Below are positions 1 to 53,459 of a stretch of DNA of 53,459 nucleotides, piece after piece. A model generated the notes under the pieces. The model saw only the letters and a list, made by a program, of their open reading frames with translations. It did not search any database and was not told where the DNA came from. The stretch spans positions 1 to 53,459 of the forward strand of contig DASTGK010000456.1 of assembly GCA_035719085.1 (NCBI GenBank). The letters are read 5' to 3'. The position numbers and the translations under genes were made by a program. The stretch is from Anaeromyxobacteraceae bacterium (GTDB lineage: Bacteria > Myxococcota > Myxococcia > Myxococcales > Anaeromyxobacteraceae). Numbering within the stretch: the stretch's first letter is position 1; the number at the start of each line of letters is the position of its first letter.

Positions 1-139
1 GGCGCGTTCGCTCGCTCACCCCATAGGGCGGATCTCCCCAGAGCAGCGCCACGTCGCCGGTAAGGACGCCGAGCGCGGACAGCACCTCCCGGTTGTCCCC
101 GAGGTACAGGTCAATCCCCGGCTCCGAGTAGTAGGGCTT
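1..139. repeat. Terminal direct repeat. Bases 1-139 are identical to 53321-53459, indicating an overlap of a circular or terminally redundant genome with unique length 53320 bp.
   Basis: The same 139-nt string (ggcgcgttcgctcgctcacccc...ccgagtagtagggct) is read at both window ends. Confidence 0.95.
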
Positions 140-142
140 CAC
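1..142 (-). CDS. 5' end of the DNA methyltransferase whose body is 52783-53459. The gene crosses the window junction.
   Basis: GTG at 142-140 gives VKPYYSEPGIDLYLGDNREVLSALGVLTGDVALLWGDPPYG. It has a GTGA start/stop overlap with the upstream ORF. Confidence 0.7.
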   Translation of the reverse strand, partial: MKPYYSEPGIDLYLGDNREVLSALGVLTGDVALLWGDPPYGVSERTR

Positions 143-741
143 GCGGAGCCCCCATCCGTCCCGCCGGACGCCTGGTCCGCGACGGCGGACGCCGGGACGC
201 GCCGCTCCACCAGCACGCGCGCCAGCTCGTCAGCCGGCGCCGAGCGCAGCCAGCGGCGATGGACCTGGCGCCGCTGTTCCTGGTTGAACTGGGGGTTGGC
301 GTAGACCTCCGAGCCACCGCAGAAGCCCAGCCAGTGGTCGAACAGGACCGCGTGTCGAACGCAGAGCCCGGCCTTGCCCACCAGGGCGCCCAGGCAGTGG
401 ACGGGAGAGCCGGCTGGGGCCGGCCCCAGGTTCGCGAGGAGGCAGCGCGGCGAAGTCGGCGGCGTGGCTGCGGCGCACGTCACGCAGAGGTCCACGTCGA
501 GGTTGCGGATGGAGACGGCGCAGTCTCGGCAGAGCGGCCGGTCACAGGTCTTCGGCTCGCCGTCCCGCTTCCAGGCGCGCTCACCCTCCGCCAGCGGCGG
601 GAGGCCGTCGCAGAGCAGCGTACCGGGCCGACCGCAGGCGCACGGCGGGCCGCGCTTGGGGCGGACGCCCGCTGTCCCTCGTCGGGCTTCACCGTCCCGG
701 GCCCGCGGCTCACCGAGCCGTCTCCGCGGTCCGCTCACCAC
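139..741 (-). CDS. Cys-rich hypothetical protein. The start is uncertain (GTG at 741 or 738).
   Basis: Cys clusters PCACGRPGTLLCDG...KTCDRPLCRDCAV...LCVTC. The stop overlaps the methylase GTG. No in-frame start lies downstream of the RHH stop. Confidence 0.5.
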   Translation of the reverse strand: MVSGPRRRLGEPRARDGEARRGTAGVRPKRGPPCACGRPGTLLCDGLPPLAEGERAWKRDGEPKTCDRPLCRDCAVSIRNLDVDLCVTCAAATPPTSPRCLLANLGPAPAGSPVHCLGALVGKAGLCVRHAVLFDHWLGFCGGSEVYANPQFNQEQRRQVHRRWLRSAPADELARVLVERRVPASAVADQASGGTDGGSA

Positions 742-895
742 CCGCCAACGTCCAACCTCGCAACCTCGCCTGGCGCACGAGCACCCGCAGCACGTCGGAG
801 GTAGGCAGCGCATTCGCGGCCCCCTGCGCATCGAGCCACGCCCGGTCCTCCATGGGACAGTGAAACGCCGTGATCTTCGTCTTTGCGCGAGCCAT
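710..895 (-). CDS. Small ribbon-helix-helix (Arc/CopG-like) DNA-binding protein.
   Basis: 62 aa, MARAKTKITAFHCPMEDRAWLDAQGAANALPTSDVLRVLV (beta strand plus two helices). It is the first gene left of an AT-rich divergent promoter region. Confidence 0.55.
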   Translation of the reverse strand: MARAKTKITAFHCPMEDRAWLDAQGAANALPTSDVLRVLVRQARLRGWTLAGGERTAETAR

Positions 896-909
896 GAGAC
901 GAAGATACA

Positions 910-939
910 TTGTTGCATTTCGGCGCACAACAGTATAAT
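910..939 (+). promoter_or_regulatory. Sigma70-like rightward promoter (TTGTTG, 18 nt spacer, TATAAT). It overlaps a leftward TATACT box on the other strand.
   Basis: cattgttgcatttcggcgcacaacagtataatg lies in an AT-rich patch between divergent genes 895(-) and 1077(+). Confidence 0.45.
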
Positions 940-1076
940 GTGCTTTTCTGTCCGGTCGCGAACCGACCGAGACGCCGGGTGGGTCAGGGCCGCGTTAGGC
1001 GGGCGAGGGGACGGAGAGGGTTGGCGCCGAGTGAGGCGCTGCGCCGGGCAGGCACCGCAGTTCGGAGGGCTCGGGA

Positions 1077-1349
1077 ATGAAAAGGCGGACGCTCAAGACG
1101 AGGAGCCGCGCAGAGTGGAAGTCGAGGCTCCGCGCCATGTCGGAGGAGCAGAAGCGCGAGTTCAACGAGGTCCGGCGACGGACCTCGAAGTCCGGCTACG
1201 CCAAGCGCCAGCGGGAGCGGGCGAACGGCGCGCCGATGGCGAGCCGCACGCACGAGGGCATCCAGAAGCGCTTCGCTACGCCGTGCTCGCGGCCGGGGGC
1301 GGACTTCGCTCCGTGGCTGCGCGAATTCCAGCGTCGGACGGCCGCGTAG
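1077..1349 (+). CDS. Hypothetical basic protein; first rightward early gene.
   Basis: 90-aa ORF from the six-frame track, Lys/Arg-rich, preceded by ggagggctcggga. Confidence 0.55.
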   Translation: MKRRTLKTRSRAEWKSRLRAMSEEQKREFNEVRRRTSKSGYAKRQRERANGAPMASRTHEGIQKRFATPCSRPGADFAPWLREFQRRTAA

Positions 1350-1351
1350 CC

Positions 1352-1615
1352 ATGGCAGCGCGCATCTGGGTGTGGTTCGTCGTCGTGATGCTGGTTGTCG
1401 CTGGTGTCGCGCGCGCGGATCCGCCCGGCTACCGCGATGAGGGCAGGCCCGGCGAGTGCGGCGCGCCACCGGCCGCGCCCGCGAAGGTGGAGGGCGGTTG
1501 TCCCGCTGACGAGCATCCTGCGTGGGTCTGTCGACGCTGGCAGGATGACCGATACGGGTGGGTGGGTTCTGGCTGGGTCGCCGAGTGCCGCCGGCCTGCG
1601 GTGCGCCGGCCATGA
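1352..1615 (+). CDS. Small secreted Cys-containing protein.
   Basis: ATG at 1352. N-terminal signal-like MAARIWVWFVVVMLVVAGVARA followed by 4 Cys. Confidence 0.55.
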   Translation: MAARIWVWFVVVMLVVAGVARADPPGYRDEGRPGECGAPPAAPAKVEGGCPADEHPAWVCRRWQDDRYGWVGSGWVAECRRPAVRRP

Positions 1616-1788
1616 GCGCCCGCGCCGAGAAGCGTCGCGTTCGCGCGTGGAAGCGTCGACTCGGGGAGATCGGCGACGGGCCCAGCCTGCGCCGGGACAT
1701 CCGAGAGGAGCGGTCCCGGCTGAACGTCCTGCTCCACCAGCACGGTGTCCCGGCCCCGGCCGAGACGCCGGAAGAGGAGGGCCAGTAG
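1612..1788 (+). CDS. Hypothetical protein.
   Basis: ATGA start/stop overlap at 1612-1615. 58 aa. Confidence 0.5.
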   Translation: MSARAEKRRVRAWKRRLGEIGDGPSLRRDIREERSRLNVLLHQHGVPAPAETPEEEGQ

Positions 1789-2112
1789 ATGGGCGCCTTG
1801 GGCGATTTTATCCGTGCCGCCAGGCTCGGATTCCGCTGGAGCGAGCAACTCGGGGCGTTCCTGCGGTTCGGGGTGCTGGGAGAGGAGCGCTGGCTCGTGG
1901 AGATCGCTCCGCGCGGCCTCCTGCCCGGCAACGTCAAGACGGAGCGTCACGTCGTGTGGTGGGAGACCCAGGAGGGCGAGCCGGAAGACCACATCGTGAC
2001 GCTCTCCCCGGCGTTGCTGTCGTTGGGCTCCATCACCAGCTACCGCGCCCTGACCTTAGACGCGGACGGGCGCGAGGTGACACGCCCGGACCCCAGAAGA
2101 AGGAGCCGCTAG
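1789..2112 (+). CDS. Hypothetical protein.
   Basis: 107-aa ORF, tightly packed with its neighbours. Confidence 0.55.
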   Translation: MGALGDFIRAARLGFRWSEQLGAFLRFGVLGEERWLVEIAPRGLLPGNVKTERHVVWWETQEGEPEDHIVTLSPALLSLGSITSYRALTLDADGREVTRPDPRRRSR

Positions 2113-2454
2113 ATGCCCGCCATCAAGTCCGAGCTGGCCGTGCGCATCGGCGCGCGCATCCGGGCGCTCCGCCTCGCCGCGAAGCTCAACCAGGAGGTGC
2201 TCGCCGACGGCGCGGGCATCAGCGTCTCCATGCTCTCGATGGTGGAGCGCGGCCACCGCTGCCCTCACGTCGAGACGCTGGCGTGCCTGGCGCTGGTGCT
2301 GGGCGTGGCCACCGGCTCGCTCATCCCGGACGAGCTGGAGGTGCAGCCCACCGAGCCGGGGCCGGACCAGGTGCTCGCGGCGCTCCAGGCTGCCGCCGAG
2401 TCCATCAACACCGCGCGCGAGGGCTTCATCCGCGCGTCGCGGGAGGGTCGGTAG
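2113..2454 (+). CDS. XRE/Cro-CI type helix-turn-helix transcriptional regulator.
   Basis: IRALRLAAKLNQEVLADGAGISVSMLSMVERGHRCPHVETLACLALVLGV is a classic HTH_3-like pattern. Confidence 0.75.
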   Translation: MPAIKSELAVRIGARIRALRLAAKLNQEVLADGAGISVSMLSMVERGHRCPHVETLACLALVLGVATGSLIPDELEVQPTEPGPDQVLAALQAAAESINTAREGFIRASREGR

Positions 2455-2742
2455 ATGGCGGCCAAGCTGCGGATGTGGACGGTGGAGCTCGTGTCCTCGG
2501 GCGGCGACACTGTATGGGCCACCGTCACCGTGGTGGCAACGAGCTGCGCGCAGGCGGAGCAGGCCGCGCTGACGTGGGCTCGGCGCGACGCGCCGGGCAT
2601 CGTGTGGGCTCGGCGCGACGCGGCGGGCAGCTTGGTGGGGTCCGTTCCGGGCGCCCTCGAGGTGGGCCAGGCCGTGCGGACGCCGGATCTGGGCGAGGTG
2701 GTGGTCGCTGAGCAAATCCTCGCGGAGCGGGAGGCCTCGTAG
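2455..2742 (+). CDS. Hypothetical protein with an internal 30-bp tandem duplication.
   Basis: gtgggctcggcgcgacgcg occurs at 2574-2592 and 2604-2622 (TWARRDAPGI / VWARRDAAGS). Confidence 0.5.
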   Translation: MAAKLRMWTVELVSSGGDTVWATVTVVATSCAQAEQAALTWARRDAPGIVWARRDAAGSLVGSVPGALEVGQAVRTPDLGEVVVAEQILAEREAS

Positions 2743-3312
2743 ATGCCCCGGCCCTCCGAACATGCGCGGAAGAGCGCCTACGATTGGGTCGGCCGGCTGA
2801 TCACCCAGCACGTCGACGCCTGCCCCTGGCTCCCGGACCAGCGGGACGCGGTGGAGGGGATCCGTTCTGCGATGCTGGCGGCGGCGGAGGGTCCCTTCAG
2901 CTCGACAGCCGACGAGATCTCCGAGTGCGCCCCAGGGCGCGGTCGGGAGGCGGAGGCCGGTGCCGACCTGTCGGACCGCGCACTGGAATCGCTCCTGGCC
3001 CATCCGACCGAGCACCAGGACTGGGTCCTGTCGCTCCTTCGCGAGGTGCATCGGCGCCGCGCGGTCCCGAAACGTCACGATGACGCTTCGGGGAGGCTGG
3101 AAGTGCCCGCCTCCGACCCCCCTCGGGCGGGCGAGGGCGAGCCGGCGGAGGAGGGTGATTCCAAGCCCGCCCCCTCCGCCGGCAGCTCGATCTCCATCTG
3201 CGACTTTGCGGCGCTCTACCAGGAGCACGCGCGAGGGTGCGAGCGGTGCCGTGACGCCCTCGCGGTCGGCGAGCTGGTCACGCGGGTCGCCGCGGCGGGA
3301 GCGGGGCGATGA
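2743..3312 (+). CDS. Hypothetical protein with a C-terminal HxxxCxxC (zinc anti-sigma-like) motif. It carries palindromic element copy 1 in-frame.
   Basis: C-terminus ICDFAALYQEHARGCERCRDAL. The palindrome at 3066-3092 is read as PKRHDDASG. Confidence 0.55.
   Translation: MPRPSEHARKSAYDWVGRLITQHVDACPWLPDQRDAVEGIRSAMLAAAEGPFSSTADEISECAPGRGREAEAGADLSDRALESLLAHPTEHQDWVLSLLREVHRRRAVPKRHDDASGRLEVPASDPPRAGEGEPAEEGDSKPAPSAGSSISICDFAALYQEHARGCERCRDALAVGELVTRVAAAGAGR
3066..3092. repeat. 27-bp palindromic element, copy 1 (12-bp arms, CGA loop, 1 mismatch).
   Basis: cccgaaacgtca-cga-tgacgcttcggg. Confidence 0.85.
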
Positions 3313-3617
3313 CCTGCTCCTACCTGGAGGAGGACGTGAGCCGATTTTTCGACCGCGAGATGGACGCCGCCGCGGACCGCGCCTTCCTCGGCCACCTCGT
3401 TGACTGCGACACGTGCAACGCGCGACTGGAGTCGCTGATGCAGCTCGACGCCCTCCTGGAGGGGCGGGCAGTGCGCATCAAAACCGCGAAGGTCGACGTG
3501 ACGGTGCCTCCCCGCGCGCGGTCGGAGCGCTGGGAGCGCCTGGGGCTCGCGGCTCTGGCAGTGGTGGCGCTGGCCGCGCTCGCGTGGGCGGTGAGCACTC
3601 TCGGGTGGCGGCCATGA
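3309..3617 (+). CDS. Membrane-anchored zinc-finger anti-sigma factor-like protein (zf-HC2 / ZAS type).
   Basis: N-terminal DREMDAAADRAFLGHLVDCDTCNARL (HxxxCxxC). C-terminal hydrophobic helix LGLAALAVVALAALAWAV. Confidence 0.65.
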   Translation: MTCSYLEEDVSRFFDREMDAAADRAFLGHLVDCDTCNARLESLMQLDALLEGRAVRIKTAKVDVTVPPRARSERWERLGLAALAVVALAALAWAVSTLGWRP

Positions 3618-3916
3618 CGCGCGCCCCGCTGAAGCACCTCCGCCGCTCCGCCCGGGCGCTCAAGGCCGCGGTGACGAGTTTGGAGAACGCGCTCGCGTCC
3701 GGCCAGTCCGCCCACGGCCCGGAGTGGGCCCTCCAGCTCGCGCAGCTCCGCCGCGTGGTGGCGGAGTACGCGCGCCTCATCGGCGCCGAGCGGCGGGCGC
3801 TGGACGAGCCCCACGCCTTCGTGGCGTCCCGGTTCGGCCTCTGGTGCTTGCGCTGCGGTGGCGTCCGCGACCGGGCGGAGCTGCACCCGCCGGAGTTCGC
3901 GGGAGGTGCTCGGTGA
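3614..3916 (+). CDS. Hypothetical protein.
   Basis: ATGA overlap at 3614-3617. 100 aa. Confidence 0.5.
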   Translation: MTRAPLKHLRRSARALKAAVTSLENALASGQSAHGPEWALQLAQLRRVVAEYARLIGAERRALDEPHAFVASRFGLWCLRCGGVRDRAELHPPEFAGGAR

Positions 3917-4040
3917 GCGCGCCTGTGCTGCGGAAGATGACGCTCGCTACCGCGTGCAGTGGCAACTCCATGGCGGTCTGCGTGGTGCGGTGGATGTTCT
4001 GTCGCATCGCCATCGCCGACGCCGCCGCCGAGGTCGCCGC

Positions 4041-5276
4041 GTGAACGTCCTCCGCGCGCCGTTCCCGTACTTCGGCGGGAAGTCCCGCGCCGCCCACCTG
4101 GTCTGGGCCGCGCTCGGCGACGTGACGAACTACATCGAGCCGTTCGCCGGCTCGCTGGCGGTGCTCCTGAGCCGGCCGACCCCGCCGAAGGTGGAGACGG
4201 TCAACGACCTCGACAGCTACATCACCAACTTCTGGCGCGCGGTACAGGCGGCTCCGGACGAGGTGGCTCGCTGGGCGGACTGGCCCGTCTCGGAGTTGGA
4301 CCTCCACGCGCGGCACCGCTGGCTGGTGGGGCGGGTGGACTTCCGGGAGCGGATGAGGGCGGACCCGGAGTTTTTTGACGCGAAGGTGGCCGGGTGGTGG
4401 GTGTGGGGGGCGTCGCAGTGGATCGGCTCGGGCTGGTGCGCGCAGCCGGCGTGGGAGGAGCAGGAGGCGGCGGGCGCCTGGGGCGTCCGGACCTCGGAAG
4501 CGAAGAAGCGCCCGACGCCGAGCAGGCCGGGAAGAGGCATCCACCAGCGCGCCGCGCGCGGCACCGCGACCAGCGAGACCGCGCAGCGTCCGGTGCTGGA
4601 GCGTGGCGGGAGCGGCGTCGGAGCGCGCGGTCTGGCCGCTGCTACGGAATGGGAGGGCCGGACGAACGGGGGAAGAGCCCCCCGCGGCATCCACGCCGGG
4701 CGCGTGCGGCGGACCACGCTGTCGGAGCAGCTTCCCTCCATCAGCGGGGACAGCGGGGACAGCGGGGACAGCGGGGACAGCGGGGCCACGGGGCGCGGGG
4801 TGCATGGGATGCGCGTCCGCACCGAGGGGCTCTACGCCTGGATGCGCGCGCTGCAGGAGCGCCTCCGCTGGGTCCGCATCTGCTGCGGGGACTTCGAGCG
4901 CGTCCTGGGGCCGAGCGTCACGACGAAGATCGGCCTCACCGGGGTGATGCTGGACGCCCCCTACGCGCATGAGCACCGGGACCCATCGCTCTACGCGGAG
5001 GAGGACGCAGGCGCCTCGGCCCGCGCGCGCGAGTGGGCGCTGGCGCACGGGGATGACCCGCAGTTCCGCATCGTCCTCTGCGGCTACGAAGGCGAGCACG
5101 ACATGCCCGCCACCTGGCGGTGCATCCCATGGAAGGCCTCCGGGGGCTACGCCGCGGCGGCGGGTAACACGGCAAACGCGCACCGCGAGCGCCTCTGGCT
5201 GAGCCCTCACTGCCTCCAGGTGGCGCGGCCCGCAGAGCAGCGCCGGCTCTTCGACGACGAGGTGTCCCATGGGTGA
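4041..5276 (+). CDS. D12-class N6-adenine DNA methyltransferase (Dam family) with a long low-complexity middle region.
   Basis: GTG start overlaps the previous stop. FPYFGGK lies near the N-terminus, LDAPY near the C-terminus, and CGYEG toward the end. Confidence 0.75.
   Translation: MNVLRAPFPYFGGKSRAAHLVWAALGDVTNYIEPFAGSLAVLLSRPTPPKVETVNDLDSYITNFWRAVQAAPDEVARWADWPVSELDLHARHRWLVGRVDFRERMRADPEFFDAKVAGWWVWGASQWIGSGWCAQPAWEEQEAAGAWGVRTSEAKKRPTPSRPGRGIHQRAARGTATSETAQRPVLERGGSGVGARGLAAATEWEGRTNGGRAPRGIHAGRVRRTTLSEQLPSISGDSGDSGDSGDSGATGRGVHGMRVRTEGLYAWMRALQERLRWVRICCGDFERVLGPSVTTKIGLTGVMLDAPYAHEHRDPSLYAEEDAGASARAREWALAHGDDPQFRIVLCGYEGEHDMPATWRCIPWKASGGYAAAAGNTANAHRERLWLSPHCLQVARPAEQRRLFDDEVSHG
4742..4786 (+). 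repeat. In-frame 9-bp tandem repeat (cagcgggga, about 5 copies) encoding (GDS)n inside the Dam-like gene.
   Basis: cagcggggacagcggggacagcggggacagcggggacagcggggc. Confidence 0.9.
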
Positions 5277-5527
5277 GGCGGTGGCCGCTGGTCTGCTGGT
5301 GCTCGCCGTCGGGCTGGTGCTCCTCCGGGTGCGCCTGCGCCTTCGGCCGCGCCCCGTTGTCGAGGTCAACCCGGCCCTGCTCCAGGCCCGCCTCCGGAGC
5401 GCCGAGGTCGCCCGAAACGCGGCCAAGCGGATGGACGAGGCCGTCCAGCGACTCCGGAACTGCACGTGCGGGGGGGGGGCGGGGCGCCGAAGTGGCTGCG
5501 GAGTTGGAGGAGGTGGACCGTGGGTAG
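5269..5527 (+). CDS. Small membrane protein. The reading frame needs a +1 shift inside a G10 run (5470-5479).
   Basis: N-terminal TM AVAAGLLVLAVGLVLL. After the G10 run, only the +1 frame keeps high GC3 (RGAEVAAELEEVDRG), and it stops at 5525-5527 overlapping the next GTG. Confidence 0.45.
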
Positions 5528-5753
5528 AGAGCTGGCAGTAGAGGCGTGGGCGCAGAACCGGACACAGGCCGCGGACAATTTTCGGCGTGCGGCGAAAGCG
5601 GCGGAGTGGGAGGTCGCTCGGTTGCGGTCGGACCTCCGGCACCTCACCACGTGCACGGAGAACGGCCGCGTCTGCGCAGGCCAGCTCTTGAGCGAGAGCT
5701 ACGCGCGCAGCCGCAGCCGCACTGCCAAGGTTCGGGCGGCGCGCCGTGGCTAA
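5520..5753 (+). CDS. Hypothetical coiled-coil protein.
   Basis: GTG at 5520. VGRELAVEAWAQNRTQAADNFRRAAKAAEWEVARLRSDL. Confidence 0.5.
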   Translation: MGRELAVEAWAQNRTQAADNFRRAAKAAEWEVARLRSDLRHLTTCTENGRVCAGQLLSESYARSRSRTAKVRAARRG

Positions 5754-6729
5754 GACGAGCATCGAGTGGACCGGCGAGACGTGGAACCCGCTCAAGGGCT
5801 GCCAGCGGGTCAGCCCAGGCTGCGGCGGCCCGCACAACGAGGGTGGCTGCTACGCCGAGCGCCAGGCCATCCGCCAGGCGGGCCCGGGCGGCGCCTACGA
5901 GGGGCTCATCAAGAGCACGCCGAACGGACCGCGCTGGACCGGCGCCGTCGCGGTCGACGAGGACAAGCTGCTGGAGCCGTTCTCGTGGAGGAAGCGGCGG
6001 ACGGTCTTCGTCGACAGCATGAGCGACCTGTTCTTCGAGGGGTTCACCGACGAGCAGGTGGCGCGCGCCATCCAGACGATGGCGCTCACCACGCACATCA
6101 CGTACCAGGTGCTCACCAAGCGCGCCGAGCGGATGGAGAAGCTCCTGAACTCGGACGCGTTCTGGGCCAAGGTGGCGACGGATCCGGCCGGTCTGGCGAT
6201 GGACCCGGAGACCTTCACGCGACCGCTCCCGAACGTCTGGTGGGGCGTCTCTTGCGAGGACCGGAAGCACGGGCTCCCGCGCTTGCATCACCTCCGGCGG
6301 ACGCCGGCCGCGGTGCGCTTCGTGTCGTTCGAGCCGCTGCTGGAGGACCCGGGCGTGTTCCACGCGCTGGGCGGCCCGGACGAGGATGGCCACTGCCTGG
6401 CCTGCGGGCTCGGCTTCGGCCCGCCGCATGAGGAGCCCGGCTCGCACGAGTGCCCGCCCGGATTCGGCGGGCGCATCCACTGGGCCATCATCGGCGGGGA
6501 GAGCGGCCCGCGCTCGCGCCCCTGTGACCTGGCGTGGATTCGCGCGCTGGTGGCGCGGTGTCGCGCGGCTGGCGTGGCGCCGTTCGTGAAGCAGCTCGGG
6601 GCGCACGTCTGCGACAGCTTTTTCGACCCCGCGCGGGCCGTACTCCTGAAGCACAAGAAGGGCGGCGACCCGTCTGAGTGGCCGGAGGACCTGCGCATCC
6701 GCGAGTTCCCCGAGGTGTCCCGTGGGTAG
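5746..6729 (+). CDS. Phage Gp37/Gp68 family protein (DUF5131).
   Basis: TSIEWTGETWNPLKGCQRVSPGC, FVDSMSDLF, WWGVSCED, RFVSFEPLL, WAIIGGESGP and FVKQLG blocks are typical of the family. Confidence 0.8.
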   Translation: MAKTSIEWTGETWNPLKGCQRVSPGCGGPHNEGGCYAERQAIRQAGPGGAYEGLIKSTPNGPRWTGAVAVDEDKLLEPFSWRKRRTVFVDSMSDLFFEGFTDEQVARAIQTMALTTHITYQVLTKRAERMEKLLNSDAFWAKVATDPAGLAMDPETFTRPLPNVWWGVSCEDRKHGLPRLHHLRRTPAAVRFVSFEPLLEDPGVFHALGGPDEDGHCLACGLGFGPPHEEPGSHECPPGFGGRIHWAIIGGESGPRSRPCDLAWIRALVARCRAAGVAPFVKQLGAHVCDSFFDPARAVLLKHKKGGDPSEWPEDLRIREFPEVSRG

Positions 6730-7066
6730 CTCCATCTGCCGCTATTGCCAGCGCCCCATCCGCGGAACCGGCGCCCAGCCTCCGCCGCCGGCCGGTGGGC
6801 GACGTTCTCCACGTCGTACCGGGTCACCAGCAGGCCGCCTTCGACGCCCGTGTAGCCCACGTACTCGCCAGCCCGCGCCTCACGACGGGGTGGCGTGCGC
6901 GGGGCACGAGTTCCATCTCCCGGAGGAGCTCGTCACGCGACTCCTAAAGCTCTACCTCTCCGCGTTGAAGTCCGCAGAGCACCGGCGCGCCGTCGAGGAG
7001 GCTATCGCCATCCTGAAACACGTCGACTGGACGGACCACCAGCACCAGCGGGGAGCGATTCGATGA
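6722..7066 (+). CDS. Hypothetical protein. The 5' half is doubtful; the real start may be GTG at 6890.
   Basis: GC3 is high at 6722-6797 and 6890-7066 but collapses in between, where the opposite strand looks coding. Confidence 0.4.
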   Translation: MGSSICRYCQRPIRGTGAQPPPPAGGRRSPRRTGSPAGRLRRPCSPRTRQPAPHDGVACAGHEFHLPEELVTRLLKLYLSALKSAEHRRAVEEAIAILKHVDWTDHQHQRGAIR

Positions 7067-7230
7067 GGCCGGTGGAGCAGGTCGCGCGGGAGGTAGTGCG
7101 CCGGGCAGTGGAGTGGCAGTTTCGTGCCTTCCGCGCTCTCCCGAGCGGGACGCCCCTGGCGAGCGCGGTGGACAGGCTGGTCCTCGCCGAGAGCAGGGCC
7201 GTGCCGGTGTCGACTGGAGGTCGTCCGTGA
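7063..7230 (+). CDS. Hypothetical protein.
   Basis: ATGA overlap at 7063-7066. 55 aa. Confidence 0.45.
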   Translation: MRPVEQVAREVVRRAVEWQFRAFRALPSGTPLASAVDRLVLAESRAVPVSTGGRP

Positions 7231-7841
7231 GCCCGATGGTGACTATCCGCCTCCGGGAGAGGGACGCGGAGGAGATCGCCGCCGGAGAGCCCGCCGCGCT
7301 CCAGCGCGCCCAGCAACTCGTGGGCGCGGAGCTGGCGCGCCGCCGCAGCTCTCGGGCGAAGCGGGCGGCCCGAAGCGTCACGATGCCTCGTCGGGAGGTG
7401 GCGGAGCTCAAGCCCGCCTCCGGGCAGTGGGGGACGAAGGCGCTGCGTGCGGCGCTCTGGACGCGCGCGGAGGGGCGGTGCGAGTGCGGCTGCGGGCGTT
7501 CGCTGATCACCTTCGCCACGGCCGAGATGGACCACTTCTGGGGTCGAGCGAAGGCGCCACAGACGCCTGAGACGTGCTGGCTGCTGGCGCGCGAGTGCCA
7601 CCGACGGAAGACCGACAACATTCCCTCGCGCACCCACTGGCTGAATCTCTTTCTGTGGCACCTGGAGTCCCATGGCTTCGGGCGCTCGGACTCGGCGCGC
7701 CGGGCGCGGGCGGTGCTGGAGGCCGAGGAACAGCTCGAGGCGGCGGAACAGCGCAGGGTTCGCGAGGCGGAGCGCGCGGTGGAGCAGGCCGAGGACCTGG
7801 CGGAGCGCGCGCGGCGCGCGGAAGGAGCGAGCGATGCCTGA
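7227..7841 (+). CDS. HNH endonuclease.
   Basis: GRCECGCGRSL...EMDHFWGRAK...LLARECHRRKT. GTGA overlap at 7227-7230. A degenerate palindrome copy lies at 7369-7395. Confidence 0.7.
   Translation: MSPMVTIRLRERDAEEIAAGEPAALQRAQQLVGAELARRRSSRAKRAARSVTMPRREVAELKPASGQWGTKALRAALWTRAEGRCECGCGRSLITFATAEMDHFWGRAKAPQTPETCWLLARECHRRKTDNIPSRTHWLNLFLWHLESHGFGRSDSARRARAVLEAEEQLEAAEQRRVREAERAVEQAEDLAERARRAEGASDA
7369..7395. repeat. Degenerate copy (9 of 12 arm positions) of the 27-bp palindromic element.
   Basis: cccgaagcgtca-cga-tgcctcgtcggg. Confidence 0.5.
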
Positions 7842-8184
7842 CCTCTTCACCTCCGAGGTGCCGGCCTGGGACCGCGGCCCTCGATGCCCGGAGAAGGACT
7901 GCGGCGGCGCTGCGGTGCCCGTCTACGAGCATCACCTCTTCTTGGGCAAGAACGCGCCGAGGCCGGGAGAACACGCCCTGCCGGCTTCTCACAACCTGGC
8001 CTGCGCCACGTGCGGCAAAACCTGGCGAGGACGTCGGGACGAAGAAGAGCGAGCAGCCGAGGCGCACTACGCTTGGGAGATGAACCACAGGGGCGCAGGC
8101 TCGCATCGGCGCTCGGAGTGGGAGGCCAGGAAGCTCGCGGACGAGGCGGCCAAGGTCGCCCGTCTCAAGGAGGGGCGCTGGTGA
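7834..8184 (+). CDS. Hypothetical Cys-containing protein.
   Basis: ATG at 7834. CPEKDCGG...CATCGK pairs suggest a zinc ribbon. Confidence 0.5.
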   Translation: MPDLFTSEVPAWDRGPRCPEKDCGGAAVPVYEHHLFLGKNAPRPGEHALPASHNLACATCGKTWRGRRDEEERAAEAHYAWEMNHRGAGSHRRSEWEARKLADEAAKVARLKEGRW

Positions 8185-8423
8185 CGCAGCGATTGACGGA
8201 TAACGACAGCCGGGTGTTGCGCGCGGTCGAGGTCGCGTGCGGCGAGTTCGATGGGTTCGCGCCGCACGGCGCTCGCGACTGGGTGGCGGTTCGGCGGCTG
8301 CGCGCGAGCGGCCTGGTGGTCCAGAACGCGGATGGCCGGTGCGAGACGTGCCCGGAAGGTCACGACACGCTGCTCTACGTCCTCACGTCGGCTGGTGAAG
8401 CCGCGCTGGAGAGCCTCTCGTGA
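8181..8423 (+). CDS. Hypothetical protein.
   Basis: GTGA overlap at 8181-8184. 80 aa. Confidence 0.5.
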   Translation: MTQRLTDNDSRVLRAVEVACGEFDGFAPHGARDWVAVRRLRASGLVVQNADGRCETCPEGHDTLLYVLTSAGEAALESLS

Positions 8424-8770
8424 GCACCGCCCCGAAAGAGCCCGTCGACGTGTACGACGTGGCCGGCTACCTCAACTCGAAGGCCGCCCGTGTCGTCCGG
8501 GCGTGCCGTGCGCGCGGATGGGCGACCGACTGGTCCCGACGCGGCGCCTACCTGTTCCTGGAGGTGGCCGAGGTCATCGAGTCCTTGCGCGGCAAGGGCG
8601 ACTCGCCGCCGGCGGAGGAGGCGGCGGACGTGCTGCTCGTCTACCTGTCCATCCTGGGCGCGAACGGAATCGATGTGGCGGTGGTGCTGGCGGAGATGGA
8701 CCGCAAACTGGCGCTGATCGAGGCCGGGACCATCGGCGCGGGACCTGACGCGGTGAGGGTGTCGCCATGA
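8420..8770 (+). CDS. mazG: MazG-like nucleotide pyrophosphohydrolase.
   Basis: LFLEVAEVIESLRGKG...EEAADVLLVYLSILGANGIDV is a typical all-alpha NTP-PPase signature. Confidence 0.7.
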   Translation: MSTAPKEPVDVYDVAGYLNSKAARVVRACRARGWATDWSRRGAYLFLEVAEVIESLRGKGDSPPAEEAADVLLVYLSILGANGIDVAVVLAEMDRKLALIEAGTIGAGPDAVRVSP

Positions 8771-9984
8771 GCGGCTACGACTGGAAGAGCAATCCCTGGT
8801 GCTGGGCGGTGACGTTCCGGGTGGTGACGGACGCGCGCCCCGAGGTGAAGCACCGGCCCATCCTGTTCTCCGGCGAGATGGTGCGGGCCATCCTCGACAG
8901 GCGGAAGACGCAGACGCGACGGCCGGTGCGCGGCAACCGCGCTCGCGTCCCGGTGACGCTGGCGGACCGCAAGGCCGGGCTGGACGGCGCGTTCTGGGCG
9001 CAGCCCGGTGGCTGGGTGCGGTGCCCGTTCGGCGCGCCCGGTGACAGTCAGACATGCGTGGTACATGGCGCCGATGACCGAAAGAGCGTCAAACGGAGTG
9101 CTTCTGCTGCCGATCCCGGTATCACCGAACGACGATTACCGAGCGGGGGAGGATGGTCAGATCTACTCTCGGACGAAGTACGCGGGCTTCGGGCGCAAGA
9201 TTCGGGTGGACTGGTATCCCTTGAGCGGCCACGTCACAGCGAAGGGTTATCGAACCATCTCGCTGTGTCACGAGAATCAAAAGGTGACAGGCCATGTCCA
9301 TCGACTGGTGTGCATGGCGTTTCACGGGCTCCCGCCGACGCCAGCCCATCAGGTGCGGCACCTGGACGGCGATTCGGGCAACAACCGGCCGACGAATCTT
9401 GCCTGGGGGACGCAACAGGAGAACTGGAGCGACCGGAGAGCGCACGGCCGGGGTTGCGAGGGCGAGAAGCATCACGCAGCGAAGCTAAGCGACGTGGAGC
9501 GAGATCATCTACGATGGTCGCTCGAGAAGGGGCTCTGCTCGATCCGTCATACTGCGAGGATGCTGGGGATGTCACAATCCTCGATTCAGGCCGTTGTTCG
9601 TGCCCGCCGCGGCTCTGGGTAAGAGAAACCTGGGCGCCCGCTGACTTGCGGTACTCGCCGCTCGCCCCGGTGTTGTACCGGGCGGATGGCGACGCTCAGC
9701 CCGTCAAGGATGAGCGCTGGCGCCCCTCCATCCACATGCCCCGCTGGGCCTCCCGGCTGACGTTGGAGGTGGTGGACGTCCGGGTCCAGCGCCTTCAAGA
9801 GATCAGCGAGGCGGACGCGCGGGCGGAGGGCGTGGAGCCGTGCGGCGGATTCATGGCGACCGCCGGCTGCTGGAGAAACTACGGGAGCGAGGGTCCGTCG
9901 TTCGGTTCCGCGCGCGAGTCGTACCGCTCGCTCTGGGACTCCATCTACGGCGCGCGCCCCCCGAGCTCTCGGAGGGCTGCGTGA
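8767..9984 (+). CDS. Conserved phage protein (ILFSGxMVRAILxxRKTQTRR / CPFGxPGD-LWVRETW / WRPSIHMPRWASR family), interrupted by a 564-bp in-frame insertion.
   Basis: The family motifs flank 9046-9609. The whole 405-codon frame stays open. Confidence 0.7.
   Translation: MSGYDWKSNPWCWAVTFRVVTDARPEVKHRPILFSGEMVRAILDRRKTQTRRPVRGNRARVPVTLADRKAGLDGAFWAQPGGWVRCPFGAPGDSQTCVVHGADDRKSVKRSASAADPGITERRLPSGGGWSDLLSDEVRGLRAQDSGGLVSLERPRHSEGLSNHLAVSRESKGDRPCPSTGVHGVSRAPADASPSGAAPGRRFGQQPADESCLGDATGELERPESARPGLRGREASRSEAKRRGARSSTMVAREGALLDPSYCEDAGDVTILDSGRCSCPPRLWVRETWAPADLRYSPLAPVLYRADGDAQPVKDERWRPSIHMPRWASRLTLEVVDVRVQRLQEISEADARAEGVEPCGGFMATAGCWRNYGSEGPSFGSARESYRSLWDSIYGARPPSSRRAA
9046..9609 (+). mobile_element. 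Homing-endonuclease insertion (188 codons, visibly lower GC) inside gene 8767-9984.
   Basis: It lies between ...CPFGAPGD and RLWVRETW... and contains an HNH ORF in the +1 frame. It is AT-richer than its flanks. Confidence 0.7.
9065..9622 (+). CDS. HNH homing endonuclease (HNH_3-like core plus C-terminal HTH).
   Basis: KGYRTISLCHENQKVTGHVHRLVCMAFHGLPP...VRHLDGDSGNNRPTNLAWGTQQENWSD...HHAAKLSDVERDHLRW...RMLGMSQSSIQAVV. The TAA stop falls inside the host LWVRETW codons. Confidence 0.8.
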   Translation: MAPMTERASNGVLLLPIPVSPNDDYRAGEDGQIYSRTKYAGFGRKIRVDWYPLSGHVTAKGYRTISLCHENQKVTGHVHRLVCMAFHGLPPTPAHQVRHLDGDSGNNRPTNLAWGTQQENWSDRRAHGRGCEGEKHHAAKLSDVERDHLRWSLEKGLCSIRHTARMLGMSQSSIQAVVRARRGSG

Positions 9985-10208
9985 TGGAGTTCAGTGAGCA
10001 CGAGAAGACGGAGATGGACGTGCGCGACCTCCGCGCCCAGTTGCTGCGCGCCAAAGAGGAGGTTGCCCGGACGCGCGCCGAGGTGCTGGAACAAGTGCTC
10101 GCCATCCTGGAGCCGCTGCTTTCGCCCGAGTCGATGCTCCCACGCGCTCCGGTGGTGTTGATGCGCAACGCGGTCCGAGCTGTTCGAGCCCTACGGGAGA
10201 GCCGCTAG
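9984..10208 (+). CDS. Hypothetical coiled-coil protein.
   Basis: TGATG junction at 9982-9986. 74 aa. Confidence 0.5.
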   Translation: MEFSEHEKTEMDVRDLRAQLLRAKEEVARTRAEVLEQVLAILEPLLSPESMLPRAPVVLMRNAVRAVRALRESR

Positions 10209-10736
10209 ATGGCTACCTGCTTGGAGTGTCACGCCGAACTTCCGCGCCACGCGCTCGGCTGCGACGTGCCAGCCGTGGAGCAGGTTCGGGAGGCCGTGCT
10301 TGCAGGGGAACATCCTCTGTCGCTGCTCAACATCCATCCACAGCCCGCGCCCACCGGGAATGGCACCCCCATCCTTCCGCTGCTCATCGCGGACCTCCAC
10401 CGACGGGGCGAACACGGTCTCCAGAAGTACGGGACCGTCCTTCGGGCTGGCAACGGGCGGAGCGCTCTCCGCGACCTCTACGAAGAGCTCCAGGACGCGG
10501 CGCTCTACGTCCGCCAGAGGCTCCAGGAGGACGAGGAGGTCGCGGCCCGGGTGCGTGCCGAGGCGCTGGAGGATGCCGCCCGCGCGGCCGAGGCGGACCT
10601 CGAAAGCCTACCGCCGCAGGAGTTCGCGCCTCATGGGCTTCGCGCCGAAGGTGAGCGTTTCGACGGCGGTTCCAGCGCTGCGGCCGCTCGCCGAATCGCC
10701 GCGCGCATCCGGGCGCTCAAACGGGGGGGGCGGTAG
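10209..10736 (+). CDS. Hypothetical protein, possibly with an NTP-pyrophosphohydrolase-like fold.
   Basis: LIADLHRRGEHGLQKYGTVL...NGRSALRDLYEELQDAALYVRQ resembles phage dNTP diphosphohydrolase N-terminal domains. Unverified. Confidence 0.5.
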   Translation: MATCLECHAELPRHALGCDVPAVEQVREAVLAGEHPLSLLNIHPQPAPTGNGTPILPLLIADLHRRGEHGLQKYGTVLRAGNGRSALRDLYEELQDAALYVRQRLQEDEEVAARVRAEALEDAARAAEADLESLPPQEFAPHGLRAEGERFDGGSSAAAARRIAARIRALKRGGR

Positions 10737-11168
10737 ATGGAGACCACCCACCATCCCGAGCCCGTCCGCCGTCACTCGCGGCCGGCGCTCGCCCTTGCCG
10801 CTCGGGAGCGCGACCGGGCCCTGCGCGCGGTGCAGCAACTCATCGAGTGCGCACTCATCTCGGACGAGCCGGATCGTCCGATGGACGAGCGGGGCCGCAT
10901 CGCCTCTGCGGTGAACGCCTCACTCCGGAAGCTCTACGCCGGCGTGCTCGCGCTTCACGAGGGGCCGACCAAGAAAACCCGCCACCAGTGGCGCTACGAC
11001 GTGGCCGCCGGGCTGGACCGCTGCACCCGCTGCCCGCTCACTCGCGAGCGGAAGTCCACCTCTGAGGGCGTCCGGTACGTCTACGCCCGCGGCGGCGAAG
11101 TGGTGGCCATCGGGCCGGCCACGCACGCGGGCGCCCCGCGGTGCGAGCGCGCAAAGGAGGAGCCCTGA
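10737..11168 (+). CDS. Hypothetical protein.
   Basis: 143-aa ORF, contiguous with its neighbours. Confidence 0.5.
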   Translation: METTHHPEPVRRHSRPALALAARERDRALRAVQQLIECALISDEPDRPMDERGRIASAVNASLRKLYAGVLALHEGPTKKTRHQWRYDVAAGLDRCTRCPLTRERKSTSEGVRYVYARGGEVVAIGPATHAGAPRCERAKEEP

Positions 11169-12421
11169 TGCACCTGCCCTGGACTCAGGTGGCCAACGAG
11201 GTCCTCGACCACGCCGCGCCGGAGCTGGCCGTGGCCCTGGCCTGGCACGAGGACCCGGAGATCAGCGAGGCGCTGGCCCTGCGCGGGCTGGTGCAGCTCT
11301 TCCGGTGGGCTCGAGAGCGCTGCCCCAACGACCGCCCCCCGTCTGCCGGGGCGATCATCACCGGGTCAACCGCCGGACGCCTCATCGCGCGGGCGATGGG
11401 CTGGCGCGGCGACCCCGAGGCGTTGGTGGACGCGCTCGAGCGGGTGCAGCCGAGCCCCATCGTGTCACGGATGGATGGCGGGGTGCTGATCTGCGGCCTG
11501 GACCGCTACGACGGCGCCTGGCGGAAGAACTACCGCGACGCCGCCGAGGCCTGGGACGCGCGCGTGAAAGCCGCCGCCGAGCGCATCCCGGTCGGAATGC
11601 CCACGGAAACCGCACGGAAACCGGGCGCAGTCCGCGCGGTTTCCGACCGCCAGACGCAGACGCAGACGCAGACGCAGAAAGAAGAAGATCCCCCCTCGCG
11701 TGCGCGCGCGGGAGCGGTCGCACATCCGCCGCCACCAGCGCTTATCTCGCCCGCCGCCGACGACCTGCCCGCGCGGATGGACGAGATCCACCGCCGAGCC
11801 CGCAGCCGCCCGCTGGAGTGGGGCCCCGCCCGACACCGGATGGCGCGCGAGCGCGAGCTGGGCGACCTGGCCGCGCAGCACGGCGACGCGGAGCTCCTCC
11901 GACGCTTGGAGAACGCGCTCACCTGCCCGGCGGGGAAGTTCCCCTACTTCGCCGAGGTGGGCGACCTCGTGAGGCACTGGGGTCGGTACGCGGAGCCCCT
12001 CCCCGAGGAGCCCGGTCGGCGCCCGAAGACAGCGAACGAGGTGCTCGGGATGCCCCCGGTCGTCCCACGAGAGACGCCGGCAGAAGCGGAGCAGCGAGTG
12101 GCGGCGGAGCGCGCTCGCCGGGAGGAGCTGCGGCGGCAGAACCCGCGCGCGGCGAAGGTGGTCGACCTCGCCCAAGCGCGCGCGGCGCGCGCTCCGCCCG
12201 AGGCTCGCGAGGAGGCGCTGGCGCTGGCGGCGCTCCGGGCGCTTCCGTTCGGCGAGCGGCGCCGCATCTACGCGGAGGCGCGACGGCTCGCGCGGGGCAA
12301 CGGACTGACGCCGCGGGCGCGGAGGGTTGCGCGGAGGTTCCACATCGAGGCGCTGGTGGCGGCCGGGCTGGGCGTCAAGGCGCACGGGTTGCAAGCACTG
12401 GCTGACGGAGGCACGCGATGA
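11168..12421 (+). CDS. Hypothetical protein with an internal (cagacg)x4 repeat. Function unknown.
   Basis: ATG at 11168 (TGATG junction). QTQTQTQTQ linker at 11651-11674. Confidence 0.55.
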   Translation: MHLPWTQVANEVLDHAAPELAVALAWHEDPEISEALALRGLVQLFRWARERCPNDRPPSAGAIITGSTAGRLIARAMGWRGDPEALVDALERVQPSPIVSRMDGGVLICGLDRYDGAWRKNYRDAAEAWDARVKAAAERIPVGMPTETARKPGAVRAVSDRQTQTQTQTQKEEDPPSRARAGAVAHPPPPALISPAADDLPARMDEIHRRARSRPLEWGPARHRMARERELGDLAAQHGDAELLRRLENALTCPAGKFPYFAEVGDLVRHWGRYAEPLPEEPGRRPKTANEVLGMPPVVPRETPAEAEQRVAAERARREELRRQNPRAAKVVDLAQARAARAPPEAREEALALAALRALPFGERRRIYAEARRLARGNGLTPRARRVARRFHIEALVAAGLGVKAHGLQALADGGTR

Positions 12422-13332
12422 AGGTCGACGAGAAGCGGCTGATGGAGATCGAGGGCCGGGAGAAGGCGGCCACGGCCGGGAAGTGGGACGTATTCGAGCC
12501 CTACCCGTCGACTCAAGAGCGGCGGAAGTGGAGCGTGTGGGCCGGTGGGAATGCGGTGGCGACAGTGAACATCGGCGACGGGGAGAAGGCTGACGCCGAG
12601 TTCATCGCGGCCAGCCGCGAGGACGTGCCGGACCTGGCGGCGGACCTGCGCGACGCCCGCACCGAGCTCCAGCAGCTCCGGGCGCAGGTGGCTGCGCTGG
12701 TGGACGAGGCCGCCCGGGTCAACGCGAGCCTGGAGACCGCCGCCCGGCTGCGCGCGGAGAACGAAGCGCGCGTGGCCAAGCGCATCGGGCGGCTCACCGA
12801 CGCCCTATGCATGGCGCAGGGCTGGCTGGACTCGCATCATCCCGACGACGGCGCCAGGGAGATTCAGGCCGTGCTGGCTGCGGCGCTGAACGACGCCGAC
12901 CACACGCCGCGCGTGCTCGGATCCAACCTGCTCGACCCTCAGCGCGTGGCCGGGCTCCGGCCGGCGGAGTTGGCCGCGAAGGAGCGCGCACGGGCCGAGT
13001 CGCTGGCTGCGCGCCTGGACGACGCCACCGCCGCGATCGCCACGGCCAACGAAGCGAGGGCTCACGCCGAGGCACAGGCCCGGCGCGCGGAGGGAGCGCT
13101 CCAGGCCCACGAGGAGCGGGCGGAGAGGGCGGAGGCGGCCGTCTTGGCAGAGCGCGAGGCCTGCGCGCGTGCGGCGGAGTCCCGGAAGCGCACGCTCTTG
13201 GCGCTCGGCTCCGGGCCGATGATGAGCGCGGACCCCGTCTACCTGCGCGCGTGCGACGACATGGCGGCGGCCATCCGCGCGCGCGGCGCGCCGCCGACCG
13301 TCCTGGACACTGCGGCCAAGGGGGGCGCGTAG
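12418..13332 (+). CDS. Ead/Ea22-like coiled-coil protein.
   Basis: GKWDV...NAVATV...ADAEFIAASREDVPDLAADL followed by a long coiled coil. Paralogous in pattern to 42990-43535. Confidence 0.55.
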   Translation: MKVDEKRLMEIEGREKAATAGKWDVFEPYPSTQERRKWSVWAGGNAVATVNIGDGEKADAEFIAASREDVPDLAADLRDARTELQQLRAQVAALVDEAARVNASLETAARLRAENEARVAKRIGRLTDALCMAQGWLDSHHPDDGAREIQAVLAAALNDADHTPRVLGSNLLDPQRVAGLRPAELAAKERARAESLAARLDDATAAIATANEARAHAEAQARRAEGALQAHEERAERAEAAVLAEREACARAAESRKRTLLALGSGPMMSADPVYLRACDDMAAAIRARGAPPTVLDTAAKGGA

Positions 13333-13335
13333 ACC

Positions 13336-13680
13336 ATGGAGCTCCCGACGGAGGAGGACGTGCTCGCGGCACTGGTGCTGGAGTGGCTGCTGTACGCGGA
13401 CGGCGGGACGCTCGGCGTGCCCGATAACTTCGAGCTCCCGCCGATGGTGGATGCCGTCGTGCACGAGATGTTGTGCGACTGGGACCTTGAGCAGGCCATC
13501 GCGGACTCCGAGCGACGTCTGGAGGTGGAGCGGGCCGAGCGCGCGGTGCTCAGTATGCTTCGCCACGGCTTCCGCCCGTTCTCGCGGCGCGAGCGCCTGG
13601 ACGATCTGGAGCAGGAGCCCACAGCGGACGAGGTGCTCCGCTGGGCTTGGACGCGCCTTCACCCCACGAGGTCCGCATGA
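13336..13680 (+). CDS. Hypothetical protein.
   Basis: 114-aa acidic ORF. Confidence 0.5.
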   Translation: MELPTEEDVLAALVLEWLLYADGGTLGVPDNFELPPMVDAVVHEMLCDWDLEQAIADSERRLEVERAERAVLSMLRHGFRPFSRRERLDDLEQEPTADEVLRWAWTRLHPTRSA

Positions 13681-15203
13681 GCGCCGACGCCATCACCACC
13701 CGCGAGGGCGCGCCGCTCGAGCTGAGCATCGAGAAGGCCTTGGCGCTCGTCCGGGACTCTGAGGACCTGCACGAGCTCAAGGACCTCCGGGACCAAGGCC
13801 AACTCCTCGCCGGGCTCGCCCGCGCCCGCAACGCCTCTCGCGACGTGGCCAACGGCGCCGCGCAGGTGAAGTTGGAGGCCGAGCGGAAGATCGGCGCCGT
13901 CCTGGAGGAGCAGCGCCGCCGCGGCACCCGGGCTCAGCCCGCCGACAACCTCCGCCGGGGCCCGAAGCGTCACGATGACGCTTCGAAGGCGCAGGCCGTC
14001 GCCAAGCCCCCGACGCTGGAGGAGCTGGGCATCGAGCCCAACGCGGCCCGCCGCTACCAGGCCGTCGCCCGCGCCCCCGAGGAGAAGTTCCGCGAATACA
14101 TCCGGGCCCAGAAGGAGCATCCGGACGGGGAGATCACCACCGCCGGCTTCCTCCGGGTGGCGATGTCGCGCAACCCCCACGCAGCGAGCAACGTCTCTAG
14201 CGACCCGGAGAAGAACGAGCGCTTCACGCCGGTGGAGCTGGTCTCCGCCCTGCACCGGGAGTTCCGCTTCACGGTGGACGTGTGCGGGCACCCTCTCGCG
14301 CCGGCGAGCAAGCTGATCGGCAAGTTCTACACGAAAGAGGACGACGCCCGGACAAAGGACCTCACCGGCGAGCGGCCGTTTTTCAACGTGCCGTTCGACG
14401 AGCTGGAGTTCTGGGTGAAGTTCACCCATGAGCTCGTGGCCAGCGGGAAGGTGAAGCGGGCCGTCCACGTGATGCCAGCCAGCCGGACGGAGCAGCCCCT
14501 GTGGCAGCGGTGGATCGAGCCGTACCGACTGGACCGGAACGGCTCGGGCGTGCGCGCGCGCTTCCTGCACGGCGGCAGCTACACGGGCAACCTGGAGGAG
14601 GATGGGTCGCGGACGCGCTACGGCAACCCGGACGACCCCGAGGGGCTGGACGTGGGCTCTCCGGGCTGGGCGAGCGTCATCGTCATCTGGGAGGGGCCGC
14701 TGCGGCGGTCGCCCGAGATGCCGCTCCCGGCCGACGAGCAGGCGACCAGCGGCGCCGAACTACCGGCCGCCCGTCGTGCGCTGCTGGACGCGGCCGGCAA
14801 GGCGGTCGACGCAGCGACGCCGGAAGCCAGGGCCGCACTCGCCCGCGTGGGCATCAACGCGCTCGTGGACGAGGCCACCGGCTACCAGGAGTCCCGGCCA
14901 GCGGGCGCCCTGCGCGAGATGCTCACCGGCGAGGCCGACGACCCGCTCCCGTTCCTCCAGGAGTCCCTCGCCGCCTACCGCTCCGGAGATGACGTGTGCC
15001 CCGGCTGCGGTCGCGCCGATAAGGAGGTCCGCGCGTCCAAGGCGGGCTGGCGCCATCGAGGCGGTCACCTGTCCATCTGCGGACGCTGCAACCGAGCCGG
15101 GAAGAAGCCCGCCGAGGTGTCGAAGTCGGACGAGGCGGCCTGGAAGGCAGCGAAGGACGAGGCGCAGAAGAAGCCGGCGCGGAAGGCGCGCGGACGGAGG
15201 TAG
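13677..15203 (+). CDS. Multidomain N6-adenine DNA methyltransferase (phage Dam type), with an N-terminal helical or HTH-like region and a C-terminal P63C-like segment and zinc ribbon.
   Basis: ERFTPVELVSALHREFRFTVDVCGH...FFNVPFDELEFWV (methylase core). INALVDEATGYQ. CPGCGR...CGRC. The palindrome is in-frame at 13961-13987. Confidence 0.7.
   Translation: MSADAITTREGAPLELSIEKALALVRDSEDLHELKDLRDQGQLLAGLARARNASRDVANGAAQVKLEAERKIGAVLEEQRRRGTRAQPADNLRRGPKRHDDASKAQAVAKPPTLEELGIEPNAARRYQAVARAPEEKFREYIRAQKEHPDGEITTAGFLRVAMSRNPHAASNVSSDPEKNERFTPVELVSALHREFRFTVDVCGHPLAPASKLIGKFYTKEDDARTKDLTGERPFFNVPFDELEFWVKFTHELVASGKVKRAVHVMPASRTEQPLWQRWIEPYRLDRNGSGVRARFLHGGSYTGNLEEDGSRTRYGNPDDPEGLDVGSPGWASVIVIWEGPLRRSPEMPLPADEQATSGAELPAARRALLDAAGKAVDAATPEARAALARVGINALVDEATGYQESRPAGALREMLTGEADDPLPFLQESLAAYRSGDDVCPGCGRADKEVRASKAGWRHRGGHLSICGRCNRAGKKPAEVSKSDEAAWKAAKDEAQKKPARKARGRR
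13961..13987. repeat. 27-bp palindromic element, copy 3 (10-bp perfect stem, CGA loop), in-frame in the methylase gene.
   Basis: cccgaagcgtca-cga-tgacgcttcgaa, read as PKRHDDASK. Confidence 0.85.
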
Positions 15204-15207
15204 GTGG

Positions 15208-15546
15208 ATGGGTGCTCGGATCGGCTCTGGCGCTCGGGCGGCTCCAGCCGCCCCCATGTGCGACATCGACGGGTGTCGCAACCATGCAGCTCCGCTTCCG
15301 CCGACCCGGAGGGGTGAGCCGCGGTGGAACCGCCTCTGCTGGACGCACCTCTGGAGGCGCCGGACCGGGCGGCCGATGACGCCCGAGGTGAAGCCCTACG
15401 GCCAGTCGAAGATGGAGCGGATGGTGGAGGCCGCCTACGCGCTGCTCGACGCGGCGGCCGGCGGGCGGGATGGGGTGCTTCGGGCCAAGGACCGGCTCCG
15501 GAAGGCCGGGGAGAGGGTGCGCGGGCGGAGGGCGTCAGCGAGGTAG
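15208..15546 (+). CDS. Hypothetical zinc-binding protein.
   Basis: MCDIDGCRNHAAP...LCWTHLWRR. Confidence 0.5.
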   Translation: MGARIGSGARAAPAAPMCDIDGCRNHAAPLPPTRRGEPRWNRLCWTHLWRRRTGRPMTPEVKPYGQSKMERMVEAAYALLDAAAGGRDGVLRAKDRLRKAGERVRGRRASAR

Positions 15547-15732
15547 GGCCGCGCGGATGGCGCGCCGGACCCACTCCGAGACGCTCACGCCGGCGGCGCG
15601 GGCGGCGGCGCGCACCTGCGGCAGCTCCGCCAGGGCCAGCGGAGGGAGTCGCGGGGGCTGACAGCACGTCTGGCACAGGCCGCGCCGATGGGCGCGGTTG
15701 CCGTCGCCCCGAGAACAGAGGGCGGTGGTCAC
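15535..15732 (-). CDS. Cys-motif plus ribbon-helix-helix protein. Paralogue of 48167-48469.
   Basis: LCSRGDGNRAHRRGLCQTC then AAARAAGVSVSEWVRRAIRAAL. GTGA overlap with the upstream gene. Confidence 0.6.
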   Translation of the reverse strand: MTTALCSRGDGNRAHRRGLCQTCCQPPRLPPLALAELPQVRAAARAAGVSVSEWVRRAIRAALPR

Positions 15733-16010
15733 TCGACCACTCTCAGGGGGTGCGGCGCATACACCGGGCCGTCGCTCCAGCCCGGCAACGACCGGAGCAC
15801 GTCAAGCTGCGCCGGGGTGACGCTCCCCGCGTCGATGGCGGCCTCGATGCGCGCGCCGTCCGGGCACTCGCGCAGCGCGTCCCACCACTCCTCGGCCGCG
15901 TACTCCTCGTCGACCTGCACACCGATCGGCGCGTCCGCGTGGCAGGCACACACCACCGGGACGCCCTCCAGCCGGCGAAGTCGCACCATCTCCTCGTGGT
16001 TGTCCGTCAT
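15729..16010 (-). CDS. Hypothetical protein.
   Basis: ATG at 16010. 93 aa, acidic. Confidence 0.5.
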   Translation of the reverse strand: MTDNHEEMVRLRRLEGVPVVCACHADAPIGVQVDEEYAAEEWWDALRECPDGARIEAAIDAGSVTPAQLDVLRSLPGWSDGPVYAPHPLRVVE

Positions 16011-16012
16011 GG

Positions 16013-16738
16013 CTACAGCGCCTCCGCAGTCGCGGCCCGCCACGCCGTCACCGGCACATCCCATGCGGTCCCAGCGATCGGAACGTCCACGGGGCCGCCG
16101 TCGAACGTGCGACGCGCGCCCGGCGTCGAGAGCGCGGTGGTGTAGTCCGACTCGGTGGCGTAGACCCGCCGGGTCTGCGTCGCGCGCGCGCCCGGCAGGG
16201 CGCTGGCCATCTGCGCCCGCGGGTCGTTCGCCTCCACGCGCACGGTGCGCTCCCGCACCGACACCACCGGGAGGCGCACTCCCCGCGGCGACGCCGCCAG
16301 ATCGCGCTGGAGCGCCGCCAGCTCCCGCGCCCCGAGTTGGCGCGCGCCAGTACGGGGCGCGTCGTCGTGCACCGGGACGACCCCGCGCACCCAGCCGTCC
16401 GCATGGAGCGCCAGCTCCGGGGTGGACGCAAGCGAGCCCGGCGCATGCGGCGCGTCCCGCCACACGGCGACGGGCGCCCCGACCCCCGCCGGCAGGTCGC
16501 CCGCGCCGAGGCACGACTCCAGCAGCGCCCGGATGCGCGTCGAGGCCGCCACGGACGCCGGGGCCCGCGCCGGCCGCGCCCCGTGGAGCCGGGTACTGAC
16601 GTCCGAGTGGTACCGGACCCCCTTGCGGGCCAGCCTCCATACCCGGCCGTCCTGCCCCTGCACCAGCAGCGGCGTGCCCGCCGGCACGTCCGCCGTGAAG
16701 TCGTAGCCGTCCAACGGGTGCTTCTTCGCGGTCTTCAT
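16013..16738 (-). CDS. Hypothetical protein; first gene behind the duplicated strong promoter.
   Basis: ATG at 16738 after ggagggaagaagcc. 241 aa, with no recognisable motif. Confidence 0.6.
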   Translation of the reverse strand: MKTAKKHPLDGYDFTADVPAGTPLLVQGQDGRVWRLARKGVRYHSDVSTRLHGARPARAPASVAASTRIRALLESCLGAGDLPAGVGAPVAVWRDAPHAPGSLASTPELALHADGWVRGVVPVHDDAPRTGARQLGARELAALQRDLAASPRGVRLPVVSVRERTVRVEANDPRAQMASALPGARATQTRRVYATESDYTTALSTPGARRTFDGGPVDVPIAGTAWDVPVTAWRAATAEAL

Positions 16739-16839
16739 GGCTTCTTCCCTCCGAGTCCCCGGCGAGCCGCCGGGGTGCCGAGGCGTCATTGCCTCGTCGA
16801 TGATGTATATATAAACAGTCTGGGCCGGGGTGTCAAGCG
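16730..16839. repeat. 110-bp promoter and leader cassette, copy A (identical to 51769-51878).
   Basis: Exact match read in both places. It spans the -35, the -10, two leader hairpins (16757-16775, 16779-16796), the RBS and the first three codons ATG AAG ACC. Confidence 0.95.
16808..16836 (-). promoter_or_regulatory. Near-consensus sigma70-type promoter: TTGACA, 17 nt spacer, TATATA.
   Basis: The minus strand reads cttgacaccccggcccagactgtttatatatacatc. The -10 sits in the near-palindrome TGTTTATATATACA. Confidence 0.65.
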
Positions 16840-16876
16840 GCGTCGAGCCGAATTCTGTGCTGGACGAGCCTGCTCC

Positions 16877-16892
16877 GGACGATTTCCATCAC
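16877..16892 (+). promoter_or_regulatory. Conserved 16-nt motif GGACGATTTCCATCAC, site 1, 19 nt upstream of the groES ATG.
   Basis: The same 16-mer occurs at 23826-23841 and 39975-39990. Confidence 0.6.
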
Positions 16893-16911
16893 CGGGGCGA
16901 GCATTTGGGGC

Positions 16912-17214
16912 ATGGACAAACTCAGGCCGTTGGGTGATGGGGTGCTGGTGCGGGTGGCTCAGGCCGACGCCACCAGCCAGGGCGGCATCATCATCCCGGA
17001 CGCTGCGAAGGAGAAGCAGCGACGGGGCGAGGTGCTGGCGGCGGGTCCGGGCCGGTGGGTGGCGGGCCACCAGGACGGCCAGGCCGAGCACTTCCACCCG
17101 GTCGGGGTGCTCCCGGGCGAGGTGGTGCTCTACGACGCGCTTGCGGGCGTGGACGTGGGCCCGGACTTGCTCCTCCTCAGGGAGTCGGACATCCTCGCCG
17201 TGGTGGAGAAGTAG
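16912..17214 (+). CDS. groES: Co-chaperonin GroES (Cpn10) homologue.
   Basis: MDKLRPLGDGVLVRV...QGGIIIPDAAKEKQRRGEVLAAGPG...ESDILAVVEK aligns along its whole length with bacterial GroES. Confidence 0.85.
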   Translation: MDKLRPLGDGVLVRVAQADATSQGGIIIPDAAKEKQRRGEVLAAGPGRWVAGHQDGQAEHFHPVGVLPGEVVLYDALAGVDVGPDLLLLRESDILAVVEK

Positions 17215-17231
17215 CTCCGAGGGCCCCGTCG

Positions 17232-17786
17232 GTGGCGCTCACGCCCAAGCAGAGGAAGTTCGTCCAGGAGTTGATGGTGGACGAGAACGCCCGTCAGGCC
17301 GCCATCCGCGCCGGGTACAGCCCGAAGTCCGCGGAGGTGAATGGCCCGCGCCTGTGTCGTCAGCCCAGCGTCCGCGCCGCCATCGAGGCCGCGCGCCTGG
17401 AGGCCGCCCAGCGCACGCAGCTCCGCCAGGAGGAGGTCATCGCGGAGCTGAAGCGCATCATCTTCGCCGACCCCCGCAAAGCGTTCGACGCGGAGGGCAA
17501 TCCCATCCCCATTCACGAGCTGCCCGAGGACGTGGCGCGGGCCATCGCCGCGACGAAGGTGCGCGTCGAGGACGTGCCCGGCCAGACGCTCGACGACGGC
17601 GCGGAGGTGAAGGCGCGCGCGGTGGCCAGCGTGAAGGAATGGAAGTGGTGGGACAAGACGAAGGGCCTGGAGCTGGCGATGCGTCACCTGGGGCTGCTCC
17701 GGGACAAGGTGGAGCACTCCGGGAAGGACGGCGAGCCGCTGGAGGTGCGGGTGACGCTGGTGCGCGAGGGTGAGGGGGAGCGCTGA
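17232..17786 (+). CDS. terS: Terminase small subunit (Terminase_2-like).
   Basis: LTPKQRKFVQELMVDENARQAAIRAGYSPKSAEVNGPRLCRQPSVRAAIEAA. Confidence 0.8.
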   Translation: MALTPKQRKFVQELMVDENARQAAIRAGYSPKSAEVNGPRLCRQPSVRAAIEAARLEAAQRTQLRQEEVIAELKRIIFADPRKAFDAEGNPIPIHELPEDVARAIAATKVRVEDVPGQTLDDGAEVKARAVASVKEWKWWDKTKGLELAMRHLGLLRDKVEHSGKDGEPLEVRVTLVREGEGER

Positions 17787-18286
17787 TGGGTCAGGCGTCG
17801 ATGCGGAAGTGGATGCGCCGGGCCTGGGTCGCGCTGGAGCCGGTGCGGGCTAAGTACGGCCATCCTGGACCGGGCAGCGTGATCCAGTTTCCGGTGCGCG
17901 CGACCGCCCTCCGCATGCGCCGCGAGCATCGTCGCGCGCGCCAGCGGGCGCGACGAGAACGGATGTGGGCCGCCATCGGGGCAGCGCTCACCGCCGAGCT
18001 GCCCGAGTACTTGGCGCGGGCCATCGCGAGTCCGTGGCCGGGAAGGTCTCAGGGTGCGTGGTCGCGCCTGAGCCGGATGGACAAGACGTACGAGCGGCCT
18101 CTCCGATTGGTTGCCATCACGCAGGCGAGCGTTCAAGTCGGCACCCTCTCGCCGACGCAGACCTGCGCCGATCTCGCCCCCGCCGGCTGGGTCTGCGAGG
18201 AGCACGGCGCTTCTGGCGTCGTGGGCTGCTACGGCCCCTGGATGCCGGCCACGTCCACCACCATCCCGGAGATCTCCCATGGGTAA
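17786..18286 (+). CDS. Hypothetical protein.
   Basis: TGATG junction at 17784-17788. 166 aa. Confidence 0.45.
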   Translation: MGQASMRKWMRRAWVALEPVRAKYGHPGPGSVIQFPVRATALRMRREHRRARQRARRERMWAAIGAALTAELPEYLARAIASPWPGRSQGAWSRLSRMDKTYERPLRLVAITQASVQVGTLSPTQTCADLAPAGWVCEEHGASGVVGCYGPWMPATSTTIPEISHG

Positions 18287-18575
18287 CAAGATCGGCCTGG
18301 TCCCATCCGACGACTCGGCGCTCATCCGCCAGCAGGCGCTCGCGGCGGCGCTGGCCCGCCCCGACGCGGCGCCCCCGAGCGCCCCCGCCGTCGCTCCGTC
18401 GTCGGCGCTGCAGCGGATGCGCGCCCTCGCCGCGGCCCTGCGCATGGCGCCCCACCGTGACGCCGCCGTCCAGTACGGCCCCAGCGGCGAGGTGATGCCC
18501 GGAGCCGGCGTCGCGCCGGCGGTGCGCCCGGCCATGCTGCCCAACCCGAAGAGGGTGCCCGCCGTCCAGCCGTGA
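18279..18575 (+). CDS. Hypothetical Ala/Pro-rich protein.
   Basis: ATG at 18279. 98 aa. Confidence 0.4.
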   Translation: MGNKIGLVPSDDSALIRQQALAAALARPDAAPPSAPAVAPSSALQRMRALAAALRMAPHRDAAVQYGPSGEVMPGAGVAPAVRPAMLPNPKRVPAVQP

Positions 18576-19984
18576 GAGTCCAGGTCCCCAACAACTTCAC
18601 GCCGCGCCCCTACCAGCGCGGGTACATGGCCTACCACGACGCGGGCGGGAAGCGCTCCGTCTGGGTGGTGGCTCGCCGCGGCGGGAAAGACCTCACCTCC
18701 CTGCACCAGACCCACAAGATGATGTGGCAGCGCGTCGGGGCCTACTGGCACGTCTACCCGACGGCGGAGTGGGGGCGCCGGGCCATCTGGACGGAGTTCA
18801 CCCGCGACGGCCAGCGCATCATGGAGCAGGTGTTCCCCGCCGCGCTGAGGAAGTCCCCGGCGAAGTGGGCGCCCCAGGGCGAAATGGTGGTGGAGCTGAA
18901 GAACGGCTCCGTGTGGCGCCTCCTCGGCTCCGACATGAACGAGGTGGTCGGCGCCGGCCCGGTGGGGGTGGTGTTCAGTGAGTTCGCCCTCGCGAAGCCG
19001 AAGGCGTGGGACCTCATCCGTCCGATGTTGATGGAGCGCGACGGCTGGGCCAGCTTCGTCTCGACGCCGCGCGGGCGGAACCACCTCAAGAAGCTGTTCG
19101 ACGTGGCGCAGGTGACGCCGGGCTGGTGGGCGCAGCGACTCACCATCCACGACATCGGCGGCTACCCGGGCCGGACGCCGGAGTCCATCCTCGCCGAGGA
19201 GCGCGCGTCCGGGATGCCCGAGGCGTTGGTGCGCCAGGAATACGAGTGCGACTGGACGGCGGCGCTGGTCGGCTCCGTCTGGGGTGACCTGGTGGAGGCA
19301 CTCGACAAGGCCGGCCTGCTGGGCCAGGACTTCGAGCACCCGTCCACGGGCATCTACACGACGTGGGACTTGGGCATCGACGATGCGACGGCGGTGTGGT
19401 GGTGGCGCTTCCGGGCGGACCGCTCCGTCGAGGTGCTCGACTACTACGAGGCGCGGAACAAGCCGCTCTCCCACTACTTCGACGAGGTGGACCGTCGCGC
19501 GCTGGAGCGCGGGTGGAAGTACCAGCGGCACTGGCTCCCCCACGACGCCCGGGCGCGCACGCTGGCCACCGGCGTCTCCATCATCGAGCTCTGTGCAGAG
19601 CACTGGGGCGCGGAGTTCGTCGACATCGCCCCGGCGCTGTCGCTGATGGACGGCATCCAGGCCGGGCGGTGGCTGCTCCAGCGCAAGCCGCGCTTCCACG
19701 CGCGCTGTGCCGAGGGCGTGGAAGCGCTCCGTCAGTACCACTACAAGTGGGACGAGGACGCGAAGACGCTCTCCTCGCAGCCCGTCCACGACTGGAGCAG
19801 CCACGGCGCGGATGCCTTCCGAGGCATCGCCTGCACCGCGCGCTACCTTGAGGAGCTGACGCGCCCGCCGCCGGAGACGCCGCGGATGCCGGTGGCGCAG
19901 CCGCTCAGCAGCATCACCATGGACCAGGCGTTCGAGTGGGCCGCGGCAGATCGACGCGGCCGGAAGGGTCGGGACAGGCTGTGA
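18572..19984 (+). CDS. terL: Terminase large subunit.
   Basis: N-terminal ATPase (YQRGYM...VWVVARRGGKDLT) and C-terminal nuclease (YTTWDLGIDDATAVWWW...HWLPHDA). 470 aa. Confidence 0.85.
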   Translation: MRVQVPNNFTPRPYQRGYMAYHDAGGKRSVWVVARRGGKDLTSLHQTHKMMWQRVGAYWHVYPTAEWGRRAIWTEFTRDGQRIMEQVFPAALRKSPAKWAPQGEMVVELKNGSVWRLLGSDMNEVVGAGPVGVVFSEFALAKPKAWDLIRPMLMERDGWASFVSTPRGRNHLKKLFDVAQVTPGWWAQRLTIHDIGGYPGRTPESILAEERASGMPEALVRQEYECDWTAALVGSVWGDLVEALDKAGLLGQDFEHPSTGIYTTWDLGIDDATAVWWWRFRADRSVEVLDYYEARNKPLSHYFDEVDRRALERGWKYQRHWLPHDARARTLATGVSIIELCAEHWGAEFVDIAPALSLMDGIQAGRWLLQRKPRFHARCAEGVEALRQYHYKWDEDAKTLSSQPVHDWSSHGADAFRGIACTARYLEELTRPPPETPRMPVAQPLSSITMDQAFEWAAADRRGRKGRDRL

Positions 19985-20241
19985 TCATCCCCACGCTGTC
20001 GGCGTACATGCGGTGCGACCACGAGAGCCCCGAGGGCGGGTGCGACGCGGCGATGCCGGTCCAACTCATCCTCCTCGTCTCGGGCGGGTTCGGCTTCCGC
20101 CCGCCCCCGGACGCGAAGGCGTGGCAGCTCGGCGCTGGACCGGCCGGGCAGTTCCTCTGCCGGTGCCCGAAGCACGCCGAGAAGGTGGTGAAGCCGCCGT
20201 CGGAGCTCGCGGCGGTCCTCGCGGGCGGGAGCAAGCACTGA
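19981..20241 (+). CDS. Hypothetical Cys-containing protein.
   Basis: GTGA overlap at 19981-19984. 86 aa. Confidence 0.45.
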   Translation: MIIPTLSAYMRCDHESPEGGCDAAMPVQLILLVSGGFGFRPPPDAKAWQLGAGPAGQFLCRCPKHAEKVVKPPSELAAVLAGGSKH

Positions 20242-22298
20242 TGCCCCCCGTTCAACGCGCTGGCGACGACACCCAGGAGGGCGAGTTCGCGGACACGCCC
20301 GCTGGATGGGCGCAGCTCTGGGCGCTGGAGTTCAGCGCCGCCCGCGACGCGCTCAAGCGCTGGCAGAAGCGCGCGAAGAAAGTGGACGAGCGCTTCCGCG
20401 ACGACCGCGAGGCGAAGGACCGTACCGACACCCGGTGGAACCTCTTCACCGCCAACGTCCGCACCCAGCAGAGCATCCTCTACGGCAAGGTGCCGCAGGT
20501 GAGCGTCTCCCGGCGCTTCGCCGACGCGAAGGACGACGACGCGCGCGTGGCCGGGGAGATGCTGGAGCGGCTGCTCAACACAGACATCGAACGCGACGGC
20601 GACGGCTACGCGCTGGCGCTCCAGCAGGCCGCCCAGGACTACCTCTTGCCCGGCCTCGGCAACGCGCGCATCCGGTACGAGTTGGAGGAGGAGGACACGC
20701 CCGAGACGCCGGAGCGCCGCGACGAAGCCGGCAACGTCATTGCTCCAGCCATCGAGGTCGGCAAGCGGAAGGTGAACGAGGACGTGGAGGTGGACTACGT
20801 CCACTGGCAGGACCAGCTCTGGAGCCCCGCCCGCGTCTGGCAGGAGGTGCGCTGGTGGGCGTTCCGCGCGGAGATGTCGCGCGACGCGCTGGTGAAGCGC
20901 TTCGGCGAGCTGGGCAAGTCCGTCCCGCTCAACGCCAAGAAGCCCAAGGGCGAGGAGCGCACGCGCGGAGACCAGCCCGCCAAGCCGAGCCCGTGGGGCC
21001 GCGCGGAGGTGTGGGAGGTCTGGGACAAGGAGCGCCGCAAGGTGTGGTGGTACGTCGAGGGCTTCGGGAAAATCCTCGACTCCAAGCCAGACCCGCTCGG
21101 GCTCCAGGGCTTCTGGCCGTTCCCCCGGCCAATGGCGGCGAACATCACCAACACCGCGTTCGTCCCCACGCCGGACTTCGTCCTCGCTCAGGACATGTAC
21201 GACGAGATCGACCTCGTCTCGACGAAAATTACCGAGCTCCAGGACGCGCTGAAGGTGGCCGGCGTCTACGACTCGAAGAACGAGGGCGTCCAGCAGCTCC
21301 TCGAGAACGCCGGCCGCAACGTCCTCATCCCGGTGAAGAACTGGGGCAACTTCGCCCAGGGCGGCGGGCTCAAGGGCGTCGTCGACTGGATGCCCATGGA
21401 GCAGGTGGTCGCCGTCCTCAACGCCCTGCGCGAGTACCGCGCGGAGCTGATTCAGGCGCTCGACCAGGTGGAAGGCACGTCCGACTTGATGCGCGGCCAG
21501 GCCGCGGACGCAGCGGAGACGGCCACCGCGCAGGGCATCAAGGCGCGCTTCGGGTCCGTGCGCATCCAGGCCAAACAGGACGAGTTGGCCCGGTTCGCCT
21601 CGGAGCTGCAGTGGCTCAAGGCACAGGTCATCGCCAAGTTCTTCGACCAGGAGACCATCCTGGAGCGGAGCAACGCCGCGTACATGTTCGACGACATGGC
21701 GGTGGCGCGGCGGGCGGTGGGGCTCATCAAGGAGAAGCTGGCGCGCGAATACCGCGTCCAGGTGAAGCCGGAGAACGTCAGCCTCCAGGACTTCGCGGCG
21801 CTCAAGCAGGAGAAGATGGAGGTGCTCGGCGCGGTGGGCCAGTACCTCACCACCATCGGGCCGCTGGCGCAGCAGGCGCCCGGCTCCGCACCGTTCCTCC
21901 TCGAAATCCTCCAGTGGACGGTGGGCGGACTCCGCGGCGCGTCGACGCTGGAGGGCATCATCGACCGGGCGGTGACGGCGGCGAAACAGGCCGCGCAGGC
22001 GCCTCAGGGCCAGCAGGCACCGGACCCGAAGCTCCTTGCCGCCCAAGCGAAGATGCAGGCGCAGCAGCAGAAGGCCATGCTCGACGAGCAGAAGGCCCAG
22101 GCGGACCTCCAGCGCGACGGGCTCCGGCACCAGATGGACGTGCAGGCCGAGACGGCGAAGCAGGAGATTCAGACCAAGCAGAACATCCAGGAGGAGAAGA
22201 TGCGGCTCGAGCTGAAGGCGCAGGCGAAGGCGGCGGAGCAGGCCCTGGCGCCGGTGCGGCCGGACCCGCTCGTGGTGGCGCCCCGGAGGTTGCCATGA
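20241..22298 (+). CDS. Portal protein.
   Basis: 685 aa, immediately downstream of terL. It has a long helical Gln/Ala/Lys-rich C-terminus, typical of portals in size and position. Confidence 0.75.
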   Translation: MPPVQRAGDDTQEGEFADTPAGWAQLWALEFSAARDALKRWQKRAKKVDERFRDDREAKDRTDTRWNLFTANVRTQQSILYGKVPQVSVSRRFADAKDDDARVAGEMLERLLNTDIERDGDGYALALQQAAQDYLLPGLGNARIRYELEEEDTPETPERRDEAGNVIAPAIEVGKRKVNEDVEVDYVHWQDQLWSPARVWQEVRWWAFRAEMSRDALVKRFGELGKSVPLNAKKPKGEERTRGDQPAKPSPWGRAEVWEVWDKERRKVWWYVEGFGKILDSKPDPLGLQGFWPFPRPMAANITNTAFVPTPDFVLAQDMYDEIDLVSTKITELQDALKVAGVYDSKNEGVQQLLENAGRNVLIPVKNWGNFAQGGGLKGVVDWMPMEQVVAVLNALREYRAELIQALDQVEGTSDLMRGQAADAAETATAQGIKARFGSVRIQAKQDELARFASELQWLKAQVIAKFFDQETILERSNAAYMFDDMAVARRAVGLIKEKLAREYRVQVKPENVSLQDFAALKQEKMEVLGAVGQYLTTIGPLAQQAPGSAPFLLEILQWTVGGLRGASTLEGIIDRAVTAAKQAAQAPQGQQAPDPKLLAAQAKMQAQQQKAMLDEQKAQADLQRDGLRHQMDVQAETAKQEIQTKQNIQEEKMRLELKAQAKAAEQALAPVRPDPLVVAPRRLP
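22108..22161. repeat. 54-bp exact direct repeat, copy 1 (inside the portal 3' end).
   Basis: tccagcgcgacgggctccggcaccagatggacgtgcaggccgagacggcgaagc is also at 23150-23203. Confidence 0.95.
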
Positions 22299-22687
22299 GC
22301 GAACGCAACCGCGCGACGCCGTGGTGGCTGGGTGGCGTCGTGCGCCCCAGCGTCCGAGGAATCAATGCGGCCTCCATGGACGCTGGCCGGAGAGCTGCGG
22401 CCGAGCGCCATGAGCGGGCGCTCGCGCGGGTGTTCTCCGGAGAGCCCATCCTTGACAACCGGGGCTCGTTCCGTGCGGCCCTTGGGCGCGACGGTGAGAC
22501 CGTCATCCAGCGCGACACCGTCATCGCGAGATATCGCAACGAAGATACGGCGCTGGCGACTTTGCGCGCGTCTCTTGCTGGCGTGTGGGCTGGGATGAGC
22601 CGGGCGACGGCCGAGGTCCAGCCGCGCAAGCCCAAGCCGAACAAGCCACGCGCCCTGAGGAGCAAAGCGCGGAGGGCCACGCCATGA
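22295..22687 (+). CDS. Hypothetical protein.
   Basis: ATGA overlap with the portal stop. 130 aa, with somewhat lower GC3. Confidence 0.5.
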   Translation: MSERNRATPWWLGGVVRPSVRGINAASMDAGRRAAAERHERALARVFSGEPILDNRGSFRAALGRDGETVIQRDTVIARYRNEDTALATLRASLAGVWAGMSRATAEVQPRKPKPNKPRALRSKARRATP

Positions 22688-22938
22688 GCCTCATGCGCCA
22701 TCTTGACTCGATGCAGGTCACCCAGAAACGGCAGGCACGGATGCGCCCCCGATGCTGGATGATCGGGTGCCCGCTCGGCCACGGCCATATCGGCCGTCAT
22801 GCTCGTGGCGCGCGGGTCCCGAGCCAGGTTGAAATGCTCCAGCGCGCGTATCAAGAGGCCGGTCCGACCATCGCGGACAACGTCACCAAGAACAACGCCT
22901 TGTTGGCGCTCTTCCTTCGGCGGGGCGCTACGCCATGA
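22684..22938 (+). CDS. Hypothetical protein whose C-terminus copies the major capsid N-terminal motif.
   Basis: ...GPTIADNVTKNNALLALF compared with capsid ...GEIADNVTKNNALFSRL. 32 of 35 nt are identical (22870-22904 vs 26692-26726). Confidence 0.45.
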   Translation: MSLMRHLDSMQVTQKRQARMRPRCWMIGCPLGHGHIGRHARGARVPSQVEMLQRAYQEAGPTIADNVTKNNALLALFLRRGATP

Positions 22939-23417
22939 GCGTCCACGACTGCCCGTGCTGCGAGTGCGTAGAGGACGAGGATGCGCCGCCCTCCCCGGAG
23001 GAACTGGCCGCAGCGCGCGAACGCGAGGAGCGCCAGATGGCGGAGAGCATGACTCCGGCCCGTACCTCGCTGGAGCAGGCGGGGCGCGACGCGGTGACGG
23101 CGGCGAAGCAGGCGGCCGGGCTCCCGCCCGACTACGTGTTCCGTGAGCTTCCAGCGCGACGGGCTCCGGCACCAGATGGACGTGCAGGCCGAGACGGCGA
23201 AGCGTTGGTGACTCGTCTCGCCCACGCGCTGCGGGACGCCATCCAGTATAGCGGCAACAACGTGCATTGCTGGTATCCGGATCCGGGGTGCCTGCGCGCC
23301 GAGAGCGGCAGCACCCTCCGCCGGAACGGAGTCCCGGTCCCGGAGGAGCGGCATCCGGAATGCGTTCGTAACGAGGCGCTGCTCAGAGAGGCCGGACAGC
23401 TCCCGGAGGAGGCATGA
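22935..23417 (+). CDS. Hypothetical protein (CPCCEC N-terminus) carrying the 54-bp portal-derived patch in a foreign frame.
   Basis: GC3 is high on both sides of 23150-23203 but low inside it. Confidence 0.45.
   Translation: MSVHDCPCCECVEDEDAPPSPEELAAAREREERQMAESMTPARTSLEQAGRDAVTAAKQAAGLPPDYVFRELPARRAPAPDGRAGRDGEALVTRLAHALRDAIQYSGNNVHCWYPDPGCLRAESGSTLRRNGVPVPEERHPECVRNEALLREAGQLPEEA
23150..23203. repeat. 54-bp exact direct repeat, copy 2.
   Basis: Identical to 22108-22161, but read here in a different frame. Confidence 0.95.
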
Positions 23418-23773
23418 GCCGCCGCCGCTACCGCTACGTGACGAACGAGGCCGGCGAGGTGGTGCCGGTCGAGGTGAGCGCCAGCTACGAGGGCCACGGG
23501 GATGCCTCCGGCCGCGTCGAGCTGATGCTGGACTCCCACTACGACGGCCTCCGGGCCACGGACGGGACGCCCATCGACTCCCGGGCGAAGCACCGCGAGT
23601 ACATGCGCCGGAACAACCTCACCACCGTCGACGACTTCAAGGAGACGTGGGCGAAGGCGGCCGAGCGCCGCGCCCAGGTGTTCACCGAGGGCGGCACCGC
23701 AGCGGACCGTGCTTCCCGGCGCGCTGCCGTGGAGCGGGCGTTCGCGCAGGCCGAGCGCAGCGGCCGGCGGTGA
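23414..23773 (+). CDS. Hypothetical protein.
   Basis: ATGA overlap. 119 aa. Confidence 0.55.
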   Translation: MSRRRYRYVTNEAGEVVPVEVSASYEGHGDASGRVELMLDSHYDGLRATDGTPIDSRAKHREYMRRNNLTTVDDFKETWAKAAERRAQVFTEGGTAADRASRRAAVERAFAQAERSGRR

Positions 23774-23777
23774 ACGC

Positions 23778-23802
23778 CCGAAGCATCACGATGACGCTTC
23801 GG
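23778..23802 (+). terminator. Palindromic element copy 4, placed 5 nt after a stop codon. Candidate terminator or processing hairpin.
   Basis: ccgaagcatca-cga-tgacgcttcgg. Confidence 0.5.
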
Positions 23803-23825
23803 AAAGCACGGTCCAGCCCCGCGAC

Positions 23826-23841
23826 GGACGATTTCCATCAC
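23826..23841 (+). promoter_or_regulatory. Conserved motif GGACGATTTCCATCAC, site 2, 57 nt upstream of the ATG at 23899.
   Basis: Exact 16-mer. Confidence 0.55.
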
Positions 23842-23898
23842 GCGAGCGAGGCTCAGCACGTTCTCGGGGCCAACCCGGCGCGAAAGGCAGAGCACGAC

Positions 23899-24960
23899 AT
23901 GAAGATGCTGACGATGGCGCAGGTGCAGACGGTGATGCGGGCGATGCTGATCGCCGTGGCCCTCGCGCTCGCGAGCCCCGCCCTGGCCATCGGCCCCAAC
24001 GGCGTCACCGGCACCATCACCGCCGCCAACTCCAACCTCACCAGCGGCACGCCCACCGCCAACAGCTACGTCGGTGTGTCGCTCTACTCCGGCGGCCTCG
24101 CCAACACCATCTTCGGAGGCTCCGTCCCCCAGTACGGCGTCATCGGCGTCACCGTGACGGGCACCTTCTCCGCCACCCTGCGCTTCCAGGCGTCCACGGA
24201 CGAGGGCGTCAACTGGTACACCGTGGACGCCTACCCGCTGCCTGCGACGGGCGTCGCCGCGGTGGGCACCACCACCACCACCGGACGCTGGGCGGTGCTC
24301 GGTGCAGGCATCACCAACGTGCGCGTCACGGCCTCGTCCTACACCTCCGGGACGGCCACCATCGTCATCGAGGGCACCGCGCCCGGCATGGCGCCGCTCA
24401 TCAACCTCGCGGACGCCTCAAAGCGGCTGATCTCCGGCAACTCCGACCGGCCCACCTACGGTGTCGTGACGACGGTGACGGTCCCCACGGCGGCGCAGTC
24501 TCTTTTCGCCGTGGAGGCGTCCGCCTCGACCCGCGTGCGCGTGCGGAGCCTGAAGATCTGCGTCACCGACGGCCTCCAGACGACGGCCGGGAAGCGGGAG
24601 ATCGTGCTCTTCCACACCACGGCGGCCAGCTCCGGCGGCACCGCGCGGACGCCGGTGCTGTACGACAAGACGAACGACTCCGCCTTCGGCGGGGTGGCGC
24701 GCTCCGGCTCCATCACCACCACGCCGGCGGTGGGCTCGACGACCGTCGCGAATGCGCTCTGGAGTGCCGTCATCGACATCCCGGCGGCGGCCACCGCGAC
24801 CGTGGCCTGTGTGTCGCGTGACTTCGACCTGGTGCAGGCGCGGGCGCCGTCGGTCGCGACGGGGACCGCGAACGGGCTCGCCCTGGCGGACCTGACCGGA
24901 GGCTCCGGTGGCTCCGGCAACTACGAGATCACCGCGGTCTTCACCGAGGAGGCGAACTGA
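23899..24960 (+). CDS. Secreted Thr/Ala/Gly-rich beta-type protein of unknown function, embedded in the head module.
   Basis: Signal peptide MKMLTMAQVQTVMRAMLIAVALALASPALA. 353 aa. It has its own upstream hairpin and motif. Confidence 0.65.
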   Translation: MKMLTMAQVQTVMRAMLIAVALALASPALAIGPNGVTGTITAANSNLTSGTPTANSYVGVSLYSGGLANTIFGGSVPQYGVIGVTVTGTFSATLRFQASTDEGVNWYTVDAYPLPATGVAAVGTTTTTGRWAVLGAGITNVRVTASSYTSGTATIVIEGTAPGMAPLINLADASKRLISGNSDRPTYGVVTTVTVPTAAQSLFAVEASASTRVRVRSLKICVTDGLQTTAGKREIVLFHTTAASSGGTARTPVLYDKTNDSAFGGVARSGSITTTPAVGSTTVANALWSAVIDIPAAATATVACVSRDFDLVQARAPSVATGTANGLALADLTGGSGGSGNYEITAVFTEEAN

Positions 24961-25223
24961 TGTCGCTGGGACCGGACGCCGCAGTCACCCCGGGGTGGAC
25001 ACAGCTCGCTGGCGGCGGTGTGGCGTTGGAGCGCGAGAAGACGCGCGCCCCCGCCGACGCTGCGGCTCGGGAGCGTGTGGAGGCTTCCCAGAAAGTGGAG
25101 GAGTTCGTGGCGGGCGTGCGGAGCGGGCTGAGCCTCGCGCTTTTCGTCGCGACCAAGTGCGGCAGGCGGCTCTCGCTGGACGAGGCGCTGGCCATCGTCA
25201 GCGAGTGGAAGATCGGGTGCTGA
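24960..25223 (+). CDS. Hypothetical protein.
   Basis: TGATG junction. 87 aa. Confidence 0.5.
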   Translation: MSLGPDAAVTPGWTQLAGGGVALEREKTRAPADAAARERVEASQKVEEFVAGVRSGLSLALFVATKCGRRLSLDEALAIVSEWKIGC

Positions 25224-25226
25224 GCC

Positions 25227-26456
25227 ATGGGCGATCTGCGCGGTGAACTGATGAAGGCCTTCGGCGCCAGCGAGGCGGCCGAGGCCGAGGAGCCGGTGGA
25301 GACGCCGGCCGCGCCCGAGCCGGAGGCGGATGTCGCACCGGTGGAGGAGCCGGCCGCCGCGGAGCCCTCCGACAAGCCGGAGCAGGCGCCCGAGTCGAAG
25401 CAGACGGAGGCCGAGCGCGCCCGCGACGAGAGCGGGCGCTTCGCCAAAGACGGCAAGAAGCCGCTCCCCGCGCCCTCGCCCGCGAAGGGCAAGGCGCCGA
25501 AGGCTCCCGCTGCGCCGGTCAAGCCCGCGGCCCCGACGCCGCAGCCGTCCGCTGTCCAGCCCCAGGCCCCGGCCACCGCGGCGGAGTCGCCGTCGCTGAA
25601 GCCGCCGTCGAGCTGGAAGCCCCAGGCCCGCGAGAAGTGGGGCGCGCTCCCGCCGGAGGTCCAGGCGGAGGTGGCGCGCGTCGACGGCGAGGTGCGCAAG
25701 GTGCTCGCCACCGCGGCCGAGACGCGGCGCCAGGTGCAGGGCTGGCAGCAGGCCGTCTCCCCGTTCGAGGCGATGATTCGCGCCGAGGGCCATGAGCCCC
25801 AGAAGGCCGTCGAGAGCCTCCTTCGGCAGGCGCACCTGATGCGCTTCGGTTCGCCCGCCGCCAAGGCGGAGTTCGTCGAGGGGCTGATCGAGCGCAACCA
25901 AGTCCCCGTGGACGCCGGCTTCATCGCGAAGCTCGTCCAGCGGAACCGCATCCCGATCGAGGCGCTCGCCGAGGCGCTGGACGGCAAGGCGCCCGCGCCG
26001 GGTCAGGGGCAGCCGCAGCCGGCGCCGATGCTGGACCCGGCCGCCATCGCCCGCCAGGTGCGCGAGGAGGTGCAGAGGGACCTCCAGCGCGCGGAAGCGG
26101 CGCGCTTCCAGGCCCAAGCCCGCGACGAGGCCGAGCGCTTCCTGACGGGCAAGGAGTTCAGCGACGACGTGCGCGAGCTGATGGCGGACCTGATGGAGGT
26201 CCGCGCGCGCTCCGGAAAGGTGCTGTCACTCGAGGACGCCTACAACGAGGCGCTCAAGCTGCACCCGGACATCGCCCCCGTCCTCCAGCAGCGCACCGAG
26301 GCCGAGGCCGCGAAGGCGAAGCAGGCCGCCTCCGCCAAGGCCCGAGCCGCCGCGTCTTCCGTGAAGTCCCAGCCGACAGGCGCCGCTCCGGCGCCCAAGC
26401 CGACTGGTCTCCGTGCCCAGCTCGAGGAGAACTGGGCGGCGGCCGAGCAGGGGTAG
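25227..26456 (+). CDS. Putative scaffolding protein.
   Basis: 409 aa, with an acidic and Pro/Ala/Lys-rich low-complexity N-terminal half and a helical C-terminal half. It lies directly upstream of the capsid gene. Confidence 0.6.
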   Translation: MGDLRGELMKAFGASEAAEAEEPVETPAAPEPEADVAPVEEPAAAEPSDKPEQAPESKQTEAERARDESGRFAKDGKKPLPAPSPAKGKAPKAPAAPVKPAAPTPQPSAVQPQAPATAAESPSLKPPSSWKPQAREKWGALPPEVQAEVARVDGEVRKVLATAAETRRQVQGWQQAVSPFEAMIRAEGHEPQKAVESLLRQAHLMRFGSPAAKAEFVEGLIERNQVPVDAGFIAKLVQRNRIPIEALAEALDGKAPAPGQGQPQPAPMLDPAAIARQVREEVQRDLQRAEAARFQAQARDEAERFLTGKEFSDDVRELMADLMEVRARSGKVLSLEDAYNEALKLHPDIAPVLQQRTEAEAAKAKQAASAKARAAASSVKSQPTGAAPAPKPTGLRAQLEENWAAAEQG

Positions 26457-26631
26457 TGGCAGGGCCGCGCTTCGGCGCGGGCAGTGCGTAGTCCTGTAGT
26501 CCGACGGGAACCGGCTCCGGTCAACCCGTCGTGCGGTGAGCCCCTTCACGCGACGGGGCGCGGCGAACGCCGATCGGCGTCAACGCGCAAGAGCTCGCGG
26601 AAAGGAACCACTCCACGACGAGGAGGAAGCC

Positions 26632-27594
26632 GTGAGCTTCCCGAACATCACCGACATCGTCGCGACCACCATCGAGTCTCGCTCGGGGGAGATCGCCGAC
26701 AACGTCACCAAGAACAACGCGCTGTTTTCCCGGCTGAAGCAGAAGGGCCGCATCCGCACCTTCTCCGGCGGCTCCGTCATCTTCGAGGAGATCAGCTTCG
26801 CGGAGAACCAGAACTTCTCCTGGTACTCTGGCTACGACCAGCTCGCGGTGTCCGCGCAGGACGTCATCAGCGGCGCCTCCTTCGCCATCAAGCAGGCGGC
26901 GGTCCCGGTCGTCATCTCCGGCCTTGAGAAGCTGCAGAACTCGGGGAAGGAGAAGATCATCGACCTCCTCGAGAAGCGGATCAGCGTCGCCGAGGCGACG
27001 ATGGCGAACCGCATGTCCGAGGCCGTCTACTCCGACGGCACCGGCTACGGCGGCAAGCAGATGGTCGGCCTGGCGAGCGCGGTGCCGGTGGACCCGACGA
27101 CGGGCACCTACGGCGGCATCGACCGCGCGGTGTGGAGCTTCTGGCGCTCGCAGCTCCAGAGCGCCGGCTCCATGACGCCCGCGACCATCCAGTACCAGAT
27201 GAACGCGCTGTGGTCGAAGTGCGTGCGCGGCCGGGACATGCCCGACCTCATCATCTTCGACTCCAACCTGTGGCAGCTCTACATGACCTCGCTGCAGGCC
27301 ATCCAGCGCTTCACCAGCGCGGACAGCGCCAACCTGGGCTTCCCGACGGTGAAGTTCATGAACGCGGACGTGGTGCTGGACGGCGGCATCGGCGGCTACG
27401 CGCCGGCCAACTCCGGCTGGTTCCTGAACACCAACTACATGTTCCTCCGGCCGCACGCGGACCGGAACATGGTGCCGCTCTCGCCGGGTCGGCGCGTGGC
27501 GGTCAACCAGGACGCGGAGGTGGAGATCCTCGCCTTCGCCGGGAACATCACCTCGGACGGCGCCCAGTTCCAGGGCTTCCTCAAGGGCTACTAG
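26632..27594 (+). CDS. Major capsid protein.
   Basis: GTG at 26632 after aggaggaagcc. 320 aa. IADNVTKNNALFSRLKQKG...YGGIDR...NLGFPTVKFMNADVVLDGG. It sits between the scaffold and decoration genes. Confidence 0.8.
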   Translation: MSFPNITDIVATTIESRSGEIADNVTKNNALFSRLKQKGRIRTFSGGSVIFEEISFAENQNFSWYSGYDQLAVSAQDVISGASFAIKQAAVPVVISGLEKLQNSGKEKIIDLLEKRISVAEATMANRMSEAVYSDGTGYGGKQMVGLASAVPVDPTTGTYGGIDRAVWSFWRSQLQSAGSMTPATIQYQMNALWSKCVRGRDMPDLIIFDSNLWQLYMTSLQAIQRFTSADSANLGFPTVKFMNADVVLDGGIGGYAPANSGWFLNTNYMFLRPHADRNMVPLSPGRRVAVNQDAEVEILAFAGNITSDGAQFQGFLKGY

Positions 27595-27622
27595 CCCGGA
27601 CGCGGACAAGGAGAACACGCAC

Positions 27623-28141
27623 ATGGCATTCCCCAGCAACGCCTCCTGGTACACCACGGACCCGGACATCGGGCTGCAGCCGATCAACGACACCTCCACC
27701 ACGCAGAACCACGCCATCGGCAAGCGGGTGAAGGCGAAGGACGGCAACGGCGTGTACGGCGCCGCGGAGTTCATCTACCTCAAGGGGGTGGCCTCCACGG
27801 CGGCGGGCGACATCGTCATCTACGACGAGAACGCCAACACCACCACGCGGGCCGTGCACACCACGGCGGCGCGCGGTCAGTGCGCGGTGGCGATGAGCGC
27901 GAACGTGGCCAGCCAGTACGGCTGGTACATGATCTCCGGCTCCTGCCTGGTCAACTCCGGGGCGAACACGGTCGCCGCGGGCGCGCCCGTGTACCTCACC
28001 TCCACCGCGGGGCAGATCGACGACGCGGTGGTGTCCACGGACAAGGTGGACGGGATGACCACGACGGCGGCGAACGGGGCGACCACGGCCACGTTCACGC
28101 TCTGCCAGATGGACCGGCCGAGCGCCAACGGCAACGGGTAG
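27623..28141 (+). CDS. Putative head decoration protein.
   Basis: 172 aa, beta-rich, immediately after the capsid gene. EFIYLKGVASTAAGDIVIYD...APVYLTSTAGQIDD resembles DUF2190-type proteins. Unverified. Confidence 0.45.
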   Translation: MAFPSNASWYTTDPDIGLQPINDTSTTQNHAIGKRVKAKDGNGVYGAAEFIYLKGVASTAAGDIVIYDENANTTTRAVHTTAARGQCAVAMSANVASQYGWYMISGSCLVNSGANTVAAGAPVYLTSTAGQIDDAVVSTDKVDGMTTTAANGATTATFTLCQMDRPSANGNG

Positions 28142-28152
28142 CTCTCGAACGA

Positions 28153-28190
28153 CTCCCGCGCCGCGGGCTGGAGAGGGCGCGGCGCGGGAG
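28153..28190 (+). terminator. Strong hairpin (13-bp perfect GC-rich stem) after the capsid and decoration genes.
   Basis: ctcccgcgccgcg-(12 nt)-cgcggcgcgggag. Confidence 0.5.
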
Positions 28191-28227
28191 CTCCACCAAC
28201 ACCCCTCGCCATCCGAAGGAGCAGGGC

Positions 28228-29034
28228 ATGTTCGACGCGTCGGAGTACCTGAGCACCGAGAGCTACGTGCAGATGGTGGAGCAGGGGAAGGGCGAGTCCC
28301 CGCCGGAGTACAGCGCCAAGGGGCTGGTGGTGCAGTTCTACGAGCAGCCGGTGCTCAACGAGGTGAAGAGCTTCGGCGGCCGGACGGTGCTCACGCTCCC
28401 CGCGCGGGACGAGGAGGGGCGCAAGAAGAAGGCGGAGGAGCTCGTCAAGGACTGGGGTTGCGGCGCGACGCTCAAGGGCGTCTACGGCCGCGCCGAGGGC
28501 CACGGCTTCGACGACTACGAGGTGGAGGTGGAGGGCGCTGGACGGCCCATCTTCGACGAGAAGACGTACATCTTCATCGCCGCGCCGGGCGACAACCTGA
28601 ACGTGGTGCGCCGGCCGGTGTGGGACGCGCCGAACATCCCCAAGTCCGATACCGCGCGCTTCAAGTCGCAGTGGGCGGACTACAAGGCGGGCCGCCAGCA
28701 GCAGCGCGTGACGGGGCAGCTCCTCGAGCACTGGCCGGTCCTCACCCGCGCCCAGGTGGCGGAGTTGAAGGCGCTGCACGTCTTCACCGTCGAGCAGCTC
28801 GCCGAGCTCACCGACGAGGTGGTGGGTCGCTACCAGGGGCTCCTGACGCTGAAGCAGCGCGCGCAGAAGCACCTCGACGCAGCGAAGGCGGGTGCCGCCG
28901 CGCAGGCCGCCGCCACCGAGAACGCCACGCTCAAGGGGCAGATGGAGGCCATGAGGGCGAACATGGCGGAGATGGCCAAGGCGATGGAGGAGATGCGCCG
29001 CGGCGGCAAGGACGCGAAGAAGCAGGCCGCCTAG
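28228..29034 (+). CDS. Virion-associated hypothetical protein.
   Basis: ATG at 28228 after ggagcagggc. 268 aa with a coiled-coil C-terminus. Confidence 0.55.
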   Translation: MFDASEYLSTESYVQMVEQGKGESPPEYSAKGLVVQFYEQPVLNEVKSFGGRTVLTLPARDEEGRKKKAEELVKDWGCGATLKGVYGRAEGHGFDDYEVEVEGAGRPIFDEKTYIFIAAPGDNLNVVRRPVWDAPNIPKSDTARFKSQWADYKAGRQQQRVTGQLLEHWPVLTRAQVAELKALHVFTVEQLAELTDEVVGRYQGLLTLKQRAQKHLDAAKAGAAAQAAATENATLKGQMEAMRANMAEMAKAMEEMRRGGKDAKKQAA

Positions 29035-29043
29035 GAGGGCGCC

Positions 29044-29466
29044 ATGCACGTCACGTTCTCTCTGCGCACTCCGCCGCCGGTGGCCGTCGCGGGCTCCATC
29101 CCGCCGCGGCACGAGGCGCTCGCGCCGGTGCCGTACATCCAGCTCGACAGCGGGCGCGGGCACCACAGCCACGAGGTGGTGGACCGGCCTGCCACCGAGG
29201 CAGACCAGAAGCAGCACCCGGCGGAGTGGGCGCGCTTCCTGGTGGAGCAGTGGCTCGCGGGCAAGTCCGTTGGAGACGCGGTGCGCGCGGAGATGTTCGC
29301 CCTCGGCGCCCGGGCTGCCCAGCGCGGGGAGCCGGTGGAGCCCGAAGCGCTGCACGCCGAGGCGGTGCGGAGGCTGGCCCCGCCGCCTCCGCCCGTCGCG
29401 CCTCCGGCGCCGCAGTCCGCGGAGGGCGAGCACACGCGGCCGCACAAGGCGAAGGCGAAGCGGTAA
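29044..29466 (+). CDS. Hypothetical protein.
   Basis: 140 aa. Confidence 0.5.
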   Translation: MHVTFSLRTPPPVAVAGSIPPRHEALAPVPYIQLDSGRGHHSHEVVDRPATEADQKQHPAEWARFLVEQWLAGKSVGDAVRAEMFALGARAAQRGEPVEPEALHAEAVRRLAPPPPPVAPPAPQSAEGEHTRPHKAKAKR

Positions 29467-29478
29467 CGGGAGGACGCG

Positions 29479-30219
29479 GTGGCGCACTTCGAGACGGTGG
29501 CCCAGGTGGTGAGCCTCGCGGCGCGCGAGCTGGGCCTCGTCTCGGCGGACATCACCAACCCCTACGCGAGCACGGACGCCAACGTCCTGCAGATGTGCTC
29601 GCTGCTCACGTCGGCGGGGCGGGAGATCATCCGCGAGCGCCGGTGGACGCAGAGCATCAAGGAGGGGACGTTCACCACCGTCCAGGGCACCGACAACTAC
29701 GCCCTGCCGGCGGACTTCCTGCGGATGATTCCCAGCTCCGCGTGGAACCGGACCAACCGGCTCCCCGTGGGCGGCCCCATCGACTCCGAAGAGTGGCAGT
29801 ACCTCGCCGGGCGCCTGGTCGGCATCGTCTTCAACGTCGTCGTCCGGAAGTGGCAGGGCCGGTGGTACCTCTTCCCGAACGGCGCGGCGACGCCGGGCGG
29901 GTACGTCATCGCCTACGAGTACATGTCCTCGTACTGGGTGGCACCGACGGCGACGCCGACGACGGGTACGAAGGACGCGCCGACGCTGGCGACGGACGTG
30001 CTGCTCTTCGACACGCACCTGATGTCGCGAGCTCTCAAGCGCGCGTGGGTGCGCGCGAAGGGACTGCCCGGAGACGCCATCGAGGACGACTACGAGAAGG
30101 CGCTGGACGCGGTGTGCGACGACGACGCCGCCTCCCGCGTGCAATACCTCGGGCGCGCGCAGCCGCTGGACCCGCTCCTTGGGCAGCAGAACATCCCCTA
30201 CAGCGGGTTCGGGAGCTGA
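29479..30219 (+). CDS. Virion structural protein, possibly an adaptor or tail-tubular-A-like protein.
   Basis: 246 aa. Assigned by position upstream of a large tail protein in a podovirus-like order. Confidence 0.45.
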   Translation: MAHFETVAQVVSLAARELGLVSADITNPYASTDANVLQMCSLLTSAGREIIRERRWTQSIKEGTFTTVQGTDNYALPADFLRMIPSSAWNRTNRLPVGGPIDSEEWQYLAGRLVGIVFNVVVRKWQGRWYLFPNGAATPGGYVIAYEYMSSYWVAPTATPTTGTKDAPTLATDVLLFDTHLMSRALKRAWVRAKGLPGDAIEDDYEKALDAVCDDDAASRVQYLGRAQPLDPLLGQQNIPYSGFGS

Positions 30220-30222
30220 GCG

Positions 30223-32085
30223 GTGCTCGCCCGCCCCGCCAGGAAGCCGCGTCCGCGCCCGTCCATCCGGACGGCCCAGCAGCCCGCGCCGGTGGGCGGA
30301 ATCGACTCCATCTCCCCGGCCACGGAGCTGCCGGCGCTGAACTGCCACTACGCCTACAACCTGATCGCCTCGGAGGGAGGCGTCCGCGTTCGCCTCGGGT
30401 ACCAGGTGACGGCGGAGGGGCTGGGCGGCTCGGCGGACAGCACCGTGCGGACGATGGTTCCGTTTCACGGGAGCGACAAGAACGGCTCCACGGACAAGCT
30501 CTTCGCGGTCACCTCGCTCGGCATCTGGGATGTGACGGCCGGGGGAACGACGACGACGCCAGTCGGGCCGAATTACACGTACAACGCCATCAACGACCCG
30601 ATCATCACCTTCGACAACGCGGCCGGCATCCGCCCGGGCGACACGCTGACGGACGACATCACCGGGGGCATCGCCCACGTCATCGCCATCGACGGCAATG
30701 ACGTGATGCTGGACACCACGGACGACTACAGCGCGCCGGGGACATGCACGGACCAGACGTACAGCCCGGTCGCTCCGCTGGCGCTGGCGGTGTCGTTCAG
30801 CATCACCTCGGGGGACGCGGGGTACTGCACGTACCACTCGTTCACCACGTCGGCGGGGAAGTTCCTCCTGCTCTGCGACGAGGAGAACGGGTACTACGTC
30901 TACACCGAGTCGACGGGGCTGTGGACGAAGCCCACCATGGGCGGCGGCGCCGGCCAAATAGCGGGCGTGAATCCGGCGAACCTGGTGTTCGTGACGGCGT
31001 GGAAAAACCGCGTTTGGCTGGTGGAGAAGAGCACCAGCAAGGCGTGGTACCTCGACGTGAACGCCATCTACGGGACGGCCACCGCCTTCGACTTCGGCAC
31101 GAAGATGCGGGCGGGCGGCTCGCTCGTCGGGCTGTGGAACTGGAGCTACGACGGCGGCGCGGGCATGGACACGCTGCTGGTGGGCGTGTCGAGCGCGGGC
31201 GACATCGTCATCTACCAGGGGACGGACCCGACGTCCGCGGACACGTTCGGCCTCAAGGGGTGCTGGAGCGCGGGCGCGGTGCCTTCGGGGCGGCGCATCG
31301 CCACCGACTATGGCGGCGACTTGCTGCTCCTCTCGCTGCTGGGCGCGGTGCCGCTGTCGAAGTTGGTCATCGGCAACCCGGCGGTGGACCGGACCGTCTA
31401 CAGCACGGAGAAGATCGCTCCGCTCTTCAACCAGCTCGCCGCGCTCTACCGCGACCTGCACGGCTGGGCGCTCCACATCCACCCATTGGACAACGCGCTG
31501 CTGGTGTTCGTCCCGCAGGCGGAGGGGAGCGCGACGACGCAGCTCGCGATGGCGTTCGCAAACCGGAGCTGGTGGCTCTACCGGGACCTCCCGATGCTGA
31601 GCGCCTGCACATGGGATGGGGACTTCTACTTCGGGACGGAGGACGGGCGGGTGTGCCGGAACTACGGCTACCGCGACAACGTCCCGCGCGTGGTGTCCTT
31701 CGGCGACAACACCGGGAGCGCCATCGACTGGAGCCTCCTCACCCCGTTCCGGACGGGGGGCGCGCCAACCAACAAGCAGGTCCAGATGATTCGCCCCACG
31801 CTCCTGTCGGGCGACGTGGCGCCGGTGTACCAGGCGACGGCGCGCTACAACCTCAACCTGGCAGAGCCCGGCGCCGTCTCGGGCACGCCATCGGGCGACA
31901 GCAACTCCTGGGACGTGGGCCTCTGGGACTCGATGCTCTGGCAGGACGGGACGCGCCCTTCCGCTGCGCTGACGGGGGGCACCGGGCTCGGGCGCGAGGT
32001 GGCCATCGCGCTTCGGGGGAACGCCAACTCGAAGACGACGCTCGTCGTCATCGACGTGTACTTCACCGAGGGGGGGCTCTTGTGA
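30223..32085 (+). CDS. Large tail structural protein, possibly a nozzle or tail-tubular-B-like protein.
   Basis: 620 aa, beta-rich. Assigned by position. Confidence 0.5.
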   Translation: MLARPARKPRPRPSIRTAQQPAPVGGIDSISPATELPALNCHYAYNLIASEGGVRVRLGYQVTAEGLGGSADSTVRTMVPFHGSDKNGSTDKLFAVTSLGIWDVTAGGTTTTPVGPNYTYNAINDPIITFDNAAGIRPGDTLTDDITGGIAHVIAIDGNDVMLDTTDDYSAPGTCTDQTYSPVAPLALAVSFSITSGDAGYCTYHSFTTSAGKFLLLCDEENGYYVYTESTGLWTKPTMGGGAGQIAGVNPANLVFVTAWKNRVWLVEKSTSKAWYLDVNAIYGTATAFDFGTKMRAGGSLVGLWNWSYDGGAGMDTLLVGVSSAGDIVIYQGTDPTSADTFGLKGCWSAGAVPSGRRIATDYGGDLLLLSLLGAVPLSKLVIGNPAVDRTVYSTEKIAPLFNQLAALYRDLHGWALHIHPLDNALLVFVPQAEGSATTQLAMAFANRSWWLYRDLPMLSACTWDGDFYFGTEDGRVCRNYGYRDNVPRVVSFGDNTGSAIDWSLLTPFRTGGAPTNKQVQMIRPTLLSGDVAPVYQATARYNLNLAEPGAVSGTPSGDSNSWDVGLWDSMLWQDGTRPSAALTGGTGLGREVAIALRGNANSKTTLVVIDVYFTEGGLL

Positions 32086-32564
32086 GCTTCTCCGTCGTCC
32101 CGGCGCCGTGCACGGTGTGGGGCTGGCTCACCGAGCGCGTGGGGCTCACCCCCACCGCCAACGCGCGGGCGATCGCCGCCGTCGACGCGAGCGGACGGGT
32201 GCGCGGGATGGTGCTCTACGACGGGTGGACGGAGAACTCCGTCGAGGCGCACATGGCCGTCGACACGCCCTCCGCGTGGCGAGCGCTGCTCCGCCCGGCC
32301 TTCGCCTACCCCTTCATCCAGTGCCAGCGCGGCGTCATCGTCGGCCGCATCCGCGAGAGCAACACCACCAGCCTCCGCATGGCGACGCGCCTCGGCTTCG
32401 AGGTGCTCGCCCGCGTGCGAGACGGCGCCCGAGTTGGCGAGGACCTGGTGCTGGTGCAGATGCGGCGCGAGGACTGCCCGTGGCTGGAGCCGTCCGCACG
32501 CGGCGCCCGCCAGCGTCGAGAGAGCGTGCCCACGATGGAGCCACTTGAGAGCAGGAGCGCCTGA
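32082..32564 (+). CDS. GNAT-family acetyltransferase-like protein.
   Basis: GTG at 32082. GMVLYDGWTENSVEAHMAV...FIQCQRGVIVGRIRESNTTSLRMATRLGFEVLAR. Confidence 0.55.
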   Translation: MSFSVVPAPCTVWGWLTERVGLTPTANARAIAAVDASGRVRGMVLYDGWTENSVEAHMAVDTPSAWRALLRPAFAYPFIQCQRGVIVGRIRESNTTSLRMATRLGFEVLARVRDGARVGEDLVLVQMRREDCPWLEPSARGARQRRESVPTMEPLESRSA

Positions 32565-33358
32565 TGGCAGACCAGAACCTCGGGAACGTCACCAAGTCTG
32601 GCGGGAAGAAGAACGCCCCGCGTCCGCCGGACTACGAGGCGGCGACGGAGAAGCAGTCCCAGGCGAACGCCCAGCTCAACCGCCCCGACGTGTCCACTCC
32701 CTACGCCAGCCAGCAGTGGACGCAGGGGCCGGACGGGCAATGGCGCATGAACACCAGCTTCTCCGGGGCGCTGGGAGGGGCGGCCGGCGCGCTCAACCAG
32801 CAAGCCGCGGACGCGCTGGGGAAGCCGTTGGACCTCTCCGGACTTCCCGAGCTCGACAGCGGCGCGGGCGCGCGAGACCAGGCCATCAACGCCGCCTACG
32901 GCCAGGCCGCCTCGCGGCTGAATCCGCAGTGGGAGCAGCGCGAGGGCCAACTCCGCCAGCGCCTCGCCAACCAGGGGTTGGACCCGGACTCCGAGGCCGG
33001 ACGGAACGCGATGCGCCAGCTTGGCCAGGAGCGGAACGACGCCTACTCGTCCGCCATGAGCGGGGCCATCTCCCAGGGCACCGCGGCCGGGGACTCCGTG
33101 TTCCGGAACTCCGCCATGGCCCGCCAGCAGGCGCTCGCCGAGGCGCTGCGCAAGCGCGGGCAGCCGCTCGAGGAACTGGGCGCGCTCCAGGGCTTCCTGA
33201 AGATGCCCGGTTACAGCCAGGTCGAGGGGCCGCAGTATCTCAATGCCGCGCTCGCGAAGTACCAGGGCGACACGGCGAAGTACAAGGCGGACCAGGAGGC
33301 GTGGGCGGATAGCCTGGGGGCGCTTGGGAGCCTCGCAGCGCTCCCGTTCAAGATGTAG
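32564..33358 (+). CDS. Putative internal virion protein.
   Basis: 264 aa, Gln/Ala/Gly-rich. Confidence 0.5.
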   Translation: MADQNLGNVTKSGGKKNAPRPPDYEAATEKQSQANAQLNRPDVSTPYASQQWTQGPDGQWRMNTSFSGALGGAAGALNQQAADALGKPLDLSGLPELDSGAGARDQAINAAYGQAASRLNPQWEQREGQLRQRLANQGLDPDSEAGRNAMRQLGQERNDAYSSAMSGAISQGTAAGDSVFRNSAMARQQALAEALRKRGQPLEELGALQGFLKMPGYSQVEGPQYLNAALAKYQGDTAKYKADQEAWADSLGALGSLAALPFKM

Positions 33359-33373
33359 CGGAGGAACACCACA

Positions 33374-33793
33374 ATGACTCAACTCGACGACGACGGCTCC
33401 CCCTACGACATGGACAGCGACGACACGCTGTCGCAGCTCTCCCCGAAGGAGATGCGGAAGCTGCTCAGCCTTGGCACCGCGCCCGACCGCGAGCGGCTGC
33501 TCCAGCAGCAACTCCTCCAGGCGCAGGCGCTCCGCTCCGAAGAGGGGCAGCGGCACGCCACGCCCATGGGGGCGCTCTTCGGCGGCATCGCCAATGTGGC
33601 GCGGTCGGCCATCGGCGCGGCCAAGGAGAAGGACTTGAACCAGCAGATGGGAGACCTCTGGAACGGCCAGGTGGACGCCCGTCAGATGCTCCTCCAGAAG
33701 CTCCTCGGGCCGCGGCGCCCGCCGGCCCAGGCGCAGCCGTCGGAGATGGGCGCGGGGGACTTCACGCCGTCGGGCACCTTCGGGCTGGGGTAG
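33374..33793 (+). CDS. Putative internal virion protein.
   Basis: 139 aa. Confidence 0.5.
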   Translation: MTQLDDDGSPYDMDSDDTLSQLSPKEMRKLLSLGTAPDRERLLQQQLLQAQALRSEEGQRHATPMGALFGGIANVARSAIGAAKEKDLNQQMGDLWNGQVDARQMLLQKLLGPRRPPAQAQPSEMGAGDFTPSGTFGLG

Positions 33794-33796
33794 GCC

Positions 33797-35047
33797 ATGG
33801 GCGGCTCCGTCTACGACTCGTGGCAGCTCTTCGCCCCCGAGGGCGACGCCGGCGCGGGCGCGCTGGATGCGGCGACGCGCCAGCGGATTGCGGCTCAGGC
33901 CGCGGCGCTCCGTCGCCAGGAGCAGCTCGGGACGGTGGCGAGCTTCACCGGCGACAAGGTGCTGTCGCCCTGGGGCGAGCGACAGGTGGCCACCGCACGC
34001 CAGGGCGCGGAGCAGCTCGCCGAGGCTCCAGGACAGCGGCTCCGGGCGGCGCTGGAGCGCCAGCGTCTCGCGGCGGGCGAGGATGAGGCGGCGCAGCGCG
34101 CGCTACAGGCGGATCCGGGCTCCGCGGCGTCGGGAACGGCGCGGGCGCTCCTCGGGAAGTTTATGCCGAAGAACGCCGTGACGCCGAACGCCAGCGCAAA
34201 GGAGCTCCTGGGCGTGCTCCCGCTTGCGGAGAAGGCGTACCAAGTGGACGAGAACAGCCGCAACCGCGCCGCCATGCTCGCCCTGAAGAAGCAGGGCGGG
34301 GAGGCCGCGCAGTCCGCGCTGTCGGGCGAGGCGCTCGACATGCTGGCGGAGCAGTTCGCCACCACCGGGAAGCTCCCCGCCATCGGGATGGGGAAGGACG
34401 CCGCGGCGCTGCGCATGAAGATCGCCAGCCGCGCGGCGGAGCTCTACCCAGACGTCGACCTCGCGGGCGCTGCGGCGGGGTACGGCGCGGACACCGGCTC
34501 GCTCAAGAAGCTCCAGCAGCAGGCGGACGCGGTGGATGCCTTTGAGCGGACCGCGCTTGCGAACCTCGACACTTTCCTCGGCTCTGCGCGGAAGGTGGTG
34601 GACGTGGGCAGCCCGCTCTTCAACGCCCCGTTCCGGAAGTTCTCCCAGGCGGTGGCGGGCAACCCGAACATGGCGGAGTTTGTCGCCGCGCGCCAGGTGG
34701 CAGTGCAGGAGCTCACCAAGGTACTCAGCGGCGCGATGGGCAACGCGGCGGCGTCGGACTCCGCGCGCCATGAGGCGGCGGAACTGCTGAGCCCGGATGC
34801 GTCGCTTGCGCAGATTGAGGCCGCAGCCGCGATCCTCAAGCGCGACATGGCCAACCGGAAGGCGGCGCTGGCAACCCAACTCGGCGAAATCCGCGGCCGG
34901 GTGAGCGGCGGGCGCGGGCAGCCGAGCGCGCCTGTAGCACCGGCGGCTGCTACCGGGAAGGTGCGCGTCACCAACGGGAAGGAGACGCTGGAGATCGACG
35001 CGGTGGACCTCCCCGAGGCGGAGAAGGACGGCTACCGGAGGCTCTGA
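33797..35047 (+). CDS. Putative internal virion or ejection protein.
   Basis: 416 aa, Ala-rich and helical. Confidence 0.5.
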   Translation: MGGSVYDSWQLFAPEGDAGAGALDAATRQRIAAQAAALRRQEQLGTVASFTGDKVLSPWGERQVATARQGAEQLAEAPGQRLRAALERQRLAAGEDEAAQRALQADPGSAASGTARALLGKFMPKNAVTPNASAKELLGVLPLAEKAYQVDENSRNRAAMLALKKQGGEAAQSALSGEALDMLAEQFATTGKLPAIGMGKDAAALRMKIASRAAELYPDVDLAGAAAGYGADTGSLKKLQQQADAVDAFERTALANLDTFLGSARKVVDVGSPLFNAPFRKFSQAVAGNPNMAEFVAARQVAVQELTKVLSGAMGNAAASDSARHEAAELLSPDASLAQIEAAAAILKRDMANRKAALATQLGEIRGRVSGGRGQPSAPVAPAAATGKVRVTNGKETLEIDAVDLPEAEKDGYRRL

Positions 35048-36984
35048 TGGGGTGGAAGGACCGAGCGAAAGCAGTGGAGGCGGCGCCGGCGCCCGCGTCA
35101 AGCGGATGGCGGAGTCGCGCCACGTCGGCCGCCGCGGTGCAGCCCGCGCTGGAGCCGGAGGAGCCCAGCACCAGCGAGGCGCTCGGGCGTGGCGCGGCGC
35201 AGGGCGCCACCATGGGTTTCGGGGACGAGCTCCAGGGCGCCATCCAGACGCTCGGCGACTCCTCGACGCCGTGGTACCTCCGTTCCCCGTTGGCGGCCTT
35301 GGCGGACGCGACGAGCGGTGTCTCGGCCGCGCAGCTCGAGGGCGCGCGCCAGGTGGATGCCGAGCGCGCCGCGGCGGAGGGCCCGGGCGCGCGGCTCCGG
35401 CGGAAGCTGGCGGAGTACCGCAGCTCGCGCGACTCCGCGCGGAGGGAGGACCAGACGGCGCGCGAGGCCCACCCGCTCGCGTACCTGGGCGGCATGGTGG
35501 GCGGTGGCGCGGCGACGGCGCCGCTCCTCCCAGGCGGCGCGGCGAAGACGGCCGGGCAGGCCGCGGTGCAGGGCGCGAAGCTCGGCGCGGCGGCCGGGCT
35601 GGGCGGCTCGGGAGCAGACCTGACGGAGGGCGAGGTCGGGCAGGCGCTCGGGGACACCGCGCTCGGCGGCGCGCTGGGGGCGGCGGTGGGGGCGGGAACG
35701 TACTACCTGCCGAAGCTGGTGCCGGCGGCGCTCCAGAAGGGCTCGGAGCTGCTGGACCGGCTGGGGCTCTCCCAGGCGCGCCGGGCGCTCCGGGGCGGCG
35801 CGGGGGAGATCGCCGCGACGAAGCCGGTCAGCGACGCCGCTGTCCGGCGCGCGCTCGAGGAGGGCGCCATCCGCTTCGGGGGCACCACCCAGGGCGCGGC
35901 GGAGCGCCTGGCAGACCTGCTGGACAACGCCGGCGGGGACTATCGCGCGGCGGTGGAGGCGCTGGAGAAGGCCGGGGTGGTGGGGCCGGCGAAAGAGACG
36001 CTGGTGGCGGCGCTCCAGGCGCGCGCCAATGGGGAGGCGGCGAACAGCCTCGGCAGCCGCGTACCAGGCTACTTCGCCGCCTTGGCCCGGAAGGCGGAAG
36101 AGCTGCCGGCATCGGCGCGACTGGCCGGGGAGGTGGGGGTGGTACCGCCGCGACCCGCTGGGGCGGTGTCGGAGGCGCTCGCGCGGCGCGTGGCGGATGC
36201 GGTGCCCGAGGGCCCGAACCTGCAGATGGGCGACCTAGGGGAAGTCATCGAGGCCGCGCCCCGCCCGGCGCCGTCGCTGCCGACTAAGCCGCCCAGCGTC
36301 GGACCTGCTGGGGGCTACTCCGAGGTGGGGGAAGTCATCGAGCGGCCCGTGGAGCGCCTCGGGCTCACCCAGGCCGAGAACATCAAGCGCTCCCTCCAGG
36401 ATGCCGCGCGGAAGGAGTACACCCGGATCGGCGGCAACACCGACCTCGGGCAGGCGAAGAAGGAGGCCGCCGCGCTGCTCCGCCAGGCGGTCGAGGATGC
36501 GGTGGATCAGCAGGCGGGGAAGGCCCCCGAGGCCGCCGCGGCGTTCCAGCCCGCCAAGCAGCGCACGGGCGAGCTGATCGAGGCGCTGAACGCGGCGGAG
36601 AAGGGCGCGGCCCGGTACGCCAACCGGAAGACCATCGGGCTCCAGGACGCGGTGGCGATGGCCGGCCACGCGAGTCCTTCGGGGAAGGTCGGTTCGCTCC
36701 TGCTGAGCCTGCTCAACAAGTCCCGCGGGGCCAGCTCGGCGGCGGTGGCGGCGAATCTCGGCTCTCGTGCGCTCGGCGGGGTGGCGGAGCTGCTGCCGCG
36801 GCTGGGGCAGGGCGTTGAGATGCTCTTCCCCGGCGTCGGCCGCGCGGCGCTCACGGCGGGAATCGGCGGTGGGACGGCGCTGGAGGAGGCCATCACCCAG
36901 GCCATGCGCTCGGGGAAGGTGACGCCGGAGCAGGCGGAACAGCTCCGCCAGCAGGTGATGCAGGCGGACGCGCTCCGGCAGTAG
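35047..36984 (+). CDS. Putative internal virion or ejection protein. It ends at a TAG followed by an in-frame (PX)n repeat.
   Basis: 645 aa, Ala/Gly-rich with Gly-zipper-like hydrophobic stretches. TAG at 36982-36984. Confidence 0.55.
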   Translation: MGWKDRAKAVEAAPAPASSGWRSRATSAAAVQPALEPEEPSTSEALGRGAAQGATMGFGDELQGAIQTLGDSSTPWYLRSPLAALADATSGVSAAQLEGARQVDAERAAAEGPGARLRRKLAEYRSSRDSARREDQTAREAHPLAYLGGMVGGGAATAPLLPGGAAKTAGQAAVQGAKLGAAAGLGGSGADLTEGEVGQALGDTALGGALGAAVGAGTYYLPKLVPAALQKGSELLDRLGLSQARRALRGGAGEIAATKPVSDAAVRRALEEGAIRFGGTTQGAAERLADLLDNAGGDYRAAVEALEKAGVVGPAKETLVAALQARANGEAANSLGSRVPGYFAALARKAEELPASARLAGEVGVVPPRPAGAVSEALARRVADAVPEGPNLQMGDLGEVIEAAPRPAPSLPTKPPSVGPAGGYSEVGEVIERPVERLGLTQAENIKRSLQDAARKEYTRIGGNTDLGQAKKEAAALLRQAVEDAVDQQAGKAPEAAAAFQPAKQRTGELIEALNAAEKGAARYANRKTIGLQDAVAMAGHASPSGKVGSLLLSLLNKSRGASSAAVAANLGSRALGGVAELLPRLGQGVEMLFPGVGRAALTAGIGGGTALEEAITQAMRSGKVTPEQAEQLRQQVMQADALRQ

Positions 36985-37000
36985 GGCGACTCCGGCTTTC

Positions 37001-37104
37001 AGCCCCAGCCCCAGCCCGAGCCCTCGCCCGAGCCCGAGCCCTCGCCCTCGCCCCAGCCCGAGCCCTCGCCCTCGCCCGAGCCCCAGCCCCAGCCCCAGCC
37101 CGAG
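37001..37104. repeat. Hexanucleotide tandem repeat ((A/C)GCCC(C/G/T), about 17 units) between convergent genes.
   Basis: agccccagccccagcccgagccctcgcccgagcccgagccctcgccctcgccccagcccgag... Confidence 0.9.
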
Positions 37105-37114
37105 TAGGCTGGAC

Positions 37115-37420
37115 TCACAGCCATCGCGACTGACGGAGATTGCCCTCCGCCTCCGCGGAACACTCGATGATGCTGGCAACATCGTCGCGCCGGAGCGTCG
37201 AAAGTGCCGGCGCCGGCTGGCTGATGCGGGTCTTCTCCGTCATGGAGGCGCCCTTGGCGGCGACCTCCTGGAGCGTCTCGGCGCCGCCGAAGCGCCAGAT
37301 CTGCCGGGCCTCCCGGAGGACCACGCCGGCCGCGGTGTCGCTGACGAGGTAACCGCACTGCACGCCCGTCTGGGAGCCGCGGGTGATCACGAACTGCTCC
37401 GCCTTCTTCTTGGTGGCCAT
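37115..37420 (-). CDS. Hypothetical protein.
   Basis: ATG at 37420. MATKKKAEQFVITRGSQTGVQCGYLVSDTAAGVVLREARQIWRFGG. 101 aa. Confidence 0.6.
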   Translation of the reverse strand: MATKKKAEQFVITRGSQTGVQCGYLVSDTAAGVVLREARQIWRFGGAETLQEVAAKGASMTEKTRISQPAPALSTLRRDDVASIIECSAEAEGNLRQSRWL

Positions 37421-37592
37421 CGAAACTCGCCCCGTCACCTCGGACCTGGCGGGGCCCAGAGGGCGAGGCGACCTCACGCTGCGAGGATGGATTGACCCCC
37501 GGACCGCCATCCGGGAACCTGTGACCATAATGCACGACTCCCGCGCCGACTGCAACTCATGAACCGAGCGCCGTGGGCGCCACATGTAGGCA

Positions 37593-37620
37593 ATAAAAAA
37601 GGCGCCGTTGGCGCGGCGCC
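37593..37620 (-). terminator. Canonical rho-independent terminator on the minus strand (7-bp GC stem followed by TTTTTTATT).
   Basis: The minus strand reads ggcgccgcgccaacggcgccttttttatt, a rare U-tract terminator in this GC-rich genome. Confidence 0.6.
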
Positions 37621-37731
37621 TCCGGGTCCCCAGGGGGAACCTGCTCGTATGGACTGAGCAGACACAGCCTCCCACAAGAGAGCCCGACAAACAAGTCCGC
37701 GGCTTTGGGTCGCCCCAGATCGCCGTTGTCC

Positions 37732-37758
37732 CCCGAAGCGGCATCGTGCCCCTTCGGG
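37732..37758. repeat. Variant copy of the palindromic element (opposite orientation, TCG loop).
   Basis: cccgaagcggca-tcg-tgccccttcggg. Confidence 0.6.
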
Positions 37759-37887
37759 CCCCGACGTTCCGATGGGTGGATCCAGGCCGACGCCCGGCGG
37801 GGCCAGTGAGCATTCCCGAGTGCGCCCTGGGGCGCGGTCGGAGAATTCCATCGCCGGTCGGGCTGGGGCCGTGGTAACACGGCCATC

Positions 37888-38316
37888 ATGCGCTCTCTTC
37901 CCTTGGTGGTGGTGCTGTTCGGGGTGTTCCTCGCGGCGTGTGGGCCCGGCCTCGATCCGAGCATCGCGGGCACGTGGCGAGGCAACGCGGCCTACTCGTT
38001 CAGCGGGCTCGCCACCCAGAACGTGGGCGCCAGCGTCATCGTCTCGGTCACGGTCGACCAGGCGCGGATCGTCGGGATGTGCCCCGACGGGGGCGGTTCC
38101 CTCGTTGTGCAGGGTGCCGCTGATCGTGCGACGTGGTCGGGCACCACCGCTTGCCCTCCGGTACCCTTCGGTGGATGTGGTGCTGTGGCATTGACGTACA
38201 CCTCCGCCGCGCTGACGCATGGCTCTGGCGACACGATCACCATCGAGGGCGCGGGATACGGCGACGGGTGCGGCACGCGACGCTCGTTGTCCGTGAGTTT
38301 CTTTGGTACGCGGTGA
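37888..38316 (+). CDS. Lipoprotein.
   Basis: MRSLPLVVVLFGVFLAAC lipobox. 142 aa. Confidence 0.65.
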   Translation: MRSLPLVVVLFGVFLAACGPGLDPSIAGTWRGNAAYSFSGLATQNVGASVIVSVTVDQARIVGMCPDGGGSLVVQGAADRATWSGTTACPPVPFGGCGAVALTYTSAALTHGSGDTITIEGAGYGDGCGTRRSLSVSFFGTR

Positions 38317-38355
38317 GCGATGGTTGTCCTTCGTCTTCAAAATAAGAGGTGTTAC

Positions 38356-38961
38356 ATGCGCGGCGCGATGTGCTTGATGGCGGTCGTGTCTCTGTGTGCT
38401 TGCATTCCCGGTCCGACAGGCCCGAGGGGCTCCGAAGGGCCGGCTGGGGTCTCCGGTCCGCCGGGTCCGGCCGGTCCGGTTGGCCCTCCCGGTGTGCCTG
38501 GAGGTCCCGGCGCCATCGTCTGGAAGGACGCGGCCGGTGTTCTTGCCGGGCTGGGCGATCGGCTGCTCACGGTGGACGCGGCCGGACTCTGGTGGCCGGT
38601 CAGCGTCGAGACGGGCCAGGTCAACGGGTATGCGCTGAACTACGGGCCCGCCGACGCCACGTACTACTTCACCTCCACGGACTGCACCGGCACGGAGTAC
38701 CTGGGCGGGTCCCTGCCTCCGCCGAGGATGCCGTTCGACTACGGACAGGAGACGGTCTTGCGGGTGCGTCAGGACGCGGCGGCGTTGCAGCAGATCATCT
38801 ACCGCTCGACGAGGACCTGGGCGGCTCCCGCGTGCCGCGCGACGCTCCCCGGAGGCATCGTGGCGATGGTGCTCGACTCGTCGAAGGCACCGCAGGACCC
38901 GGCGCTCCACTTCCCGGTGCTGCCGACGAATGGTCCGCTCCACATGGAGCGCCTCCAGTAG
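38356..38961 (+). CDS. Lipoprotein with a collagen-like Gly-X-Y repeat.
   Basis: MRGAMCLMAVVSLCAC lipobox, then GPTGPRGSEGPAGVSGPPGPAGPVGPPGVPGGPG (11 triplets). Confidence 0.65.
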   Translation: MRGAMCLMAVVSLCACIPGPTGPRGSEGPAGVSGPPGPAGPVGPPGVPGGPGAIVWKDAAGVLAGLGDRLLTVDAAGLWWPVSVETGQVNGYALNYGPADATYYFTSTDCTGTEYLGGSLPPPRMPFDYGQETVLRVRQDAAALQQIIYRSTRTWAAPACRATLPGGIVAMVLDSSKAPQDPALHFPVLPTNGPLHMERLQ

Positions 38962-38976
38962 TCTCGCGCCGCTCAG

Positions 38977-38998
38977 GGCGCCCAGTCTACTGGGCGCC
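38977..38998. terminator. Bidirectional hairpin between convergent genes (10-bp perfect stem).
   Basis: ggcgcccagt-ct-actgggcgcc. It overlaps the tail-fibre stop codon. Confidence 0.5.
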
Positions 38999-39922
38999 GT
39001 AGAACGTCACGCAAAGCTGAATCGTGTTGCCCCAGCCGTCAATGGTGACCCCACCTCCGCTGCTCTTGACGAGGCCGGCAACCATTGACCCGACGTTACG
39101 AGTCGTCGGGTTGAATAGAATCATGTCCGGCGCGACGAACGCATTGATGGCCTGGCCAATCGCGCCGTAGCTCGTGTTCGCGAATGCCGACGCGAACGTG
39201 AAGGTGAAAGTGCTCGCGGACGCCCGCGCCACCGAGGTGATGTTGAATCCGGCGTCCACCGTGACCGTGAATGGAGTGGTGGTTCCGTTCACCGTGATGA
39301 TCGCCAGGGCCTTCAGGATGTTCATCGGGGTGAGGCGATTGGCGATTGCCGTGGTGCTGGTCGGGTAGGCGACCGCCGACAGGTCGAGGTCGCCGTTGGT
39401 GAGCGCCAAGGCATCCTGTCGCGTGCCGCCAGTCGCAGCGGTTGCCGCAGAAACGCTCAGCTTGGTAGTGGCCCGCGCGATGTCCTTGTTGTTGATGGCC
39501 AGGCGGACGTCGTTGCTGCCCGCCCGATACAGCCCAGCACCGGCCTCGCTGGCGAAGGCAATTCCGGGCGTGGCGAGCGCACCATCCTGCGCCAGGAGTG
39601 CCGAGGTGAGCGTCAGGCCGCTGGCGCCGACGCGGAACTTGTCCACGCCGGCGATGGCGAACCGCAAGTCCCCCGCTCCTGCCCGGTAGAGGCCGGAGGT
39701 GGGCTCGGCGCTGAAGCTCAACGCCGGCGCTCCGACTGCTCCGGAGGCGAGTTGGAGTTGGGCCAGCATCGCCCCCTTCCCGTTCCGGTCGAGCGACTGG
39801 GTGAGCTCGTTCCCGATGTCGCTCATGGTGACGTTCGCCCAGGCCGCAGTGGCGGGCGTCCCGCCGACAACAGGGTTCAACGAGGACGGCAGGGAGTAGG
39901 TTCCGGAGGAGTTCCGAGGCAT
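38987..39922 (-). CDS. Tail fibre protein, encoded on the opposite strand to the structural operon.
   Basis: N-terminus GTYSLPSSLNPVVGGTPATAAWANVTMSDIGNELTQSLDRNGKGAML...PALSFSAEPTSGLYRAGAGDL is a typical phage tail-fibre N-terminal pattern. The C-terminal third is visibly AT-richer. Confidence 0.7.
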   Translation of the reverse strand: MPRNSSGTYSLPSSLNPVVGGTPATAAWANVTMSDIGNELTQSLDRNGKGAMLAQLQLASGAVGAPALSFSAEPTSGLYRAGAGDLRFAIAGVDKFRVGASGLTLTSALLAQDGALATPGIAFASEAGAGLYRAGSNDVRLAINNKDIARATTKLSVSAATAATGGTRQDALALTNGDLDLSAVAYPTSTTAIANRLTPMNILKALAIITVNGTTTPFTVTVDAGFNITSVARASASTFTFTFASAFANTSYGAIGQAINAFVAPDMILFNPTTRNVGSMVAGLVKSSGGGVTIDGWGNTIQLCVTFYGAQ

Positions 39923-39941
39923 GGGCAGGACTCTGCGCCCC

Positions 39942-39990
39942 GTGATGGAAACCGTCCGCGCCCGGCCCCTGGACGGACGATTTCCATCAC
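39942..39990. promoter_or_regulatory. Inverted repeat of the 16-nt motif (GTGATGGAAACCGTCC, 17 nt, GGACGATTTCCATCAC) in the divergent region between the tail fibre and 40010.
   Basis: The arms match at 15 of 16 positions. The right arm is motif site 3, 19 nt upstream of the ATG at 40010. Confidence 0.6.
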
Positions 39991-40009
39991 AGGGGCGACG
40001 CTTCGGGCC

Positions 40010-40477
40010 ATGCGCTACCTGCTGGTCATCCCCGCGCTCGCCCTCGCCGCCCTGGCCATGGCGGGCGGCCCCGGCTCCTACGCCACCGGCACTACCGTCG
40101 CCTGCACCACCACCAACCAGGCCTGTGCCTCGGGTAGTTGCTCCGGCGCCGTCCCGGACGCGGGGAACGCCACCGGCATCTCCCTCGCCTCCGTGCAGAG
40201 CTACTTCGTTCGGGTCTGCCCGCCCACGGGCCAGACGCTCCAGGGCGCCGGCACCGCGAAGGACTTCCACTGCTCGGCCACCACCGGGAAGTGCGCCGAG
40301 GTGGTGGCGAACGCCCAGAGCATCACCGCGCCGGCCGCGACGTGCTGGGAGTCGCCGACCTTCGTCGTTCCCTACACCGACATCACTTCGGACACCATGA
40401 CGTGGGTGCTCTCCGGGGTGACGGTCTCCCCCGACGACGCGGGCACGGCCACCATCTCCATCTGCCCGCAGAAGTGA
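40010..40477 (+). CDS. Secreted Cys-rich protein.
   Basis: Signal peptide MRYLLVIPALALAALAMA. 155 aa, 8 Cys. Confidence 0.6.
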   Translation: MRYLLVIPALALAALAMAGGPGSYATGTTVACTTTNQACASGSCSGAVPDAGNATGISLASVQSYFVRVCPPTGQTLQGAGTAKDFHCSATTGKCAEVVANAQSITAPAATCWESPTFVVPYTDITSDTMTWVLSGVTVSPDDAGTATISICPQK

Positions 40478-40488
40478 GGCTCGCCGCC

Positions 40489-41316
40489 ATGCGCTCCCGC
40501 TTCCCCGTCTGGTCCGTCGGCCTCCTGCTCCTCCTGCTCGCGGGGCTGGCGCTCGCCCAGGGCTTCCAGTCCGGCGCCATCCAGCGCTTCGTCGGCCCCA
40601 TCACCATCGACGGCCTGCTCACCGTCACGGGCTACGTTTCCGGGCGCGACGCTGGCTTCAACAACGTCACGGCCACGGGCGACGTGACGATGAGCCAGGC
40701 GTCCAGGCTCGGCTTCGCGGGCGTCTCCTCGCCCGGCGCCCCATGCTTCACCTACGGCGGGGCGAGCACCGTGCAGACGTGTTCCGCCACTGGCTTTGCC
40801 TCGCTCGGTGCCTTCCAGGCTCAGAGCACCGCGGACATCTGGGACTCGCTGCGAAACAGCAACTCGGGGGCGAACTGCTCCGGGGCTGCTGGAGCCGTGT
40901 GCGTCAACGACACGGGTGGGTTCGCCGTCGCGGACGGGAGCGGCACCACCGTTGCGCAGATCTCCGCCGCCGGCACGGCGACGCTGAACGGCGGCGTGGT
41001 GCTGGCCTCCGGGGCGACGCGGCAGAACGTCGGCTCGTGCGACACGCGCGCCACCACCAGCTCCTACCCGCAGGTTTGCGACCAGGTGAGCGGCCATGGA
41101 CGCATCGCGGGCGGAGCTGGCGCCACCGCGTTCGACATCAACAACGCGAAGGTGCTCGCAGCGAGCGCCATCTGCCGGGCGACGCTGGACATCTTTCATG
41201 CTGGGTGTACCGCCATCTACTGCTCCGCTGACGCGGGGAACATGACGTTCTCGACCAACGCCAACTGCACCACCACCGCAGCGGACTTCTCGTGGACGCT
41301 GGAGACCAACCAATGA
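40489..41316 (+). CDS. Secreted Gly/Ala/Thr-rich, Cys-containing protein.
   Basis: Signal peptide MRSRFPVWSVGLLLLLLAGLALA. 275 aa. Confidence 0.6.
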   Translation: MRSRFPVWSVGLLLLLLAGLALAQGFQSGAIQRFVGPITIDGLLTVTGYVSGRDAGFNNVTATGDVTMSQASRLGFAGVSSPGAPCFTYGGASTVQTCSATGFASLGAFQAQSTADIWDSLRNSNSGANCSGAAGAVCVNDTGGFAVADGSGTTVAQISAAGTATLNGGVVLASGATRQNVGSCDTRATTSSYPQVCDQVSGHGRIAGGAGATAFDINNAKVLAASAICRATLDIFHAGCTAIYCSADAGNMTFSTNANCTTTAADFSWTLETNQ

Positions 41317-41639
41317 AGCTCCCCAAGCTGCCGCTGTTCACCGCCAAGCGCGTCGCCGTGACGGCGGTTGCGCTCGCCGCCTCGCTCGTCGTCACCACCC
41401 AGGTTGGCCAGGCGGACACCGGCATCACCCTCTCCGACGCGAACACCTTCATGGTGTCGTGGAACCTCCAGCGTCTTCCGGGCGGAACCTTCTCCTGCTC
41501 GGGCACGTGCCTCACGCAGACGGCGGCGCGCACCTACCGGCTGTCCTGTCCCATCAACCTCGCGCCCCAGGCGTCGCCCGGCGCCTGTCTCACGGCCCTC
41601 GCCGCAGCGTGCGTCCCGAGCGCGTGCGCCAGTCCTTGA
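41313..41639 (+). CDS. Secreted Cys-containing protein.
   Basis: ATGA overlap. The signal-like N-terminus ends VGQA. Confidence 0.55.
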   Translation: MKLPKLPLFTAKRVAVTAVALAASLVVTTQVGQADTGITLSDANTFMVSWNLQRLPGGTFSCSGTCLTQTAARTYRLSCPINLAPQASPGACLTALAAACVPSACASP

Positions 41640-41660
41640 CGCCTCGCCCGGAGCCACTCC

Positions 41661-41924
41661 ATGAGTTTCTTCGTCCTCGCGCTGACCCTCACCCTCTCCG
41701 CTGGCCCGTACATGGGCGAGCCCGTCACGCGTCAGGAGGCGGACGGCACGTGGACGTGCGGCGGGGCCTGCCACACCACAGGCAACGCCGACGGCGGGGA
41801 GTGCCACGTCGCAGTGCACGCCTCTCGGCAGTCCTCGGAGCGGGCGTGCCTGGACGACCTCGAGCGCCAGTGCCGGAAGCTGAAGCCGCCTCGTGGAGGG
41901 TGTCGCCTTGGCCGAACGCCCTGA
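41661..41924 (+). CDS. Small secreted Cys-rich protein.
   Basis: MSFFVLALTLTLSA signal-like N-terminus, followed by 6 Cys. Confidence 0.5.
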   Translation: MSFFVLALTLTLSAGPYMGEPVTRQEADGTWTCGGACHTTGNADGGECHVAVHASRQSSERACLDDLERQCRKLKPPRGGCRLGRTP

Positions 41925-42291
41925 CCCGAAGCTCGTCGGCGCCATCGTCGCGGGCGTGGTGGTGGCGCTCGGTGGCGGAGCTGGCGGCTACCTGGCCCGC
42001 GGCACGCCGGAGAAGGGCGCTCCGGTCGTCGAGCACGTCACCCCCGAGCGCGTGGAGAACTTGGAGCGCTGGCGCGCCGCACGCGAAGCACTGGACGCGC
42101 GGGACCGCGAGGAGCGTCAGCAGCTCGTCGCCGCCATCCAGGACTTGAGCAAGACGAACGGCTCCCTCCGGGATGCGGTGCTGGTCGTCACCGAGCGACA
42201 GGGCACCGTCTCCGGGCGCCAGGAGGCCATGGAGGCGCGACTCCGGGCGCTGGAGCAGGCCGTTACCACCCGCAGCACCCCGAAGAGGTAA
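41893..42291 (+). CDS. Membrane-anchored coiled-coil protein, possibly a lysis accessory or spanin-like protein.
   Basis: TM LVGAIVAGVVVALGGGAGGYL followed by a coiled coil. The start is uncertain. Confidence 0.4.
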   Translation: MEGVALAERPDPKLVGAIVAGVVVALGGGAGGYLARGTPEKGAPVVEHVTPERVENLERWRAAREALDARDREERQQLVAAIQDLSKTNGSLRDAVLVVTERQGTVSGRQEAMEARLRALEQAVTTRSTPKR

Positions 42292-42296
42292 CCTCC

Positions 42297-42497
42297 ATGC
42301 CCGAGCTCAGCCCCACCGTCCGCCGTCTCGCCGTCACCCTCGCCACCGCCGCCATCGTCGCGCTCAACCGGAAGCTGGGCCTGGGGCTGGAGCAGCCGGA
42401 CGTGCTGGCCCTGTCGGGTCTGGCGGTGGCGTACTTGGCTCAGTCCGGGTACGTGGCCGCGGCGAAGGCGAGGGGCGAGGCGGACACCGCGAACTAA
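42297..42497 (+). CDS. Small two-TM membrane protein, possibly a holin.
   Basis: 66 aa. LAVTLATAAIVAL and LALSGLAVAYLAQSGYVAAA, with a charged C-terminus. Confidence 0.4.
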   Translation: MPELSPTVRRLAVTLATAAIVALNRKLGLGLEQPDVLALSGLAVAYLAQSGYVAAAKARGEADTAN

Positions 42498-42733
42498 GGC
42501 TCTGAGAGCTCCCGAAGCCAGCGGTCGCGCCAGCGCTGCACGGCGTCGAGCCGGTGGAGCGTGAGCGTTACCCAGACCGGATCAGCGTTGGTCGGGCGCG
42601 GCTCGATTCGTCCGGCTCCGCCAAGCATGTCCACCACGTTGCCACGGTTCAGCCCGGCGGCGACGCGAGCGGCTTCCATGCGCTGCTCCTCGGTGGGTGC
42701 GAACCACGGGCGGAAGCGGGCGCGGGTGCTCAT
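42494..42733 (-). CDS. Hypothetical protein.
   Basis: 79 aa. ATGA overlap with the upstream gene. Confidence 0.5.
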   Translation of the reverse strand: MSTRARFRPWFAPTEEQRMEAARVAAGLNRGNVVDMLGGAGRIEPRPTNADPVWVTLTLHRLDAVQRWRDRWLRELSEP

Positions 42734-42993
42734 CGGCCGCTCCGCGCGCGGATGGCGGCGGCGAGATCCTCGGCGAGAGTGAGCGCTTGCGTGAGCCGGT
42801 CCACCTCCGCGAGCAAGGTCTCTCGGTCCGCCTGGTCGGGTGTCAGCCTGACGAGGTGGTACTGGGCGGCGATGCGCGCTTCCTCGGCGCGACGGCGAAT
42901 CTGGCGGAGCTCCAGTGGCATCGGCAAACGCTCGTCGCGCTTGGACGCGGCGATGAGCAGGCGCTCAGCCAGTTCGTCCGCGTTCCCGCTCAC
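42730..42993 (-). CDS. Hypothetical coiled-coil protein.
   Basis: GTG at 42993 (GTGA overlap). Confidence 0.5.
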   Translation of the reverse strand: MSGNADELAERLLIAASKRDERLPMPLELRQIRRRAEEARIAAQYHLVRLTPDQADRETLLAEVDRLTQALTLAEDLAAAIRARSGR

Positions 42994-43535
42994 GGCCTCA
43001 CCAGCCCGACCTCGACGCCGATGATGCACCCGCGCGCGTGCGTCCCGGCGCCGATGCCGGACTTGCAGTGGGGGCACGCCCCATCCACCCACTGGAGCGC
43101 CCGGAGGGTGTTCCGGAGCCGGTTGACCTCCGCCGCGGACTCGTCGGCGCGCGCCTCGCCCTCGGCGCGGAGCTGTGCGGCGGTGGCGTGGCTCTCGTTG
43201 GAGCGGGCGATCATCGAGAGCATGTCGTCCACCTGCTGGCGGGCGGCGTCCCGCTCCGCCCACGAGGCGCGGACCTCCGCGAGGAGCGCCGGCACATCGG
43301 CGCGCGCGTGGGCGATGAAGGCTTGGTCCCCCTGATACCGGGTCACCGTGGCGACCACGTCCGTCATCGCGTTCACCGCAACCGGCGCGCGGACCACCTG
43401 CGGATACGGCGGGTGTTTGCCGGTGTCGCCAGTCCAAGGCCCCGGCGTGGCCGTCCGCTCGCGCGCTTCCATCGCCTCCAGTTCGGCCGGGGTTAGCCGG
43501 TTCGCCGTCAGTCGCTTCGGCGCGACTCTGGGCAT
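42990..43535 (-). CDS. Ead/Ea22-like protein.
   Basis: PGPWTGD...VVATV...DQAFIAHARADVPALLAEV followed by a coiled coil and CPHC. Confidence 0.55.
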   Translation of the reverse strand: MPRVAPKRLTANRLTPAELEAMEARERTATPGPWTGDTGKHPPYPQVVRAPVAVNAMTDVVATVTRYQGDQAFIAHARADVPALLAEVRASWAERDAARQQVDDMLSMIARSNESHATAAQLRAEGEARADESAAEVNRLRNTLRALQWVDGACPHCKSGIGAGTHARGCIIGVEVGLVRP

Positions 43536-43723
43536 CAGCGCTTCCTCCCCTTGCTCTCCGGGGCACTCAGGCGCTCCCGCCCAGCGTCGAGCATCGCCAC
43601 CAGCCCCTCGGTGCGGTTGTGCGGCGACAACTTGTCCGCGTAGTCCACCAGGTATACCGGTAGACGCGCCACTACCTGCACCTTCGGGGCACCGTGGCCC
43701 GTCAGCTTCTTGGGTTCCGCCAT
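43535..43723 (-). CDS. Ribbon-helix-helix repressor-like protein.
   Basis: ATG at 43723 after gggggaggacttg. PKVQVVARLPVYLVDYADKLSPHNRTEGLVAMLDAG. Confidence 0.6.
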   Translation of the reverse strand: MAEPKKLTGHGAPKVQVVARLPVYLVDYADKLSPHNRTEGLVAMLDAGRERLSAPESKGRKR

Positions 43724-43774
43724 CAAGTCCTCCCCCGATAGAAGTACGCGGAATGCGAACGCATTGCAAGCCGC

Positions 43775-43803
43775 TTGACGGCGGGCCTGGATTGCATTAC
43801 ACA
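43775..43803 (+). promoter_or_regulatory. Sigma70-like rightward promoter (TTGACG, 17 nt spacer, TACACA) with flanking ATTGCA boxes and the palindrome AATGCG-AA-CGCATT (43752-43765).
   Basis: gaatgcgaacgcattgcaagccgcttgacggcgggcctggattgcattacaca. Confidence 0.45.
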
Positions 43804-43846
43804 TTCGGCACCCCGTGCCGCCATCGCCGGGGCGGAGGGCAAGTAG

Positions 43847-44044
43847 ATGTCACGCACCAAGATTTGGAGTGCGCGGATCCGCTTCACCGAGGATGAGTTG
43901 GAGGTCGTCTTGGCGGCGCTGGCGCTGTGGGAGGCCACGCCAGCGGGGGGCGATATCTCCGAAGAACAGGCCGACGAGTACGCAGACGCCTGCGACTCAG
44001 CCCGCCACAAGGTGACCGCCGCCCTTCCACCGAGGACGGCCTAG
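43847..44044 (+). CDS. Hypothetical protein.
   Basis: 65 aa, preceded by ggcggagggcaagtag. Confidence 0.5.
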   Translation: MSRTKIWSARIRFTEDELEVVLAALALWEATPAGGDISEEQADEYADACDSARHKVTAALPPRTA

Positions 44045-44045
44045 G

Positions 44046-44411
44046 ATGCACCTCCATGCCACCATCACCGTAGGCCGGGAGACCGACTCCGGCGGCTACG
44101 TCGACCTCACCGTCACCGTCGAGGGCGAGGTGTCGGAGACGCCGGAGGAGTACCGCGTCGCCGGCCTGCGCGTGGTGGCGATGGCGCCCCGGTACGTCGA
44201 GGAGTGGAGCGACCTCTCGCCGGCGGAGCAGGCCAGCGCCATCGAGGCGCTCATCGAGAAGTACCAGCACTCCGGCGCGGCGGAGCGCTGCGCCATCTGC
44301 GGCGCGGAGTTGGCGGCGGGAGAGGGGCTCCGCCGCGAGGTGGGCGTCATCTGCAGGCCCGGACGCGGGTGCGCGTTCCGGGCGAACAACGACGCGAGGG
44401 ACTGGTCATGA
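44046..44411 (+). CDS. Hypothetical protein.
   Basis: 121 aa. Confidence 0.5.
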   Translation: MHLHATITVGRETDSGGYVDLTVTVEGEVSETPEEYRVAGLRVVAMAPRYVEEWSDLSPAEQASAIEALIEKYQHSGAAERCAICGAELAAGEGLRREVGVICRPGRGCAFRANNDARDWS

Positions 44412-44899
44412 GCAAACATCCGGAGCATTCTCGCAATTTTTGGCGAGAGGTGTATCTCGCCCGACTGCGTGACGGGGCATCCTGGACTCAGGCGGCGGTC
44501 GGTGCGGATTCTGCGGTCGAGGCGGAGGCAATAGCGTTCGCGTCCCCTCCGCTCGCCAACGGGGCGCAGGCGGGGGCGGTGGCACTCGCCTCGACCTGCG
44601 CGCCAGCCTTGCTGGAGGCGTTGGCGGAGATCAACCGCCGATCCGACGCCGTGATGGGGCGAGCTCAGGCGGCCGAGGCCGAAGTGGAGCGACTTAAACA
44701 GGAGCGTCGGGAGGCGGACGAGAACCTCGAAACCCAAGTCCGGCGCGCAACCAAGGCGGAAGCTCTCCTTGGGGAGGCGCTCGCGGTGCTGCGGCAGTTG
44801 CCTCGCATCATGCGCGATCGGTCGGTGGCCCAGGTCGAGGAGGACGGCAGCAAAGTGCTCGCCCGCGCCTCTCAGGAGGGCTTCGCCCATGGCGAGTGA
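44408..44899 (+). CDS. Hypothetical coiled-coil protein.
   Basis: ATGA overlap at 44408. Confidence 0.5.
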   Translation: MSKHPEHSRNFWREVYLARLRDGASWTQAAVGADSAVEAEAIAFASPPLANGAQAGAVALASTCAPALLEALAEINRRSDAVMGRAQAAEAEVERLKQERREADENLETQVRRATKAEALLGEALAVLRQLPRIMRDRSVAQVEEDGSKVLARASQEGFAHGE

Positions 44900-45290
44900 G
44901 CGCATGGCGGAGAGCGACGCGCAGGACTTCCTCGCCCGCCTGAGCCAGTGCGTGGTGGCGGCCCACAACCGCGGCGACCACGGGACGGCCCAGGTACTCC
45001 GGGAGGGGATGGAGGAGTTCGAGCGGCTGCGGAAGGCGGAGCCGGTTGACCACGCCTTCGTCCCGGGCGTCACGCCGGGCACCAGCGCCTGGTGCGCGCG
45101 GAGCGGCTGTGGGCGCGGTTCGGATGAGCACCTCGCGTTCGGGCTCGCCGCCAACGTCGCGCCGCTGCGGGAGCGCCTCCGCCTCATCGCCACCGCGGGG
45201 CGGACGATGGCGGCCAACACGTCGCACCCGCGCGACCGGATGGCCCTGGAGGGGCTGGCGGACCTCGCGGAGAAGGGGCCGACCCGATGA
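44889..45290 (+). CDS. Hypothetical protein.
   Basis: ATG at 44889. 133 aa. Confidence 0.5.
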   Translation: MASERMAESDAQDFLARLSQCVVAAHNRGDHGTAQVLREGMEEFERLRKAEPVDHAFVPGVTPGTSAWCARSGCGRGSDEHLAFGLAANVAPLRERLRLIATAGRTMAANTSHPRDRMALEGLADLAEKGPTR

Positions 45291-45853
45291 GCGCCGGCTG
45301 GGAGTCCCTCGCCTCGACGCGGATGCTCGACATCCGGTGCGCCGTCTGTGGCCATCCGCTCCGGGACGCGCTCTCCGCCGAAGTCGCCCTCGGCCCCGAC
45401 TGCCGCGCGAAGTACGGCTACGACGCCGTGCAGGTGACTTCCGAGGGTCGAGCCGAGGCGAACAAGCTCATCTACCTGATCGCCGACCGGCGCGAGGGTC
45501 CGTCCGTGCGCGAGGCCTGCTCGCGGCTGGTGGAGTTGGGCTTCACGCGTCTCGCGGCACGCATCTTCGAGCGCATAGTGCGCGTCGTGGTGGAGCGCGG
45601 AGAGAATCAGCGGCTCCTGGTCCGGGTGTCCCGCCCGTATGCCGTGGGCCACCACGACGCCTTCGCTGGCATCCCTGGCCGCGTCCGCGACCACCAAGAG
45701 CGGGTGGATGTGCTTCCCGGCTCCAGCTTCGACGCTCTCTGGCGGGTGTTGCAGGAGCTCTACCCGGGCGAGCGCGTGGCGCTCCCTGGTGGCGAGGTGC
45801 AGTCCATTCCGTACCTGCCCGTGCAGGACGGTGGCGGGGACGTGGGGTTCTGA
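45287..45853 (+). CDS. DUF6011-type zinc-ribbon protein.
   Basis: RCAVCGHPLRDALSAEVALGPDCRAKYGY. Confidence 0.55.
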   Translation: MSAGWESLASTRMLDIRCAVCGHPLRDALSAEVALGPDCRAKYGYDAVQVTSEGRAEANKLIYLIADRREGPSVREACSRLVELGFTRLAARIFERIVRVVVERGENQRLLVRVSRPYAVGHHDAFAGIPGRVRDHQERVDVLPGSSFDALWRVLQELYPGERVALPGGEVQSIPYLPVQDGGGDVGF

Positions 45854-46935
45854 TGAGCACCGAGACCGAGGCCCTCCAGCAACTCCAGACGTTCGCGGCG
45901 GACTTGGAGCGCCGGCAGCTTGACGGGCGCCTGAAGCGCCGCGCGAGCCTGTGGAAGCCGACCGCCACCAGCGCCACCCAGCTCGGCTACGAGTGCGAGC
46001 GGCGCATCGTCTACCAGCGCGTCCTGCCGTGGGCGGCGGAGCCGATCTCCGCTGAGCTGGCCTCCATCTTCGAAGAGGGCAACTACCACGAGCGCCAGGT
46101 GCTGCGGGAGCTTGAGGAGGACTTGGGCATCCCGCTCCGAGAGCGCAACGCCACCTTCCGGGATGCGGATCTGGAGTTGGTGGGGCAGCTCGACGCCGAG
46201 GCCAAAGTTCCAGCCCTGGGCTGGGTGCCGGTCGAGGTGAAGGGGCTCGCGTTCATCCCGGGTGACGACGTGGAGGGCGCAGACCTGGCGGACGGTCCGG
46301 TCGCGCTGCATCGGCGCTACTTCGCGCAGCTCCAGGTCTACCTGTTCCTCCGGGGGAAGCCGGCCGGGCTCCTCCTCTTCAAGTCGAAGGCGACCGGGCG
46401 GTGGCGTGTCGTCCCGGTGGCGCTGGACTACGAGCGGACGGAGGTGCTCCTACGGCGCGCCGAGCGCGTGCGGGACGCGGTGCGCGCGTACATCGCGGCG
46501 TTCGCCACGGTGATGCCGTACACGCAGGACGGCCCAGACCACGACGAGGCGGGGGTGTCGATCATCACCGCCGGCCGGCGCGCCGGGATGCTCACCGCAG
46601 AACCTCACCTTCCCGCGCGAATCCCCGACCGCTCCGAGTGCGGCTCCTGCCCGTTCCGGCGGACCTGTAACCCGAGCGAGGCGCCCGTGGACCCGGCGCT
46701 GCTGGTGGATGATCAGGCGCTCATCACGGACCTGGTGGTCATGGCCGAGGCCAAGCCGCACCGGTTGGTCTACGAGAAGAAGTACAAGGCCGTCCGCAAC
46801 CGCTTCGCCCTCACCGGGGGAAGCGTGTTCTTCGCCGGACCGTTCAAGGTCGAGAAGAAGCCGCACGGCTCGTCGTGGCGGCTCGACATCACCAACCAAG
46901 AGGAGGCGCACCGTGGACCAGCAGACCCCGAGTAA
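45853..46935 (+). CDS. Cas4/RecB-family PD-(D/E)XK exonuclease with an Fe-S cluster Cys motif.
   Basis: GQLDAEA...VPVEVKG, QLQVYLFL (QxxxY), an N-terminal Cys (YECERR) and C-terminal CGSCPFRRTC (CX2CX5C). Confidence 0.8.
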   Translation: MSTETEALQQLQTFAADLERRQLDGRLKRRASLWKPTATSATQLGYECERRIVYQRVLPWAAEPISAELASIFEEGNYHERQVLRELEEDLGIPLRERNATFRDADLELVGQLDAEAKVPALGWVPVEVKGLAFIPGDDVEGADLADGPVALHRRYFAQLQVYLFLRGKPAGLLLFKSKATGRWRVVPVALDYERTEVLLRRAERVRDAVRAYIAAFATVMPYTQDGPDHDEAGVSIITAGRRAGMLTAEPHLPARIPDRSECGSCPFRRTCNPSEAPVDPALLVDDQALITDLVVMAEAKPHRLVYEKKYKAVRNRFALTGGSVFFAGPFKVEKKPHGSSWRLDITNQEEAHRGPADPE

Positions 46936-47998
46936 GCTCGTCGACCCGTCCGGTAACCCCATCCCGCCCAGGAGCGCCGCGCTCGCCACGCAGCCGGTCC
47001 GCATCGACGCCGGCCGCCTGGACCTGCTGGACCCGGAGCTCCCGGACGAGGGGATGGTGCGCCAACTGGAGCAGCGCGCCCTCTTCCGCGAGCGCATCAT
47101 CCAGCTCGCCCTGCGGCAGACGGCGGCCACCCAGTACGTCATCCACCGCGCCGAAGGCGACGAGGCGCGGGAGTCCGTGTACCCGATGGGCGCCGCGGCG
47201 GACGCCATGTTCAGCTTCCTCGGGCTGACCTGGGCCTCCGTGGTCGAGTCCACCGTGGACGGGCGCCCGTCGTACCGGCGCGGCGAACAGAAGTGGCAGT
47301 CGGAGATCCGCTCCGTCCCCGTCAAGGACGGGAAAGGCAACGTCGTCGGCGAGGACCGCTACTACTGGGTGAAGAGCGGACTCTGGTCCCGCGATGCGCT
47401 GGTGGCGCTGGCGGAGGGCAAGCGCCTGATTGGGGTCGGCTACTCCAAGGACGAGCCCACCACGGAGATGAACGCCTTCGAGAACCTGAAGTCCCGCGCC
47501 GTCCGCGAGGTGCTGGGCCTGAAGGGGAAGGACCGCACCTGGTACAAGGTGCAGGGCCTCGACCTCTCCGCCGCGCGCGTGGCGGAGTTCCAGGACCGCA
47601 AGGCCGGCGCCTCCAGCGACCCGGACCAGGCCGTCATCAAGTGGGGAAAGGCCAAGGGCAAGAAGGTGTCGGAGTTGTCCGACGACGACCTCCGCTTCTA
47701 CACGGAGCGACAGGAGAAGGACTGCGCGGACCCGGAGAAGGCGAAGTTCAAGCCGGAGCGCCTCCTCGCCGCGCTGAAAGCGGAGGCCGAGCGCCGCGCC
47801 GCGAAGCCGACGGAGGACGCGGAGAGCGCGGAGGAGTTCGACCGGACGATCATCGCTCTGCGCGAGGAGATGCTGTCCCAGCGCGTCGACGCCACGAAGC
47901 TCGACGCTTACGTGGCAACGCTCCAGACGCTGGAGCAGGCCCGGCGCGCCCTAGAGCATTACCGCGGGAAGCGGGCGAAAAAGACCACCTCGCCATGA
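46913..47998 (+). CDS. Putative single-strand annealing or recombination protein. Function is inferred from position only.
   Basis: GTG at 46913 after aggagg. 361 aa, directly downstream of the exonuclease. Confidence 0.45.
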   Translation: MDQQTPSKLVDPSGNPIPPRSAALATQPVRIDAGRLDLLDPELPDEGMVRQLEQRALFRERIIQLALRQTAATQYVIHRAEGDEARESVYPMGAAADAMFSFLGLTWASVVESTVDGRPSYRRGEQKWQSEIRSVPVKDGKGNVVGEDRYYWVKSGLWSRDALVALAEGKRLIGVGYSKDEPTTEMNAFENLKSRAVREVLGLKGKDRTWYKVQGLDLSAARVAEFQDRKAGASSDPDQAVIKWGKAKGKKVSELSDDDLRFYTERQEKDCADPEKAKFKPERLLAALKAEAERRAAKPTEDAESAEEFDRTIIALREEMLSQRVDATKLDAYVATLQTLEQARRALEHYRGKRAKKTTSP

Positions 47999-48123
47999 AC
48001 TCCGGCGCGCGCAAGTGCCACTACGGCGACGTGGGCGACCTCGCACCGCGCGACGAGCGCCTGCGCGCGCTCCGGGCTTTCGTCTTCTCCCGGTGGTACG
48101 GTGCCACCCGCGCGCAGGTCTAG
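47995..48123 (+). CDS. Small hypothetical protein.
   Basis: ATGA overlap. 42 aa. Confidence 0.35.
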   Translation: MNSGARKCHYGDVGDLAPRDERLRALRAFVFSRWYGATRAQV

Positions 48124-48131
48124 GCCGACCT

Positions 48132-48156
48132 CCGAAGCGTCATCGTGACGCTTCGG
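48132..48156. terminator. Perfect copy of the palindromic element (11-bp stem) between convergent operons. Candidate bidirectional terminator.
   Basis: ccgaagcgtca-tcg-tgacgcttcgg. It lies 9 nt after the stop at 48123 (+) and 11 nt after the stop at 48167 (-). Confidence 0.6.
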
Positions 48157-48166
48157 GCGGCCCACC

Positions 48167-48469
48167 TCAGCTCGGCTCCAGCGCGTTCTGCACGAGCGAC
48201 CGCAGCTCCGAGTCCTGGAGCGCCTGGAGCAGCAGCGCCGCCCGGAACGCCTCCCGGCACCACGCCGGCACGGTGACGCCCTGGTGCTCGGCTGCGGTGG
48301 TGATCGCCCGCTCCCAGCTCGCCGGCAGCCGAACGGGGTCCAGGCGCGCGCCTTCGCCCGGAGCCGCTCGTGGTGCGTGGGGCGCGGCGCGGTAGCAACG
48401 CTGACAGAGCCCGGCACGGTAGGCCTTGCGCCCGTCGCCCCTGGAGCACAGGCTCCCCTCACCCGGCAT
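48167..48469 (-). CDS. Cys-motif plus ribbon-helix-helix protein. Paralogue of 15535-15732.
   Basis: LCSRGDGRKAYRAGLCQRCY then ERAITTAAEHQGVTVPAWCREAFRAAL. Confidence 0.6.
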   Translation of the reverse strand: MPGEGSLCSRGDGRKAYRAGLCQRCYRAAPHAPRAAPGEGARLDPVRLPASWERAITTAAEHQGVTVPAWCREAFRAALLLQALQDSELRSLVQNALEPS

Positions 48470-48584
48470 GGGGCAACCGAAACGGAAGAGCTCCGGCCAA
48501 GTCCCAGTGCGGCTCGACCGCGAGCGGGTCGTGGGGCTCCATCCCCGCCGCATGTCGGCGCCGGACGTCCTCGGTCCATCCCAT
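48459..48584 (-). CDS. Small hypothetical protein (41 aa).
   Basis: gggaggttgacATG. High GC3. Start/stop coupling with both neighbours. Confidence 0.35.
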   Translation of the reverse strand: MGWTEDVRRRHAAGMEPHDPLAVEPHWDLAGALPFRLPHAG

Positions 48585-48585
48585 G

Positions 48586-49056
48586 TCAACCTCCCGCGGC
48601 GCCCAGCAGCGCCGCCTCGTCCTCGTAGGGTGCGCCCAGCTCGCGCGCTCGCGCTACCACCTCGCGGATGTGGCTCCGGTCGTTCGCCCCAAGGTGCCGC
48701 CCCGCCCGTGCCCGCGCCAGGGCACGCCGCTCGTCCTTGTCCTCGCCGGGCACCGGCCGGCGCTCCAGGTCCAGCGTCGAGGGCTGGGCCTGGGCGACGT
48801 GCTCCCACGCGTTGCCCGGGCCCGCGAAGCGCAGGACCAGGGGGCGCCGGAGAGCGTGCACAGCGGCGGGGCCGAGCGCGTCGAGCTGGCGCCGCCAAGT
48901 GACTAGCGCCGCCAGCTCCGCCAGATCGGCGCTCGTCCATGAGCCGCGCAGGTCCTGGGTGTTGCCGCCGATGCCGAGAGCAGCCGTCCAGCGGCCACCC
49001 TCGACGGCTCGCACCACGACGTAGACGTGCTCGGAGGAGAGCGTCACGGCGTGCAT
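48586..49056 (-). CDS. Hypothetical protein.
   Basis: ATG at 49056. 156 aa. Confidence 0.5.
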   Translation of the reverse strand: MHAVTLSSEHVYVVVRAVEGGRWTAALGIGGNTQDLRGSWTSADLAELAALVTWRRQLDALGPAAVHALRRPLVLRFAGPGNAWEHVAQAQPSTLDLERRPVPGEDKDERRALARARAGRHLGANDRSHIREVVARARELGAPYEDEAALLGAAGG

Positions 49057-49301
49057 GGCCGGGCCCAGTGCACCTCCACCATCGGCTCGGGGGTGGTGTA
49101 GCAGCGCTCGCAGACCCAGGACGCATCCAGCTTCGCGCCCTCGCGCACGCACGCCGCGTCCGCCAGGCGTCGGCACTGGCTGGAGCCCCGTGTCTCGCAC
49201 GGCGGCGGAGTGGCCCACGTCCGGGCGCCGCTCTCCGTGCCCTCGCAGGCTAGCACGAGGGCACCTAGCGCCAGAACGGTTGTCCAGCGGCCGTGGCTCA
49301 T
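49044..49301 (-). CDS. Small Cys-rich lipoprotein.
   Basis: MSHGRWTTVLALGALVLAC lipobox. ATGA overlap. Confidence 0.55.
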   Translation of the reverse strand: MSHGRWTTVLALGALVLACEGTESGARTWATPPPCETRGSSQCRRLADAACVREGAKLDASWVCERCYTTPEPMVEVHWARPCTP

Positions 49302-50539
49302 GCGGCGGCCTCGGACACCAACCGCGCGATGTCCTGCGGGCCCAGCGCCGTCCCGCCCGGCTTCGGCGACCCGATGATGCCGGACGTGAGGTTCCCGCCC
49401 CAGCCTGGTTCGCGCTCGTTGAGCGCGGCGAGCAGCCGCGCCCAGTCCACCGTCACGGCGCGGGCGTTCGGGGCGCGGGCGATGGTCACCAGGCGCCGCG
49501 CCGTCACCCAGGAGTGATGGTCGCCGCATCCGCCGAGGCCGCCGAACGTCCCCTCATCTGCCACGCCGAGGGCGCGCTCGGCGGGCTCCGCGAGCGTGTC
49601 CCCGCAGGACGCGCACCGCGCTCCGGCTGGGATGGTCACCGGCGACGTGGTGCCCGCCTGCGTCAAGGGCGAGAACGCCACCACCACCGGGGCAAACTGG
49701 TAGCCGTAGGCCATGGCCCCGCGCCCGCCCGAGAGCCCCGTCAGGGGCGAGTCCACGAGGGCAATCAGCGGCCCCGGCGCCGAGGGGTGGACCACGGCGT
49801 CCTCGACCGGGGGCCACACCGTCACGCGGGGCGCCACCGCCTCCATCTCGGCGCGGGCCACGGAGTCCAACTCCGCCACCGCCGCCGGACTGCCGCTGAT
49901 CCCCAACGCCACGCACTCGGGCGCCGTGATGTCGGAGATCTGCCCGGTGGCCAGCCAGTCCGCCACCAACTCCACGCGGCGCCGAATGGGCAGCGCCGAG
50001 CACGCGCAGATCCGCGCCAGGCCGGGGAACGTGGCCGTCACGTCCGCGAGGCGCTGCCCCGGCGCCCACTCGGGGAGACCGGCCCACGACATGCCGTCCG
50101 CCACGCTGATCGCCTCCAGCCGCGCGCGCACCTCCGCCGAGTACGGGAGCGGCCGGATGAGGTCGGCCTGGACGGCGGCGGCGGCGAGGTCATCCAGCCC
50201 CGCGTCCGCCCGGACGACGATGCGCCCCGCAGAGGGGTGAGAGCCGAGCCACATCGCCGCGACGCACGCCGCCGCCGGCCGCCCCTGCCCGTCGCGCCGG
50301 TCGATCTCCCCCGCCTCATGCGGCGCCCACGGCGTCACCGAGCCGCCGTGCTGCGGGTCGATGATGAGGTACTTCCCCGCCAGCGACGCCCGCCGCGAGG
50401 CGGACGGCTCGATGAAGCAGTCCCGGAACTGCGGGACGAAGTCCGGACCCGTGTCCACTACGACCTCCACCCGCCGCGAGTACTCCGAGGGCTCCGTGTC
50501 ACCACCGATGCGACCGACCGCCACGTACTCACCAGACAT
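49298..50539 (-). CDS. Large hypothetical early protein.
   Basis: 413 aa, with ATG at 50539. I could not assign any convincing motif. Confidence 0.6.
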   Translation of the reverse strand: MSGEYVAVGRIGGDTEPSEYSRRVEVVVDTGPDFVPQFRDCFIEPSASRRASLAGKYLIIDPQHGGSVTPWAPHEAGEIDRRDGQGRPAAACVAAMWLGSHPSAGRIVVRADAGLDDLAAAAVQADLIRPLPYSAEVRARLEAISVADGMSWAGLPEWAPGQRLADVTATFPGLARICACSALPIRRRVELVADWLATGQISDITAPECVALGISGSPAAVAELDSVARAEMEAVAPRVTVWPPVEDAVVHPSAPGPLIALVDSPLTGLSGGRGAMAYGYQFAPVVVAFSPLTQAGTTSPVTIPAGARCASCGDTLAEPAERALGVADEGTFGGLGGCGDHHSWVTARRLVTIARAPNARAVTVDWARLLAALNEREPGWGGNLTSGIIGSPKPGGTALGPQDIARLVSEAAA

Positions 50540-50579
50540 GTTGCACACCACTTTCGGGCCGGCTGGGTTGTGTACGGCC

Positions 50580-50668
50580 CTCTGACGGCCGGCGTGCGTC
50601 AGAGGAGCCGCCCCGAGTTGCGCACTCGGGGCGAAGCGCCGGAGTGGCGGGGCGAGTCACCTCGCCCC
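50580..50668 (-). promoter_or_regulatory. Three consecutive perfect 8-bp GC-rich hairpins in an intra-operon spacer.
   Basis: ctctgacg/cgtcagag (50580-50604), ccccgagt/actcgggg (50611-50631), ggggcgag/ctcgcccc (50649-50668). Confidence 0.5.
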
Positions 50669-50694
50669 CGTCCCGTCGATGCTCAGCGCAACCG

Positions 50695-50892
50695 CTACAT
50701 CGCCTCCACGCCGAGAGCCGCCAGTGCCTGGCTCGGCGTGACGCCGCCCCGGAGGTCAACCCCGCGACGAACCTGCGCGGCCAGGTAGCGGCGCGCCCGG
50801 CGCTCACCGCAGGTGCGCCAGAGGTCGTAGAGGCGGACATCCGATGCTGCGCCCCACACCATCCGAATGCAGGCATCCATGGTCGCGGCCAT
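50695..50892 (-). CDS. Hypothetical protein.
   Basis: 65 aa. ATG at 50892. Confidence 0.45.
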   Translation of the reverse strand: MAATMDACIRMVWGAASDVRLYDLWRTCGERRARRYLAAQVRRGVDLRGGVTPSQALAALGVEAM

Positions 50893-50894
50893 GC

Positions 50895-51104
50895 CTATAC
50901 CGCCTCCGAATGTCCACCACGGTAGGAGGCGATCTCGGTGCCGTGCCCGCCACCTGTGAGCCCAAATGCATCGGCGCGCACCACCTGGTAGCGGACCCTG
51001 GGGCGCCGCCGACTGCCTCGTGATGCTGCCCTCCGCGCCGCCGCCTCTGTCCGGTGCGCCGACTCGAAACCATCCTCGGCGTAGACATGGAAACTCTTGG
51101 CCAT
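50895..51104 (-). CDS. Hypothetical protein.
   Basis: 69 aa. ATG at 51104 after ggaggaggcgtagtc. Confidence 0.5.
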   Translation of the reverse strand: MAKSFHVYAEDGFESAHRTEAAARRAASRGSRRRPRVRYQVVRADAFGLTGGGHGTEIASYRGGHSEAV

Positions 51105-51106
51105 GA

Positions 51107-51265
51107 CTACGCCTCCTCCCCGCACTCGGCGCACACGGTGTCATTCACCTGGACTTCCAGGGTCGCCGCCATGTCCGGGTCGGTGACCCAGAACAGGTCT
51201 CGCTCACAGGCGACCTGGCCACACACAGCGCAGACCGCAATAAGTTCCTCCAGCACGGGCGTCAT
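51107..51265 (-). CDS. Small zinc-ribbon protein.
   Basis: CAVCGQ...CAECG. 52 aa. Confidence 0.5.
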   Translation of the reverse strand: MTPVLEELIAVCAVCGQVACERDLFWVTDPDMAATLEVQVNDTVCAECGEEA

Positions 51266-51267
51266 GG

Positions 51268-51777
51268 CTACGCCTCCACCATCGCAGCGGCGTCGGCGAT
51301 GACGCGGGCGCACCGGACTCGCGCCGACGCGTCCCCCGCGAGGGCGCGGTCGCACAGCTCGACCTGCGCGAGATCGCCCGCAGCCCCCGCCTCGGCGCGG
51401 AGCGCCTGAATCTGCTCGTCGGTGGCGGTCGTGCCATCGGGCAGGAAGCCCCACAGCTCCAGCAGCGCCGGAATAGCGGCGAGCCGCGTCGAGATGGCGG
51501 CCCGCGCCCGGTCGATCTCCTGCCGCGCCCGGATGATGCCCTCGGACACGGTCTCCGGGTACCCGTTCGCTCGCTCGGCCTGCTCCAGCGCGACGTGGGT
51601 GGCGTCCAGATTCCGGAGCCCGGCCTCCAGAGCGCGCGCCTCCGCCGCGAACACCGTCTGGCCATCGGACGAGAGCAGCGGGAACGCGGTCTCCAGCAGG
51701 AGTTCAATGGCAGCCGCAGCGCGCTCGCGAACGGTGGCGCTGGCCCACTGCTCCTGAATGGTCACGGTGGTCTTCAT
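51268..51777 (-). CDS. Hypothetical helical protein; first gene behind promoter cassette copy B.
   Basis: ATG AAG ACC start inside the 110-bp repeat. 169 aa. Confidence 0.6.
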   Translation of the reverse strand: MKTTVTIQEQWASATVRERAAAAIELLLETAFPLLSSDGQTVFAAEARALEAGLRNLDATHVALEQAERANGYPETVSEGIIRARQEIDRARAAISTRLAAIPALLELWGFLPDGTTATDEQIQALRAEAGAAGDLAQVELCDRALAGDASARVRCARVIADAAAMVEA

Positions 51778-51878
51778 GGCTTCTTCCCTCCGAGTCCCCG
51801 GCGAGCCGCCGGGGTGCCGAGGCGTCATTGCCTCGTCGATGATGTATATATAAACAGTCTGGGCCGGGGTGTCAAGCG
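51769..51878. repeat. 110-bp promoter and leader cassette, copy B (identical to 16730-16839).
   Basis: Exact match. Confidence 0.95.
51847..51875 (-). promoter_or_regulatory. Near-consensus sigma70-type promoter: TTGACA, 17 nt spacer, TATATA (copy B).
   Basis: Same sequence as 16808-16836. Confidence 0.65.
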
Positions 51879-51915
51879 CTCCGGCGACGTTTCCCCGAAG
51901 CGCCTGGAATTCTCG

Positions 51916-52164
51916 CTACCTGGGCTCGGTCGCCATGCAGTACGGACGGTCCGCGTGGCCCGGCGCGCACTCCGGCGTCGGCGGCCCGCGACGCGCCACC
52001 TCCAGCGCCCGACGCGCCTCCGTCAGCTCGCGTGTCGCCGCCTCGTATTCCGCCTGCGCGCGAGCCAGACGCTGCTCCGCGCTCGTCACGCGCTGCTGGG
52101 CCCGCGCCACCTCCGCCGGAGTACCGCTCAGCATCAGCCCCACCGCCACCATCAGCATCTTCAT
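51916..52164 (-). CDS. Small membrane-anchored or secreted coiled-coil protein.
   Basis: MKMLMVAVGLMLSG followed by a coiled coil. ATGA overlap with rusA. Confidence 0.5.
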   Translation of the reverse strand: MKMLMVAVGLMLSGTPAEVARAQQRVTSAEQRLARAQAEYEAATRELTEARRALEVARRGPPTPECAPGHADRPYCMATEPR

Positions 52165-52580
52165 GTCGTCGACCTCGGCCCGCTGGTGAGCTCCGGAGGC
52201 GGCGGGCTCGCGCCTCCCTCGATGCGGATCCGCGCGCCCCACCGGCCGCGCTCCTCGGGAGCGTAGTTCCACACCACGGCCGAGCGGTCCCCGTCGTCCA
52301 CGCCCAGCGCCTCCGCGATGCCGTCCCGGACCGCCTTGAGCGCGCTCCGGAGGTTGTCGTCGTCGAGCTCTCGCCCGCGCGGGCCGATGACCCGGGTGAG
52401 CGTCACCAGGTACGGGGGCGGCGGCGCGCCCACCCGGCGCAGAGCCATCCGCACCAACAGGGCGGCGCCGTCTCGGTGGGCCTTCACCCGCCGGCGCCGG
52501 GCACTCCAGTGCTCCCGGAGGTTCGCCGCGGAGACAAGTTGAACGGGCAGCTCCAGCTCGAGCACCTTCGCGCGCGTCAC
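52161..52580 (-). CDS. rusA: RusA-family Holliday junction resolvase.
   Basis: RGRELDDDNLRSALKAVRDGIAEALGVDDGDRS matches the RusA catalytic Asp region. GTGA overlap at the start. Confidence 0.7.
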   Translation of the reverse strand: MTRAKVLELELPVQLVSAANLREHWSARRRRVKAHRDGAALLVRMALRRVGAPPPPYLVTLTRVIGPRGRELDDDNLRSALKAVRDGIAEALGVDDGDRSAVVWNYAPEERGRWGARIRIEGGASPPPPELTSGPRSTT

Positions 52581-52786
52581 GGCGCCGGCCTCCGCAGGCA
52601 CCCCGGGCACGCCACCGCCCAGCTCGGCGCCCGCTCCCACCGTCCCATCCCGGAGCGCTCTCCGCACGCTGGCTCCGTGTCGATGAAGCGGTGTGCGTGC
52701 TGGCGGACCTTGCCCATCCGCCAGTACCAGACGCCGGAGGACTGGGAGACGATCTGGGGTGGGGGCCGGGGGTCGGGCGAGGTCAC
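52577..52786 (-). CDS. Small zinc-ribbon-like protein.
   Basis: GTGA overlaps at both ends. ACGERS...ACPGC. Confidence 0.45.
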   Translation of the reverse strand: MTSPDPRPPPQIVSQSSGVWYWRMGKVRQHAHRFIDTEPACGERSGMGRWERAPSWAVACPGCLRRPAP

Positions 52787-53459
52787 CGAGCATCTCCGGA
52801 GGCCAGCGGGAGCACGCCCTGGCGCAGCCGAGCCACGCAGGCGTCAAGGTACTCGGGGACGAGCTCGATGCCGATGAAGCGGAGCCCCAGGCGCTTCGCC
52901 GCCGCGGCCTCGGGGCCGGAGCCGAGCCACGGGGAGAGGACGAGGTTGCCCGGCTTCAGGCTGGCCTGCTGGAAGCCCCACGTCGCCAGCGCCTCCGGCT
53001 TCTGCGTGGGGTGGACGCGCGTGGCATCGCGCTCCGAGGCCTTGATCATCCCCCGCCAAAGGTGCGTGAACGCCCGGGCCGGACCGCCCAGGTTCGTCCA
53101 GGCCAGTTCGCCGTCCGCGTTGTCGTCGGGCGTGGTGCCAGCCCGCTTGTCCCACCACCACCAGCTTGAGGACGGAAGGAGTCGATGCGCGTAGTGGTTG
53201 GCTCCCCACAGCACCGCGCGCGGGAACGCCAGCCAGGGGCCCGGATCGAACGCTTCCCCGTCCCCCGCCACCGGCGCAAAGTCCAGCGCGGCGGTGGCGT
53301 TGCTCCGGCCGGCGCTCGCTCGGCGCGTTCGCTCGCTCACCCCATAGGGCGGATCTCCCCAGAGCAGCGCCACGTCGCCGGTAAGGACGCCGAGCGCGGA
53401 CAGCACCTCCCGGTTGTCCCCGAGGTACAGGTCAATCCCCGGCTCCGAGTAGTAGGGCT
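52783..53459 (-). CDS. DNA methyltransferase (N6_N4 type, DPPY first). The 5' end runs over the window junction to 142.
   Basis: LLWGDPPYG (motif IV), HPTQKPEAL, VLSPWLGSGPEAAAAKRLGLRFIGIEL (AdoMet motif). Confidence 0.85.
   Translation of the reverse strand, partial: PYYSEPGIDLYLGDNREVLSALGVLTGDVALLWGDPPYGVSERTRRASAGRSNATAALDFAPVAGDGEAFDPGPWLAFPRAVLWGANHYAHRLLPSSSWWWWDKRAGTTPDDNADGELAWTNLGGPARAFTHLWRGMIKASERDATRVHPTQKPEALATWGFQQASLKPGNLVLSPWLGSGPEAAAAKRLGLRFIGIELVPEYLDACVARLRQGVLPLASGDAR
53321..53459. repeat. Terminal direct repeat, second copy (identical to 1-139).
   Basis: Identical string. Confidence 0.95.

Follow-up and report, generated by a model that had tools for sequence, protein, structure and literature searches.

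To our knowledge, homing endonuclease genes have been thought to persist in essential or useful genes only by way of self-splicing introns or inteins, or else to reside between genes. The mobE gene in nrdA of Aeromonas phage Aeh1 is reportedly a free-standing endonuclease gene that splits its host gene, and the bypass element of T4 gene 60 with mobA reportedly forms a mobile cassette (Bonocora et al. 2011). Endonucleases of the I-HmuI type, found in phage group I introns, are encoded within the intron. Since 1998 it has been known that a cyanobacterial dnaX intein carries its LAGLIDADG endonuclease out of frame (Gorbalenya 1998; bioRxiv 10.64898/2026.09.14.751524). The closest described systems are the ShiLan domain and Pacc40 gp60, out-of-frame HNH elements in the DNA methylases of mycobacteriophages (Arsenault, Gosselin and Gogarten, Genes 2025, PMC11855218); that paper covered these two actinophage cases and reported no test of selection against stops in the host frame.

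We analyzed a stretch of 53,459 nucleotides from an Anaeromyxobacteraceae bacterium (GenBank assembly GCA_035719085.1, contig DASTGK010000456.1), hereafter the window, in which a cassette carrying an HNH endonuclease gene interrupts a conserved phage gene. As in ShiLan and Pacc40, the insertion is evident from uninterrupted homologues and its host frame is free of stops; a complete HNH ORF in another frame begins some 18-19 nt inside the insert and extends to the 3' border; there is no intron or intein signature, and the host-frame product is a predicted loop. Both ShiLan/Pacc40 and the family of the window cassette also have GC-rich phage hosts and borders at which a short piece of host sequence is repeated. 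The host gene differs, being ASCH-like (phrog_874) in the window and a methylase in ShiLan/Pacc40, as does the endonuclease, which combines HNH_3 with a helix-turn-helix (HTH) in the window as against an HNH flanked by zinc fingers in ShiLan; the likeness considered here is one of anatomy. Unlike in ShiLan, the HNH stop in the window lies just past the insert, in recoded host codons. The window family also comprises at least 66 non-redundant lineages spanning 42-66% GC, which allows a direct statistical test of stop avoidance, unlike in the ShiLan paper. The window locus is a much larger member of the ShiLan class in a different host gene, and the class was first described in 2025. The original prediction had held that such an insertion belonged to no described class, and in this it was mistaken, the same anatomy having been published in 2025 and the out-of-frame dnaX endonuclease long before.

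The other systems share traits with the window. As in the dnaX intein, where the element is translated in the host frame, the endonuclease uses a different frame, with purifying selection on that frame and relaxation of the host frame across the overlap, but the dnaX element is a genuine self-splicing intein, whereas the spacer in the window has no splicing domain. The resemblance to mobE/nrdA lies in a conserved phage gene that houses an endonuclease cassette equipped with expression signals of its own and free of both intron and intein, and relatives of the window locus (L021 and L108/L111) are in that very state; nrdA has a broken host frame and gives two polypeptides, whereas in the window it is continuous and the gene is not split. 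T4 gene 60 likewise involves an endonuclease-associated mobile insertion neutralized at translation and not by splicing, yet there 50 nt are hopped over, whereas all 564 nt of the window insert would apparently be translated. I-HmuI-type enzymes belong to the same HNH_3 family and have a C-terminal DNA-binding module, but they are intron-encoded, while no ribozyme was detected in the window. Finally, gp051 of Aeromonas phage ST4 (L030) has an HNH insertion in the same host family, at the same GQPGD site and with a related HNH (44.6% identity); unlike in the window, this HNH is in the host frame and yields a single fusion protein, and the third and -1 frames carry 8 and 14 stops.

Anatomy of the host gene and the inserted cassette

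The host gene is one continuous ORF at positions 8,767-9,984 on the forward strand (405 aa). Its product was not recognized by Pfam or NCBIfam and a PDB sequence-profile search gave no match, so that only PHROGs and fold comparison identify the family; profile match and fold both place it in the ASCH-like phrog_874. With the insert in place the PHROG match falls into two pieces, whereas deletion of positions 9,046-9,609 gives one contiguous phrog_874 match (E = 4e-69). The AlphaFold model of an uninterrupted homologue (P0022, pLDDT 82.6) was matched by Foldseek to YqfB and ASCH structures with probabilities of 0.99-1.00 and target TM-scores of 0.48-0.72, and in this model the insertion site is flanked by a long variable loop and strand E86-90. 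The 5' part of the gene (8,767-9,045, forward strand, aa 1-93, GC3 0.95) belongs to phrog_874, ends in CPFGAPGD and was aligned to Mx8 p14, Mx9 p45 and P0025; the 3' part (9,610-9,984, forward strand, GC3 0.87) runs from RLWVRETW through WRPSIHMPRWASR to SLWDSIYG. The segment SNPWCWAVTFRVV (8,788-8,826, forward strand) is a beta-strand that is usually C-terminal in the family and is N-terminal here, in a circularly permuted subfamily; the same placement is seen in uninterrupted P0025, P0006, P0045 and P0060, with a predicted strand at E11-19. The gene overlaps its upstream neighbor through ATGA and its downstream neighbor through TGATG, which joins its own stop to the next ATG. GD and RLWVRETW are contiguous in uninterrupted P0025/L027, Mx8 p14 and Mx9 p45 and in 327 of 344 phage records, in agreement with the original prediction that the gene comes from a phage family in which the two motifs adjoin; the empty site in L027 reads CTTGGGGATCGGCTCTGGGTGCGCGAGACGTGG. 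The insert comes between two motifs that rank among the best conserved in the family, and could well inactivate the host protein.

The cassette (9,046-9,609, forward strand) consists of 564 nt, or 188 codons, between CPFGAPGD and RLWVRETW and is absent from uninterrupted homologues. Its GC content is 61%, against 71-73% in the flanks, and GC3 amounts to 0.72 for the HNH frame and 0.49 for the host frame. Removing it restores the PGD-RLWVRETW junction of uninterrupted relatives, so an insert of this length and of lower GC, proposed at the outset, is borne out by composition and by the contiguous phrog_874 match alike. Junctions were compared with motif anchors, because a global nucleotide alignment to the empty L027 misplaced the gap, the N-terminal variable region being different. 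GDRL is duplicated at both insert borders in L004, L005 and L010. In the host frame the cassette encodes a stop-free spacer rich in Ser, Gly, Arg, Ala, Asp and Pro; its tryptic peptides would range from SQTCVVHGADDR to CSCPPR. AlphaFold, given 20 sequences, modelled the interrupted protein poorly (overall pLDDT 44), and the spacer scored a pLDDT below 45 and showed hardly any secondary structure; the view that the spacer is probably disordered therefore rests on its composition and its lack of conservation.

The HNH homing-endonuclease ORF (9,065-9,622, forward strand) encodes 185 aa, is shifted by +1 against the host frame and has a second in-frame ATG at 9,074. Its first ATG is 19 nt inside the insert and its TAA is 11-13 nt beyond the 3' border. 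It matches Pfam HNH_3 (E = 3.4e-13, 49.4 bits against a gathering cut-off of 24.8) and phrog_59 (E = 2.5e-31). The HNH_3 catalytic domain covers endonuclease aa 77-120 (9,293-9,424, forward strand), and the columns of H99, N106, N111 and N120 are invariant among the HNH proteins of relatives. The C-terminal helix-turn-helix region (aa 140-179; 9,482-9,601, forward strand) shows weak Pfam matches to HTH_38, HTH_50 and HTH_28, all below gathering; the segment is kept in relatives and is probably a DNA-binding module. The stop (9,620-9,622) is carried by the rare host codons GTA AGA (9,619-9,624, forward strand), which encode Val-Arg of LWVRETW. A complete HNH_3 ORF with an HTH in the +1 frame and a stop within these codons had been read from the sequence, and this description holds, the HTH matches being weak. 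At this insertion site (site A) the Val-Arg codons are GTA AGR or GTG AGG in all occupied alleles shown, and GTG CGC or GTG AAG in empty ones. The cassette HNHs at the same site in other read-through loci of the viral and genomic collections are 59-74% identical to that of the window. In relatives a Shine-Dalgarno sequence precedes the HNH ATG, often together with a TTGACA-N17-TATACT element; in the window, a promoter and terminator scan around the cassette found none and no clear Shine-Dalgarno sequence was seen before the HNH ATG. The HNH frame is also open upstream of its own ATG, from 9,008. A free-standing HNH two genes upstream of an uninterrupted homologue, Mx9 p43, was considered and set aside as essentially unrelated to the window HNH (E = 0.006).

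Host-frame stops in the window and in relatives

Across the insert the host frame (-1 relative to the HNH gene) contains no stop, while the third frame contains four. The probability of an open host frame was 0.0009 under codon shuffling, 0.0015-0.0025 under synonymous permutation, which predicts about 5.1 stops, and 0.002 under mononucleotide shuffling, close to the once in a thousand that had been estimated from composition. However, in the neighboring genes of this 71% GC genome the -1 frame is open in 40% of 185-codon windows, and when the HNH gene is recoded with native codon usage the probability of an open host frame is 0.10. Because open -1 frames are common at 71% GC, the window alone is suggestive and not decisive, and the question was settled by relatives.

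Relatives were retrieved through the HNH protein alone, which made the search blind to the host frame. The host frame was stop-free at 77 of the 80 loci from metagenomes and at 18 of the 21 from viral or genomic collections, down to 42% GC, and these counts uphold the predicted selection for a frame compatible with read-through. When cassettes were clustered at 90% nucleotide identity, the host frame was free of stops in 66 of the 69 non-redundant cassettes (42-66% GC), where roughly 3-10 would be expected. Synonymous permutation predicts 2.1-10.7 host-frame stops for each read-through cassette, and the third frame carries 2-17; cassettes at 42-50% GC should have 7-10 host-frame stops and have none. 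The codon context points the same way: T at the third position of an HNH codon never occurs before codons starting with AA, AG or GA (0 of 2986), whereas elsewhere it takes 22.1% of 8622 positions. For the window cassette the same counts are 0/37 and 30/147, while the split controls give 30% in both contexts. A scan of genome contigs yielded only two loci.

Among relatives, amino acid identity is 0.61 in the HNH frame, 0.32 in the host frame and 0.34 in the non-coding third frame, and nucleotide identity in the HNH frame is 0.67, 0.74 and 0.44 at the three codon positions. By these comparisons the HNH frame is under purifying selection. The cassette recurs with both frames open in L003-L005, and the 188-aa host-frame segment itself recurs in homologues. 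We checked this segment as a possible conserved domain of the host frame; since host-frame identity is no higher than that of the third frame, it is a spacer and there is no true dual coding of two functional sequences. The original prediction of an overprinted, dual-coding loop of 188 aa thus stands as to the recurrent open spacer and fails as to a conserved second function. What is selected, as judged from the frame identities, is only the openness of the host frame and not the amino acid sequence of the spacer.

At 66 of 99 loci a single ORF runs from KTQTRR through the cassette to NPWVW, with the family-invariant motifs kept in the host parts, and the aligned interrupted proteins are 36-48% identical overall. 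Split-gene relatives at the same site (L021 and L108/L111) serve as natural controls and have 9-26 host-frame stops; L021 consists of an N-terminal ORF of 62 aa, an HNH gene with its own promoter and GGAGG, and a C-terminal ORF that starts from a TTG overlapping the HNH stop. In L007/L038 the host core is deleted, yet the frame around the cassette is open and ATGA-coupled, and in L020 the upstream (N-terminal) host part is out of frame; therefore, the open frame is not in every case of use to an intact host protein. The GC contents of cassette and host are closely correlated (rho 0.88), with a deficit in the cassettes of the window and L007. Divergence of HNH and host is weakly correlated (rho 0.38), and cassette presence or absence varies within the family. 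When IMG/VR was searched for an empty counterpart nearly identical to the window gene, nothing exceeded 48% identity, and no near-identical pair of occupied and empty alleles was found. At the loci examined, annotation called no separate HNH gene, and the long host-frame proteins that were checked had no Pfam domain. Gp60 of Mycobacterium phage Crispicous1, a candidate hidden HNH, was rejected, being an unannotated free-standing HNH.

Interpretations of the open frame

We consider it quite probable that the locus is a ShiLan-type HNH cassette in an ASCH-like gene, with the host frame translated through the insert and the endonuclease made separately. Read-through, though read from sequences, is strongly supported because the comparative evidence from relatives is decisive. 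A mobile cassette would have lodged at the precise point where the conserved GD turn gives way to the beta-strand RLWVRETW, and would be removed neither by RNA splicing nor by protein splicing. Ribosomes starting at the host ATG (8,767) would translate 188 sequence-unconstrained codons and then rejoin the host sequence; the ASCH-like protein would be a single chain that tolerates a large loop, and coupling to translation of the next gene would be kept. The endonuclease would arise by internal initiation at the ATG at 9,065 or 9,074 and would end at the TAA that the changed host codons GTA AGA supply. Judging by other HNH homing enzymes, its targets would be insert-free alleles, cut at the conserved ...GGNGAYCGNCTNTGGGTNCGNGAR... 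site, and repair of the cut allele from an occupied one would copy the cassette in.

The open frame might instead act only against polarity, by keeping translational coupling and sparing the early genes downstream from Rho-dependent polarity, with the ASCH-like protein and its 188-aa insert non-functional or dispensable. The overlaps of the host gene with both neighbors fit this proposal, as do the coupled open frame of L007/L038 despite the lost host core, the out-of-frame N-terminal part in L020 and the unconstrained spacer. We nevertheless regard it as unlikely, because retention of all invariant host motifs in one ORF at most loci (66/99), at 36-48% identity, points to continued purifying selection on the host protein while the site is occupied, and the GC correlation of 0.88 points to long residence; it is also compatible with translation through the insert, since both need read-through. 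A split gene like nrdA/mobE of Aeh1, with at least two separate polypeptides, internal initiation of the C-terminal part and an incidentally open frame, has precedents at the same site in L021 and L108/L111. For the window it is very unlikely: no stop ends an N-terminal fragment, and the 9-26 stops of the split loci, against none in 66 of 69 clusters, mark the open state as distinct and selected.

Explanations that excise or bypass the insert fare no better. It is established that I-HmuI-like HNH genes are often intron-borne, and a border repeat similar to the GDRL duplication of L004, L005 and L010 was weighed as a guide-sequence signature in the ShiLan paper (PMC11855218), so that an unrecognized self-splicing intron whose ribozyme overlaps the ORF, or some unconventional removal at the RNA level deserves mention. 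We find it highly improbable. An Rfam search of 8,300-10,500 gave no group I or II intron at E <= 10 (the only match, aceE-II at E = 2.1, is a chance one), and no family reached gathering across the whole window; only 19 nt of the insert lie outside the HNH ORF, which agrees with the earlier argument that too little is left for a ribozyme, and splicing would make an open host frame unnecessary, although 66 of 69 lineages exclude stops from it. A tRNA search of the window found none. For a non-canonical intein, or another post-translational excision of the host-frame peptide, speak the open frame, a length divisible by three and the existence of genuine inteins with out-of-frame endonucleases, as in dnaX; such an element is extremely improbable here, given that neither the spacer nor the whole protein has a Pfam match to a Hint or intein domain, that the residue after the insert is Arg and not Cys, Ser or Thr, and that a spacer no more conserved than the third frame is incompatible with conserved splicing blocks. 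The claim that intein blocks are missing is thereby sustained. Recoding, either as a +1-frameshift fusion of the HNH or as a bypass like that of T4 gene 60, could draw on the HNH frame being open from 9,008, on the in-frame fusion of a related HNH at the same site in ST4 and on the gene 60 element itself belonging to a mobile endonuclease cassette. It is scarcely credible, however: by eye, no conserved slippery or take-off sequence was noticed at the 5' junctions, the ATG is conserved and often has a Shine-Dalgarno sequence, which favors independent initiation, and a bypass of 564 nt would exceed the known 50 nt more than tenfold and would need no open frame. That the frame is open by chance, as a by-product of high GC, has a negligible probability in spite of the 40% of nearby native windows that are open and the P of 0.10 with native codon usage; with the actual codons of the cassette P is about 0.002, and the metagenomic loci, the 66 of 69 clusters, the 42-50% GC relatives (7-10 stops expected, none present) and the codon-context count of 0/2986 already refute it.

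Probable read-through inserts and the persistence of homing endonuclease genes

In-frame fusion (ST4), out-of-frame read-through and a split gene (L021) coexist at one site. The split and in-frame states act as natural controls, and translation through such inserts is directly testable. The ShiLan report suggested a fourth option for homing endonuclease genes, and the window locus with its approximately 100 relatives supplies the selection test that had been missing: T-ending codons that would create stops are purged while the amino acid sequence of the spacer drifts freely. There is also a consequence for annotation, as gene callers give one long "hypothetical protein" at such loci and miss the endonuclease. 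On balance, we lean towards the view that stop-free overprinting offers homing endonuclease genes, alongside introns and inteins, a third and general means of residing in coding genes; that this HNH clade may have persisted in an ASCH-like phage gene across at least 66 diverged lineages (42-66% GC) purely by excluding host-frame stops; and that the state probably arose in GC-rich phages, in which off-frames are often open, and would then have been kept by selection while cassettes homed into AT-richer genomes.

An out-of-frame endonuclease gene within an ASCH-like phage gene

In the flagged region the ORF at 8767-9984 (405 aa) is the sole long ORF in its frame. Intact, it matches the phage family phrog_874 in two pieces, which become contiguous once positions 9046-9609 are deleted (E 4.3e-69, PHROG). 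Using the joined host protein as a tblastn query we found the family in 344 phage records, with a single uninterrupted match in 327 of them. The consensus across 71 uninterrupted homologues is CPYGxPGDRLWVRETW. The nearest uninterrupted relative found, P0025 (locus L027), reads ...GQLGDRLWVRETWAP... at the site, and has in common with the window protein an unusual N-terminus and the C-terminus ...RRAA. Because GD is joined to RLWVRETW in P0025 and the other uninterrupted homologues, the insert is exactly 564 nt (188 codons) long and lies precisely between these motifs, as originally predicted. An AlphaFold model of an uninterrupted homologue, P0022 (pLDDT 82.6), shows similarity to ASCH domains, E. 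coli YqfB among them; in this model the insertion point has a long loop, variable and of low confidence, on one side and the strand E86-90 (RLWVR) on the other.

The host protein is also circularly permuted relative to its family. The strand NPWVWxxxF(K/R)R, usually C-terminal, is found at its N-terminus (SNPWCWAVTFRVV; window 8788-8826, aa 8-20) and is absent from its C-terminus (9940-9984). Since the uninterrupted P0025, P0006, P0045 and P0060 have the same arrangement, the permuted protein represents a real subfamily rather than damage.

The embedded HNH ORF (9065-9622, forward strand, +1 frame of the host gene) encodes 185 aa with an HNH_3 domain above the Pfam gathering threshold (E 3.4e-13), weak C-terminal HTH matches (Pfam) and a strong match to PHROG HNH families (2.5e-31); its catalytic His and Asn columns are invariant among relatives. 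The insert has a GC content of 61%, its flanks 71-73%. The HNH frame reaches a GC3 of 0.72 and the host parts 0.87-0.95, but the host frame has only 0.49 over the length of the insert, and the coding signal of the insert therefore belongs to the HNH frame. Host codons GTA AGA supply the HNH stop TAA, where empty alleles have GTG CGC or GTG AAG. The underlying observation of an in-frame insert with an intact +1-frame HNH and a stop-free host frame is confirmed.

Neither tRNA genes nor Rfam families at gathering threshold were found in the whole window (1-53459), which is Mx8/Mx9-like at the protein level only and has no near-identical record in the phage collection. Myxococcus phage Mx9 encodes a free-standing HNH protein, p43 (L001, 1768-2253), two genes upstream of the uninterrupted homologue p45; considered as a relative of the window HNH, p43 is essentially unrelated in sequence (E 0.006).

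Stop codons in the host frame

Shuffling the codons of the window cassette yields an open host frame with P = 0.0009. When synonymous codons are permuted and the HNH protein is preserved, P is 0.0015-0.0025 and about 5.1 host-frame stops are expected; the third frame contains 4. For the cassette's own codons, the open host frame exceeds chance. The within-genome argument is weaker than it appears, because 40% of the 185-codon windows taken from native genes nearby have an open -1 frame, and giving the HNH the codon usage of native genes would leave the host frame open 10% of the time.

Used as a protein query, the 405-aa product recovered about 30 diverged proteins (336-448 aa, roughly 80-93% query coverage, spacer included). 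The host-frame translation of the cassette, here called the spacer, is present in frame with the host gene in all 16 of these that were aligned, and the DNA of three encodes an intact, well conserved HNH in the +1 frame. Since such a query favours open frames, a second search was made with the HNH protein alone, giving 20 loci from IMG/VR and GTDB genomes and 188 from JGI metagenomes, of which the best 80 were used. Host-frame stops are absent over the whole HNH ORF in 18 of 21 viral and genomic loci (including the window and the three loci from the first search) and in 77 of the best 80 metagenomic loci; the third frame is open in none of those 80 and averages 7.4 stops. For cassettes with an open host frame, whose GC content spans 42-66%, synonymous permutation expects 2.1-10.7 host-frame stops. 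Clustering at 90% nucleotide identity leaves 69 clusters, of which 66 are open. A T at the HNH third position, which would create a host-frame stop before a codon starting with AA, AG or GA, occurs in 0 of 2986 such contexts versus 22.1% of 8622 others; in split-gene controls the same two contexts give 30% and 30%. This comparison provides direct evidence that purifying selection acts against stops in the host frame, and bears out the proposal that the open frame is selected.

Comparison of 153 pairs of cassettes gives amino-acid identities of 0.61 for the HNH frame, 0.32 for the host frame and 0.34 for the third frame, which contains stops; at the nucleotide level, identity at the first, second and third HNH codon positions is 0.67, 0.74 and 0.44. 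Because the host frame is no better conserved than the third, the host-frame peptide is a sequence-free spacer, and motifs within it such as ERRLH and GLVS merely reflect conserved motifs of the overlapping HNH. Ser, Gly, Arg, Ala, Asp and Pro make up 64% of the window spacer, which AlphaFold predicts to be without structure in a poor model of the interrupted protein.

Variant loci and the proposed expression of both genes

Split host genes occur with the same HNH clade at the same site. In L021 (2229-3458; 53% HNH identity) there are 26 host-frame stops, and the host gene is divided into a 62-aa N-terminal ORF and a C-terminal ORF whose TTG start overlaps the HNH stop; the HNH is preceded by a canonical promoter (TTGACA-N18-TAGTAT) and GGAGG. 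L108 and L111, likewise split into N- and C-terminal ORFs, have 9 host-frame stops. A single host-frame stop in the L096 cassette (428-940) may mark a recently decayed or mis-assembled copy. A second architecture, in about 13 of 99 loci (L009, L017, L020, L076), has the cassette after an intact GDRL(W/Y)xKE strand with PSIHMPRW directly following. Aeromonas phage ST4 gp051 (L030, 943-2049; OR261032.1), of the ASCH-like family and annotated as a hypothetical protein only, carries a related HNH (44.6% identity) in-frame after GQPGD and is the in-frame counterpart of the out-of-frame cassette. A nested endonuclease is also hidden by annotation in Gordonia phage Bachita gp71 (L031, 1015-2157) and Smoothie-like phages, where an HNH_3-like segment lies in-frame inside a metallophosphatase labelled 'MRE11 double-strand break repair endo/exonuclease'.

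Low-GC cassettes (e.g. L017 at about 2440-2490, L012, L018) have a sigma-70-like promoter, TTGACA-N17-TATaCT, at the 5' end. Translated in the host frame, this promoter gives the conserved peptide YRLTDDRIYGIL; after it come a Shine-Dalgarno sequence and the HNH ATG. The cassette of the window, like other high-GC cassettes, has a degenerate version alone (GGTGACA at 9040-9046). These promoter-like and Shine-Dalgarno elements argue for independent expression of the endonuclease. Cassette GC follows flank GC (rho 0.88); it is under-ameliorated in the window (0.61 vs 0.71) and in L007, where it is 13 points below the flanks, which suggests more recent arrival in both.

Beyond the observed stop avoidance, the reading with most support has ribosomes staying in the host frame and translating the whole cassette. 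The product would be an ASCH-like protein tolerating a 188-aa unstructured loop, and read-through would preserve translational coupling to the following gene. The HNH would arise from internal initiation and spread by homing into empty sites in which GD is joined to RLWVRETW. Production of the endonuclease by frameshifting is unsupported: we noticed no slippery site by eye at the 5' junctions, and the conserved ATG argues for independent initiation. Removal of the insert as an intron or intein, or its bypass, is contradicted by the Pfam and Rfam searches, by spacer conservation no higher than that of the third frame, and by stop avoidance itself, for which a spliced insert would have no need.

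The main rival to host-protein function as the reason for selection is polarity, with the open frame serving translational coupling. In L007 (2461-3132) and L038 the cassette is bordered only by short remnants of the host gene, one of them a C-terminal INGRRGYRWEDNPTVKVIAFQV, yet the host frame is open through the cassette and ATGA-coupled to both neighbours. The L007 remnant favours polarity, as does L020, where the host sequence upstream of the cassette is out of frame and terminates at a TGA inside TTGACA. Host function is favoured instead by the 66 of 99 loci in which one single ORF retains the conserved host motifs.

Relation to described elements

Arsenault, Gosselin and Gogarten (Genes 2025; PMC11855218) described the 'ShiLan domain' in mycobacteriophage DNA methylases, with a second case in Pacc40 gp60. 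The ShiLan element has a stop-free host frame, an out-of-frame HNH from 18 bp into the insert with its TAA in the last four bases, no intron or intein features, a predicted loop and, at the border, a short repeat resembling host sequence. The out-of-frame endonuclease within the dnaX intein is discussed in a 2026 preprint (bioRxiv 10.64898/2026.09.14.751524). The window element has the same anatomy as ShiLan and Pacc40 gp60, and is a new instance of an already described, recently recognised class. The original prediction is partly supported: selection for read-through is borne out by the stop avoidance in relatives, but the claim of an undescribed class is out of date. Unlike ShiLan, the window element occupies a different host gene, has a different endonuclease architecture and belongs to a far larger and more diverse family. 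Such cassettes may establish most easily in GC-rich phages, because open off-frames are frequent there, and a GC-rich origin would be in keeping with ShiLan and the window both having GC-rich hosts. The large and diverse family provides the first quantitative demonstration that the openness of the host frame alone is selected.

Follow-up and report, generated by a model that had tools for sequence, protein, structure and literature searches.

A 27-base hairpin palindrome specific to an Mx8-like phage, a probable regulatory signal for a phage factor

The window analysed here, that is the whole stretch of 53,459 nucleotides, is a complete phage genome (53 kb, 71% GC) related to the Myxococcus phages Mx8 and Mx9, the likeness residing in the major capsid, portal and terminase proteins only. 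Its dispersed 27-base hairpin palindrome is a genuine feature, specific to this Mx8-like phage. As a cis-signal the element belongs to the phage, forms a hairpin and is probably regulatory, a phage factor being its reader, rather than a host repeat or a simple insertion. As to what the signal does, the best reading, which I put forward tentatively, is that of a hairpin selected for its structure, read by a phage-specific factor and punctuating transcription.

The element reads CCCGAAGCGTCA-CGA-TGACGCTTCGGG (27 nt). A pattern search allowing up to three mismatches returned exactly six copies, the same six that a preliminary description of this DNA had picked out by eye, against 0.00 expected from 100 shuffles, and this excess counts for the hairpin-signal reading. 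A covariance model of the palindrome family, run on the window, found no additional copies, and an Rfam scan of the whole window gave no matches at the gathering score. The copies and the features around them are the following.

Copy 1: 3066-3092, plus strand; 1 mismatch; read in frame as PKRHDDAS in the orphan ORF 2743-3312.
Copy 2: 7369-7395, plus strand; 3 mismatches; inside the HNH ORF 7113-7841, where it reads RSVTMPRRE.
Copy 3, the founder: 13961-13987, plus strand; 2 mismatches; read in frame as PKRHDDAS in ORF 13677-15203.
Host gene of the founder: 13677-15203, plus strand; helical N-domain, disordered linker, HTH, Dam-like N6-adenine methyltransferase domain and Zn-ribbon tail.
Copy 4: 23777-23803, plus strand; 2 mismatches; intergenic.
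Late-promoter-like 17-mer CGGACGATTTCCATCAC: 23825-23841, plus strand; adjoins copy 4, as context and not as part of the palindrome.
Intrinsic terminator, the only canonical one in the genome: 37590-37623, minus strand; 10-bp stem followed by TTTTTTATT.
Copy 5: 37732-37758, minus strand; 3 mismatches; non-coding.
Right-arm 11-mer half-site GACGCTTCGGG: 39997-40007, plus strand; exact and isolated, 6 nt after another late-promoter motif.
Copy 6: 48131-48157, minus strand; 1 mismatch; between convergent genes.

Three of the six copies lie inside ORFs, and the frames previously reported for them (PKRHDDAS in ORFs 2743-3312 and 13677-15203, SVTMPRRE in the HNH gene) were recovered. Copy 1 sits between the N-terminal domain and the C-terminal HxxxCxxC motif of its ORF, for which a homology search returned no homologues. 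Copy 2 is degenerate, as already suspected: 17 nt are exact (left arm, loop and TG), the right arm is broken and the sequence folds no better than shuffled sequence; homologues of its HNH ORF align through it, with no clean nine-codon gap. Copy 5 lies in no ORF and is corrected here to non-coding sequence, the DUF6948 gene starting with the ATG at 37420. The half-site, listed earlier at 39998-40008, is an exact match indeed, one base off in its coordinates; it is either a remnant or a product of chance, and its membership in the family is uncertain. Single half-sites with at most one mismatch are no more frequent than chance.

The founder copy codes for residues 95-103 of its protein, in the linker between N-domain and HTH; the AlphaFold pLDDT is below 50 over residues 86-108, the linker that holds the palindrome-coded residues, and the linker peptide at this point is variable among homologues. 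All 14 homologues, whose proteins are 38-56% identical, have a palindrome at the same linker position. Its centre is 3 nt long in 12 of the 14 lineages, with a 5-nt loop in the other two, and the loop sequence varies between phages (CGA, GCC, GCT, CGC, GCG, TGA). The stem sequences of the homologues differ as well, while 88.4% of cells pair, against 68.7% when shuffled and 24-43% when the partner is slid, and nine of the 12 stem pairs have changed on both sides across the homologues. This shows that selection preserves the pairing of the two arms even as the bases of the stem, and the peptide they encode, go on changing. The best-conserved pairs are the closing pairs beside the 3-nt centre, which is to be expected of a stem and is unusual for a dimer operator.

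Since homologues align straight through the founder copy, each with its own palindrome there, the founder is, on this alignment, an old conserved element and not a nine-codon insertion; the idea of a MITE-like in-frame insertion at 13961 has thus to be given up. The preliminary description had also considered that the same nine residues might be encoded elsewhere by non-palindromic DNA, and the founder gene displays the opposite, its residues differing and its palindrome being kept. The repeated PKRHDDAS is a by-product of a nucleic-acid signal and not a protein motif, which should serve as a warning in annotation. A homology search with the N-terminal 170 residues alone gave no matches, nor did the host protein have a significant match in a solved-structure sequence search or in Foldseek (full model). 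Neither Mx8 nor Mx9 has a member of the palindrome family or a homologue of the methyltransferase gene 13677-15203, and none of the reference genomes encodes a relative of that gene. An exact scan with a 22-mer consensus, degenerate at 2 positions, yielded no match in 185,579 reference species genomes and none in a viral-contig collection. The palindrome is therefore not a host REP, which the preliminary description had named as a ground for refutation.

Copies other than the founder are partly lineage-specific. Copy 4 is missing at the syntenic place in the relatives L005 and L010, and is, as judged from this synteny, a lineage-specific gain; the 17-mer, which begins 21 nt beyond the end of copy 4, is conserved in both relatives. 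Another relative, the P0010 phage, has three copies of a stem version of its own, the second of which is roughly syntenic with copy 1 while the third occupies a convergent gene junction, as copy 6 does. Copies share 22-26 of their 27 bases within the window and 20-24 within the P0010 phage, as opposed to 12-19 (about 16) between the two, showing that copies within a genome evolve in concert.

The five sites other than the founder are shown to be of two kinds: some are codon-tolerant, so that nine extra or arbitrary codons can be accommodated, and the rest follow stop codons directly, on the 3' side, where transcription units end. Copy 4 begins 3 nt past the TGA (23771-23773) of ORF 23414-23773. 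Copy 6, which lies at the 3' end of its operon, follows by 9 nt the TGA of the last leftward gene (minus strand, RHH-like, about 48167-48469) and by 7 nt the TAG of the plus-strand ORF 47995-48123; the terminator-like placement that had been noticed for these two copies is thus borne out. Together with the third P0010 copy they stand 3-12 nt past stop codons, where units end or genes converge, which counts for punctuation, as does the fact that in all five copies whose orientation can be judged the CGA centre appears in the local sense strand. The copies between 3 and 24 kb share one strand, those between 37 and 48 kb the other. Copy 5 lies ~110 nt 5' of the canonical intrinsic terminator on the minus strand, and ~85 nt from a variant of the late-promoter motif; the terminator downstream of it supports a minus-strand transcript running through copy 5. 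A mirrored change from T-A to G-C in this copy keeps the stem and lowers the match to the other copies, and counts for the hairpin reading.

Folding energies of -13 to -22 kcal/mol were obtained for five of the six copies, whichever strand was folded; their stems are of 10-12 bp, perfect or with a single mismatch, and their loop is of 3 nt. No copy is followed by a U-tract (the tails being GAGGCT, AAGCAC, GGTCGG and similar), and a terminator scan reports none of the six, though it did detect the site at 37623-37590; this counts against the punctuation reading, as does the negative Rfam scan. With a single canonical terminator in the genome, transcripts must end otherwise; the folds of other convergent junctions disclosed no clear shared rule.

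On the preferred reading, the element would adopt a hairpin fold when single-stranded, the transcript being the simplest place for this, and a postulated phage-encoded factor would recognise both its sequence and its structure. The hairpin would then punctuate transcription by 3'-end formation, as a roadblock, or as a processing or stability barrier, presumably at the ends of the leftward operon and of the packaging block, with an attenuating site within the early operon; new copies may arise by short-patch copying from existing ones. That the trans-acting factor has to be assumed, since a plain terminator or stabiliser needs no sequence identity among copies, counts against this reading. Some observations speak against a hairpin in the transcript. 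Ribosomes would melt RNA hairpins in the three copies within ORFs, and among the transition-type mismatches in the stems, counted on the sense strand, 15 are A.C and 2 are G.U, the opposite of what a sense-RNA helix predicts. The latter excess, initially taken as evidence for the antisense strand, is partly explained by codon bias, and has been down-weighted because, in this frame, second codon positions face third positions, which are mostly G. Moreover, a centre held strictly to 3 nt in 12 of 14 lineages is no less compatible with a DNA palindrome than with an RNA triloop, and mirrored changes can arise in one step through template switching within the palindrome.

A close rival, to be taken seriously even if it is rather doubtful, is a double-stranded DNA operator, in which a dimeric phage regulator would occupy the 27-bp palindromic sites, repressing or roadblocking, in the manner of L5 stoperators, the conserved inverted repeats of phiC31 or the KorB O_B sites. 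Three candidates for the regulator can be named: the methyltransferase through its HTH module, the XRE-type HTH protein encoded at 2113-2454 and the RHH-like one at ~48167-48469; the copy within the gene of an HTH protein, itself a point in favour, would be an autoregulatory or roadblock site. Several near-identical copies per genome, in a version that differs between phages, are what stoperator sets also display (PMC6550527). A drift in regulator specificity is expected to change both half-sites together, copy 2 retains one half-site intact, copy 4 ends 21 nt before the promoter-like motif and copy 5 has a variant of that motif within ~85 nt. The symmetry, however, is held at nearly all 12 arm positions, including the pairs beside the dyad, whereas HTH half-sites usually constrain 5-7 bp. 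By inspection, variation in the recognition helix of the methyltransferase protein does not follow the stem groups, which is at odds with an operator and counts for a hairpin signal, and the mirrored double change of copy 5 in one and the same genome is unexpected for a single protein specificity.

Less likely is that a single-stranded DNA hairpin or cruciform works in DNA metabolism, either as a replication or priming signal or as the site of a structure-specific enzyme, embedded in a gene next to the replication module by analogy with ori-lambda, the extra copies being secondary. It would agree with a palindrome that is perfect up to its 3-nt centre in 12 of the 14 lineages, with the place of the founder in a linker-coding region two genes downstream of a putative initiator (11189-12421), with mismatches that would turn into G.T wobbles if read on the complement of the mRNA, and with the strand split between the 3-24 and 37-48 kb copies, which fits bidirectional replication from the 50-3 kb region. 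Yet gene direction explains the orientation of the copies equally well and the mismatch bias is explicable by codons. Nor does the founder have local repeats beside it: it is a single palindrome in surroundings of ~73% GC, with no iteron array or AT-rich unwinding region. No primase, HUH endonuclease or Y1 (RAYT) transposase was found among the ~55 ORFs scanned with Pfam, PHROGs or NCBIfam, which are part of the ORF set.

A more elaborate proposal, distinctly improbable, is that strand-specific DNA hairpins are loading or target sites of the HTH-methyltransferase and spread by hairpin-templated conversion with no need of a transposase, making up a self-homogenising system of epigenetic punctuation. 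The hairpin strand would be the complement of the mRNA, on which the mismatches become G.T wobbles, and the master copy would lie in the methyltransferase's own gene. If true, such a system would be a new kind of phage cis-element.

That the palindrome is selfish or neutral, of the type of REPs, MITEs or Rickettsia palindromic elements, appears quite unlikely. It would spread by copy-paste or gene conversion and survive only where harmless, its symmetry being due to template-switch correction and not to function. Near-identical copies with unrelated flanks, the linker or low-complexity regions that they occupy in unrelated ORFs, the apparent gain of copy 4 in one lineage and the decay of copy 2 are all in keeping with it. 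On the other hand, the founder has been kept at one fixed place in 14 of 14 homologues as divergent as 38-56% protein identity, the copies number just six, and a relative repeats their placement at an early-region site and a convergent junction; beyond the hairpin there are neither terminal repeats nor target-site duplications, and no transposase was found among the ORFs scanned. Finally, a host origin of the repeat, as a REP or by mimicry of CRISPR repeats of the host, is close to refuted and was rejected on the negative exact scans of reference genomes and viral contigs. The size and hairpin shape are like those of REPs and palindromic CRISPR repeats, but the element lacks a GTAG/CGTC end tag, has half of its copies in ORFs, and has a 12-bp stem that exceeds the shorter ones of CRISPR repeats.

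Other candidates were rejected as well. A trans-pairing small RNA from the copy-5 region is contradicted by the mirrored change, which keeps that copy's own stem and lowers its match elsewhere. Hairpin promoters of the N4 type would call for a giant or single-subunit RNA polymerase, of which there is no ORF, and copy 6 would drive antisense transcription. A recombinase crossover site needs a centre of 2 or 6-8 nt instead of 3, and the mixed orientations would lead to rearrangements. Programmed frameshifting lacks a conserved slippery heptamer upstream, and the loop ATG was dismissed as a start codon since about half of the lineages lack it.

Phages are known to organise their gene expression through dispersed sites of their own, among them stoperators, conserved inverted repeats and RNase III sites. 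The present case adds a hairpin kept by compensatory change within a methyltransferase coding sequence across a whole clade of uncultured Mx8-like phages, with extra copies that evolve in concert with the master copy and a placement that recurs in a second phage with a different stem sequence. Altogether, 27 nt and three candidate proteins make a compact, testable system for the co-evolution of signal and reader, and for the copying of a bare palindrome to new sites.

Among known systems, the stoperators of Cluster A mycobacteriophages (L5, Bxb1) are many near-identical short sites spread over the genome, which occupy small gaps between genes, at times the genes themselves, and for the most part keep one orientation with respect to transcription, with a consensus for each phage that drifts with phage relatedness (PMC6550527); each site is an asymmetric 13-mer to which a monomeric repressor binds, and a genome has 24-36 of them. 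The present element resembles them in being a set of dispersed near-identical sites with a phage-specific consensus (six in the window, three of another version in P0010), and differs in being a 27-bp perfect palindrome in six copies, whose arms stay complementary from phage to phage and of which one is fixed within a methyltransferase gene. The CIRs of the Streptomyces phage phiC31 are highly conserved 17-bp intergenic sites found in many places and bound by the phage repressor, and they were originally recognised as an autoregulatory operator. They share with the present case a high-GC phage and conserved inverted repeats; here, however, the repeat is 27 nt long and includes a conserved copy in a coding region, and CIRs are not known to have such a copy.

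Repeats that spread offer a poorer match. REPs are short GC-rich hairpin repeats of host chromosomes, extragenic, of high copy number, tagged with GTAG/CGTC and associated with RAYTs, and Rickettsia palindromic elements are 100-150 bp insertions found in frame inside genes. The element shares with both the nature of a short, GC-rich, hairpin-forming repeat, and with the Rickettsia type its in-frame occurrence within genes. Unlike REPs, it has no matches in the reference genomes scanned, begins with CCCG, has its CGTC internally, beside the loop, and lies within ORFs in three of six copies; unlike the Rickettsia elements, its founder copy is not an insertion. A MITE (50-500 bp) has terminal inverted repeats around an internal segment and a target-site duplication, whereas here there is the 27-nt hairpin only. 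Ori-lambda is sited in gene O, in the stretch that codes for a linker whose peptide sequence does not matter, and consists of four iterons and an AT-rich region at one locus. Here too a cis-site is found in the linker-coding part of the gene of a DNA-binding protein, but as a single GC-rich palindrome with dispersed copies instead of an iteron array.

Along similar lines, T7 RNase III sites are intergenic, with longer, irregular stems of about two helical turns and internal loops, and a 12-bp stem is short for RNase III. Vibriophage VIB04 has dispersed hairpin-forming palindromes oriented with transcription, the hairpins forming also in single-stranded DNA (PMC11707656). These phages and the window have in common similar hairpins that are scattered over the genome and follow the direction of transcription; what sets the window apart from T7-type sites are 12-bp stems, perfect or with a single mismatch, a 3-nt loop, and half of the copies in ORFs. 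The GC-rich stem-loop is also like that of an intrinsic terminator, the U-tract being what it lacks. The boxB of lambda nut sites has a 5-bp stem and a GNRA-like pentaloop, occurs in two promoter-proximal copies next to boxA, and co-evolves in sequence with the phage protein. Although stems here are of 12 bp, with variable triloops, and copies stand at operon ends and in ORFs, the likeness is that of a phage-specific hairpin, near-identical in its copies within a genome and oriented with transcription.

A pattern search of the whole window with up to 3 mismatches returns exactly six copies of the 27-nt palindrome, and none in 100 shuffles; they are the six that the preliminary description had picked out by eye, in the reading frames and with the peptides given there.

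Copy 1, 3066-3092 (+): within an orphan ORF, between its N-terminal domain and a C-terminal HxxxCxxC motif
Copy 2, 7369-7395 (+): within an HNH ORF
Copy 3, 13961-13987 (+): founder copy, within the HTH/methyltransferase ORF 13677-15203
Copy 4, 23777-23803 (+): flanked by the stop of ORF 23414-23773 and the 17-mer CGGACGATTTCCATCAC
Copy 5, 37732-37758 (-): non-coding; read along the minus strand, ~110 nt ahead of the genome's only canonical intrinsic terminator (37623-37590)
Copy 6, 48131-48157 (-): between convergent stops, 9 nt past the last leftward gene (RHH-like in appearance)

On either strand, five copies fold with energies of -13 to -22 kcal/mol; the non-folding one is copy 2, in which 17 bases (left arm, loop and TG) remain exact and the right arm is broken. 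An isolated 11-mer matches exactly at 39997-40007; with the full copies set aside, single arms with up to 1 mismatch are not over-represented in the window. No additional members in the window emerge from a covariance model of the family, which does recover two outside its training set, at L013:8091-8121 and in the in-gene hairpin of L017, both DNA of relatives.

The ORF that carries the founder copy encodes, in order, a helical N-domain, a low-confidence segment (residues 86-108), a helix-turn-helix, a Dam-like N6-adenine methyltransferase (under the Pfam cut-off, yet backed by PHROG 111 and TIGR01712) and a zinc-ribbon tail. Its 14 metagenomic homologues (38-56% identical) align continuously across the PKRHDDAS stretch, with Pro96 invariant, and every homologue whose DNA was examined (obtained for 13 of 14) has a palindrome at exactly the same position, immediately ahead of the TLEELGI motif. 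Twelve of the 14 lineages have a 3-nt centre, and the stems vary, for example CCCCGTCGGCGCA-cga-TGAGCCGACGGGG, CCGGCGACTCA-gct-TGAGTCGCCGG and GCCAAAGGCTCA-gcg-TGAGCGTTTGGC. The earlier suggestion of a MITE-like insertion of nine codons does not hold at 13961, for the homologues align through, each with its own palindrome; judged by this sequence comparison, the copy is an old, conserved element and no insertion. Paired cells amount to 88-89% in the in-register alignment vs 68-69% in shuffles, and drop to 24-48% on shifting the 3' partner 1-3 columns out of register; with both-side changes at 8-9 of the 12 stem pairs, this argues that selection or some correcting process preserves arm complementarity. 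The nucleotides of the founder stem and the encoded peptide both drift, the arms staying complementary; the PKRHDDAS peptide is a by-product.

The N-terminal module of the same protein (13677-14186, aa 1-170; helical domain, linker and HTH) is covered by no Pfam model and occurs very widely across metagenomes (12,006 cluster representatives at E <= 1e-3), standalone or joined to a methyltransferase domain of the Dam-like or MT-A70 kind. In five relatives (L002, L005, L009, L010 and L012) a homologue of the gene at 52161-52640 (-) immediately precedes the HTH-methyltransferase gene; in the window this gene has moved into the leftward operon.

The window comprises 53,459 bp at 71% GC, has no tRNA genes, and an exact 138-bp direct repeat (1-138 and 53322-53459) joins its ends, indicating that the phage genome is complete and either circular or terminally redundant. 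It encodes small and large terminase subunits, portal, major head protein and tail or lysis proteins. The Myxococcus phages Mx8 and Mx9 show synteny with its structural block, and their major head proteins share 64% identity with its own. Codon-position GC and a codon-usage caller give the following layout.

~1.8-37 kb (+): long rightward block
Start near 1 kb, over the junction, to 48167 (-): leftward operon
37-48 kb: mixed region

Further repeats were observed. An exact 110-bp repeat (16730-16839 and 51769-51878) holds, on the minus strand, TTGACA, 17 nt, TATATA, a leader, GGAGGGAAG and ATGAAGACC, namely one strong sigma-70-type promoter with leader, duplicated before the minus-strand genes 16013-16738 and 51268-51777. 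An exact 54-nt direct repeat (22108-22161 and 23150-23203, 1,042 bp apart) lies in the portal gene 3' end and in the region 22298-23414, the latter without a strong gene call, and ~17 hexamers GCCC(C/G/T)(A/C) are arrayed at 37002-37103, between the convergent stops 36984 and 37115.

The surroundings of the dispersed copies differ. The HxxxCxxC motif of the copy-1 ORF (2743-3312) is a zf-HC2, as in anti-sigma factors; the ORF after it (3309-3617) has a weak zf-HC2 match, and both are just downstream of an XRE-type HTH gene (2113-2454). Homologues of the HNH ORF have neither a hairpin nor a clean 9-codon gap at the copy-2 position, reading GCC CGG AAG CGG GCG, in partial likeness to the left arm. 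As described before, copies 4 and 6 sit just after stop codons. The 17-mer next to copy 4 occurs four times (0.08 expected), ahead of late gene blocks.

16876-16892 (+), 23825-23841 (+), 39974-39990 (+) and 39942-39958 (-): 17-mer CGGACGATTTCCATCAC, preceding the cpn10/terminase block, the scaffold and head block, and a divergent gene pair

The 17-mer probably serves as a late promoter, recognised by a phage-directed polymerase specificity. Two relatives (L005 and L010) keep a near-identical motif in the syntenic gap and have no hairpin there, so copy 4 is a lineage-specific gain. A GroES-like (Cpn10) gene, 16942-17214, lies directly ahead of the small terminase gene. Copy 5 and the terminator share a non-coding gap of 470 bp. 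The stretch 37590-37830 (-) may give rise to a small non-coding RNA that includes the hairpin; its fold is no better than that of shuffled sequence (z = -1.2).

A second phage (IMG/VR contig UViG_3300049789_000040, 28.5 of 41 kb covered), which carries the homologue P0010, has three copies of its own version, CCAAAGgCGCA-nnn-TGCaCCTTTGG.

In-gene copy: within the P0010 gene
Early copy: five codons ahead of a small ORF's stop, with homologues of window genes 3309-3617 and 3605-3916 downstream, a position in rough synteny with window copy 1
Convergent intergenic copy: abutting a stop codon, like window copy 6

Copies share 22-26 of 27 bases within the window and 20-24 within the second phage, vs 12-19 between the two; in-gene copies of different phages share 15.6/27 on average. 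The copies thus evolve in concert inside each genome. For the remaining relatives, the DNA covers 8-10 kb upstream of the gene, stopping short of the copy-1 region.

Two facts need a joint explanation, namely cross-phage arm complementarity at nearly every stem position and within-phage identity among copies, and the mechanism is what I infer. The former argues for intrastrand pairing, as do the best conserved stem pairs adjoining the 3-nt centre, the mirrored T-A to G-C change in copy 5, which preserves its own stem, and a recognition helix of the host protein that does not track stem groups; the latter argues for a sequence-specific reader or ongoing short-patch conversion. Positions right after stops at transcription-unit ends, in a genome with one canonical terminator, point to transcription punctuation. 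The best reading, tentatively put, is that a hairpin would form, most simply in RNA, be read by a putative phage factor, and serve as a signal for 3' ends, roadblocking or processing, with the in-gene copy at work within the early operon. Against it stand the absence of a U-tract at every copy, the three copies within translated sequence, the need to postulate a reader, a strict 3-nt centre no less suited to a DNA palindrome than to an RNA loop, and sense-strand transition-type mismatches that are A.C 15 times and G.U twice, an excess partly codon-based, since third positions, mostly G, pair with second positions.

A double-stranded operator bound by a dimeric regulator, somewhat unlikely on balance, would account for within-genome identity, phage-specific versions and a site in an HTH gene, with a documented precedent in stoperators, phage-specific dispersed sites oriented with transcription (PMC6550527); yet symmetry at all 12 positions and the mirrored copy-5 change sit less easily with it. 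Far less probable is a replication or priming signal in the form of single-stranded DNA or a cruciform: the perfect palindrome, the location beside replication genes and the ori-lambda analogy suit it, but iterons and an AT-rich region are missing, and no suitable enzyme was recognised among the ORFs scanned. Less probable still, a purely selfish, self-correcting palindrome would fit the unrelated flanks, the lack of copy 4 in two relatives and copy 2 decay, but is at odds with retention in 14/14 homologues and parallel placement in the second phage. A host-derived repeat is, on sequence searches, essentially excluded, the 22-mer consensus (fitting 4/6 copies) being matched exactly neither in the viral-contig collection nor in a set of 185,579 bacterial and archaeal species, one genome apiece, and the element having no match in Rfam.

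Among known systems, the element fails the defining tests of REP/RAYT elements, MITEs, in-frame selfish palindromes, intrinsic terminators, RNase III sites, nut sites and an ori-lambda-type origin. Its behaviour is that of dispersed phage signals such as stoperators, the phiC31 conserved inverted repeats and the T7 or VIB04 hairpins (PMC11707656); what is new is a master copy, conserved and covarying, written into linker codons of the methyltransferase gene, together with the concerted evolution of dispersed copies.
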